Positions 1-64,000 of a stretch of DNA of 64,000 nucleotides are shown piece after piece. The number at the start of each line of letters is the position of its first letter. The first letter of the stretch is position 1. Source of the DNA: Raillietiella orientalis (lineage: Eukaryota). Under the pieces are notes generated by a model that worked only from the letters and a program-made list of their open reading frames with translations, did no database searches and was not told the DNA's origin. The position numbers and the translations under genes are program-made. The DNA lies in the NCBI GenBank assembly GCA_036172245.1, contig JAYWIR010000004.1, positions 5,828,001 to 5,892,000 of the forward strand, in the 5' to 3' direction.

Positions 1-1255
1 TTCTATTAGCTACACAACGACTATGGGTTCCACCCAAGCTCCTCCAAATTGGAACACCAAGATACCGCTACCCAAATACACGAAAAAGTGTAGATGCTTT
101 TCTTTGAAGCAAGTGCTCACGGAAAATGGAAAACAAAAAGCATTTCCAAGAGCAGCTCCTTTTGGCGAAGCAAAATGCTCTTGTGAAGTTTTCCTGGTCT
201 GTAAGCAAATGGTGGCTGGTGACTGATGATATAAAGCGCAGACTTGGTTTTATGGTGTTGTATAACAAATCCATATTATGCCAGCTTATTTTCTCTTTCC
301 TTTGTAAGTGCTCTGAAGCCAAATTCCATCCGGGAGAGCACATCGTGAGAGAAACTTCACTAGGAAAATGAGCTTTACAGAATCATCACTCGTCTCACGA
401 AGACGTGATGAAATTCTTTTTGGTAACTCTGGCATCTAGAAATTAGTTTTTCAACGTAACTGGGTTTCTTCGGCTGTCTTCTGAAAGCCAAACTGACTGC
501 ATTGTATTCATTTTCGAATGAATGAAATGGCACATAGTGTTAAAGGTAAACTGAAAAAAACACGCCATTCCAGCGAGTTCCAGAATCTTCGAGTCTTGAA
601 CTTCCATAGTCTCGAAAGATCTGTAATATTTTTCGAGTCGCTAAATCAAACGATGAATATCCATTCTCTCATAAAGAGAGGAGATTAAGCTTCTTCCACT
701 CTCTTTTACTAGCACAAGTTAAGCAAGAGAAAAGTTCTGCTTTTTCTTGATTCCAACATTAATTTTTAAAGCGTTTGGGTTTTTTTATTTTTTTTACTTC
801 AAGAAAAAGCAAAATGAAATCACGATGCAGCTGCAAGGGCTTGAATCGTCTTAAAACGAGAATTTTTCCGGATGGTTTCTAGTAAGTCCTACACTGGGAA
901 TCGAGAATGACTAGATGGAGTAGAAAGAATGTATCCATAGGACAAAAATGGGTTGCCTTCGAGAGAACTCACGTCGGAACAACCGATTTCTCTTAGTAAT
1001 TCAAATATCCAATTACATGGTTGAGAAATGGAATGGAACTAGCTTTCCCAAGATACATGTGGGATGTTCCATTATACTTAGCAGAAGTCGTTCCTCATCC
1101 AGGAAAAGTTGTTTCTTAGTTGGGCGATTTGTGAATTTTTTTTTTTTTTTCTCGGAGAAAGTGCAAGCGTATTTACAGAACCTCTTTAGTTCAAAGACGC
1201 AAAATGTTTGTGAGCCATACAAATGCATGCATTTCAGAATCAAATCAGCACTTAC

Positions 1256-3548
1256 ATTCAAAGGTTGAAATAAAGAGGAGTAAATGACTTCCAGTTCACT
1301 TTCGAATTTCGCTGGACGCAGATGGTAGATAATGTATAATAGCTGCGCCATATTTAAGATCATAAACGTAAAGTTCCAGCTGAAAATGTCTGGGGCACAC
1401 AGCACATTCCAAGCCCAAGTTGAGTACAGTAAGAACCCTAAAAAAATTTCGTGGGATCTAGCAGTTCTTGTTTTGATCCATACATCTTCAAACACTGAAG
1501 CAAGAAAGGCAAAAATTATGTATCGAATTGCATTTACGGTCCTATTTATTCTGTAGCTTACTGACGAAATCACTGAATAACGGTCAGATTTATCAAGTGG
1601 CATTGAACCAAGTGATCTAGGAATTTTTTTCGAGATTCACGGCCACCTTATTTCGGGCATCGCACGTGAAGTACCACAAATTACTGTTTCTTTGCCTTAT
1701 GAAACCTGTAAGATGATTGCTTCAACGGAAACATGAAGTCTTGGAATGAAAATCGCGAAAGAATACAAAACCTCGCTAGAGTACCACAGCTTCAGACAGT
1801 GATTATAAGGAGCAGCAATGTTTTTCGCTGTTTCATGTGGGTTCGAGAAGGGAGAAGAGAGAAGATGGGTGATAAAGGACCAGAGGACAAATGGGAATCC
1901 TTCAAAAATGCTTAAGCAATCGCTTTTTTTTTTCCTTTTAGGGATGTTCGAGGTTTGATTGAGCTTCCTGATTCTTCAGCCATGTCATCTTGTGCTTTCG
2001 CTCATCTTACAGTTTTGCAATTTACCAGAAGCAATTTACCGTCTTTCATGAAATTCATGCCTTCAAAGTTTACCGCCTCTCAATCTGAATGTTGAAAACT
2101 TTTGAAAGCAAGCTTTCAGGATGGAGCAGAATCCTCGCAAAAGACATTGCCTCTTAGATCAGAGGGCATGATGCTAACTTAACCAAAAGGCTATCTTGCA
2201 CTCTAGAAAAGGTCGTTTTCCAAGCCCACGGACTACCCCGTGCACTGCCACCCTCTTATGCCAGACTTATCGCATTGGCTGTACTCATTAAAAAGAACTA
2301 CAATCATGTTCTTTTGAGGAGCTCTTTTGAAACCGTTTGTAACAAAACTGCAACAGAGAAGCTGCATGCTCTGCATTTCTGGAAGTGCTATTTTGTTCCG
2401 TGTGGCCAGCAGCGACAGGAAACATCATCGTCATCATCTGTCTTTGTTCGAGCAAAACCCCTCTTGTTAGAACGCTCTAATGCAAAAGACACCTTCAATA
2501 AATTTCTATAATGTATTTACATGCAGCTGTTGACTTGCACCATGAATGAATCATTGAATCATTCAACAAGTAGGTTGCTCCACAGAACACCTCCTAGACA
2601 TATTAGGAGGGGAAGAAAAAAAAAAAAAAAGATCAGAGAATTATACAGGAAGTTATCATTCAATGTACACGTATATGAAATAACCGTTAGGAAAGCCAAA
2701 TTAGGATAGTCGCTCACTGAATCCATTAGAATTGCATATCTACGCCTGAAGTTTGCAGCATAAGACCAGGAATGTATCGTCGAAGACTTCTGCAGAGCAC
2801 TTAGTTTCAGCTACTTACCGCAGGCAAAAAAAAAAAAAAAAATCATCCAAAAAGAAATTCCATGTTATACGTTGCACAGTTGAATGGCAAATAGCGCATA
2901 GATAAATGATTTATCATGAATGCTGGTGAAAACACTGGTCTGGTCTTGGTAAAGTGATCGTTCCATCAAACTTTAGTGCAATTCCGACTAGTGTAACTCC
3001 CTAGACTCCTGATATTCAAAACCATTTGAGATTCGGAATGAGAAAGAATGACGAAGATGACTTCAATTCGTAAAAGATGAAACAATTCTACAGTTAGGCA
3101 CTGATGCAAACTGTCTGCAAATACAGATCGGTACCGATTTAGCAATGTACAGCGAGACGAGGTTTTAAGCAACTGAATTCGTGTCATGTTTCTAGATCTA
3201 AAATCAACACACGCACATCTACATACCTATAATCAAGAGGCCATGCATAAAAAGCATGCCTTCTCGTTTAGCTGGAGACAAATACGAAAGGAGGAAACAC
3301 AAATTCGCAAGCTGAAACAGGATATGTTGAGGTGGTTTCCATTCGTAGCATGGCAATATGGAACCTTGAAAACAGTTCCGTCAAAGGAACGAATGCATTG
3401 CTTTCGTAGAAATGGGAATTTTCTTCGAGGAAAAGGTGGAAATCACTTTGAAGACTCACCGAGAAAGCTCACATTATATGGAGGAAGCGACGAGAATTTC
3501 CGAAACTCCCCGCTGGTGGCATCCAGATTCAAATCGTCGTCATGGTTC
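1256..3548 (-). CDS. Popeye domain-containing protein (POPDC/BVES family, POPDC3-like), partial: exons 3460-3548, 3227-3364, 1256-1437; downstream exons lie beyond the left edge; start codon not located
   Basis: Spliced translation ...PYNVSFL/GSILPCYEWKPPQHILFQLANLCFLLSYLSPAKREGMLFMHGLLII/GFLLYSTWAWNVLCAPDIFSWNFTFMILNMAQLLYIIYHLRPAKFESELEVIYSSLFQPLN matches the three-TM N-terminus of Popeye proteins. Junctions are GT-AG and phase-compatible. Confidence 0.9.
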
Positions 3549-6500
3549 CTGATTTGCATACTCGCATTCACATGGTATCAAGTTTTCTTGATCAAGAAAC
3601 TTACAGATGAAGAACTAGCCGTGTATGCGCATGGTTGTTGCGACATGCATAACCAACAGGCAATCGATTTCCCTATAGTCAGATGTATTACCAAATTCCA
3701 AGAGTTTATCACTGGATCCTTAGGCACGCGGGAAGGGATCGCCTGAAAGCACTGATGATCTGCTAGTGTACTCGATTTTCCAGCACTCAGGCGACAGAGA
3801 GGAAGCAGATGAAAGGGAGTCAGCCACGGGATTTCGCATGAATATCGGAAAAACCTGCTCGCCGAAAAGAATATGGTGGTGGCTACGGCGGGGCCAGGAT
3901 TTTCATCCGGGTCAGTTCCCAGGTGAATTGAGCATCGAGCTCTGGAGTTGCGTCTTGGAGCAGCAATGGCTGCTTGAAAAACAGACATGCACAGACCAAG
4001 TCTGGGGGATCGCACAAAATCATGTCTTTGTTTCCTCCTTCTTTTTTTCTTTTTTCAATACAAAGAACAAGGCACGAAAGTTCCTCCCCTGACAGCCACC
4101 TGAACTTTGAAGAGCCGTGAACAAGCTGTGAGCATTCTTTTGTGTGGAGAATCCGTCCGTGTTTACTCTGTGCATGACAAACACGATTTTTCGGAATTGC
4201 GGATTCTGATACCGCAAGTTTTGATCGAAAATTCGTATCACCCCACGTAGCACTCTCGGCACACTTTGGTGTACGCATGCTGAAAAACGAAGCTCTCAGC
4301 ATCACTTTGGAAAACGATTCGAAAGACTTCGAGAGCTCCGGCTGCTCATACATTCAAGCAGTCTCTAAGAACGCAAAAAAATACTAAACGGTGAGACATA
4401 AGCAGAACAACGGATTAGGGCGCGAACTTGAATCTGGGAGGGAAGCTGTATAATCTGAGTTTTCATACCGACGCTAAAAACCTCAGTTTCCGGATGAAAA
4501 AAAAAAAAAAAATCTAGCTTGGGAAACAACAGACTTTTAAATTAGACCCATTGCATTTTCCAGATATCCAACGGCTGCAGTGACACACTCCTTCATCTGA
4601 AAGAGTAGCAGATATAAATCAGCTTCGCATTCCCATTCGATTCTCATGATGGCTAAAAATAACTCCAGGAATTTCATCGGAATATGATCTGGGACAACGC
4701 TGGTACAGGGGAGGGGTCGTCTGCGGGGACACGTGGCGACGGTCTGGGATCTGGCGTTCATTTTAGCTCGTCTTTGCAGCGCTGGTGTCGGGGCGGCTTG
4801 CCACACTTCCTGGAGAACGGATAAATTACAAGACGAGCACTGCAAAGGAAAAATTACTTTTCATTTCCTGCCATCTGGAACAAGTATTAAGTGGATTACT
4901 TTCCTCCGTTTGGTTCATTTAGGTTTCACGTAACCATGTAATTCTCTTCTCCTCGAGTTATACGGAATCGTACACACGCGAAAGAAATCCCTGGCTGTTT
5001 CCGAGTGAACAAAAATCCTTTCCGAAGTCTGTCAGCTCGGAATCAGAAGCAGTCCTCTAACGAGAAAAAATTGGCAGCAGCACATCTCGGCAGAATGGAA
5101 TGGAAATGGAAATGAAACGTTAGAATGAAATATCAATCTATTCAGGGAAATGAGATGAGGTTAATTAATAACTGAAACAAAATCATTGCACTAGGAAAGT
5201 ATTTCACAGTGGATAGGAACCCTTTACTCTTCTTTTTAATCCAAGGAATACTGGATTTTCTCAGTTTCAAGTATCCAGGACACCCTGTGAAAAGCTCGCT
5301 CACTGATCTTTTTGGTTGGCAGGAATCTGTTGCTACGAAATCGTTCACTCATTTTGTGCAGCAACGGATCTGTCTACCTAGGAGGCATCTGTCAGCTTGG
5401 GACAAAAGCAGAAACGTGTGAATCTGTTTGTTTATCAGGGTCATCAGTTTTCGTTTGCACGCTTCACATTTATTTCAAGCTCGTTTCGCATTAGGAATTT
5501 AAAACATCTGTCCACTTTGTCACATTAAAGTCCATTTTCACATCAAATTTCTCTCAAGACTGGTTACCAAACATAACTATGGTTCAGTCCGTTACTGCAT
5601 GAACACATCATAAATTTTCACTTAGGACTTCCAGTAAATCCTGTATATTTGGAGTTGTCGAGATTTTTTGAAGTTCTCTCGAAACTCCTATTACGATTCC
5701 ATTGTAGTGCAGCAACTGATCTCCTCATCCACCGACTGAATGACTTCACCATCTCTTGTGATAAACATTTAAAAAATGGAAACAAGTTGCGAAATTCCAC
5801 GGTTCTTTTATATTGGAAATTTTTATAATAATTACATTTTTAGAATTAATGGTCCCTGGCAATGAACCATTCAATCGATCCTTTTTTTAGTCATTGGGCA
5901 TATGAGATTTGTAATGATCCGCGAATCACACGAAGTGGTCTCATCCGTTCTTTCCTTTGGATGTGGTTCTTGCAACCCGAACACTACTGGTTAACATAAT
6001 AACATTTTATGGTAAACTTCCGAATGAACATGCCGATTTAGGAAAATAATAAAAATAATAAACATCGACTAGAGAAACTTTTTTCGATTCGCCAGGGAGC
6101 CTTTGGATATTGAATTTTTTTACTCGTTGGAGTTGAATTCAGAAATCACTGCGTTTCCCAAGATCATGCCAATGATTCTCAAATCTCATGTAACTGTGTC
6201 CTATTTGAAGTGATTTGATTTCTTATCCTCAATAAATAAACCTCAACTTTATTTAGACTCAAAAGAAAAATATTCATTTAATTGGAATGCTTGAAAATTC
6301 CTTAATTCCTAGTGAACTCAGGTGCTGCAAAGGGCTGTCTCCAAGCCCTGCTTGCAGGGCAGTACTTTGCTCAGGAAAAATCTTCGAACGAGCATAAATA
6401 CAATTTTCTGCACTCAAGTTCTTTCGTAGCCACTGAGTGTTTGGATGCCCGAGACGGTGGACCGCTTCGTTGATTTTTGTTTGAATGCAGGGAACAAGAA

Positions 6501-7547
6501 TATGTCCACAGCTTGATAGCTCATTCTTGAACAACTCCATCTTAACTGAAATAGCTGCAACTTTTCCACCTCGTCCTTTCCATCCTTGTATGGTTCTTCT
6601 TATCAGAATACTCCTGCTGAAAAAGGTAAAGAAAAAGGTCTTCGTGTGGAGTAGATGAGAAAGGTGATAGTCTCATCCTACTTTTTCACAGCAAGGATAT
6701 CTACCGAGTGACTCGGCTTGGCCATACGAAAGAGAAGCACCAGGTTAACTCACCAAACTCTAGCAGTCACATCATACAGCAGATGGGTTTAATTGAATGA
6801 TGCACATGTAGATATCTATACAGGAGTTTCCACGTTTCCAGGTGAATAATCCCAATGAAGTTCAGTTGACCAGACCAAACAGATGGCGAAGACCCCGTTC
6901 CTGAATTCTTGTATTCCCAAAATATTTTTCAAAAATAAAGCTGCTCTTACCGGCCAAATATCTGATACACTACCTATCCAGTGTATAGTGTCCTATGGGT
7001 ATTTTCAATAAATCATCGTGTATAGCATTAAGATGCAGTGTAGGAGATTCCTTGCAATCATATGATTCCAGTCCATCTTCAATCTTCCCATAATTCACGT
7101 GTTTTCCGCGTTACGCGTCTTTGACGATGGACCTCCATTTGGAGCAGCTAGTGACTCTTACAATATGTGCCAACAGCCCATATTCCTCATGGCAAGAATT
7201 CTTTTCTGGATAACTACATTGTTTTGGATCATGGAATATAGAGGAGGAGTAATCAAATTGAAGTCAGTTCTTTCTCACCACTTCATTATTTTCCGGGATG
7301 CATTACATGATACTTGTCTACTCACGAAGTCTATGTTCACGTCTCATGAGCTAATTCTTATTTGGCTCAACGACCACAGGAACGTAACTATGGATGTTGG
7401 CGTCTTGCTGTGGAGCATGTGCCCACTCTTGACGGAGTTGCCGATCTCCAGCAAAGGTTGCGCATCTAGTTTTACCCCATGTGCGCCTCTTCAACTAGCA
7501 GAATGTGATTGACGAATAAAGAAGAGACAGACTAAGATATCTGATAT

Positions 7548-7583
7548 ATCGCTTCTCGGCCTTTTGGCTAAGATCAAAGTGTA
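7548..7583 (+). pseudogene. U2: U2 snRNA 5' fragment (first 36 nt), truncated inside the branch-point recognition sequence
   Basis: ATCGCTTCTCGGCCTTTTGGCTAAGATCAAAGTGTA matches the conserved U2 5' end. It then continues TGAAAGG instead of GTATCTGTTC; no stem II or Sm site follows. Confidence 0.85.
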
Positions 7584-7835
7584 TGAAAGGTCTCTGTCAC
7601 TGACCTCCTTAAGAGAATACGGAAATCTGTTGGTGCATTTCGTCCTTTTAAAGAGTCGCCACATGTTCACCATCGCCTTTCCATCCCAAGTGGGGTGATC
7701 CCAAATGTGTGTGTGTGTGTTTTTTTTGCTTATTCGGAGACCATACAAACGGAGAAGGGCACTGGCTCTTCGGTAGGGCTAGGTCGTGCAGAGAGTGCCT
7801 TCTTCTACTTTCTTCCATTGAAAATGGCGTTTACT

Positions 7836-7866
7836 TTTGATATTAGCCAAAAGGCAGAAAAGCGAT
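7836..7866 (-). pseudogene. U2: Second, more diverged U2 snRNA 5' fragment (31 nt)
   Basis: Minus strand ATCGCTTTTCTGCCTTTTGGCTAATATCAAA, 28/31 identical to the copy at 7548. Confidence 0.75.
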
Positions 7867-8624
7867 ATATCAGATATCTTAGTCTGTCTCTTCTTTATTC
7901 GTCAATCACATTCTGCTAGTTGAAGAGGCGCACATGGGTAAGTTCATGGAAGATCCTGTTCTCCTTCTTTCTGGGTGCTGTCTCAGGCTTTGTTCAGATG
8001 CCCCCACAACTACGATTTGTTCTTCAAGAACCTTCATTGCATGCACTCTTCTTCTGAGAGCCAATCCCCAGTTTTCCGTCCTGTTTGCTGGACCTTTCTC
8101 TCCTTCACGGTTTCTCGGAAGGCACGCCTGGAGCACTCGTTTGCAGAAGATACTGAGACAGCATCCTTTTGGATTGTCTTCCGTACTTCTCTGAATGGGA
8201 CAAAGTCCTCCCATAAGGCCTCTGGGAGCGATTTACAAGGGTCTTTTTTACTGTAGAGGACGGCATTTTTGCTGATACCCGTTATTATCTTTCCGTTCAG
8301 ACTAATGCCCTTTTCTGTGAAGTCATCAATCAGTACGATGCTGAAGGCCTAAACCGAGAACTTACTAATGAAAAAATGATGAGCGCGATGTGAGCAAAGT
8401 TTAGCTCCTTTTTATGCAAGGCTAGAACGATTTTGCGTTTCGCGTGATTTTTGATGGCACTTTGAAGTTAATTATATCCACCTTCGGATCCGCATTCTCT
8501 GTGGACTCATTCATGTTGCGTACTCTTTTTTCTAATGTGACTGTATTTTCGCTGCAGATCGCGAAGGGCAACAACCAGAGGTGTGGGTGGACCTCTGGTT
8601 GTTGCTGACGCTGCCAAGATTGAG

Positions 8625-8668
8625 GAGTCCACAGAGGAGGTAGTCACTACTCCCTCCTCTGTGGACTC
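8625..8668. repeat. Perfect 16-bp hairpin
   Basis: GAGTCCACAGAGGAGG (8625-8640) pairs with CCTCCTCTGTGGACTC (8653-8668). Confidence 0.85.
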
Positions 8669-10326
8669 TTTGGTGGCTGCAACGGACAGAGAGTGTAGCA
8701 GCAAGCCATCTGTGCCGGCGGCCCCGATAAAATGTTGTCGGAAAACAGAATGCTGAGAGAACCTTGCTTTTCTATATAGCAGTATACTTTTACTGAGCTT
8801 CTTGAATAAGTAGGGGTGATAAAGATTCTCAGTCAGCTTGAGATGCCTTTGGGATCCTAAATGTCTGTTCTGAACTTACGAAAAGTGCTGTAACGACATA
8901 TTACTACAAGAGGAGACCCTTATTTCGGTGAAAAAGACGAGCCCACTTGAAAGTGCACAGTTTCAGTAATTTCACTTTCATTTTGTTTACATCCTAGATT
9001 TCGGATAGGGCGTAGGCGATACGAATGGACGGATGGCCGTGGTTACCAAGCTCGTCCCCACAGTGCAACAAATTCAACACCATTCATTCATTAACCATAA
9101 ACATATACATCTTTCCGTAGAAATTCAGCTCTTATCAAAGCAAATCTTATTCAGCTCTTATCTCTTTTAAATCTAATAATTTTAAACTTAATGAAATCGA
9201 TTAAATTGCGTGTATGCGATGCATTTGTATTTTTCATTATGAAGCAAATGTTGATAAATTATTTTGGGTAAATCTTGCGATGCTACCCTCTGGCTGCAAC
9301 GAAATATTTGATTGAAAAACAATCCAGAAACCCAATGCTACCAAGACTCCCTGAATGCTGCAATTACAATTTAAAATCCATCTATGATTTGCGATTAGAA
9401 AAAAGTCAACTTCTTGGTTCGTCGAAACAAACTAATGCAGTAACCCAATTTTTTCTTTTAGTCATTTAAAGTACTAGATGTTAATGAAACTTTTATCGAC
9501 TAGGGTACTGTAACTCCGTAAAAAGCTTAATGAACTAAAATCTAGAATCAATCACGCTGAAAACAAAGTAATTAAGTTCAATTTTGAAAGATGAATACCG
9601 AATCAAACTCCCTGAATGCATTTTGGAGATTGATTTTGCATTGTTCTGGATGGATCCAAGGTTGAGTTCATAAGCTTGGAATCAAATCCTACTGCACAAT
9701 ATGATTCCAATTCTTCATAATGCACATCCATCACTTTTTTGATGCTCTAAACAGGTGGAAACCAAGTTTTCATCTAATGGGAAATTTTTGTTAAGGATCG
9801 GGGTGTTACAAAACGTGCTATTTTCATTAGATGCCACTGAAAACAATAACAATAATTGATACTCAAAATTTTCCAAACTATTAAATATCATTATCAGTGG
9901 TGCTTTCCTTTATTTACTTGCTGAGTACTTAAAATGTATTTTTTAATTTTATTTCCAAATTTTTTTTTTTTACAAATTTATAAGTATAAGTATTATCTGA
10001 TTCCATAATATTTAATCACAGATACAACTGTACTGTACCATACTCGTTCACTGCAGCTCATTCAGCTTCATCCTCTTTAACATTGTGAATGAAAGAGATA
10101 AAGAATTAATGCTTTCTGCGTATTTCAGAAAATAACACAAGAACTATAAGCTAACAATAAACACAAAATTATTGTATGATATATAGCTGTATTTGTTGTG
10201 ATGTTGAATAATTCTTACTGCTTCATGTCTATACATCTCTGTAAACAGGAAACTCTTAGGAGAATTCTAAAAAAGAGAACAAAAATCCAAATGAAGATGT
10301 AATGAAGCAAAGCTGCTGATTTTGCA

Positions 10327-11806
10327 TTAATAAATTTCCTTTGGTGCATCCTTTCCATATAACATGAACCAGGAGGCTGGATATCTCCAGGACTGGTTGA
10401 TATTAGTAGGCTGACAATAAAAGAGATCAGATTAGCATATAAAAAAAATACCTACAGGAAGCAGAGACAAGAACTGATTCAACTGACCAGCTAAACAAAC
10501 AGCATCAAAAATATTGTCTCCCTCAGAACAAAAACGAACCAACACCAACAGTGGTATCCTTTCTTGCAGGCTTCATACAAAAGCATAGGCATAATCACAT
10601 GAAAGCAGTTCACATGAATTTTACCATTTTTGAACAAATAATTTGGAAAATCCTCCTCCAGGAAGAAATATTTGACTTTGGCTTTCTCCATCAGATGCTT
10701 TATAAAATTTGGTTTCTATGAATTTCCACCCTAAACTATACACAAGTATATAGAAACAAAGTAGAATACATTTTACCTTTCATGCATTCTATCTCCAGTG
10801 GTTGTAAGATAACGAAATCCATCGTCTTTGATCTGGACATCTCCTCTTTCAAAAGCATGGCAGCTTGTTAACATAATCAGCTGGCTAAAATTTTCCTCCT
10901 TGCACCAATTAATGAAGGCATCAACAAAATGCTTCCGCTGATTCTATAAATTACTACCTTAATCAAATCATTATCCCAAATTTCAACTAACCAATATAAG
11001 AAGAGATCTCAACTGGATAAAAACCAAAGAATGATTAACATCTACAAAAGCTGAAACACTTTTCAAGGTAAAAATGGCAAACAAGGAAAGAAGTTTAGTT
11101 TAAAGAGTTGGTGCACACCTTCACAAGCTGTCATTATCTCTTCAGAGTTGTCTCTATAAGGATCTGTACCAACAACTGGTATCACAGCCTTATGTGATAT
11201 TAGGCAAACTTTGACAACTTGCAAAGTAGATAACAGAAGATCCATACACAGCTGGCCAACATTACCAACACTTACAGAGGGCTGAAATAACGATGGGATC
11301 ATTTCTTGGTATTCATCACCGTTTTTTTATTATCAAACATAAACCAAACTTTATAACAAACACTAATTTAATAGGAATACAGTTGATTTTCTATTAACTC
11401 GAAACCCATATTTGACTATAAAAAAAAAAAAGGTCTGTAAATGTTAACTACTTTTCATGCCCAGTTTGGGCTACGAATTTGAAAATGGTGTACTCAAGAC
11501 TTTCACAGCAAATCAGCATTCTTTATGGATTTTCAAAATATGCAATCTAAAATATTAGACAGCTGAAAAAAACTACCAATTTCTGGAATTGGGAGAAACA
11601 AAAAGTCGGGTAGGTTATCTTTGCATTCACAATTGGTAACTGTATAATATAGTATTAATATATATTAAACAAAAATTGCATACCAGTAATATGAGAACTG
11701 TTTTTTAATGCGATTAATCAAAGTCATAACTTACAATTAATAATTTAAAACCATTCCAATTTGGCTTCTCCCTCACATATTTTATTTTTAAACTATCATC
11801 TACCAT
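10327..11806 (-). CDS. PSMG2: Proteasome assembly chaperone 2 (PAC2), 7 coding exons: 11735-11806, 11119-11281, 10992-11050, 10777-10943, 10625-10735, 10456-10570, 10327-10410; 256 aa
   Basis: Spliced protein MVDDSLKIKYVREKPNWNGFKLLI/PSVSVGNVGQLCMDLLLSTL...IPVVGTDPY...IQLRS...IFLPGGGFSK...RFCSEGDNIFDA...WRYPASWFMLYGKDAPKEIY* has the PAC2 motifs SVGNVGQL, PGGG, SEGDN and PxSW. Exons sum to 771 nt and all introns are GT-AG. Confidence 0.93.
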
Positions 11807-12252
11807 ATCTCTTTTCAATAAAACTTCAAAACAAGATTCAGGTTTAGGAGAGAGAAATCATTCTTCCTGAACTGTATGAAAGTATAAGCACACTCTGCAA
11901 GTCCTGCATGCAACAAATCTTTTCTGCAAGTCTAGAACTCCTTCCACAAGAGTCACACCAATAGATCTCAATCACGACAAACGAGAAAGGTAAACGGATG
12001 TGTGTTTTGCACATGTGTGCAATGTAACATTAGTGAATATAATTCTGAATTCTTTCTAAACTCCTAGTGAATGAATCTCTAATATTTCCAAATTTAGATC
12101 TCTATAATAATACTAAACAGCTACTTTTTAATCGAGGGCTTGTTTTGTTTCTGTACTGTGGTAATGAGAAATAATAATAACCTTTTACACTCATTTTTTT
12201 TTCTAAATGTGTTGCTTATTTATTAAAAATGCTTGTGCTTGATATAACTTAC

Positions 12253-12400
12253 TGTTAAAAGCTGTGCGTTTGAGTCAATGCATGCAATGAATGAGAAGCT
12301 TTAATATTATGACGACGTAATCGACAGTAGTACGATATTATTTATAAAGTGATCTTGGCAACACTTCGTTCAGCAAAGGTGTTTTGTTTTGACGAAGATT
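12253..12400 (-). promoter_or_regulatory. Probable PSMG2 promoter / non-coding first exon
   Basis: Strong minus-strand donor (ACA|GTAAGT, intron starting 12252), a local CpG cluster in CpG-poor DNA, and a TGGCAACACT (X-box half-site-like) motif at 12356-12365. Confidence 0.4.
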
Positions 12401-14568
12401 GTACAATTGTGTCAATGCTTCTGCCTTAAACGCAGTCAAGATGTTTGGAATCTGAAGTGTTATTTTCTAGAACGGCTTTCATTGGTTAATTTGCACATTT
12501 ACCTTTGTTTTTGGGTTATCAATCAGGCATCCGATATTTCATGATTAAGGAAGTAACTTATTTAATGTAATTGGAGCATTGAATCAGTAAAGTTTTGTGA
12601 TCATTAGAAATTCAAGTCGTAGTGGTGTGTATTTGCAATTCACAAAATGGGGTTTTCCAGAAATTCTGAGTTTGGGTGGATTTTTGAAAAATTAGAAACT
12701 TTAGAATTTGGAATTGGGATAACACTGTTGCAAAACTTTTTATGTTGCTCATGTTTAGCACATATTATTATGAAGCTTGATCTTAAGTGTTTTGTTATGA
12801 TGTTTCCAAATATGCATAAACATATGAAAGGAATGATAAAAAAGGAAAATTGCCAAGAAAAATTCGTAGACGAATATCCGTATCACCATTTTGATTGAAC
12901 CTCTGTAACATAGTCCTCCATTTAGGTGAGATTAAGGTTAAGGCTTTTACACATTTTAAATGCCATTTAACTGTACGTTATTTGAAATTCTTGGAAAATT
13001 TTCAGGTGCATCTTGCTCTGCATGTTCCTTCCACCTAATGCATGCTTTCAAAGCTTCTCAAAGTTGATGACGTTCAGGCAAATAAGTAAACTAATTACGT
13101 TTCCATTATTAAAATACTAAGAATGTATTATTCACATTTCTGTAATTAAATAAGTTGACTAAATATAAGTTTTAAACCTTATGACCATTTTTGGATCCAT
13201 AAGTTGAATAAGATGAAAGAATTAGAATCTGTGAAACATCTAGTATTATAAGAGTTTTTATTTGCAACTTTTGGGCGAAGTGCTTTTGGAATTAAAAAAA
13301 ACAAAGGTAACAGTGGTTACCTTCAGTATTTAGAGGTAAAAGGCAAGCAAGGTAGTGGTACTTTAAAGGTATTTCAGTGAATTCAGGTGATCACTCATAC
13401 AGACAAGGATCAAATGAAAAGTGGAATGTCTACATTAAGGTGCAAGTGGCTGTTCTGAAAATCTAGGAAAATGTGTCTTTAGCAGCAACTGAAAGCACTG
13501 AGCATCAGTGTAGATGTAGCCAATTGTGATGATGCAGATTAATACAAACTTCAAATGAAAATTTGATGAGACAAATGCAATTGAGTAATAGCTAATGAAA
13601 TTTTACTTTGAATTTTGTATTAATTTGATCAATGGTAGAGTATTTTATGTGTCAATGGTTTTTTATTTTCCTGTAAATAACAGTTTTATGATAGAGATGA
13701 TATCCTTGGTTCCGTTCCATATGACCAGTTGCATGTTTCCAACTTCCATATACTGATTTGTCTACAAAATCAAAAATCTTTATTTTGCTTACCGCAAATG
13801 TTGAAAATCAACAAGTGACTGCCCAGTCAAATGGATCTATTATCATTAAAACTTTTAAAGATTGAATTTAATTAAATGGTGGACTAATGAAATTATGCAA
13901 AAATGTCCATGTAGCCAGCAGACAAAGGTTTGGAATATCGAAGAAGGATGAGGGGCAAATATTATGCCAATGTTGTTTGATGTTTTTTAAAAACACGGAG
14001 ATGTACTAAAATGTGAGAAAAAATATAATGACATTTGTTTCATGGATTATGTTATGATATAATGAGTGAAGTTTAAAAACAGCAGGGCAAAAATGACGAA
14101 TATCTCGGAAATCAGTTCTTCGAATTACTGCTTTCGGATATTTTTAGCATAAAAATAAAAGTAGATCAATTATGGTTGTAGAAGACTTAATTTGCACAGA
14201 TATTTGGTTGTCCTTGCATGATGAGAAGGTTGAAAATGCAATTTGCTGATCTCAATTTTCAGGCAAATGTCATAGCCTTGATTGCCGGAAAATTAATAAA
14301 CAGTAGGACAGTATTATGTATTTTTTTCCTCTTAATTTCCAAAATATCGAATATGTTCAAAACGTTTGATGAAAATTCAATAAATCGGCCATGGAAAATT
14401 CAGTGAAACTTGGTTGATGCTTCCTCTTGTGTCCAGTGTAATTAATTTTTTTTTTTCTGCATAACTTTAGTTTTCAAGATCTCCATCAATGAAGTTGGTT
14501 CTTCACAAAGAATCATATGTGTTTAAGCACAAATTTCAGAAGTTTGATTAACATTGCAGGGAACATTT

Positions 14569-17500
14569 TCAGTACTTCAGAGAGCAGACAAGTGCTACAC
14601 CTCTTTTGGTCCAGTGCTGTTGAGGTTGCTGACTGCAAAGTTCAACAGACAAGATGAAGTTTGTGGAGTGGCCAGTAGTTGACAACATGCCAGCCCGGCT
14701 AAGAGTTTTGTACACTGGACATTCATATACACCTTCATCAGGGCATTTGCGGTTGACTTCCGGCTGCAGCCATATTATTGGCATTGCTGAAAAATTTCGT
14801 GATTTGTTTTATGATGCCGAACTTACCTGTAAACAATTCTTTTGGACGAGACTCAGCTAACTGATGAAGTATTACGTCCCAACGAGCACCTTCTAAGAAT
14901 AGCCCTCTAATGTATGAGCCCAAAGGAGGTTTTTCAGGAGGACTAGTCTCAATTATTTGAAATCCGAAGCTGATGGTGTCTATGGACACTGTGTGTCTTC
15001 TAGCGAAATTTTGCAGTGTTCCTGTGAGAAACGCTTGTGGGAAAAAAAATCCTGAAATCCAATAAATAATGGGTGGCCCATGGTCGATCCATTGCTGCAT
15101 AAAATCAATCCTCAGGAAAAGATCATCAATCCAAGACCCTACTGAGAGGTGCATCGACATTCAAAAGTTTCATACCTAGAGGTTTCAATGAAGGGTATGC
15201 TGCTTTCATCCAAATTTCAGGAACCTGATTCTTGGACATGCTAAGCAGCATGGCTTCCAGTGATTCAGATAATAATACTAAGCCTTTGATTGCTCTTTGC
15301 AAGTCCATCATGGTTTCCCTCATGAGGTCAAGGAGATGATTGTAACGTATTAATTCCTGTTGCAATACTGTGTTCATCGATTCCGTATAGATGGTTGGGT
15401 ATCTTGCGTAATAAACACAATTGATGCAAGAATACATTCTGAATACGTACTTTTTCAACACTTCCTTAATGGGGAAACATTGAGGCAGTTTTGTGATGAT
15501 ATCCTTGATCGTATGCAAAACCACTTCTTCCTTTGTTTGCTCGCCTAATCGAATGGAAGATCATGTATAGCTGAAGATGTATATACGCTCTGAAGCTCAC
15601 ACGAATAGGTTATGCGTACCTATGCATGTATGAAAGTTTATTTACACACACACACACACACACATGTACATCGGATATGTATGCATGCATTCAGGAGCGA
15701 TAATTAGTTTTATTCCGTTCTTGTTTTCTGTTCGTTACTAGAATTGGCTTACAAATTCCCGTAATCTCATATTCTCATTGCTCATAGTCCGTGGTTTCTC
15801 TTCATTTGCTTTGAAGTGACTAATCGCGATCGGATCCTTTGGCTGATAAGTAATCACAAACGAATCGGAATCTTTCATCAAATTCGATTTCGGGTGACCT
15901 GTCGGGAACTTTAATGATTTCTCTGATACTCACTTTTCAATGACTCTACATTTTTTTTTTTTTTTTTTTTTCACGTTACCGTGGGTCCACTACCGGATCA
16001 AATTACGGAGAACGCTTTTTTGTGGCACGTACCAGCACCAGCATGTAAAGGCTGTAGTAATGACAGCTCCCTCAACAGTCGGTATCCTTCATACTGAGCA
16101 AAGGTAATGTCGGCATTTTCATGCAGACCAAAGATGTGTGGTGTATCATTAATAGGCAGTTTCCACAAAGCATCCAGATAGTCTTGATGTGTGTATTTCG
16201 ACGGAAGCTAAGTGCCTAATCAACAGACAGATTGGTGCATCCGTACCTGCTTGTAAATTCCGAAATTATCAAAAGCATAATTCTCATCGAGATTTTTGGC
16301 GTCATAAAATACGTCCAGTATGCTTATTATGCATCTACGATCCCAGTCATCGGTAACACGGCCTCCGTAATTTATGTGTCCTGTTGTGAACTTCAGCACC
16401 TAAGTGTGTAAGAATCATAAGCAATGGTGTTTGCTGCTATCATCTGTCGCAAGCGTATTCTTGGATAAAAACAGAAACATCAAGTGCGTTGTTTTGGAAT
16501 GAAATCGAATTTTCCTGGATGCTATCTAATCGCCTAGGTGTATATAAGCTAGTTTAATCCTCATCGATAAGAAAACTGAGGTGATCAAAATAGGTATTCA
16601 AAACAGAGGGCGAAGCCTTCTGTTTTGAATCTGTTGCAAGCCTTCCAGGTGGCCTTATTTCTTAGAAAATGTGCTTTTTCAAATTTACGGAAAAATTTCA
16701 CAAGGAATTTAGCGATTTTACTTCTATGCTAAAGATTTGCTTGGCTGCCAGACTTTCAATTTCCATATCGGTCATTGTATGAAAATACATGGAAATAAAT
16801 TTGATTTATGTCTTTAACTGTAACGGGATTTACGTTTTCCAAAAAAAGAGAATTCTCAGATATGTAAATAGGAAAGCTTCGAATTGAAACAATAAATGCC
16901 ATCTTGGTGATCTCCTACTTCCGATTGGTTTCTCTCATGATCCCATTCTCGTACTTCAGTTTCAACTCACTTTCACTTGAAGTTTCATTGCAATACAAAT
17001 GCTCCTATTCCTACAGTTAACGACTAAACGCATTTTTGAGAGACTGTAAAATCTTTCGCGAAATTCATGTTCTACGTTAAGAGACGGGATGACAAAATAT
17101 CCTTACTTCGAAAGGGATGTAATCGTATTCTTTTAGGAACATTCCCAATTGAGAAACAGATATTCTAAAGTCACTGTCGGAGAACTCGTAAGATATGTTG
17201 AATCCCAAGGAGCCGAATTTCCTTCTTTCCAAACAAACTCCATGGAACATCGATAAAGAAAAGAGAAGCTTCTTGAAAATAGGGGATTTCGCACTAAGTG
17301 AATTCATCATATCGTCATTGATGAAACCAGTATACAATTTTAGCAGATTGGCCTGGGGAATCCCATGTTTTATTGTGTATTTAAGGGTGAAACAGACTTT
17401 TATTCCTCTCGGTGGCTCCAGGGTAATCTTTAATCCATCTTGTAATAATCCAATAGGAAAGCTCAAACTAGGCATCGATGTGAGCCACAGTCTGAAGTCT

Positions 17501-17797
17501 TTATGCACAGCATCTGGATGAAAAGATTCCACTAAGCTTTCCAGTTCAGGCATCCAACTTGGAGCCAAATGACAGTTCTAGAAAAAACCTCAGTTACATG
17601 AAGATTCTGTTCAGTTCTGACTACACTTTAGATTATTTCCTTTAACAAGTCCTCATCTAAGAACAGAGAGGCCATTCATTACAGACCTGATAAAATACCC
17701 ATTTACCACGCTCCATGGCTTCTTTCATCATAGCTTCTGCTTTAGGACCTTGACCCTGTCCTAAAGAAATTGCTGACAGTTTCTTTAGAGTGTTCAT
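14569..17797 (-). CDS. DNAH1: Dynein exon cluster, AAA6 and C-terminal domain: 17687-17797, 17398-17577, 17107-17352, 16247-16399, 16033-16207, 15451-15544, 15176-15402, 14827-15138, 14569-14786
   Basis: [83 protein letters not shown]. Confidence 0.95.
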
Positions 17798-20700
17798 CTA
17801 ATTTGGAAAGGAAAAATAGACATTTTGATTTAGACTCCTTGATTTTTTTGAAAGCAAGAATTGTATTTTAGTAGAAATCCTAACTTGCAGTTGCGGATTA
17901 GTGATGTTAGGAAATTGGGGAATTTCAAATTATAGCGATCATTACTAAATGAAAGCAAAAATAAAATGCTGTCACCCAAGATCTTTTGTCGCTACTTCGA
18001 GAAATGCTCATAGCATTGAGCAATCAATACGAACCAGCCTCAAAATGAGGAAAATATTCACATTTCTTAACCCCCAAAATGTCTTTTTTTGTCTTCATGG
18101 AAACTTGGTCTTATTTCACGTCCAAATCATCGTCAGAACTCTTGAAATTTTTTATTTATTTACTTTTGCGTTACTTTCACTGATAATCAAAGTATTACAT
18201 TGGACGAATTCTTCAACGAGACTAACTCTGGAACTCCCATGGACAAACAGAAAACAGAAGAGTCGGAAGAGAACTTTGTCCATTGTCAGATGAGAACTTT
18301 CTGACAAGGGAACCACTTATAGAGAGATCAGTATGGGAATTCTAAAATACAAGAAAACTAATCGGATGTTTAGAATCGGGCACCACTGTATCATCTTCAT
18401 CTTCTGATGCCCGATTGTCTCATTTTCTTATTTGCTTCTGTAGAATTATGAAGTGTTTACTGAGAATGAGTGTTTTTGGTTTTGTTTCCTGTTGAAATGG
18501 AGACAATATCGTTTGGAGATAAAAGCAGGAAGGGAGAATAAAATTTAGCGATAGAACTGAACGAAAAATGAAGATGAGAGAAACGGCATCAGCTTTCAAC
18601 AGTTCTCCCAAACGCACACTCGCTCATACAAAAAGGAAAAGACATGGGAAATTTCGTGAAGCGTGCTCGGGTTCAGTGACTGGGAAGCTGCTCCAGACAC
18701 AGGACGCGCACAAGTTTTGCAGTGAATCATCTGGCCTCGGGAAAGATGTTCACAGCAAAGAGCAAAAATACCACATGTCATTATCTTGAGCATTTCAGAA
18801 AGCCTTCTTAATCTCGACTATCAGCGATCAATCTTAATTCGCTCCAAAACGGAATTTGTGTCTTCAAAGGAAAGTTCATCACTCTTAAAAACGAAAAAGA
18901 ACCCTGAAAAAATGCAGCTACGAAAGGGGTACTCCAAGAGCCTGGAACAGAGGGAAAGGAGCAGGAAAATTAAGTTCCAGAAACAAGGGTGGTTTCGTGA
19001 AATCCGATACAGGAAAACTGAAGGAAAAATGTATCTCAATAAATATTCAGAATTAGATGCCAGAATGAAATATAAAAATCCGTTTTTCAAGAATGCATTT
19101 CTCAAGAGGGAAAGCTTTCCATGTACTCGAACTGTTGGCCTTTACAAAAGTGGCGAACTGTTTCGAGCTTGCCTTTTCATCGCTAATCGCGTTCTTACTT
19201 GCTACAAGGTTTCGATTTGCTTACAGGATGGTTTCACCGGCAGTTCCGAGAAGCTGCGAGAGAAGAATCTTTGCTTGCTTGTTATTGGCGTCGGGGATCC
19301 TTGTTGAAAGCCAGTTTGCTCAGAGGAAAGAAAGAGGGATTGCGGACGTATAACGGGGAGCGTATTTTTGAATGGATTGGCAAGCTTTTCCTCTACCCCA
19401 GAACAGCAAAATAGGCAATGATGACTTATTTCAGAAGTGAGGGAAAAAAGTCATCTGATCAGGCACGCTAACATGATCGTGAAACTTCACGAAAAGTCAA
19501 ACAGTCAGAGAGAGGATAGCGGGCACCTCAGTCCCACGAATGGAACGGATTCCGCAGTTCGAAAGCCAGTAGTTTGGGACAGCCTCCACCGACCGAAAGG
19601 CACTAAAAGAAAGGAACTGGACAGATGGGCAGCAAGGTTCGAAAGAGCTCACCAAGAGCCGTGCTGTTTGGCAAACCGCGTACTAAACACAAGTTTTGGA
19701 ACTCAGCTCACGCTGTATCTGGCGTTTGTAGAAAAGGTGAATGGTATAGAAAATCAAGAGCGGCGTGCTGGTTTCGTTCTCCATTAATTGCCCTACGGGC
19801 AGCATCTCGTCGTGGTTTTCGTGTCATCCTTTCAAGTCCTTTGCATCAATTTTTTTTTCTTTTTAGATGAGTACGCAAGGAGTTAGTCGATAAGATCAAA
19901 ACTGGAACTCCAATTTAGATGCGAAGGAAGGAACTACTTTTGATAAACAACCATTAGATGTTGAAGTTCTCCAAACAACGAGGTACGGTTTGCTGTGCCA
20001 ACTATGAGGACTCTTTTATATATGTGTATCCTCAAAGACTATTGCACGCGCACGCACACACGCACACACACACACAACTACATAAAATACGAAACACTTC
20101 TTCGAGCAGCGTCTCGCTGTTACTGTCTGCCAGAGATGCTCAGAGCATTTTCGCTCCAGTGGAGTTTGAGAAAATGCTAAATCAGTTATTTTTAAAAAGT
20201 GATGCAGCACGTGCAGAAAACTTAGCCAACATGATACAGCTCAAAGACATTGCAGAAAGCCGCAAAATGACCTCAGGACAGAATCGATAAATTATAGCCT
20301 TGCAAACTAGAATTTCATTTACAAATGTTCTAGCAAGCAGCACATGTTCAAAATCCATTGATTAAAAAAAATTGATCGGCATCTTTGCTTCAGAAGGAGT
20401 TAAAGAAGGCAGACATTTGGAAAAAGTGTAGGCTTTTCCAATAGGCAAATCTGTTTCTAAGCTGCTACGAAACTGTTGCTGTCTCTTGTGGGGATGCAGG
20501 TCGTTAATTGAAGCTAAGCTTATGAAGATGTCGCGAAGATGTGTTAACTGCTAAAGCACGCGGCAGGTTTAATATTGAGGAGATCGAAAAGATGGCAGTC
20601 AAAAGAAAAGACTCTCGTTCGAGAATCTCGTTCGCGTTGTTGTTTTTCGAGAAAAGTTGGCCAGGACGAATTAATAATCATCACTTGGAAACAAATCCAT

Positions 20701-23700
20701 ACAAATCACGTGAGAAACTGCACTCGTCAAGAGGCACCTTGTAAAAAACTTACTAATATTAAATTTAGGACCCAGAGGTTTTGGGGAAAACTGAATTTTT
20801 GATCTTCGGAAGCTGACCTCTGCAACAGGATTTTGTAAGAGTTTTCGCTCTTGAAAATCGGAAATTCACGATTCAGGCACGTGTTTACCACAGTAATTTC
20901 TCGTTGTAACGCCCTGCATCTGAAACCACAGAGCACTCTTCTACTGTGACCTCGTTTGAGGCAACAACAACAACAAAAATACTTTTGTTGTTATTGCTGC
21001 CTCAAACAAAAGTATTTTTGTTGGTGTCAACAAATGCTGACGGCAATGAAAGTCTGGCAAATCCAAGTCGGTTCCTAGTGCTTGTTGGGAGTTTTTTAAA
21101 ATAAGAGAATCTGATTCAGGTATCGCAAAAAAACCGAAGCATTCGTGTAGAATCCTGAATCCTCACTATCTTTAGCAAGAAATACTGCGCGAAAGTATGG
21201 ATTTCGAAAAATCGAAAAGGTACTTGGGGAGATATGAAGGCTGCCTTTAGCTAAGAGCTAGTGAGGATAGTGAAAATCTAATGGAACGACTGTATCGTTG
21301 CAAAAGGGGGGCGGAAAATGAGGAGGGCGGAAATGCAAAAATGCTGACTTTTAGTGGTTTCTCCATTTGTGTGAAACCTTTTGTGAAATTTCATTGCTAA
21401 AAGCATTCTTATAGTTTCTTCTTTCATTTTTTTTTTCTCTCATCACTTTATCACTGATGGACTGAAATTGTACGAACATCTGTAATGGTTTAAGCGAAAA
21501 TCGGAAAAGCCTAGCATTCTCAGATCCGGAGGACCTTGACTTCCATTCGTTTATAGACAACTTAAAGACAGTGAAAGGGTTTGAGGAAAATTCACTGCGT
21601 TCTCATTCGGTTCCGAGTTCGGCTGGCCATTTGAAAATAAACGTGTATGAATTTACAGTAGGAGAAAAACATCAAAGTGGATTCTGGTGGTCAGCTGTGG
21701 AAGAATCTCTTGGCATCCTTAAAGGGTGAAAGCTGGAACTGACGTTGGTAAGCGCGTAGATGAACGGGCAAAAATCGAGTAAAAATTTTGTAATGCAAAT
21801 TCCACGTTGGACCTGAAATCGATTCAAGGCAGCAGAAGTTTCTGCAATCGCAAACTTTGAAGCGTACGAGTGATGCACTTCTTCACTCAGTTTCCCCTGG
21901 TTATCGGGTGCAGAATCACTGTGCGCTAATTATCATGCAGCATTTAGCAGTTTGGAAGATTTCTCTATCGCTCCTCACTGGCTTCAGTGTCAGATACAAT
22001 ATCGTAACGTGATACGTAATCACTTCTACAGGACAACCAGCCTAGAGCACCGTCTTGGAGTTGAATGGAGAAATCTTTTTTCCGTTCTACGTCTGTTTAA
22101 TTGGGTATCTTAATCAGTTTATGGAAACAGTTAACCTCTGCAGCGTTATGTGTCTTTTCTGTATGTGTATTCGTTTATGATTGTGGATCATAGGGAAGCA
22201 TCGCAGTGCACACTCACTTTGCATTCACATCGAATCAAAAACTCACTTTCAAATTGCAACGATTTTGACGAGGAAAAGCGTAAACGGACGTCAACTTTTC
22301 GGAAAATTCGGATCCCGAATCGACATCCTAGCCAGCCTTTGTTAGCAAGAGAAGAGGGAATAACACAATGCTGATAGTTTTCCATGGCACGAAAGCACAT
22401 GAATCTTCCTGCAAATGCATCTTTGCGCTTCGCTTCGTTCTACTTCATCCGTTGTGGACGAAATAGAACAGATGTTCTGATGCACCGAGAACAAACGGAG
22501 CTGCTGAGATGCGAACGACATGAGGACAGGGTCTACGATGCATTCCTTTTGCTCTGCCGCTACCCTTCGACATCGTGCTAGCCTCAGTCTCAAACACAGG
22601 CCGTCAAATTCCAAAGCTTACACAGAGCCTAGAAATCGTCTAATGTGCGAGTGTATGCATCTCCGCGTGATTTTTTCAGAAACCCCTATTCTCAAGGTAG
22701 GCGGACGTGAAAGGTTGCAAATTTGTCAGATCGCATCATTTTTCTGGATGATGACGCCGCCGCATTCCTTTTGGATGATGTACGCTCATGACATCCCTCC
22801 CTGCCTCATCGGATTGCGAAAAGTGTGCAGACTAGAGGCCGAGGCTGGCCCTTCTTCCGGTCGTGCGCTGGACCGATCTTGAAGAACAAAACTCGCAGGA
22901 GGCAGCTAACGAAATAGTGCGTGTTTCTGGAAACATTAGAGGGCTTTGTACGTGTCCAAAGAGGGAAGCTGTCACCGAAGCTCCTTTCCAATGGCATGCC
23001 GTGGTTTGCAACAAACAAACCACGGCACGCTTTGAGCTATCCGTTCTCCACTGCTTGGAATGTCCCACGCGCATGCGGAAAAGAAGCGGCTCGCAGCAAG
23101 CAGCGAATTCTCAGTTTCCTTTCCTTTATGAGACTCCGTTAGGATGCTCGGCGAAGTGCTAGGAAAAGGGGTGAACTGCGCTCGCGTTCCTGCCTCAACT
23201 CCTTTCAGCCTCCTCTCCGGGAAGGAGGAGGAGCAACGTTTCTCGCCTCGTTACGGCAGGAGCTCCACGCAAAAAATGAAAGAACATCGCGATTTACCTG
23301 TTCGGCGAATTTGTAAAGATCTGACGCAGGATCCGTTCCTTGAGAAAGGATGAATATAAACGGTGTGAGAGGCGAGGTTTCCTCAAATAGGCTCGATAGT
23401 TCCGTACTTTGAGGCTCAATAAATTTTTTCCCTAGGTTGCTGGCGACGTAATCCTGTGTTTCCGTGAGGAATCTCTGAAAGGTTCTTGGATTGTTTCGAG
23501 AAATCTACCTGGAATCCATTTATGAGTTTGTCTGGCCTCAAGGCTTTCATTATCAATAGCAGCCTGAATCGATCTAAGTTCTGTAGGCCAGTTACTTCAG
23601 AGCTCTCTCCGAGAACATTTAAATTCTCAGAGAGTTCTTGAGAGTTACCAGTGTCAAAGTACTCTTGAAAGATTTTGGGATTAGCGATGAAGACGTCTTT

Positions 23701-26700
23701 GAACCCCTGGAATTCTCCCAGAGTTTCTAATGCTTGAATGTCATGCCAGGATTTCTCCGTCAACCATTCCGGCTCCGGATTAGGGGACGATGCCTGCATC
23801 ATCAGCAGTCGAAGATGAACGGAATTCCACATCACTGACCGTGTCAAGGTTTCCCTCAGCCAGCAAAAACTGGAAATTTTTGAAGTTGACGGATCCTTCA
23901 TCCAGGAGAATATGGATGCAAATAAGAACAGAAAAAAGTAATTTGTGCTTCTCAAACAGACTGCGGGAAACATTTCTATAAAAATTGAAGGTGAAAGTGT
24001 CGTTTATGGCACGGATCCTGTGTTCTAGATCGTCTACCAAACAAAGGAATAAACCCCATCAGCCATCCGTCGGTATACCTGATTTTTCTGCAGATTTCAT
24101 GCTGTCCCAGAAGATCTTTCGGAACCATTCCAAGGAAAACTGATACATGTAATCGATATGAGATATATCCGCAGCACAAAAAAATAAGATCTGTGCTCGC
24201 AAGGCCACCTGCGTGTACTTACATCGGGTCTCATCGATGTCCTTCTCGGTCAGTTCTGCGGTGGCAACTTGCTCCTAAGCAGAAAGACTTTGATCAACGC
24301 GGAGAAATTTTCGTATCGGGAGCAGTGACTCCTGATGTGAGTACTGAGCGTTCAGGTGAATGGAAAAACGCTTTTGATGTGTTCGAAACCGTTATTAGCG
24401 AAAACGGCAGCAGATCGAGCACGACGTTCTTGAAAGCAGGGAGTCGAAGAAACCTCGATGAATCTTACTTTTCTCAGCGATTCCTGACAACTGTTGACTG
24501 AGACATAAGCCGGTTTATATTGCATCGTGATGATCATGTAGTAAAAAAATTGCTGCCGGCGTTTAAGGAAACGTGTACACTTTGGAAAATTTTCTAATAG
24601 CATCTCTTTTCGCGATAGACAAAGAAATAAAGAATAAAAAAAAAGAAGGAAGGCCTTCATTGAGGGATCTTTTCGAATGAAGTCACCTTTATCTGGACGA
24701 AAGTGCTTTTTGATTCTTGCAAAGTATGAATCAGTTCGAAATCATCTATTGGGTAAGTGGAGATATTCAGCTGCTCCAGAATTTTGTCTTCAATATCCCT
24801 TAGTTGTTGTTTCATCTGAGAAACGTTCATTATCAAGGAGTTTTTGGCTTCTTCCAAATCTGGTCTTTCCATAGCAACTACGATGCTCAGAAGCTGATCT
24901 CTCAATCCACTGGAAAGTTTCGTTTGTATTCACGAAAGGAGAATTCTAGGAATGGGGACGTTACCTCTTGCTAATTGTGAAATTTATCAAGGAAACTTGT
25001 ATGCTCAGTTCTGGAGTGTAATTGGGATTGGGCAGCTTTGTAGTTATGTAAAATCTGAAATTATCGTTGTATGGAATTTGACTGTCTCCCAGTTTCATGG
25101 TGGTAAATTCTCCGCTTTTAAAGGTTTGTTTGAGAAGCACTGGTGTCAGGGACCCATCTAATTCTTCCCCCACGTTTTCTAGCAGGCAAGGTTTTCCGAA
25201 ACGGATGCAGACTTCTAAAGAACGCATGTAATACTTGTCGGACATCTTTATGATTTCAATCCTATTGGAGGATTCCTACAGATTTATATTGAACACCGGC
25301 GCGTCAAAAGTTTTCTCTGTGAAAGTACTTCTCTGACCATCTTTTTAATCCATCTGTTGGCTTGGCTTTGAGGATCAATGAACAAGGGCCATCGCTTGGA
25401 TAACTGAGAAATTATGGCATTTTCCAAAGAGTAGTTGTCATTGGGTAGACCAGCTATCTGCCAGGAGCGAATCAGAACATTATCTCCAAATGTACTGATA
25501 AGAGAAGGAATTCCAAAATAAGGTATTTGCTTTCTTTCGATGCTTTGAAACCAAGACTGCAACAGCTCTTGCCGGTATTCTGAATTAAATGGACCCAGAT
25601 AAGCGATGGTTGCTGAAAAAATAATTACAACTTAATTTAAACAGCTGCTTGATAGAGATGGTTGGCGACACTGAATAAGAGTTTTTTTTTCTGTAATAAT
25701 CTTATATTTAGGAAAACGCTGACATTATGTTATTGAAGTGACAAACGAGTTGCATTCAGTGTTACTTTATTTATAATTCTTGTATTCACGCAAAAGCGAA
25801 CTTTGACGACCACGGACTTTGATCTTAAACGCGCGCAGGATGATGACCAAACTGGTATTTCACACAACATGGGAGATAGCGCAAGAACTTTCGCTTTAGT
25901 TTGTTCGTGCTCCACTTGAAAAACGTAAACTTCAGAATGAACCGAAACGGTGCACCAATCACGAAATAAAAAGGGGGGTAGCGATCATTATCTTTCTCTC
26001 TTTTAACTTTGGACAGTTTATCCACCAGAAAAATTCCCAGCATCGTTTTATCTCCCCTAATTGAAGTTTCTGAAAACCGTAATCAGTGACTAGTATGAGG
26101 TGAAACGAAAAGATACCGGCAAAGAATCCCAAGTTTGAAAACGAGAGATGCAGCGGAATGAAACTCAGCCTCCAGCTTTTTTGAGACTGAGACGGCAGCG
26201 CTGAAGTCAACCGACGGGACTGAGACCACGTCATGCTTGGAGATCAACACCTTCAACATGTAGACACAAAATAAGGGGCTTTGTACTGTCCTGTTTTAAA
26301 ATCAGCGAAAAAAGTGTTGCAACACGGATTTGTATAGCGATTCGTTCTCGATAGAAGTTTGAGAAAACTGCTCTTCGGTAAGAAAACGTGCTTTGCAACT
26401 CTGTGACGCTGTTAGAACCATCTGGAATATATATATATATATATATATATGAAAACCAATAAAGTCAGAGGAAAAACGAATACAGGAAGAAGAGAAAAAT
26501 GCTTGTTGGAAGATATGTTGAACTAAAATGGTCCAAAACACTCTGCATCGAGCGAAGGAATTTGAATACTAATAGAAAGGGCAACTTAATACACACTTCG
26601 TTGTTCGTCGGATCAAACAGGAAAAATCCTTTGGTGTCAATGTAAAGAGTACACGAACTTGGCGAATCTCTTTGTACAAATCGACTACAATCCACACACA

Positions 26701-29700
26701 ACTGAATCACTCCCCATCATTTTCGAGGTATTCGGAACACTCCAATGCGATGACTCCCATTCGCACCCTATTTCTTCATTAGTGCATACTCTGCAAGCAA
26801 CCAATATTTAAAGCTGTCGAAGAGAATGCTTCGAATTAAATGGAATACGAAAACGATTTCAGTTTTCATTTTTTCCCTGTTCCAACCGCGTTATTGGTGC
26901 TGATATTTTTATAACGGCACAGCTCCATTGACTGTGAAATAAAAGAAAACACACATTCGCCCATTTTGCATTCACGCTAGGCAGATTTTATAGGGATGGA
27001 GTTTCCGTCCCTATTAATCGTTTGCGCTGAAACAAACAACAAAAGACTTCTGCGATATTGGTGTTTCAAAAATATCTGAACTTTTGGAATTGGTTCCCCT
27101 CGCCAATGTCAGCTAGCAGCATTGTCCCTGCTCCAGTGGGATATGGGAAACATTTTCGCAACCATTTTCAACGGAGTAGAGAATTCATGGGGCAAAAAAT
27201 TCATTTTCAACGGATCTAAGTTTTCATTTCAGCATTTTTTTTTTCTTTCCATGTCTCCTAGCTTTGAATCATTATGAGCTTCTCCCCTTCTCCTTTTAAG
27301 GATGTCTTGAATGGGAAATGCGACAAAGGCAAAAATCCAAGACTACTGGGCACCTTCCATCCTGATGTTATGTATTGCATGTTTGCTGTGTTTCAGAATG
27401 CAAAAGAATCACTAAAGATGTTGGATTATTCATCCAATAATTAGGAGAACACGGAACAGGATACAGGAACAAAGAGTCCTAACATTTTGAAGACCTCTCA
27501 AATAAAATTCCATTTCGTCTGGACGGACACAAAATTCTTCTAATTTGTGACTCTCTGGTTCCTTAATCTTCCGATTAGCGAAAATCAATCGATTCGATTC
27601 GATCGGATCATCCTGCTTGATTTGGCTCACTCCTCGCAGACTGAAACGTACATTAAAATTAAGTGAGATTCAACTTTATTTGTAACTTTCTCATTTTGGA
27701 ATTCATCTCTGTGCTTGCAGATGAAGTTTATTGGGATCGAGAAAACAGCCGTTCTGTTATTCTGATTCGGTCGAGTATTTTAAACCCGTACATTGGTTTG
27801 ATCTTGAGAATGTTTCAATAACACAGATCCTTGAAAATAGGCAAGATGTTACTAGAAGCAACGGATTCGTTTGATGCATCCAACATTTCCCATTCCATAG
27901 TTTTCATCGAGATGCTCAGCTTCGAAAAAGCATTTCAACGAGGATGCCATGCCCCCTAAAGAGATTTTCGTGGGACTAAAACTAAAAACGGCACCTTTCC
28001 ATAACTAGGAAATCAATGGTTTTTCGTTCTTCAAATTTTAAATAATTTTGGAGAAGAGATTAGCCAATCTAGCTCAAGTAATAAAAATTTCAATTTCACA
28101 ACGGATCTAAATAAATTATCCTTTGGTTACTCTTCAGTCTATGATTACCATAATTAGAAATGCTTTCAAGATAATGATCCTTTATGCTCATAGATTCTCC
28201 ATTCACCATTTGAGAATATCCAGAGGACACTTCGAAAAGCGACCTCCTGTTTTCACTCAGTGAAGATGGCAATCATGGGTGTTTCCAGGGAAAACAAGCA
28301 TCTATTGTGAAACGAAGCAATTATGTTTGGTTATGTTTCCGAATCCTGGAAATACTATAAACAATATGTTATGTTCATCAGATCGTTCATCCAAAATGGC
28401 ATCGTTTCATCAAAAGTAAACTATGTCTCGACAAGAGCGCAGGAGAACGCGCGTACAGATGAGTTGGTCTGTAGAGGCAGTATCTGTTCGATCTGCATGG
28501 CTATACTCGGAATGGTGTTTCCAATCTTGAAAAAGAATCGTAAATTACAATCACAGTTTTATGAATTGCTGCATTGAAGCTATGATCAACATCTTCATGA
28601 TATGGGATCACTGGAGGTATTCTAGCGAAAAATAAAGGGCTCAAATCCCCCATTTTGCGTATTTGGAAATGCGTGTTTAAGAGGATTGTTTCCTCCTACA
28701 TGATTCATTAGAAGAAGAATCTTCTGAACCATGAACCCTGTTCTGTTGAGTAAATTTTCGTGTTGTTCACAAATAATTTCGTGTAAATCCCTTTTGAGTA
28801 TATAAGAAGTTTCTATTCTGTTTTCGTGGACTGTATCGAGTGCGTTCCCTACTACGTTTTTTTTATGACCATCGCTTTCCCTCCCTTTCCTTTCGAGGTT
28901 CTCGCTCAGTCTTATTCTATAAGTTTTGAGAGCTCTTAATGATTGTTCTGCATTTCAAGAACTCTTGCAATCTGAAAACAGAACTTTTCATGAATGATCC
29001 GATCTTTAATCTCGAAATTCGAGCACATTTGAGAAGCTTTCGATTTAGTAGGGTGATTCGCTCAGTGTTCGCCCATTTCGAAAACGAATGTTCTCAATCG
29101 GTTTCACTTTGACCATCCATCTTTGCAAAGGATGTTTTCTCTGAACTGCAATTCATCTGTCCGTTTCGGTATGAAAAGCTCAAGGGAAGATATCCCGCCA
29201 TTGACCACACAAAATAACTGGATTCGCTCATCTGTAATTTATGTGATTATGGTATCCCAAATGTTTGAACGATGTGAGACGCAATCGAATTCTCAGGAAA
29301 ACTGAAATGCAACGAGGGTTTCCTACTTTGCGATTCGAACGCATGTATCTTCGAAATGTTCGAAGTGCTCGAATCTGCCCACCTCGGTGCCACTCTGGAC
29401 GCGAGTGTGCGTGCGTATGTGTTTTCGATTTCTTTCTTTCTCTCTGCGAAGTAATTTTTCCTTTATTTTTCTACAAGTGTTTGCACACTCATTGCAAACC
29501 CCTTCCAAAGCAGCCATTCATCGCCAGCAATGACACGAGCGTGTTCTGCATCCGTTTGTCTCGAAATCGCATAAAAAGCGAAGGCTACGAAGTCATGCAG
29601 TTCACATATTTTGTGATTGCTTGCTTCTTCACATCGCAAGTCCTCCGCATTCACGGATCAAAACAAGCTTATTTACTACCAATGATACAAAGCGAAGGGA

Positions 29701-32700
29701 CAGAGCTAATCACACAACACAAAATATTTCCGAATCACGAGAACTTGTGCAATTCATTGAGATAATGGCTAGCGCCATCAGCGCATCTTTTGTGCCGTTG
29801 ATGCAGTAAGGAGTGAGTATATGCGCAGACCGAGAACAAGGCTTTTCAATAATTTTGTAAGCTGCTGTTCACAAGCAAAACCATCGACTTGTTAATGGTA
29901 AGCAAACAGCAACAGTCACTGACCGGAGGAAATTAGAACGTTCCCAGTTATCGATCCTAGAAAAACTTTCATCTCCTTAATTTCCTCCGTCCACCTGATC
30001 TTTTCATCAGCCAGACCATTAATCAGCTTATCGGCACGCAATAATCTTTCCTTGCACAGTTGGCATTTATTTTCCAAATCCTGCTTTCTTGATTCACAGG
30101 CCCTTAGTTCTTCCTGAAGCCGGACAATCTTGTCTTCTACCTGTGCAAAACAAAGAACCCGATGAAAACGTTAAAGCATGCTGCTACTAAATTCGCACCG
30201 AGTCACAATTGCATATTCTGCTGTTTACGGTACGAATTTGAGTTTGCACATCGTTACTTGGGAATTCCAAATGAAAACAAATGAATCCCTCCGGAAGGAG
30301 CCACCCTTTTTCATTTCGAGCTACTTGAGCCCTCGTTTGTTGAATTGTGCGTGATCATCAATTTAAGATACCAGTTACTTTCAAATCAAAATGAACTTGT
30401 TATTCAAAGAACTCGTGTGGTTCTACCCTGCAGTGGAATTCGCTTTTGCTGACAAGTTTTAAATTCATATTCAAGCACAAGACGGAATGAACAGCACAGC
30501 TCATCGTAACTCAACATTTTGTACCCCATCTCATGGATTGATAATTATTCGAGAATACCAAAAAACTATTATTCCAGCTTCTGAATCTGGGTACATAACT
30601 GAAAGCAGACTAATTTTTGGAGCAAAGAAAAGTTGAGGTGACCACTGATAACCACAATAGACCGATCTGCAATATATCCTGAGTTGGGGTTCTTCAACTT
30701 AAAGTTTTGGGGCGAATAGAATGCCGACACGAGAACTTCCGTTTCGTTTTCGCCAAACCAATCCGACGATGCATTTGTGGAAAAAAAAAAAAAAAAAAAA
30801 ATGCTCTGTAAGGGAATTCTTTCTTTGCAAGCGTCGTTCGAAAATAATGCGGAGCCGCCTGTTTGCAAGTATCTCGATGCCTATCGCATGTTTACGAAAA
30901 CAGCTCCAGATGTTTACTGGAGTTGCATCAGCCCTTTGCTCGAACGTGTTCAAGTAGAATACTCAAGTCGAAATCAGGTTACCCATTTACCTCGTGCAGT
31001 CTGTTGCGAGCTTCCTTCAGGAGATCTTCGGTTTCTTTCAGGTTTTCTTTGGCTTTTGCAAGGGCAAGTTTCTTGGGGAACACTATTTTGGCAACAAAGT
31101 GGTATTTGTACATCGCTCTCACCCACATGCACAGAGACATGCACGCTTTGGAAGACTGAAAAATGTTCCATCATGTTAGTGAACCGGACTTTCAGCAACT
31201 TTTATCCCGATAGTAGTGCACAGTATAAAGGAGGTAAACTAAAAAGGACCGCTTCCGAACAGTATCTGCGTACCTTGGCAATGATCTGAGGCAAAAAGAA
31301 TTCTGAATTGATGAAAGGTTCAATTTTTGAAATTATTTCCTCGGGAATATTGTCTTTGTCGTAATGGTACAAAGATTCCAGAAATCTTGGATCACTTATC
31401 AAGCTGCGACCAGGATCCCAATAATCCTCGAGCTTTTGTCCAGGTTTATCTCCTGCTATCTACATGGATACAATAGATACATGGAGTCAAAGGAGTTTCG
31501 AGACCTTTTTCGGCTGAACTCCCTTCATGATGCAGATTGCTTCCATTACCATTCTCACGCCTTCTGGTGGTCGTTGCATTGCTTTCACCTCAACAATATC
31601 ATTTTTATTCAACGACTGCAGTGCTGCGAGAGCCTCTTCCAGTAAGGGTAAAGCTTTATCTGTTTTGAACATGGAGAGGGGAAAAAGCAGGATCTGAAGA
31701 AAAAAAATTAAACTCCCCAGATTACCTAGATTCCTTTTGGCATCTTTGGCGATCTCTTCGCAGAACTTGTTTTGCTTAACTGCTTCCTCTTCGTCTTTAG
31801 CTAGTTTTTCCCTCATTTCGTTTTGTACTACCTGGAGAGAAGTGTGAGATCAAATCTTGCAGACAGTAGTCTGTTTACTGTTTCTCCTTCCAGCCTTTGA
31901 AGCATACTTTCTGTTTCTAGCGATGCTTGTTGTAGATCAGGTTGCATAAGCTCAAGTTCTTTCTGAGTACGAGCCACATCATTGGTAGCGGAAAAAATTT
32001 TCTCTAAACCTAAACACATGAAGGTCTGATCACATGTCCTTTGATAGCACTTCCACATTTTCAATGCACCCATGAGACATGAAGTACTTCGCTATCTGAA
32101 CCCAATTTGTCAGTCCAAGTCATAAAATCGTGTAGGCAGGAACAAGAGCTTAGATGCAACTGTGTAATAATGTGAAATATAGTAAAACTTAATGAAAATA
32201 TAATGTGTGAATAACGAATGGCTAAATACGAAAGCCTTAAGAATGTGGAAAAATCCTCTTAAGACTTCAAATGTCAATAGGCAAAGAAAAAAAAAATTCA
32301 AATGCATTGATCATTTGTGGTCTTCTATATCAGAGATTATTCACATAGAGTATCGAAACTTCACTCAATCTCCAATTTTGCATGCGTATTCATTCGTATT
32401 GATAGGCACTGTGTAAAGCTGGGGAACTTTCAGAAAGCATGCGCTGCTGCTAACTAGCGTTCAGCTAACATGAGTTCAGTCTTTAAGATCAGTTAACAGT
32501 TGCACAGGCCTCAAAAATACAATAGCTGAGCTCGGTCGTGGCAATAGTAGATATCATATTCCAGTCAGTGTAGCATATGTCTGTGTGCAAATCTTTCGAG
32601 TGCAGGAGATACTCTTGAAATGCATGAAGGATAAACACGTTCAAAGTTTCCATATGAGCAGCTGCATCCGGATTAAAAGCTAAACAAGTTTCACGGAGTA

Positions 32701-35700
32701 CAGTAGACATGGTTGAGGAAAAGGCCGTTAAAAGGCTTGTAAACAAGTTTTCAGACTCGATTCATAAGAGGAAAAGTTATTTGAAATGATCTTAATACAG
32801 GAGAGTAGCAAACGACGAGCAATCAAACAAAGCTGCAAGTTTCGAGGCTGTGCTGCTGCTACTGCGATGGAAAGCAGTTTTGTGTCAGACTGCATGAGTC
32901 TGCTCGTTTTATGCAGGATCTTCCTCCAAGAGCACCCACCATATTTTCATAAGCATTTCATGAAATCGTTTCCTATCCATTCGCTTATTTCGGTGAGAAC
33001 AGTGTGTTTAGGGGAACTAAGGAGTTTAAGAAAGGAAAGTGGGATAAAATAGAAATTAATGACGTGGGCAATGCTGCCCTAGCGGTTACAGCCAATTCAT
33101 ACTAGTGCTTTGCAAATAACAGTCTTTACTATAGAATCCTCAAATGAGGAGTTCAGTTTACAGGATATGCGTGAGCACATTTTCGAGCTTATTAAATCAG
33201 AAACAATGTGCGACCACTGTTGCATCTCCTCTATGTAATGAATAGGAAGGAATGAAGAGATACCAATGTAATGGAAAGTACTAGTTCCATTGGTGATCAA
33301 GTTTGATGCTTTACAGCAGTCAGTTTTTTTTTCTTTTTTTCTTTTTTTTTCAAGCATACTTGCTTTATTTTAAAAGACATTAAGGATTAAAAGCTATTTA
33401 AGGCTCAACATGAAAGACTATGGTGAAGAATTAAAGACTGAGATGTGAAAAACTTTACAATAAGCAATTTCTAACGAAAAGCATCTCTGGATTCAGTCTT
33501 CTAATAAATTGCCATTTTTAATCGCCGTTCCTAAACGGCGATTAAAACGGCCGTAAGATTCATGCAAGCAGCTTTGTTTTTCGGAGATTTCGGGATGTTT
33601 ATTTTCGTAAGATTCGTTTAATGTTATTGGCGTTTACCTGTCTGTATGCGAGTGATTCCTAATTCAGTCTTGACTTTCTTAGAAAGAAGCAAAGTAGTGA
33701 AACAATCCAACAGTAGAAGATAGTTAGTGGGAGTAACATAGCAGTGACGGGACAACTCCTAGAGGCGATTATTGAAGGGAAAAAGGAAAAGCTTTACCTT
33801 CGAAAACTGCTCGCTTGCTCGATGAACGGATGAATGTATTTCAGGACACACATTAACCACGCTCTGCAGCAGATCATTTTTCAACTCAACATTGCTCTTC
33901 AGGATATGCTCGCCAACAGACTGGAAGCTCAATTTTATGAAATATTATAAATGAGGATTGCGCACATGAAGGGCTTCTTCGGGCCAAGCGAAAAACCAAT
34001 TGATACTGCAGCAGTTGACTAGAGCCGGAAACTGCCTGATGTAAAAACGAAAAGCTTCTCCAACGGGACTGAGTATGAGAAGGGAAAAAATCACTTGGAA
34101 TCATGGATAAGATCGAGAAACAATGTCCCTGATGTGAGCACAAGACAAAGAATACATACCTCATGGCAATGACCGTATGCAAATTACATTTGATTCTTTT
34201 CGTGTAAAAGGAAAACAAATTTGCTTTCGTTATCTGGAGGCCTGCTTGTGAAACAAGAAACTTCATGGATTCAAAGATTCTCTCAAATTCTTCAGCCCCA
34301 TACAGATTAGGAACATCTCCTGAGTTGAGTATATTATTTATATCTTCTAAGAATAATCTTGCTTTTATCTAAAGAAAGACAACGATAACAGCAAAATATT
34401 CCAGCCATCGATTTATTCACTGGCTGAACTTTGTAATCTCAGTCAACTTATTCTTCATACCTGAGTGTCAGAAAATAAGAACATTATCCCACTTCCATCT
34501 ATCCCGCTACTAGAGAGTAGAGTTTTTAGATTGTCTTTCCATTCGGCTAGTCCGTAACTTCTGGTTATCTTAATCTGAAAGCATGCTAAGCCACAGATGT
34601 GTGCACTCAGCTTCGCCAAAGAATGACGCCCTGTGGTATGCAATTTGATCCGTTAAACGTCAGAGTTTGTGCGAAACAGTAATTGATTTACCTGATCCTC
34701 CCATCCCTAAAAGCAGAGCGTTGCCCATGGGCTGTCGCAATATTCGAGCGATTCTACAGAGGTGTTGAGTAGCATATTCAAAAAGCACCAAATGCATGGG
34801 ATCGTCCTTATTCAGCTGATTGTATTCATCCAAGTATTCATAAAGCACGTTCCTCAACTACGATATGCGTGTCAGCAAAGTTCGCTAGCAATTGGTATTC
34901 AACCAATTCTTCTAGAACATTCGGCATTTGTGCCGAATGTTTGAGAAGTGTAGAGCGTAACTGAAAGTGCAACTCTGTAGGTTGGATTCACCTTTTTCAT
35001 GTCTTTGATTTGCATGTATTGGCGGCTTTTTACGTCAATATCCCTGTCCAGGAAGTCTCCATAGATTAAAGCATCGTTGCTGACCACGGAATCGAATGAT
35101 AATTCGAATTTTGTTCCTATGAGATTTTCCAGAACATTCTCAAACCATCTACGGTCGGTCTGCTCCGACAGTCGGTCTTGGAAAACACGACAGGATTCGT
35201 GATACCACAGTCTCACCAGTTCTGTCTTGGCCTGCAAACGGATCCGGTCTAGCACAGTGATAAAGGATTCTAGTCCGTAATTATTTAGGATTACGAAACA
35301 AATGCAAAAAGACCTCTGAGAGAGGTAATCTGCAATCTTTTTTCATTTTCTATCAAATTCTAATTCATATTCAGTTATTTATGGACTCAAGTATTCAAAT
35401 GTTAAAGACTTCGCACAGATTCTACGAAAATCGCGAAAGCGCATCGCCATTTTCGCTGCTACCATTAATCAAAAACAGGGATCTTGATGGGGGGAAGCGT
35501 GTAACATTTCATTATTGCAAAGCAAACAGTCTGACAAGAGAATGATGAATTTTTTCCCAATATCTGTAACGGGTCTGTGAGGAGTAAAGAAAAAGAAATA
35601 CTCCTCACATGGAGAGATTCACTTGGCATCATCAAAATTCCTTGGAACAGTTTGTTTAGATCTCTCAAGTTAAAAGTGTAGTGTGATTTGGCAGGGGTGG

Positions 35701-38700
35701 GCAAGAGGTTTTTCAAAACAATAGTGAACATCTGAATCGAGTTCTCAACAAACAGAGTCGCCAGCGGTTTCATCCTTTTGTTTATCCAGCTTCCCATTAT
35801 GGTGGAGAAAATTAGTTTCTGATAATCAGAGAAATATGTGGTTCCTAATATTAAAATTTATACCTTATTTTGATCATCAATTTCAGGAAAAGCTAAAAAC
35901 TGAAAATGTCTGAGGAGCCTATTTGAAATAGGATTTCGACCGCCTCCTGGAGGACCCATAGCAGCCAAAAAATTAACATCAACTATTTTCATGAATTCTC
36001 CCACCAGTTTGGCATCATACCATCCTGAAAATCGAAGTTGGTTTTTGGAGGGATTTGGGATCTGATGCAAACCTACCTCCGAAGTCCATCCACTGTCTTA
36101 ACAATTCAATGGGTGGTTGAGCACCATAGCGTTCCAGGGCAGCCATGTTCAGGTCATCAATGAAGAAAATCATTGCTTTACCAAGAGGAGGACCATAAAT
36201 CCCTTTCCTTCTTTTGTCGATCCTTGTGTCTATCACATTCTATGCACAAATGTATTAAATCGAAAAACATCATTGCAAAATTTGCACCATACCTGAACTT
36301 CCTTTGAAGAGGTGCTTGCAGAGAAATTAATTATTTCACACGAGTAATTTTTGGGAAGTTTTCTTTCCAAAATGTTCCGAATAGTGGCTGTTTTTCCGGA
36401 TCCAGTGGGACCGATGCACAACACCTGTTTATTTGCGAAGATAAGCATTTCTAGTAAATACGATCTCTTAATGACATCTTCAGTTGGAACCAACACATCT
36501 TTCAAAAAGAAACAAGGATTGCAGTTTAGAGGGCAAAGTGTGCAAAGTGCATTCACCAGAAATGCCTGCATTCGTAGACACAGCATACCGTGGCACATCG
36601 TCCATCCAATGAACCCAGGATGGATTTTCACATTGTGATTCATTTTCCCCGATTATACCATCATTTAGTCTTTTAAACTCAATTAGGCATTATTTTCATT
36701 ATTCACACTCTACCTGTAATCATATACAGAACCTTCTTCCGGGAATAGCATAGCTATTTGATTTTTCTTCATTTCTACTCGAAACCAAGTAGAAAATTTG
36801 TTTTGACTAGGAGTATCAATGGTTGCTCCAAAGCTCCAAACCATACTGAAAACCAACCACGATTCCAGTAGCAAACCTATAGAATTCAGTCTTGGGAAAA
36901 ATTCTCTTCAAGTGGATTACCTATTCTTCCTTGTTTCAATTCTCCTACAGATCTGACGGTAGTGGGAATGTAGGATGAGTAGCATGCTTCCAAATTTCTC
37001 AAGAAACTGAATATGATGTTCAGATCTATCGTCGGAACAATTTCCTTGCAGTTCTCCCTTACAAACTGAAGTACTGGTTCTAAGAATCTCCCAAATAGGA
37101 GTCTAATTTTCTCTTCGTATGTTTTTAGAAGCTGAAGTTGCTGGATTACCTTTCTCGTAGGTTTTCAGTTTTTACCTCTGGTAAAGTATTCAGCCAGCAA
37201 TTGAGGACAGGTTGGACTCCTATAATTTTCGATTCCATGTACACCATTCCACAGCGTGACACGGTTGCAGGAGAAGCATAACTCAGATCTTCTACCTCGA
37301 ATATCATGATTTGGTTGTCTGTTAGCTTGATGATTTCTCCGCTGCTCAAACATAGTTTCTTGTTATCATCAAGTACTGAATTCATGTTCTCGATCCACTC
37401 GGCGTCCACAGGTCCATCAAACACGTACCATCTTTTATCTTCATTTAAAGCCATTGACCCTTTTCTTATCATGGAGCTTATAATACCATCGGTCCTGATC
37501 GATTTCGTGTACTACAGCTGATATTTACAGATCTTACCATTCATGAGTGACCAAATCAAACTCTCCATAGAGTTGTCCTAGAGTGATGGACTTTGGATTC
37601 ACTGTCAATGTATGGACGGTTTGAAAAGTGTGACCACTCGAAGAAATTCTGCCTTTCATCTGGGACAGGGCCTTGCTGAGGGTCTGATAACACTATTCAT
37701 CGGAAGGATAAAACAGCAATCGTTCCAGGAGAATTTTATTTGCATAGTATTACTTTCGTTTTCCCCGATCCAGCGGGCCCAATTAACATGAGGCCATGTC
37801 TCACGATTGTAGTTTCGTATAACTGCAGACATTTATTTACGAAAGCTGGAATACAGAGTTGCGATTTATTCTGTGAGGGTTTGGAACAAAATGCAGAGAT
37901 TGAAGCTATAGGTTTCTTCAACTGGATTCTTATCCCCGTTTTCGCACTTCATTCCACAACATTCCTCTTTTTTTTTTTTTTTTTGAACATGCTCTTGTGT
38001 CCATGAATATTAATGAAAATTGAGTTTAATATTAGAAAACGTTAATTGATAGTATATCTTGAACTCTATTACATTTCACACAATAACTCAATCATTAAAA
38101 AGTAAAGTAGCACACAGTTTAGCTTTCCAGGACTGCAGCTTTATGCTTATGAGGTTACATTCACTTTCTTAACGACTTCTTTTATGATCCTGTGACCTTG
38201 GTTTTGCGTGGAAATAAGTCAGAAAATTACAGTATATGGTATGATAGGCACATGTTTGAACTATGAATTACGAACCACTAATTCAAGTAGCTGGTAGAGG
38301 ATTATAATGGTAACAGTAATGACCTTTGGTAATGTTCAATGAATTCCTAGCCCCTAATCACGCACAGACTAAATGGGAAAAAAAGAACGGAAAGCTAGAT
38401 AGAAAGTCGGCTGAGAATGAACAGGAATGAGAAAAACTAGCATGTGGGAAAAGAGATCAAAGGATACATAGGAAAGGAAGTGAACGAAAAGTGAAAAAAA
38501 TTATTTGTAACGAAACGCAGTTGGCAGATAATAATCAATACATGGGATGTTTCATTTGTATTTTAGAATTTTAGAAAACTAAGCTGAAAAGATATAAATT
38601 TCCTCAATGAGAGAGAATCGATATTAACAAACTGTTGAAATAAATGCTTCGCTCTCATGAATTCTGAGTAAAGTGCTCGCAAAGTCGCAATCAGTGATGC

Positions 38701-41700
38701 TACTACCTTCATAATACAATGGAATGCTTCCATTATATATGTAATTACAATATTAACCATTCTAACGGAATCCAAGTTCATCCAAAAATCCCTTGAAATT
38801 ATATAAGCGCATATTCACAAAAGTCAGTTGGAAAAGGCAACTATATAGCGTTCCATCCCATGAATCATCCCATGAGCAATTTGCATACGAAGTACGTACT
38901 TCCTCTTGAAATGCGAACTGGATGATCATTGCACAAGAAATGAGAAAAGCTAAATCTGGAACTGCAACCCTGATCTCGATTTTTTAATCTTAGTTGCCAA
39001 AATCATGAACTTAGTTGTGAACGTGAATCCTTAAATTGCTCCGATTGTTTCGAGAAGATTTTGTCAAAACTCCTATAAATGATTCGGGATTCATCCAAGA
39101 CCCTATCCAAAGTTTCCTAGTTTCTAGGAGCAGATAAACGGGGATCACCTAAAGAGAACTGCAGAAGACTGGCTGTATTGTCAGCTTAATGATTTCAGCA
39201 TTCATCATCTCAGATCCCTATTTACTTTAGCAGACATTGAGAAGGAGCTAAATCTACCATATTAAGAGACCAAATTTCTAAGAGCAATATTCGTGTCCTA
39301 ATTTCCTTGTTGTTCATGATTCTGCCTTGTGAATTGGTGCATTGAATTATAGTGTAGTCAAAGTATGTCCATCTATACGTATAAAATACATGAGAAAATC
39401 TCAACAAGCATACAAAAAAATGGATACCTGGGTAAATAATCCGTGCAAGTGTTAAGTGGATTTGCTCATGTATGCAGATATGTTGGGCATATGCAAAAAA
39501 AAAAAAAGTAATGTTATTCTCCCCTTTTCTAAGTAATTTATATCATCGAAAAGAAACGTTCTACACCATGTTAGGAAGATTATCTCTTGCGTTCGCATAT
39601 GAGAAAACATTAAAGGATACGCGATGGATTCTCTTACAAGCTTTCTTTCCATAACTACACAGTTTGTGTGTATAGATGTGATTTCACCAATGCATTTATA
39701 TAGCATAATGCATACATACAAATGCACATACGTGATTTTTCCTAAACATATGACTGTGAAATCATAACTGTCCTAAGGCAATAGAACGTTGCATACTACA
39801 AACGCATTTTCTAGAATGTGAAATAGCCTAGCATGATACAGAAGTCTTTTCACGAATCTGTAAGCAATGTATCCTAAAACTTAGAGCTATGAAAATGTGA
39901 AGAAAATCTTTGGAGCTATGACGAATAGTTCGAACAAGAATAAATCCGCCCGAAACATCTTAAGAAGAAACGGACACATACCTGCTACAGCTTCAATGCC
40001 AAGTTTTTCGCAGTTCTTTTCGATATAGGTCAGCAAGTCTCCATACTCCAGGGGTTCTTCTTTTAACTGAGGGAACAAGTCTGACACGATACCTAAAGAG
40101 CAATGATTTTGTCATTCGCTGTTGCTTGCAAACCATTAAAAAGAATCAAATCATCCTCCAGAAATTTAGGCACGTTAACTTCACGTATTGCCCTTAAACA
40201 GATAAGCTGCTCGTTCATGTTAAGGAATTTTTTCTTAAGGTTTCCTGCAGCTGCTATTACAGTTTTCACAGCTCTCATGCCGAAATCGTAGTGAAACTAT
40301 GCAAAATTCCAAAACTCAATCCAATGAATACAGAACTTCTTTTACCTGATTACTCAATTGTTCTGAACTCAGCTTGAAAGTAGCTACAATCTTGTTGGCA
40401 AGAGCTCTGGAATTTGAGAATCCATAGGAGAAAAGAGACACCTCAGCTATTAAAGCGTAATTCGGAACCATCATAGCCACTGGACGAAATAATGCTTTTA
40501 AATTATCGGGTAGTTCGGTGCGACCAGCGTATCCAGGATTCATTGTGATGAAAATAGCACAGGAAGATTTGAGAGGAATTTCTTCGCCCTCGAACATGAA
40601 CCTAGCAAGCATAGATGTGAAACTGAAGTCAGACAATGAATAAGTCACCGGTCTAGGTGCTGCTGCTGTGCCTTTTGTATCAATGTGATCTGTTGAGCCA
40701 CTACCGACAGCACTTCCACATCAATGCGATTAAATTCATCAAAGCATACCCATGCACCTGTTCTGCAAAGATATGTTCCGCATTTTGGTAGGTACAACAA
40801 GAACTTCTGCCGGCAAAGTGACAGTTTCTTTTCCCGCTTTCATGTATCCAATGCGTAAGGACTTTCCGCAATGTATCTACTATTCACCTTTTCGTTGCGG
40901 ATTCGGAAATTTCACAATGGCACTGCCTTTAACTTGCGATCACGGAATCCAAATGTGTAACAAAAATGATTAGTGAAAACCGAATCTAGCAATCTGTTGA
41001 TTAAATAGGGGTAAAATCTATTGTTTATAAGGTTGTGAAAAGGCAACCGTAGAAATCCAAGGGCATAAACAGAACAATATTAAAAGATTAAAAACAGCAA
41101 AATATAATTATGTGAAATCTATTCATCTGAATAACGTAGAAGATGTTTAAATTAGAAACTCCATTATCAGAGAATTTTTCTTCAAAGAGATCTGAAACCT
41201 TTGTCAGCTCGATACACACAAGTGCTCCATTAGGATGAGTTTTTTTTCTCTCTCTCTTCTCAGAAAAAATGGATGATTAGAATTCTTGTGCACAAGAAAG
41301 GTCTGCCACAAATTGGTCTTCATGAGGTGTACTTATAAACATGTTCATCCCATTGGTTCGAAAATGATTGAGCAAAATGGGTGTTTAACCACTTTAACAA
41401 AGTTGCTTTCTTGTAAGCTCTATGCACATGCATCAAAACCGGTTGACTACACTGACCTGCCATAGCTACTCGGTAAACTGTTGCAACGTCTCTAACTAAA
41501 CACTCTTCCAGGAGATCGCTAAGCATTTGCTGTTCAAAAAGCAAAGAGCACTTTGTTTGAAAGAGTAAAAACAAAAGAAAACATCAAGAGGAAATCTAAT
41601 GCAAATAAATGTGAATTTTAGTTTTAGCTAGTTTTAGAAATAAGCAAATCATAAGTTGTTTTTTTAAATAGGATAACAACTTTCAAAGTAAAAAGGCTTA

Positions 41701-44700
41701 CGTTAAATGTTGATCAAGATGAAACATCGATGAAAGCTTTCATCAATGTTTAGTAAACGTTTAGAATTTTCGGACTACATCGTACAATTCTTCACATCCC
41801 GGATTGCCTCCTATTTCTTTAGAACAAATAAATGAAATTTTGCAGTTTATAAGAGGCTGACATGAGCCGACCGGAACAAAAGGGATTTATCTCGTACATC
41901 GGCATCGTACGAACCAAATATGAATAAAGGACATCAAACATAACTTGGATGTAACAGTTCAATCAGCTCATTGGTTTCAACTGTTGAATCTTTTAATCAA
42001 ATTAGTCACACATCGTTTTGTACGAAGAAGCAAAATGAAAGCCAGAATTAAGAAGTGAAACCTAGCTTATGCAGGTACGGGAGCTCAGAATATATAACGA
42101 CAAATTGTCATAGTCAGCTGCTGAAACAAGCTGTGAAGTAGTGCGCCAACATCATGTTTTGTGGATAATAACATAAAACTTTATCCTTGATTTATAAGAA
42201 ATAAAAGAAATGGTATAATTTGTTCTCAATAAGCAGGTTTGTTTTCAGGAAATGATTTCAGACTAAGATTCTAGGAAGCAAATAGAAAAGAAGAAAACAC
42301 TAGGAACAAGAAAGATGAAAAATTTTGGGTGGCTATCATGCGGATGCCACGATCGTAAAAAAACTTGAATGAGAAAATTCATCAACCTAGCATCGGAACA
42401 TTAGACATTTGTGCAGCGAAAATCTCTATGAGATCTGCTCTATTAACTACTTTCTTTTCATTTCTGGAATGAAGGTGAAAAACCATGTACATGTTTTTAC
42501 ATAGCATGAGAAAAAAAGATCCCCCAAATTACAACCGACTGCAAGTAAACGTTTCGTACGTCACAGATGACTCTACGCTCTTGGAGATTGGAAAGAATAG
42601 GGATCGGTCAGTCTTCCTTAGATAGTTTCTTCATTTTTCCTTTATTTTTGGTTTCTTTATCATCGCAAAGATTGCGAGTTTGAATATTTCTATTTACTAT
42701 GACATGTTCTACGAGGGAAGTCCATGTTCTTTTCTTCTTGTTCCCCATATGAAACCTTCCCAGCATAGAAGGAAGAGTTACGCTTAGAAAGCCTATCTCA
42801 AAACAAATGGAAGGAAAGCATTTCCCTCAGATACAAAAAACAAAAATAAATAAGGTATTGATCTCAGCTTTGATTGACCTCACAAGTTCATGACAGAAAG
42901 ATGTGCGAATCGTTCACATTCACAGTCGGAACGCTCTTTTCATTGTTCTGTGCTATTCGCATATCTGAAAAGCTATGAAGTCTAGGAAACACTCCACAGA
43001 TGAGTAGTAAAAATTTGCCTACTGTTCTCGGAAACATATTATATAGCTCTACACAAACAAAATGGGTAGCAGCTGATAACCCAGTTTTTACAGCAATTTT
43101 CTGGAGGGAAGGCATGCCTTCTAGAGGTTCATTATGAGAGAGCTTCCACTCAAAATATCGACACCAAAGAAGCCTTATGTTGTTATAGATTTGTTTTTCC
43201 ACATAGAGAAGTAAATTACAAAATTAAGGCTTCTTCCCCAAAAAGAAACAGTTTGCCACTTTCCAGAATGAGGAATGGATTGCCTAAAGAAGAAGATAGA
43301 TAGTTTTGAGAGATAACTAGGAAGAGAGAAGCCTCATTAGATTCAACCCATCGTAATAATGTTTAGGAAAAATGGGATGAGTCTACTTTATTGAAATTAG
43401 GAACCTCCAGACATCCTGAGAAGGGGGCAAAAAATTCTCTGAATTGCCCCTGTGAGCTGTTCAAGAGGGAGGAAGGATTCACACAATCAGAAGTTGAGCT
43501 AGTGGAAGAAATGCATTCGATACTGAAAATCAAGGCTCAGAGACGGCTGGATACAAAGAAAGACAAGGGGTTACATGAGCTTGAATTTCACAGACAAGGG
43601 AATGACAAAAAAACGAATGGTTGAAGTAAAAGTTCAAGCTCTGTAGTATCCAATGATGTAATTTACTGGCTACAAAAGTTGTCAGCAATGTGAGGAACAG
43701 AAATTAACAAAGAGCTTTGACAGGATTCAAACCTAGTATAATATTCCTTAGTATCCTCAAGAGGGTGACTAAAAAAAAAAAATGATTGCTAATTAAGAAA
43801 ATAGATTTCCTAAAAACACCAAATCCCCAACAACTAGGCAATGAGGAAAAAAATCAATAATTCCCCTTATATATCATATGTAATAAGAATAGAAAAAGAG
43901 GGAAAGTTCGAAATAGAGAAGTACTAGAAATGAAGTATTGAAAGTGGAAGCCTCAAGGAAAGAAGCCTGTCCTCGAAACCCGAATTGCATTCCAAATGGA
44001 TGAAGAAGAATAGTACAACCGAGAAATGGAAGCATGAGGAAAACCCCAAAGCATCGGAGTAGGAATATCTCTTCCCTGGGTCAGAGGGAGCAAATCGCTG
44101 ACCGATTCCAGCGAGCACTTTCCTAGATGAGACTCTTAGAGCACTAAGTTTTATTTCTGTGATGACTTCGGCATGTAAAGCAGGTAAAAGTTGGATGCGC
44201 ATTATCTTTCCTAGAATCTTTCCCAGAGGAAAGAAGAAAGTGTGACGAAATGGTCGTGTAATTAGAAAGCATGTCACTCCAGAAAGCAAACTCTTAGAAA
44301 ACCAAAAACGAAAACGTGGACAAAAGCCAGCTCGGAAAACGAAAAAAAAAGACAGAATTCTTATGCAATCAGACAAATAGGGAGTTCATCTAGTGGAGCT
44401 AATGGGGTAGGCCCTCTTCTTTCTCCTCACAGAACTATCAAAACCTATAGGCTCAATCAATTTGCACTTCTTTAAGTCGGCTCCCGGGGGACCTTGTGAT
44501 AAAGAGCAGGCAAATTTTATTACACGTTTAAAGAGAGAAATGCATCTCAAGCCAAAGTTTTCCAAGTATAGTCGGGAGCATAATGTAAATCCCCTCGAGT
44601 TATTATTAACAAAAATCTTCGCCAAAGTGCCACGTACACAAAATTTTCTCTTTAAACGCATTCCTTCTTATGAAAAACCTCTAGCTTCTATTTGTTGGTA

Positions 44701-47700
44701 AAACAACACTCTACCTCTAACAGTGGAAGAAGATGCTATTTTTTCTAGAGAATGTTTGTTCTTTTATCAAAGTGTGTACTGTCATCAGTGATTTGGAACA
44801 CTAATTGAATATAGGAACGAACTACAATGCTAAGAGAAAAAAGAAAAAGGTATCAAGAAAAGGGGAGAATGGTTACTGAAAAAGACAGTATCGTTTTCTC
44901 AAGACTTACTGAGTAATTCCTCAAGCTACTCTGGTTGACCAATCGCTTTCTAAAATGACGTCTTCTATTTGGAAACAACCAAAAAGTACCACCTTGATTT
45001 CTTTTCAAATGTTCTTGCTTAACACATTCCACATTTTGCATATGATTGCTTTCTGGGTTTTGAATACATTATTTTTGAGTAGTAGGTGGTGTCTCACATA
45101 AAGGATTGGCAGTAAATGTTAGTGGACGATAGCAAACAGCCTTGTGAATAGCTTTTTGGAGATACCCTCTCCCTTCTGCTGCAGACGAGCGTTTCGTTCT
45201 TCGGAACTGAGGCATAAAAAAGGACAAACCTAGAATTCTCACTGGATCAATTGCGATCTCTGTTTCTAGTCTAAGAACCTCGAGTTTCCTCAGAAGTCTG
45301 CTTTTACCTTATTCCTAGCGTAGAGCGAGCTCGCGGATCCTGCCATTAAACTTATGTCACTTTTGCAGTTAGGAAACAACAACAACTTCCTTCACAAAAC
45401 GACACACATTCACTTGCAAGTGCTTTTGATCTTTTTCCTTGTTTTCCTTACATTCACTGAAACTCGTAAGCATTCGTTGCATCCCTGTATTCTCGCGATC
45501 TGCTGAACCGAAATTCTGCAATTCAGAACTCATTTTCAGCTTTTAATAAGTCGACTCTGGATTTTTATTCAAGATCGGATTCTGAAAGGAAAAATAAAAT
45601 GCTCTACGCTTTCGTTTCTCCGAATCCTAGAAGAATCAAGGGGAAATACGTTGTGGTCACTGTGAATATTTCTGAGCATTTTGTGACTAGCCCCCAATAA
45701 CCGGGAGCTCACCAAGGAAATAAACTCTCAGGCATGTTTCAGTGAAGTTATGTTAACCGATGGGCTTTACTGAGCACAGTAGTTTGTAGTCATGGTGTTG
45801 CTGTTGATTGGAGAGGCTTTGAGCCATCGCCATAGTCGAAAGAACGGTTGAGTATCAATGGAATGAAAAAGAGTAATTCTACTTAAGAGAGTAATGACGG
45901 ATAAGCAAAACACAGCTTCTAGAAACCAAACTGTTGCTTGTTGGAAGAATTGCTTGTCGGAATGAAACTCAAATCAGGAATAGGATAGAAATAATCTAGA
46001 AGATTATGCTAAGCGTTTGAGTATACTTACGACGCAAGACCTTTGAAAAATTTCGCCATGGCCAGGTAGTCTAGCTGGTCTGAGCAGTTGAAGACTACAC
46101 ATTGCATCGCCAGTGCCTTAGCAAAATCCTAGAGAAAATTTACAGTGCGATTACCCTAGTTGAGACCATGAAAAAGATGGTTCTTACTTTGGTAGTTTCG
46201 GTTTTACCAGTTCCAGCAGGTCCGGAAGGTGCAGCGCCAAACTTTAGGTGCAATGCAGTGGATAATGTTAGGTAACACCTGTCGGTCAAAGGTGTGATGA
46301 CTAGACGACCCGTGTTTCCCAAATATTCGTAACCGTATAAAAATTCCGCATCAATCATGTGAACAAACAGGTCATCATTCTTCCAGTAGTATCTAAGCAG
46401 AAAACGATAAATTCAGTTACGTCTTTTCAAGGAACGTTTGCAACTGACCTCAACTGGGAAATCCAGTTGAATTCGTTTGGATTGAGCACATTTTTTTCAA
46501 TCAGATTTGTAAGCACGTCTCGGGAGTGTACCTCCAACACAATGAGAGCAGACAACACTTGATATTTCATAGGGGAGAGTATTTCTTTACTAATTGTTTC
46601 GCGCAGTTCTTCTAACTGAAACGGAAGATGCCCTGCAAAATGTCGTTTAGAAAACCTGCTGAACGACAGTGACGTGATACGCTTCCAAAGCACGAATTTG
46701 TAAAGATTCTTCTACTTTCGCTGTCCAAAACAACTGAGACATTGCTAATACTATCTGACCAGGCCATTCCATAATGAAAGTTCTTCTTTTCACTGGGTCC
46801 AGTTTTCGATAAAATTCCATTGCTTTTTTAATCAATTCTTTCAACGCTTTTCTCATAGAATCTTCCACCTAAGATGTATTTAAAACATTGGAGAAAGAGT
46901 CTATAAACATACTCTGGACAACCATTCCTCTATATTGGTATCTGGATAAAAACCTTGGAGAAAAGGTACCTTTTCATTGTCTGAAGACAACATAGCAGAA
47001 ATCATCATATCATTTTCAAACTCCAGCTAAAAAATACCACAATGAATTTTCTAGGAAAAGAATCCTTGTTTCAAATAACAAGGTGCCACCTACATCGCGC
47101 ACAGACACGTAACACTGTTGAACACTGAGGTTACTGGAAAGAAAAAAAAGCATTCTCAGAATTTTAGAAAGAGCGTTTCCAAAGGAAAGAGGCGATTAGT
47201 CTATGAGTTTCCTCACTGTCATCCTAGGTTGTCGAACTTTTAATACATCTCTGCGAAAACCGATCGGCATACTCAATAAAATGAAATAAGTTTCATAATC
47301 AGTAACAATGCAAATTACATGGAGTCTGAGATGTTTCCAGAGATGGAAACTTGAAAACGGAATTCCAAAAACAGAACTCTTTTAAATCTCTCGGGCTCAA
47401 GTTCAGTGGTATTTCGGATCGATGACTCAAAGCTGTCTGTGGTTTCAACTGAAAGTAGGAAGTAGATGGAAGCACTGAAGAAACGCGAGAGAGATCCAAC
47501 GGTAGCATAAAAGAAAATTTGAATCCACTCTTCCACCCCTCCACGCTTTCAAGTCGCATATGGAATAAATTATTCTTCTGATAGGGCAATTGTGAAGTTG
47601 TGATCAAAGAAAGTAAATTGATCTGTTTAGTGGGGGGGGGGGGGGGGGGTACTTTCGATTCGAACTCATCCCATAAGAACCATGAAACGATATACATCTT

Positions 47701-50700
47701 ATCTTCATTATGCATACTTATAATAAGACAATAGAATTACGCAAAACGAAAACTTAAATAAACAGTCATTTGTTTCTTCTTTTCTTTCATTTCATACTGG
47801 TATCTCGTTAAAGACAGCGTCAATCATTAGCCTGTTCTAAATACACCAGTTAGAAATTGTCCGAGAACACATACACAAACAAACAAGCAAAGGAAGGAGG
47901 AAATTCACAGCATTATTGCGTGCAAGACAAGAAATGAATGTTTGGAAACAGTTCTGAAATCATACATGGGACTGAAGACCAAAACAAACAGGTGACAGAT
48001 AAAAGTTGCCAGATCACAAAGCATGAATGCACTCGATGCTAGATGTGGAGTGAATTTCTGACTTGTCATCCAACAACAAAGTTGGATGACAAACCAAAGT
48101 TTTGGCTCAAGTAGTCTCTAGCTAATTATGAGGACCTTGTGGTACTTGGTGAACAGACCTATTAACTATCACTTTTTAAGCCGATTTCTAAAGCAGCTGC
48201 TTACATTCGGGATTCAATAATCTTCGAACCAAGATTTGTTTTGGGAGTATTAGATTAAAGTAACCACACTGACTGTTTTGACAGATTTACGTTGAAAGCT
48301 TCGAAAAAATCCTTGCTGAAAGCAAAGGATTTTAGAAGAGCACATTTTCTTAGAATCCACAACTCTCTTTTATATGTGACGGAGAAGATGAATGTGATAA
48401 ATCACAGAGAATTCCGAATGGTTAATGCATAAAATGTGACCTTAATTGTTTTTGTACTTCTACAGCTTGTTCTCTATAGTTTCCAACAGTATTACCGCAT
48501 AAATATTTTCAAAGCATTTTCGAAGATGTGGCTGAATGCATGTAGGGTCCTCAGTTTGGGATAAGATTTGGAGTAGTTCATCATCACTGAGGAAGTAAAA
48601 GCGAGGGAAAAAAGTTCTCTTTGTTTCCAAGTATTCAGCTAATCCTTTTTGTACCAACTCTAGGACTTTGTTGCATTCTTTAAGCTGGTCCAACAAACGG
48701 GTATTTGGAAGAGCATGAATTATCTAAAGAAGAATAGAAAGCATTAGAATATAGAAATCCTGACCAGAGTATCTCTCAGAATATCATTTATTATTCTCTT
48801 CCAGATACGACTGATAGTCAGATATTTTTTAGTTTCCATAGGTAGTTTTTCGTTGATATCTCTGCTAGCGAAGATAGGCTGCAAATACAGCCAAGATCTA
48901 TAAAAAAAGAAAGTACTTTGACTCTATAAGCATAAAAAAAACAAAATCTGAGGTATAAAAAACATTCATTTGAATAGAAAAAATCCTAATTTTTGGCAAT
49001 ATCCGTGGAAGATTCAGTCTTTCATTGAAATTCTATTAAAAAAATTTTGGTCCTTAGTTCCCTGAAAAATGCGTCAACGAAGATTTGCTTTTTATCTATT
49101 GAAACCTAGTTTCAGTAAATATGGTTCTGTGAGTTTATTGAATTGTTTTTGAGTTTAATGAATTGTTCTTTCTTGAAAAAGTAACCAGAGAATTGTTCTG
49201 AAATTGGACGAATAGGTGGTGTTTAAAATCGAATACGAAGTACTCGTACTTCGATTTTAAAACTTCGAAAATTTCGAAAACTTCGAAATATTTCATGTGT
49301 TCGAATCTTACCCTAAGGAATATTATACTGAAAATTTAGATCTGCTCCTTCATCAGTGAGGAAATAAAGCATTTAGTGCTTTCTAAAGAAGGAAGCAAAA
49401 GAGAAAAAAACAAAATCAAGTAAAAGCCATCAATAGCCATGGATTCCTACCATGCTTGTTTGAAGGGAGGAAAAAGCGTGATAAGTAATTGCACGATCAG
49501 ATTTTCAACAAACCTCTGGCATGCCGTATATTCCTCAAAGATCCGCTGCATTAAATGGAGCTTTTGGTCCCATGCTGTAATACGATCTTCGAAAGGCGCT
49601 TTGTAAGGACTGTAAGAGATGGATTGTATCATCATGAGATGATCGTCCATCATTTGCACACATTCATCGTTCATTTTAATGATGGATGCTCCTATGAAAC
49701 ACTGCTTTTAGATTAGGAAATCAAAACACGTCTGTACCTGTGTCTTTGTAAGGGATGAGTTCCAGATATACATTGGACCAATCTTTATCCACCTTGTCCA
49801 AGACTACTTCCACAGAATATTCTTTCCCAGCCAAGTCCGCGATATCCGAAATGACTTCCAAGTAATCCATAAGCCCTATTTCTAAGCATTTATCAAGAGA
49901 TAAATTGGCTTTCATTATAACGGGTTTGCCGATTTTTTCAGATAGGAGCTCCCAATGCCTTGCTCTCATTCCCGGATTTCTCAACGCTTTTATCAAAGGC
50001 AAATATGGCAAAAAACTCTCGATTTTCATACGTATCGCTTGTGGAATGTGGATGATTGCTGCAATGAAACCAATTTCACCTCAATTTGGCCGGAAAAAAA
50101 AAGATATCCGCACAATGTTCGGTTCTTGCCGAATCTCGAAAAATTATCAAGTTCTCAGAAAAAGGAACAGTTACCATGAGAGAAAACGGAATATAAAGTT
50201 AGAGATAAGCTCACGCTATGATGTGTGCAGCATTTACTTATAAAAACCCGCATGCCTTCGAGCGGTATGCTTTTTGAAAGCATATTGCTCCAAGTCCCAT
50301 GCATGAGGAGTGATGAATCATTAAAATCAGGTAAACTCAAAGGCCACCTTACTATATGAGCATGTTATTTGAGAAATGTAAAAAAAAAAAAAGCTGATAA
50401 AGAAGATTACTATTACTTCTAACGTTTGCAAATATCTTGCATAGTTGGTTGACGCTCTTGTGAGTCTCCTGCAAATTGTGTTCTAATACCGAGTAATCGA
50501 TGGTCATCAAAGGATCGGACAACCAGCTGGTCTGCCATTTTAACCAGTCTAAAGAGACCATACCGAGATCACCAGTTTATGACCATGAGCTTTACCAGAA
50601 GTAGTAATCCACAGAAGCCTATATATTTCGAAATCCTTCAAAATTTTCGTAAGCAATTCATAAGGAGTTACATCAATATTGAATAACCGTTGACGACTAT

Positions 50701-53700
50701 TTAATTGCAGCGCTTGATCTTGGCATTCCTTTAACTGCTTCCATATGCGTCGAACCTCACTGGCAACCTCATGAGCCTGAAAGAGAATTCATACTTGCAT
50801 AGTTGGGAATACCTGTGTTCCAAATTGATATAAACCTACCTTATTGATATCAGAATGAGCGCTAAGTCCAGCAACAGCTAGTGCCATAACATCCAGACGA
50901 TCTAAGAAATTCGTGTGTTCTAGCAAATGCTGTTTCAGATAGTGAGCTTCTTCTTCTTCTAAATTCTTAAGGCACATGGCAGATGAATTTTGAAGTTTTT
51001 GAGGATAGCTCTTCATGGCCCATTTGGTATTGAAATCATCTTCCGACAACAAGTACAGAAAACGGTTCAACAAATCGTATTCCTACAGAAATCCAGGTCT
51101 GTTTTGTCTATTTTTCATGGAAACCCTACCGGATTCAGAGCTGCCGTACGAGCTTCCAAAATCCTGACATGTTCCGGCAGAACACTAATAAACTCTCTAA
51201 TCGATACAATATTTTCGATGGATTCAACCTTGCTAAATATTCTATTTTGCATTTGCTTGTATTCTCTAATTATCTGAAAGTCAATCGTAATTAGTTCTAT
51301 ATCCTTGAAATTTTTGATTTGTCTTAATTAGCTCTCACAAAGTCACCCTATTTTGAAATATTCTGCTTTCATGATAAATACTCATTTTCTCTCAAACAGC
51401 ACCACGCTTCATCTATCAAGCCGAAAATTCATCCTTTTTCAAACTTCAATTCTTCAATGCCCAGAACTGGATACTGGATACTCTGCGAACTGTCCCTTCC
51501 TCACTGAATACTGTTCAATTAAGAATCTTTATTACACTGCTGATTCATCAGAACAAATCCTCGAGTTTCCCATTAAATTATTAATTCAATTTTTGCTAAC
51601 TACTGCTGGTTGTCTGTGCTTGTGTATCTAGTTAGGAAGATGAAATTTACCAATGAAACATCCGAATGTATACATGATTGGCTTTAATCGATCATTTTAT
51701 CGTTATTCTCTTGGAAGTTTTATCTCTTTGAGTCGTTGTTTTTGTTGTTGTTTCCTATCCACTTGATGTTCACAGCTCTGTTTTCGATTCACTGCGATTC
51801 TCTTCGAGGAACGGAATAAGGAGTGGTTGACAGAAAAGTGCTTTTTTTTGTTTGCTTGTTAGTTTTTACGAAAATTCTTTTTTTGAAAGCAGAATAATGC
51901 TTGTTGAAAAAATCTTGAAAGTGTTTCTTTCAAAAAAAACGAAGTTACACAGCTATTTGATGTTGCCTGCACTACAATAAGGGGAAAAGAATAAACCAGT
52001 CTTCCGATAAACCAGGATAAACCAGAATTCGCTAATCGAAATCTTTTGATTGCATGAAATCTTTTAAGCAAGCCATCTAGATTTTGCTAATATACTCATG
52101 AAGTTGATGAAACTTGAAAAATAGTGGGAATTGAATGAGCCTCTCCTCATATACTACGGCTTCTTTCAAGTCACAAATGCGATTAATTTATGCACCGTTT
52201 CAACACGTTTCCATGGATCTTTATTTCAAGAATTGAAAACCTCAAGACAAAAGGAAAGTAAAAAAAAAAGGAAAATGATATATCTTGAACAATATTAGCC
52301 TCCTTCCCTAGAGGAGTAGGGAGATAGAAGTGATCTTCGAGTGCAATGAAAATGAACACTGATCAAGATATTTTGTATTTTAACGGGCACATGCATTGCC
52401 TTTTTGAACTTGAAGAAAAACAACCATCAAGTAATTTTGCTGGACAAAATGATTGCTATGAATTATAATTGGGTGTAAACAGAGAACATAACTCTTCGGG
52501 CTTATGCATTTGCAGAGTGGATCTCAGTAAATAAAACGAGGACACAGTAACAGCGCGAGAGGCGTTTTTTTTTTTTAAAAGAAAAAATGCACATTGGATG
52601 CTTCAAGCAGGGTACTGATTCTCAAGTTTGAAGGCAAGAAAGGAGAAAACACTTTTATGAGCCATTTTCGAGGATGTGAAGTATCACATTAAACTGATAG
52701 GGAAAACCTAATATCATCAGGACTCAAGTGGCTTTCCGAAAGTGCTGAAAGCTAATCATTGAAAAGATAAAATTTTCTGCTCATCCCTACCTATTGAGAC
52801 ATTCAATCTTCAACGGAGAGAGCCAAAAACACATTGTTGCCGTGATCAATGTCTTTCACAAGAAACTAATATGATTTCTTCTCAGAATTCAAGGGAAGGC
52901 AATAGCTCGACTGATCATTTGCAGCATCATAAATTGCCACAAGAGAGTTAACATGCCCAACATCTAAACGAAAGAGACGATCTTCCCCTAACACACTGAA
53001 GTTTCTCAAAGCAAACATTAAAAGCAAAAAACTGATCTCAGATACTGAGACGAAATGACCTGCAAAAATGCATTCAGTAAGGGAGAGGAACATAGCTGCC
53101 GTAATAGAAGATAAAAGACTTCATCAGAAATGCTCGGCTTATTTTAAGAACTATAAGAATGTATAAATAAGAGGAGATAGTCATTCATAAACACTACCCT
53201 CTGCTGAGAGCCTCCAAGCTTGATGCTTTTGCCGATGATCCCACGATTCAACCATGAGGAGGAGTTGGAATGCCTCATATATGTAGCAGTTTATCAAGAA
53301 CAGACATTGAAGACGTGAATCTTGTTAAATATCGAAATTATCATGTTGGAAAGCGGGTGGCTGATGTCGTTTGCTGGATGAAATGTGTAAACGAGCACCA
53401 CTCAGACATAAAACGAAAAACTGCCTCGAGGATTTGGACAACTTCGATCACTGTGGCTGCACGAGTTCTGTGTGCGTAATCCCTTAGGTCATGCATCAAT
53501 CCTATTCTCAAATTCTCTCTTATCCTTCAATTAAAGAGAAAGCATGCGGATGACAGATGTCATTCTCTGTTCATGCTTCGGATGTAATTAAAAATATCCT
53601 TGTGGAAGAAAAGCTTATGTAACGGGAGGAAAATTTCCTTGAATATCCGTGAGATTATATATCTGGCTTTTACATTATATATATTTTTTCGCTCATTAAC

Positions 53701-56700
53701 TACCAGTGAGGCTTGAGGCTAATAGTTCCGTTTTACACATTTGTCAAGGAAATATGCAGACGATATTGGCATTAATACACCTAACTATTTTTTATCTATA
53801 ATATATTAATAACAGCGCGTGTATACCTACACTATATTGAACACATTCATGTATATCTGCATATAAACACAGTCTCGAAAATTCAAAACATCAACAACTA
53901 GTGAAACAAAAAAAAAAAACATAAGAAGCTCTGTAATAAGGAATTGTTCTGCTCGAATTTCAGAGGGAATCGCGACCGGAAACAGGGAGCACATGGAAAG
54001 AGCTCTTTTCGTAACATACATCGCAAAAGAGGTGCAAATCAAGAGAAAATCCTCATATCTCAGTACAGCCGGATCACACCTAGCAATAAGAAAGCGCTAC
54101 GTTTCGTTTCAAGACTGGTTTTCCAGCAAGCAACAAAATGCTGGAAAGGTCAGGTATCGCTGAAGCCTGCTATTACAGTCATCGTCGGGAAGATGCATCT
54201 GAAAAGATCTCTGTGGAACCAGATTCCTGAAAGATGGTTACAATTACAGCCAGAACATTAAACAGAATACACCTCTCCACGATTGAGTAATTCTCTTGAA
54301 TATCAGCATTAAATACTCTTAAACACTGCAAACAACTGCGTCTCAAATTGTCGTTTGCCATGCCATGTTCCCTAAAACTGGTGAATATTTTCAAGCGACA
54401 ATATGTTTGGTCCCTTATACGCTACTACGCTGCTACAGGCAGACGGCAAGACTCCCACAAAACTAAGAGCACCAAGGGCAACCACAACGGAGAAATGCAA
54501 AAAGAAAACCTTATAAAAATGAAAATAGCCATATTAGAGAATTGGGAATAGCTTCAGTTCAGCCTATACTTGATGTAAAAGACGGCATTTTTCGAATGCT
54601 AAAGAAGAAAGAGTACCTGGCTCGCTTCGTTTCTGATTCTCACGTTGACGAAATCGAGAATGGCAGTGGCGATGTCATTTCGTTTTCCCACTAACTGATC
54701 CCGTATGGCTGAAGTGTTAACAAAAAAGGGACCAATCCGAATTTCCGAAGGTATTTCCTGATTCATTTTGTTTGCTTCTTCTCGTTGAAAAAGTATTTCA
54801 TTTTCTATTTCCTCCAAAGTTCGTTCATCTCTTTTGATGTCTCTGGAAAGTACAATAAACGTGAAAACAACATGCGATAGTTACATATTTGTTTGAGTAG
54901 TTCGACACTAAAAAAAAGTTTCCCACTCATTGTGTTGTGGTAGTCCGCGTTATGTAATTTACTTGCCACACAGCACCTTACACGAATCGAAAGTCAGACT
55001 TTAACAGCTAATTTACCAAAATACTATTTCGATGCTTAGGATCTCACCTTTGTCAATTGCTGAGTTGCTTAACATTCAGTTTTAAACTGAATCTCATCTC
55101 AATGAAGTTACTCGGCTTTTGATCGCGCTGACGTCGTTATTTATTGCCTCTACTGTTACATTCTCTTTCAAGAGTTGCGGAAAATTTGGGGGCTTATTCG
55201 AACCGTTGTTCCTGACATTTCAGCGTAACGTGTTTTCTTTAAGTGCATATGGAAATGAAAACACCAAAACTGCGATTTCGAAATCAGGCATCGTGGAGAG
55301 TGAATCGGGCAGCTCTTAGCTAGTGCATGGAAGAATCAGTCTGTGATTTCTGTGTGCAACATGCTAAAGAGTGGGGAATTCAGGGAAACTCTGTGCCTAA
55401 AATGAGATTAGTGAATTCCGAGCGAAGTCAGCTTTTCGTTGCTGCTGTTGGATTCGAAATAAGGAAACGAAGCAACAGCAAACTCGAAACACGAGCGCAA
55501 TCATCCGACAACTGAAGTCCCGAGAATCCGAAAAACGCTCATCCCTAAATGTGCAATGCTTCATTGTTTCAAAAAATTCGGAGCGAAGCACGCCGAAAAC
55601 GATCACCACGTTGGTCCAAAAGAGAAATCAACCGTACTAAGGTTTCTAAACCCAAGACTGATCTTTCCTAACTTTCAGACAGGAAATAATTGTTTTATGT
55701 ATCAGAGATTCTTTATGTATCAACATGATTGACTTTTCCTCCCAAATTCCCTACTTTCGTGATTTCAGTGTGGGTAGTATTTTGAGCACAAAAACAGTTT
55801 GCAATAAGGGATTTTTTTTTCTTTCTTGCTGTCCTTCAGTTTGGCGCAGAAAGTCCGTGAGTCGGTCGTTTCTGAGGTCGGTCATTTCTAAACATTGAAA
55901 TGGAATAGAAATCACTATAGAGTGTTGAGAAACGATGTTCTCATTATGTCCTTATCATGTTATCATTTCAAATTGAAGCCTTTATGAAACATTTGAAAAT
56001 TATGGTAATCTTATTTCGAACTTCAACATTTTCGAAATTGGAACTTATATTGCATTGCACAAATGAACAAAACAGTAAGTTCTGGTTGATTTTAAGAATG
56101 GTCATCCGTAAAAAAATCGGAAATGAATTGCCTTCATTTTGAATAGGTTATTATACAGACATTTTGGGCTCTGTTTTCACGAAGAAAAAACAAATGATCG
56201 AATTCGTTTCCTTTGATGCAGTGATGCCACATTTGTCATCCTTTTCTTTCTTTCTTTCTCACCATCAAGTATCTATTAAAAGTACCGGTGTCACAATGAA
56301 GGAAATACAATTTATTCAAGGTAAAATAATGTATTAAAGTACTAGACAATGCAAAAATGTATATTTTTATATAGCATGAAATTTCCAACCAACCTCAGGT
56401 CTTTGTACTTATGGTTGCGAACGTCTCTAAATGACTGGCATTTAGCATGGTTTCATAGGATTTAGCTGCCGCGGATTTTTGCAGCCCATTAATAATTTCA
56501 TTAACAAATTATTTAACTAATGATTCAACTTTTGGATTTCATCTTTGCATTTTCTTTTTTTTCCACCTTTGTTGTTTGTGCTAATTAACTGCTGGTGTCA
56601 TCTAAACATTTCTGAAGCTTTAAATTAGCAAAGAAGGTACAATTTACAATGCGCAATATTTTCTGATATACGGATTTTTGTAATACGACCTATAGATCAT

Positions 56701-59700
56701 TTTCGAGAATTGCAGTTTTGTCTTGGAATTATGAAAAGCCTTGATAACACTTCTCACTCATTAGATTTTTCAGTATATCAGGATATTTCGCAGATCCTGG
56801 TGTCTAGTTAAGATAAAGAAATCATTTTCTTATAGATCACAAGGATTTCCACTGTAAGTTTCTTACTAATACTATAGATTATTAATAGCAGTAATACATC
56901 GGAATACTCAATGCTTAATAACTATTAAATTATTGCTTTTTTCCATCGTAAGTTTTCTTAGAATTCTTCATTGTGATAGCAAGATGATGGCTGAAGCTGT
57001 ATGAACAGATTTATTCTGCTTCTGGTCACATGTGGTCTCGATTCGCATACTGTGATTTCAAGGCTTTTCTGCTTCGATCTTCTGATATTGCAATGATCCT
57101 GATTGACATAGAGGAACACTGAGGGTCTACATAACATAAGTACTCTTTAACAGTGTAAAACTCATTTACTCCCCTTATTTTTATTCCTCACGTTTGTGTA
57201 AACCAACACTGGTCAAAAGGATAATGTCTTCCACCTCTCTGTGTCATCCATGTAATGATGTATACCGACCTCAGGAAATCGAAAACATGGTTATCTTCAA
57301 GTTTCGATATCTTAGACCTGCATTGGATCTGCATTGGACCTGCATTTCATCGCAGTCAAAGTACATTCTTGGTTCTACATGTTTGCGAGCTATTCAATTT
57401 TGGTTTCTAATTTGTTGTTGTACCAATTAATTCGTTGTTGTACCCTACTCTGTAATGAAATCTTTCCCTGCAAACCAGTTGCATATCCTTGTTACTTTAG
57501 GGGAGAGATCTATGAGTATCAATCAAACTAGGCATACTTCTTTTCAACAGGAAGAATACACAATAGCTAATATCTCAGAATGAGTTTTCATCTTGGAATA
57601 AAACTTCTTGGACATTGTGTATAGGTTAGTAAGCTTTGCTGATTTCTGCCATGAAGCTTAAGATTGGATCTGCAAACACATCCAATCCTATAGATTCCAT
57701 TCCAACAGTTCAAATATTTCATTTATGTATCTCGATTATCCCGTGGAAAACTTAGAGTCTTAGTCTTAGCAGCATTTCACGTGCTTATTGACATCAGCTG
57801 TTAAGAGGTTTCCATGTGCTTCTTCATTACTTTCTTCTTTTACCGGTCACTTGGGATCCACATTTTCCGGTCTCCTCTCGTGCTGAAACATCCGCTTTTG
57901 CATAGACTTGAAGTTCATTTAATGGATGCGTGTGCCTTTGCATTTCTTTTCAAGAAAGATATAAGGACAAATACTGAAGGAAAACTGATTGTAGAATATG
58001 GTTGATAATCATGTGCTTTTTTGCTCTGCATTTGGTTGTTGCTATCAGTCACGAGAACGAGTTATCAGTCTTCCATTGAGCAATCCCACTAGAATGGAAA
58101 CTTTTGTTTGCTTGCTTGTTTGTTTTCATTCGTCAGTCACATGGTCGTATGCAATTCCAAAACGAAGGAAAGGTAATAGGACTGAAATCCACAAGCTGAG
58201 AGTTCAGGGTATAATGCTGTATTAGAGGCAAATGAAAAAAGCATTTCTAAAAAATCTTTACCATCTTTAGAAATGTGTATGATTTCCAAAGAGAGTAAAC
58301 ATTAAATCTTTTTGGAAATACTTAAGCGTTTGGAATAGAGCTTTAAGCTTACCCCATAAAATCGTAATGAAAATCCTGAGATTTTACAAGGAATCATGAA
58401 GATTGATTATAAAGATCTTATAGTTAGAAGAAAGTAAGGTTGTGAATATGACCTCGCAAAAGCAAGTCGTCTAAATATGTGAGCTGCCCCAATGCTAAGA
58501 AAAAAAGAAATCATAATTTTTTAATGAGCCAATACAACGGATAAATAAATAAGTATTTTTTTCTATAAATTCGGTTAGGACCATTATCCGAGACACAATT
58601 CCTTCCTCTGAAAGCTGGAGAAAAATGCTTCCCGATTAGAAACACTCTTAATTCCGGGAGCCCAATAGTAAGCATACAATAAGCAGTTATAAGTATAGAT
58701 AGCCATACTAAGAAGAATAACCTAAAAATGAAAATTCCCAAACAGAATCTGTTTTCAATAATTTCAGCAAAAGGATAAATATCCTGGAAGTTTTCTTCCT
58801 AATACTAAAATTACATCAAGTTCATTCCGAATGCTCCCTTAATTTCCGACTGTGGAGCTGAAAAGTGAACACATTTCTGCATAAAAGAATTGCTATAAAA
58901 TAAAAATACTGTTATGGTACATTATCTGTGTACCATAATGTTTTTATCAACATCTCAGATTGAACTTATCCATCATGTTGAATAAAAATGATTTGATTCA
59001 TAATCATTTCAAGTATGATGAAATTTTGTTTAAAACGAATGTGAGAATAATGAGAAAACAGAGTTGGTGTGTGTAGCAGTGTTTTCACTCCAGCATACAC
59101 GACTGTCTGGAAGAAAGATGATTTTTCGTCATTCAAATCATATAAATAAGCAATAGGATTATAATTCGATTGTATGACGTATTTATAAGTAAGTGTATGT
59201 GGTACTTTTCTGCAACAACACTTGCCTATGAAACTGAAAGTTCGTAACGTTGGATGCTTTACATTAGTCTATTCTTCTTGTATTCAAATGCCTTTCTTGT
59301 TAGAGTCGTTGCTGCACTCCAAGAAAATGATTCTTGCTAAGAAGTCGCGTGTATAATCTCCCATACTTTGCGACCTAATCTTCATATTCATAATTTATCG
59401 ACCCAAATAGAAAAAAAAGTGTAGGCTCCGAAGATAACTGTCGATGACTGCAAACAGGTAAAAAGAGCGAATGGTGGTAACGGTAAGGAACAATTTTTTT
59501 TTCAGTATGCGTGGCGTAAACCTGCGAACTATTATTTATCGTTCCAACACTGAAAAAGTGTGAAATATAGAAAAGTTATTACTCTCGAACTTTTGCTGAT
59601 TTACGAGGTACCTTAAGTGCTTTGAGCGGAATGGGCATGTATAATAATAATAAACAGATTTTCCAAGGGAAAAAGTTCTTTCAGCCTAGGATAATTACTC

Positions 59701-62078
59701 TCATAAATAATGAGTTTCTCATTACAGAAAATGGGATCCAACCTTTCGATGTGTGTTCTCGAGATCGCAGCGGCATTCGAGATCAGAAAACGTGTTACCT
59801 GTGTTGCCTGACTGTCGCTAGAGTGAGGCACCGATATTTTAAATGATAAATCTCTACCTATTCTATCCCTGTTATCACGTCTGCTTCCTAAAGAGCATGT
59901 GCGACTGAAAGTTAGTGAGGAGTAAGGGGATGGAAAAATGGCGCTTTTTGAAAGCAACTGAACTTGGTTAGTCGTACAGAAGCAGGTAACACACCTAGAC
60001 AATTGCTAAAAAGGTTGTGTGTGTGGTATGTGTTGGTCTACGATTACTTCTTTGAACACACCATACGCGCAAATTTTCCTCCCATAGCTTGTGGTGGCAA
60101 TGACCATGTGAGTCACCGTTCTTTCATACCGGGCAGGAATCGCGATTTCCAGTTAAAGGCGGTTTTATATTTCATCTGCAACACAACACGGTTTCACTCT
60201 GGCCCCCTAATAAAAGTCTCATCAGACGTTTGATAAAACATCAAATGTTCGCTTTTTGTTTGAGACCATCACCCTCAGTAATCCCTGAAAGGAGCATCAT
60301 GGTTTTCACTCGATACTCCTGAGGGTGCTCAGTGAAGTGGTGAATTATTCATGATTCATTTAATAATGCTATCTCTGTGCAAGGTATCCAAGATTACTAT
60401 TAATTCTAACCGACTTCCATTGCACATGCATGTTTCATTTGCTTCATTATTTTTCCAAGTCATTTCAGCATTTAGATTGCTACTATTCTTCAAGAAATCA
60501 CACGTGGATATGGGGCAATGAAATGAGTAATTATCCCTATTTTTAGTATCCTTTTAAAGTTCGCTAAACACAGCCAGCTTCCTAACACGTAGAATCCGGA
60601 ATGAAACGAAATCTTGACTTGAGAAAACTCCAAGAAATCATCCGCTGCCCGAGGCGGCGTGCTACCGGTAAATGCTCGCGTCTTAAACTGTTTTAAACAC
60701 CAAGTGAGATAGACGAGGTTTTTTAACAGTAATGTATGCACATCAAACCTCTCATTAATAACTCATTCTATGAATTAGATTATTAACAAAGATGCCGATG
60801 TTCAACGTTAGCCTTATGAGCAAACCGGAAACAATATTTCCAAATACACTAAGATGAAACTTGTAAAGAAATTCTTTCTGCTTCCTCGCAAATAATCAAA
60901 AAAATAGACCTGAAACCCCAACAAAATGCATACAAAAAAAGGAACACTTCTGGATCTTCGAAAAAAGCAAAAGACACATACATGAACACAACGAATTATA
61001 TCGATTATACCCAGATTAATTGAACTTACATCTAGGACGACATTTATGATGCACACCCGTCATTCATGAAATACTGAAACTAAACAAACCGCAATCTCAT
61101 TCACTCCCGTGCAATGATCATACATACACTACTCTTGTGCTCATATGTGCACTGCGGGTACTTAGCTTACAGAAATGAAAACCAAAGGCTTTTCCAAAAA
61201 CCTAGAAAGACAGATTTATACGTAGAGAAAAAACTCCACGTGGTGTTGATTAAAAAACGGTCATAGAAAAACAAGCTTGCTTTTACCGACTCGAACTTAG
61301 CCATTAGTACTACTATTCAAAAGGTAATCAGTTCCTTGAAAAATAATATGAATTTTACTACATTTTGGCTCGATTTTTGCACACTTACTCGATAAAATGG
61401 CTTATATTTGTGTTTGCCAAAGGTAGATATCGTTTGTATTTTTGTGCATAGGTTATCAGAGGTAGATTGGAAGACTTTATGGACTGGATGATTGAATCTC
61501 TTTTCTGACAAATTTCAGGTTCTCCTAATCCTTTTGAGCAAGGGATTGATCAATCACATAAGCTAAGCAAACTTTTTTTTTTTTTACCTACAGATTCCAA
61601 GCGAGGTTTATCAGGCCAGCTGAGATTGTCCAATAAAATGGGCTCAATATGTGGAACATCGTAGGTTGCAGCAATTGCTTGATTGAAAACCTTCCTTAAT
61701 GTTAGCTTGTATGAAAGAACATCGATAATATACACCAAAAATCGAAGTTTGCTATATCAAAACGTAGCTAACTGACATCGAATTTTTTCTTTCACTTAAT
61801 GTTTAATTTATGTATCTTGCCAAATGTTTAAAAATTAATCGATCTAATGCTACCTCGAAGTTTTCCAAGTTAGTTGAAAAAGATATTCCAGTTTCTGTCA
61901 GCAAAATTTCAACGTAGAAGATGGGAGCGTAGTTGGATTGAGGTTTAGTGAGTCCAAAACTTAGGCCATCCTTATCCTGTGAATTAGTTTCATTATGAGC
62001 AGGACCAAAGGCGCAGATTTCAACGAACATATCCTTCAGATGGTCTGTAGCTTCCAAAATAAGAGATCTTAACATATC
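14569..62078 (-). CDS. DNAH1: Axonemal inner-arm dynein heavy chain, DNAH1-like; 60 exons in window, 5'-incomplete
   Basis: Hand-mapped GT-AG exons sum to 10953 nt (3650 aa + TGA) with no frame break. P-loops: [32 protein letters not shown]-terminus [12 protein letters not shown]...[15 protein letters not shown]. Tail segments ([69 protein letters not shown]) track DNAH1 rather than DNAH3/6/7/12. Confidence 0.93.
15644..15664. repeat. (AC)n microsatellite
   Basis: About 10 AC units in a dynein intron. Confidence 0.9.
16596..16630. repeat. 16-bp hairpin with C(GAA)G loop
   Basis: ATTCAAAACAGAGGGC-GAA-GCCTTCTGTTTTGAAT (one G-T pair). Confidence 0.85.
20954..21023. repeat. Long hairpin plus an extra inverted copy of the loop region
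   Basis: GTTTGAGGCAACAACAACAACAAAA-ATAC-TTTTGTTGTTATTGCTGCCTCAAAC, followed by AAAAGTATTTTTGTTG. Confidence 0.85.
22836..23162 (+). CDS. Candidate nested antisense terminal exon encoding a cysteine-rich domain (noggin/trunk-like spacing)
   Basis: 108-codon open frame after TAG, GC-rich, ending [11 protein letters not shown]. Resemblance by eye only. Confidence 0.25.
   Translation, partial: RPRLALLPVVRWTDLEEQNSQEAANEIVRVSGNIRGLCTCPKREAVTEAPFQWHAVVCNKQTTARFELSVLHCLECPTRMRKRSGSQQAANSQFPFLYETPLGCSAKC
23298..25612 (-). CDS. DNAH1: Dynein exon cluster, AAA5/strut: 25338-25612, 24965-25275, 24687-24909, 24079-24274, 23840-24033, 23509-23793, 23298-23453
   Basis: [75 protein letters not shown]. 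Confidence 0.95.
26427..26450. repeat. (AT)n microsatellite
   Basis: 12 AT units. Confidence 0.9.
29924..32009 (-). CDS. DNAH1: Dynein exon cluster, coiled-coil stalk and microtubule-binding domain: 31879-32009, 31726-31831, 31505-31659, 31274-31459, 30991-31155, 29924-30140
   Basis: [81 protein letters not shown]. Confidence 0.95.
33638..37845 (-). CDS. DNAH1: Dynein exon cluster, AAA2-AAA4 (17 exons): 37754-37845, 37538-37692, 37176-37494, 36921-37131, 36714-36876, 36557-36669, 36293-36498, 36077-36239, 35864-36024, 35609-35818, 34992-35231, 34692-34857, 34461-34630, 34160-34368, 33966-34068, 33798-33920, 33638-33758
   Basis: [103 protein letters not shown]. Confidence 0.95.
39982..40762 (-). 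CDS. DNAH1: Dynein exon cluster, AAA1 (Walker B, sensor I): 40649-40762, 40346-40601, 40134-40296, 39982-40092
   Basis: [68 protein letters not shown]. Confidence 0.95.
46031..47026 (-). CDS. DNAH1: Dynein exon cluster, linker end and AAA1 P-loop: 46913-47026, 46656-46868, 46449-46615, 46188-46392, 46031-46128
   Basis: [77 protein letters not shown]. Confidence 0.95.
47632..47649 (+). repeat. Poly-G tract (18 G)
   Basis: Direct read. Confidence 0.9.
48496..51273 (-). CDS. DNAH1: Dynein exon cluster, tail/linker (DHC_N2): 51130-51273, 50840-51082, 50596-50776, 50417-50548, 49738-50058, 49514-49691, 48765-48897, 48496-48723
   Basis: [67 protein letters not shown]. Confidence 0.93.
54617..54842 (-). 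CDS. DNAH1: Isolated dynein tail exon
   Basis: [64 protein letters not shown]; phase-compatible with the exons at 61389 and 51273. Confidence 0.88.
57315..57346. repeat. 11-bp tandem repeat, about 3 copies
   Basis: GACCTGCATTG GATCTGCATTG GACCTGCATT. Confidence 0.85.
61389..62078 (-). CDS. DNAH1: Most 5' dynein exons in window: 61854-62078, 61588-61705, 61389-61530 (alternative acceptor 61524)
   Basis: [24 protein letters not shown] / [39 protein letters not shown] / GLGEPEIC...[26 protein letters not shown]. Confidence 0.85.
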
Positions 62079-64000
62079 CTGCAAATGAAACTCAGAATAC
62101 AGTTATCTAATATTATGAAAGATTCACTATCATTTATTGCTGTATGAGAAACACTGCAGAATTTTCATGAATGCATGAATTTTAAAGTTACAACAACTCC
62201 TTCATCGGTCACTAAATGAATACGTGGTGGCAAGTTTTGCCCAGACAATCGAAAGCATGCATTCTTTGCGACTTCATGTGGCTGCATGGCTGACGTAAAT
62301 CCAATGATTCGAAACACTTTGGAAAAACCAAATGATTTACTTAAATTCTTTGCTTAATTATTTGTTTTCTGTCCTTATTCTTTTGGTCCCTTACAATCTA
62401 CACGGATTCTCTCTCCGCCATGCAAGGCGTATTGTTTCTCTTTGTACCAGTCACCACATGGTCGAAAGATTCAAGAAAAAATTAACTTTTTGGCTCTTCA
62501 GATTCTCTTGTCTTTCCGATCAAGAACACATATTCGAGATTCCATTCCTTGGGAATAGTCTCAAAATATTATGGAATATTTGCTTGTGCTGCTATTGAGC
62601 ATATTTATTTATTTAATCATGACTCAGCTATGATACCACTAAAATCGGTGCAATCTTCATTTTTCATGTGACCGTGAAAAATAAAGATGAGTACTACTTT
62701 GAAATTAAATACAGATTTTTAAACAAAGTAATGTATATGTACATAAGAAAACATAAAATACAAACATATTCAGACTTGTAATAAATCCACAAATGCAGTA
62801 ATATTCTGCAAACCTAAACTTGAGAAATTCAAACGAAACACAATGACACAAATTTGAATTCAGTTGACGAACATTTTTTTCAGGTTCTTGCAATTTTACC
62901 TTGTTTCCAATAAAAACACAACCAGCATCATATGCAAGACCTTATATTATTCAATTTCCTAGACATGGCTTAATTTAATTCTTCTTAACATACAAATGAT
63001 GTGTTTGAGTTTAGCAGTTCGTAAAAGTTATGAAATTGAAGGAGCCTGGGTACAAAAGCGCCAAAGAATTCGTGAAAAGAATCCTTTTAAAACTGTATAT
63101 TTAACTAAATTCGATGCACATTCGCTTCAGAGCATATCCTTGAGAATGAATGCAGTTTTTGCATAAGTGGTTTCTCATATAATGTTTCGTTAGACAGGAA
63201 AAGTCACAGTATTGAAAACCTCTTCGAACTGCATTTGTTTCATTCACAGGCTGAAAAGTGAGCTGTCTCGCGAAATAACGTATGCTACGGGAATGAAGGG
63301 TGCGGAAATGTGATAAGAATAAAAGTACGATTAAACACATGCAGTTCTACTGCATATGCTATGGTATATGCAATACTGATACGCAGTGATTAGTTATATA
63401 TGCAATATTGGTTAAGTATACACACTTTGGTAAATAGCATTTGTAGAGTGCCCCACCAAATGCTACCATATTTGAATATTTCTCCGTGAAACAACTCCGA
63501 TCACTGGATGTTGCGGTTCCCTTTCAAAGAACCTCCCAACACGAGACAACATTCTTAAGAGAAATATTCAGATGAGAATGATTGTTTTTTTGTAAAAGCC
63601 TTTTTTTTTTTTTTCATTATCATAACGACAGAAGCTCAGGTTTGGCTTTATGCTTGTGATTTCTACTGCTCGCCATAGTAGTTCTTTTCGAGACTCATTT
63701 GCAAAAGAACATGAAAGACGTGTTTCTCGTGCAGAAAGGTATTCTGCTCTTGCAGTTTTGTTTTGATTTGGTTCAGTTTCTTCGGTAGCTGGTACAGAAA
63801 TTAAAGTGCTTACGATGTTCGTGAACCATATTCCTCATGTTTCTCTTTTCATTACACTAAGGTTCCTGTAGATTACGCAAAAGTACCTTCTGCATGGTTT
63901 TGAATCTTTTTCCTTTTTCTTTTTAAAAAGCTTGTTCTTTTTGTTTTTTGCAAGTTTATTCACCATTTTATGCTCACCATCATTTGTAAAAATTCAGATG

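Follow-up and report, generated by a model that had tools for sequence, protein, structure and literature searches.

An inverted pair of U2 snRNA 5′ ends, tentatively read as a MITE-like foldback element

The window analysed here, a continuous stretch of DNA 64 kb in length, contains a cassette of 465 bases (size range 463–469 bp) that lies between two ordinary animal genes. The cassette is an inverted repeat whose arms each end inward in the head of U2 snRNA, with a common inner boundary at U2 nt 35; the rest of U2 is absent, and the cassette has no coding capacity. The structure is real, and it is neither a U2 gene nor a retrocopy. The explanation that we favour, tentatively, is that the cassette is a MITE-like foldback element whose arms go back to the 5′ end of a U2 gene, copied at the DNA level. 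A one-off local inverted duplication, possible but doubtful in its own right, is nearly as likely. The novelty would be modest, that of a variant of the MITE or foldback form, if mobility is shown; otherwise the finding is an ordinary one.

The inverted repeat, its U2 heads and their setting

The two arms were delimited by repeat finding and blastn, and the U2 heads at their inner ends by comparison with Rfam. Coordinates here and below are positions in the window.

7476..7578, + strand: left arm of the inverted repeat, 103 nt
7836..7938, − strand: right arm of the inverted repeat, 103 nt
7548..7583, + strand: left U2 head, 36 nt, consensus positions 1–35 with one inserted A
7832..7866, − strand: right U2 head, 35 nt, consensus positions 1–35 with 5 more mismatches than the left head, the last five positions being read by eye
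7584..7831, no strand: spacer between the U2 heads, unrelated DNA with a (TG)n run and then a T run at about 7706–7727

The arms are 97% complementary over their 103 nt and lie 257 nt apart (blastn of left arm against right arm, E=3e-45), which bears out the initial annotation, where inverted arms of about 105 bp had been described around an unrelated spacer of about 257 bp. The same annotation had given the outer 72 bp of the arms as identical; the identity holds, and the length has to be corrected, as the identical run extends over 79 nt and is made up of a 72-nt flank and the first 7 nt of U2. The three mismatches between the arms (7555/7859, 7558/7856 and 7572/7842), together with the further differences found up to U2 nt 35, all fall within the U2 part. 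Divergence is thus uneven along the repeat, with no differences in the 79 outer nt, then three in 24 nt, and more beyond. Under uniform change, the chance that all three mismatches fall within the last 24 nt is approximately 0.013, a figure that was computed after the fact.

A self-BLAST of the window (E<=1e-5) returned five minus-strand self matches in total; apart from the cassette arms, none of them is an inverted pair of 30 nt or more lying within 5 kb. No second copy of the cassette was found by blastn within the 64-kb window, where the remaining matches are of at most 18 nt (E>=0.024) and mostly correspond to (TG)n runs. Two 24-mers taken from the arms had no matches in metagenome contigs, prokaryote genomes or viral contigs, collections that are not expected to contain such an animal. 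Among sequencing runs, one DNA run containing a share of 0.21 of the sequence words was listed, and no RNA run. The spacer has only microsatellite matches elsewhere in the window. It has no Rfam match and no unusual fold, its folding energy being ordinary on both strands (z=-0.84 and z=-1.05), and the possibility that it is a structured RNA was rejected on account of this ordinary folding. No tRNA was found in positions 1–7541.

The inner end of each arm corresponds to the first ~35 nt of U2 snRNA (Rfam RF00004). The left head scores 36.6 bits (E=1.5e-5) and the right head 23.8 bits (E=0.018). Both matches lie below the RF00004 gathering score of 46, the threshold of the family, because only the head is present: model positions 1–35 align and the remainder is deleted. 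Leaving aside its inserted A, the left head matches the Rfam consensus at 34 of 35 positions. It stops within the branch-point-recognition sequence, as had been claimed from the sequence at the outset, with the Rfam alignment ending at position 35. The earlier identification of the inner ends as U2 fragments also stands, for the head of U2 only; of the lengths then given, that of the left fragment (36 nt) is correct, and that of the right fragment (31 nt) is too short, since this head is diverged and runs to about 35 nt. Past U2 position 35 the two sides are unlike U2 and unlike each other, with one match in the next 12 columns, and therefore the doubled unit reaches from 72 nt upstream of the U2 start through U2 nt 35. 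In both arms the repeat stops within a few bases of the point where the likeness to U2 stops. No Rfam family reaches gathering level anywhere in the 64-kb window, which also holds no other part of U2, the 3′ part included, and no Sm site or terminal stem was seen by eye after either head. The cassette cannot make U2.

Open reading frames within the cassette are of at most 110 codons. Beside it, the + strand ORF at 7066–7473 has no homologues among 1.84 billion representatives, and no homologue was found for the − strand ORF at 7942–8232. Neither of these two flank-adjacent ORFs has a Pfam match (they are among 20 window ORFs scanned), and their codon-usage scores are near zero. No reverse transcriptase or endonuclease domain was detected in the 20 ORFs, and five ORF products in and beside the cassette, one of them entered with a wrong start, have no exact match in the protein collection. 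The two genes between which the cassette lies are recognisable from their exons.

1148–1447 and 3225–3368, − strand: exons of a POPDC (Popeye domain) gene
~14572 to beyond 34266, − strand: exons of an axonemal dynein heavy chain gene (DNAH1-like)

Because the first POPDC exon, that of the N-terminus, was not located, the site of the cassette may be either intergenic DNA or an upstream intron of the POPDC-like gene. For both proteins only distant relatives were found, the best named ones being crustacean (a barnacle dynein and a shrimp POPDC, each at 49% identity). Our guess is that the host is an arthropod with no close relative sequenced, and one that is likely not an insect.

The 72-nt flank and the outer junctions

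The U2 head of each arm is preceded by the same 72 nt, within which two blocks lie at distances of interest from the U2 start.

7476..7547, + strand: 72-nt flank before the left U2 start, a candidate snRNA-type 5′ flank
7867..7938, − strand: mirror copy of the flank, identical to 7476–7547
7484..7504, + strand: block at the position of a PSE, −64 to −44 (centre −54) counted from the left U2 start, 7548; mirrored at 7910–7930
7515..7523, + strand: A/T-rich box at about −33 to −25, mirrored at 7891–7899, where a PSEB or TATA box would be

A plain retrocopy is excluded because upstream sequence precedes the exact +1 of U2. The initial annotation had argued from the shared flank to copying at the DNA level. 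This is right for the relation between the arms, each a DNA copy of the other; sharing by itself does not prove that the flank originated in a real U2 promoter. The +1 of U2 is exact and the block lies where a PSE would lie, and we infer from both that the flank derives from a real U2 gene, in which case the 72 bp would once have been a U2 promoter.

For comparison with the PSEA, the AACT of the arm was set at PSEA positions 9–12, a placement that follows what we take to be the fly consensus. Animal PSEs centre ~50–55 bp upstream of the start (Hernandez et al., PMC1761439), and the block, centred on −54, fits this rule, position alone being compared. In flies the PSEB occupies positions 30–37 on the PSEA numbering, and insect Pol II PSEAs are conserved at T5 (100/101), C6 (101/101) and C8 (95/101) (PMC1761439). 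Under the AACT alignment C8 is present, position 6 is T and position 5 is C, so that T5 and C6 are both missing, by a rule for insects that may not hold outside them. A PSEA-like block had been proposed ~64–43 nt upstream of each U2 start; its distance is confirmed (−64 to −44, and mirrored), and its likeness in sequence is not, given the missing T5 and C6 under this alignment to an insect consensus. The likeness to the PSEA is one of position only.

At their outer ends the arms meet the surrounding DNA as follows.

7468..7475, no strand: left junction, AGTT (7468–7471) followed by TTAC, with TA at 7473–7474 and an extra C at 7475
7939..7944, no strand: right junction, TA (7939–7940) followed by AGTT (7941–7944)

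The left side thus reads AGTT-TTAC-CCCATGTG and the right side CACATGGG-TA-AGTT. The clean ends that had been described, with TA directly abutting CCC on the left and GGG on the right, were not found, as the extra C at 7475 parts the left TA from the repeat by 1 nt; the right TA directly adjoins it, as the TA on both sides would in a Tc1/mariner-type element. The junctions can be read in three ways, each of them possible: as a TA duplication, which requires an extra C at the left end; as a 4-bp duplication of AGTT, which requires unequal ends; or as no duplication at all, the repeat continuing for another 3 nt (TTA) beyond a gap of 1 nt. The dinucleotide TA is its own reverse complement and would serve equally well as an extension of the inverted repeat or as the mark of a target duplication. 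Among 20000 random pairs of positions in the window, 1393 have an identical abutting dinucleotide and 2147 have a direct repeat of at least 4 nt within 4 nt of the ends. Since such repeats occur at 7–11% of random pairs, none of the three readings rises above chance. A piggyBac-type element, considered in view of the CCC...GGG ends, was rejected, as the flanks are TTAC (or TTTA) and TAAG rather than TTAA.

The restoration of a reading frame was also considered as a sign of insertion. When the cassette is cut out in silico, + strand frames of 136 and 84 codons join into one of 220 codons, and a spanning frame of at least 200 codons was obtained at none of 3000 random positions. All nine variants of the cut (trimmed by 0–2 nt on either side) still give spanning frames, of 173–240 codons, so the frame match carries no information, and it was rejected as evidence of insertion. 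The + strand around the cassette is poor in stops, with 5 of 4000 dinucleotide shuffles reaching 220 codons.

Comparison with known elements

In its anatomy the cassette resembles MITEs and foldback non-autonomous DNA transposons: it is ~465 bp long, its terminal inverted repeats are long and near-perfect, its centre is non-coding and unrelated to them, and it lies in an intergenic or intronic position. It differs from them in that its arms are composed of what appears to be the 5′ flank of an snRNA gene and the head of its RNA, that it is single-copy in the window and that its candidate target duplications do not exceed chance; we know of no transposase partner or family consensus. Classical foldback (FB) elements carry tandem subrepeats in their arms, whereas no direct-repeat families were found around the cassette (7000–8400). 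Truncated snRNA pseudogenes, or orphons, that have been copied at the DNA level consist of a non-functional gene fragment with its 5′ flank, situated away from the gene cluster. Unlike these, the cassette is doubled in inversion, with sharp common boundaries. In the literature searched, as far as its text was accessible, there is no description of arms made of the 5′ flank and head of an snRNA gene, and no publication combining “U2 snRNA” with “foldback”.

Three groups of mobile elements are known to be associated with snRNA sequences. SINEU are retroposed SINEs with heads derived from U1 or U2, one family having a 32-bp 5′ piece of U2 (PMC4494074). They share with the cassette the reuse of a short stretch from the 5′ end of U2, which in SINEU heads a repeated element. 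As described in the available text of the same source, SINEU have a polyA tail, lack both an inverted repeat and a shared upstream flank, and are known from crocodilians only. The arms of the cassette, by contrast, share 72 nt upstream of +1 and lack an A tail, and a retroposed unit of the SINEU type was set aside on these two grounds. Utopia and Keno are non-LTR retrotransposons specific for U2 genes, in which the downstream U2 part starts at nt 39 and the 5′ boundary differs from family to family; arthropods are among the hosts of Utopia (PMC4640811). Their interruption of U2 is at nt 38/39, and the heads of the cassette stop close by, at nt 35. The cassette differs in having its boundary 3 nt away and its pair inverted, with no retrotransposon body or U2 3′ part in the window and no reverse transcriptase among the 20 ORFs scanned. 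An insertion of Utopia or Keno in U2 was likewise set aside, as the break is at nt 35 and neither U2 from nt 39 to its end nor an element body is present. Dada are DNA transposons that target U6, U1 and tRNA genes, and share with the cassette the association of a mobile element with snRNA gene fragments at the DNA level. They measure 4.7–11 kb, lack terminal inverted repeats, produce duplications of 6–7 bp and lie in direct orientation within the gene, and Table 1 of their description includes no U2-targeting family (PMC3706591); the cassette, at ~465 bp and with terminal inverted repeats, is of a different build.

Origin of the cassette

The two readings put forward in the initial annotation, a MITE with an snRNA promoter and U2 head as its terminal repeats and a pair of convergent snRNA promoters, are both compatible with the anatomy of the cassette. 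If the cassette is a MITE-like foldback, a dead piece of the 5′ end of U2, copied at the DNA level and comprising the 72 bp flank and the first 35 nt of U2, would have been doubled, its two copies facing each other as mirror images across ~250 bp of unrelated DNA. The product would be a small, non-autonomous element, or the remnant of one. Strand switching during repair may have made both of its long terminal repeats out of one original end, and the gap between the POPDC-like gene and the dynein heavy chain gene would be where the element inserted. On this explanation we infer that the unit is, or formerly was, mobile, and that further copies of it exist. The combination of small size, a long near-perfect terminal inverted repeat and an unrelated centre is the anatomy of a MITE or foldback element, and the lack of Pfam matches and homologues for the ORFs in and beside the cassette counts for a non-autonomous one. 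The sharp boundaries common to both arms, CCCATGTG on the outside and U2 nt 35 on the inside, favour a discrete module over a random segmental copy. The block at −54 and the A/T-rich box near −30, at the places of snRNA promoter elements, count for an origin in the end of a U2 gene. The identical outer run of 79 nt suggests a copy that may be young or homogenised.

Other observations count against this explanation. There is one copy in 64 kb, and the window is otherwise poor in inverted repeats of the MITE kind, so that the base rate lends the mobile reading no support. No convincing target-site duplication is seen, as the TA needs a 1-nt offset and the AGTT needs asymmetric ends, both at chance level. 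The confinement of arm differences to the U2 part, with none in the 72-nt flank, is not what a single recent duplication predicts. Real U2 genes may have converted the left head, or the outer part may have been homogenised recently between the arms; in either case the age of the cassette would be greater than its 97% identity suggests.

The cassette may instead have arisen by a local rearrangement that happened once. A U2 fragment (−72 to +35) would have been captured, perhaps during the repair of a break, and break repair or template switching in replication would then have duplicated it in inversion at a distance of 250 bp; the result would be neither mobile nor part of a family. Although doubtful, this ranks next to the MITE-like foldback. 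It agrees with a cassette that is single-copy in the window and has unique flanks, with the lack of a significant target duplication, and with the extension of the repeat by TTA past the 1-nt gap, by which the “TA” flanks may themselves be repeat; the uneven divergence is also what would be left if the duplication were older and conversion between the arms had since homogenised its outer part. However, it requires two rare events at one site, and makes a coincidence of the fact that in both arms the inner end of the repeat is, to within a few bases, the end of U2 homology, which a random template switch would not be expected to respect; the size and form of the cassette, moreover, match those of a transposable foldback. 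The stop of both heads at nt 35, three bases from the published Utopia/Keno target site, raises the alternative that the cassette is a remnant of U2 genes hit by such a U2-specific element or its endonuclease, the 5′ part of U2, cut or joined at ~nt 35–38, representing the upstream junction that was later rearranged into an inverted pair. The presence of Utopia in arthropods (PMC4640811) and the crustacean affinity of the best named protein relatives in the window are in keeping with this alternative. We nevertheless consider it improbable, as there is no U2 3′ part in the window, the 20 ORFs scanned yielded neither an endonuclease nor a reverse transcriptase domain, the sequences after the two heads are unrelated (1/12 columns), the break site is 3 nt off, and the inversion is not explained by the model itself.

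The intact 72-nt flank, identical in both arms, with a PSE-positioned block and an A/T-rich box at promoter-like distances and an almost canonical left head, would be compatible with a pair of working, convergent snRNA-type (SNAPc-dependent) promoters, from which short capped U2-headed chimeric RNAs or dsRNA across the spacer would be made. This appears less probable still, because the block lacks T5 and C6 under the AACT alignment (by an insect rule, in an animal that may not be an insect), the heads are followed by no Sm site or terminal stem visible by eye, and the fold of the spacer is ordinary. An extended form of the same idea, to which we attach an equally small probability, would make the cassette one copy of a mobile foldback family, with complete working SNAPc-type promoters and the cap-proximal head of U2 as terminal repeats, both firing inward, so that each copy would produce capped U2-headed chimeric RNAs or dsRNA from the cargo between its arms; such a family might have been born at a U2 site cut by U2-specific endonucleases. 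If it were true, a transposon would have borrowed the expression signal of a spliceosomal RNA. Inverted duplications can also be produced by chimeras in the library or assembly, and a chimeric foldback read or mis-join is the least probable of the origins weighed here. Artefactual foldbacks are usually exact and have no spacer, whereas the arms of the cassette differ at 3 positions, enclose a unique spacer of 257 nt and sit 7.5 kb inside a window without N.

Should the arms prove to be a repeated mobile unit, the MITE-like foldback would be the first DNA element known to us with terminal repeats consisting of an snRNA external promoter and an RNA head. Its mobility would bear on the origin of non-autonomous elements from fragments of host genes, and on the spread of snRNA-type promoters through a genome. 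As a single local rearrangement, the cassette would be an ordinary pseudogene curiosity, relevant only as a possible footprint of breakage at the Utopia/Keno target in U2.

In molecular terms the cassette would most likely fold, either into a hairpin of 103 bp should transcription run through it, or into a cruciform or hairpin as single-stranded DNA. In this respect it resembles the long-inverted-repeat hpRNA loci of LIRBase (PMC8728187), as its stem of 103 bp and loop of 257 nt would give a long hairpin upon transcription.

Divergence between the cassette arms

The two arms of the inverted-repeat cassette (7476-7578 on the + strand and 7836-7938 on the - strand) differ from one another only within the U2 head, the first ~35 nt of U2 snRNA carried at the inner end of each arm (7555-7583 versus 7832-7859), and the 72-nt flank is free of any difference. 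Since the differences are confined to the U2 head, and the left head (7548-7583) is near-canonical, the sequence suggests gene conversion, for which either real U2 genes or the other arm would have been the source.

Coding potential and repeats around the cassette

Few stop codons are found on the + strand around the cassette (7066-8256). The + strand frames adjoining it are open for 148, 103 and 104 codons, and the frames joined by cutting the cassette out run to 173-240 codons, in all registers. Homologue and Pfam searches with the frames of this stretch gave no match; the scarcity of stops may reflect a T/C-rich strand composition, or an orphan gene that has decayed.

The only other blastn matches of the cassette within the window are two (TG)n/(CA)n microsatellites (15644-15665 and 20056-20076), which resemble the (TG)n run of the spacer between the U2 heads. 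Shortly downstream of the cassette lies a palindromic match of 44 nt (8625-8668, 86% self-complementary).

Neighbouring genes

Two genes neighbour the cassette:

1148-3368, - strand, POPDC (Popeye domain) gene, two exons
14572-34266, - strand, DNAH1-like axonemal dynein heavy chain gene, 3' third or more

The products of both are closest to crustacean proteins, at an identity of only ~49% each.
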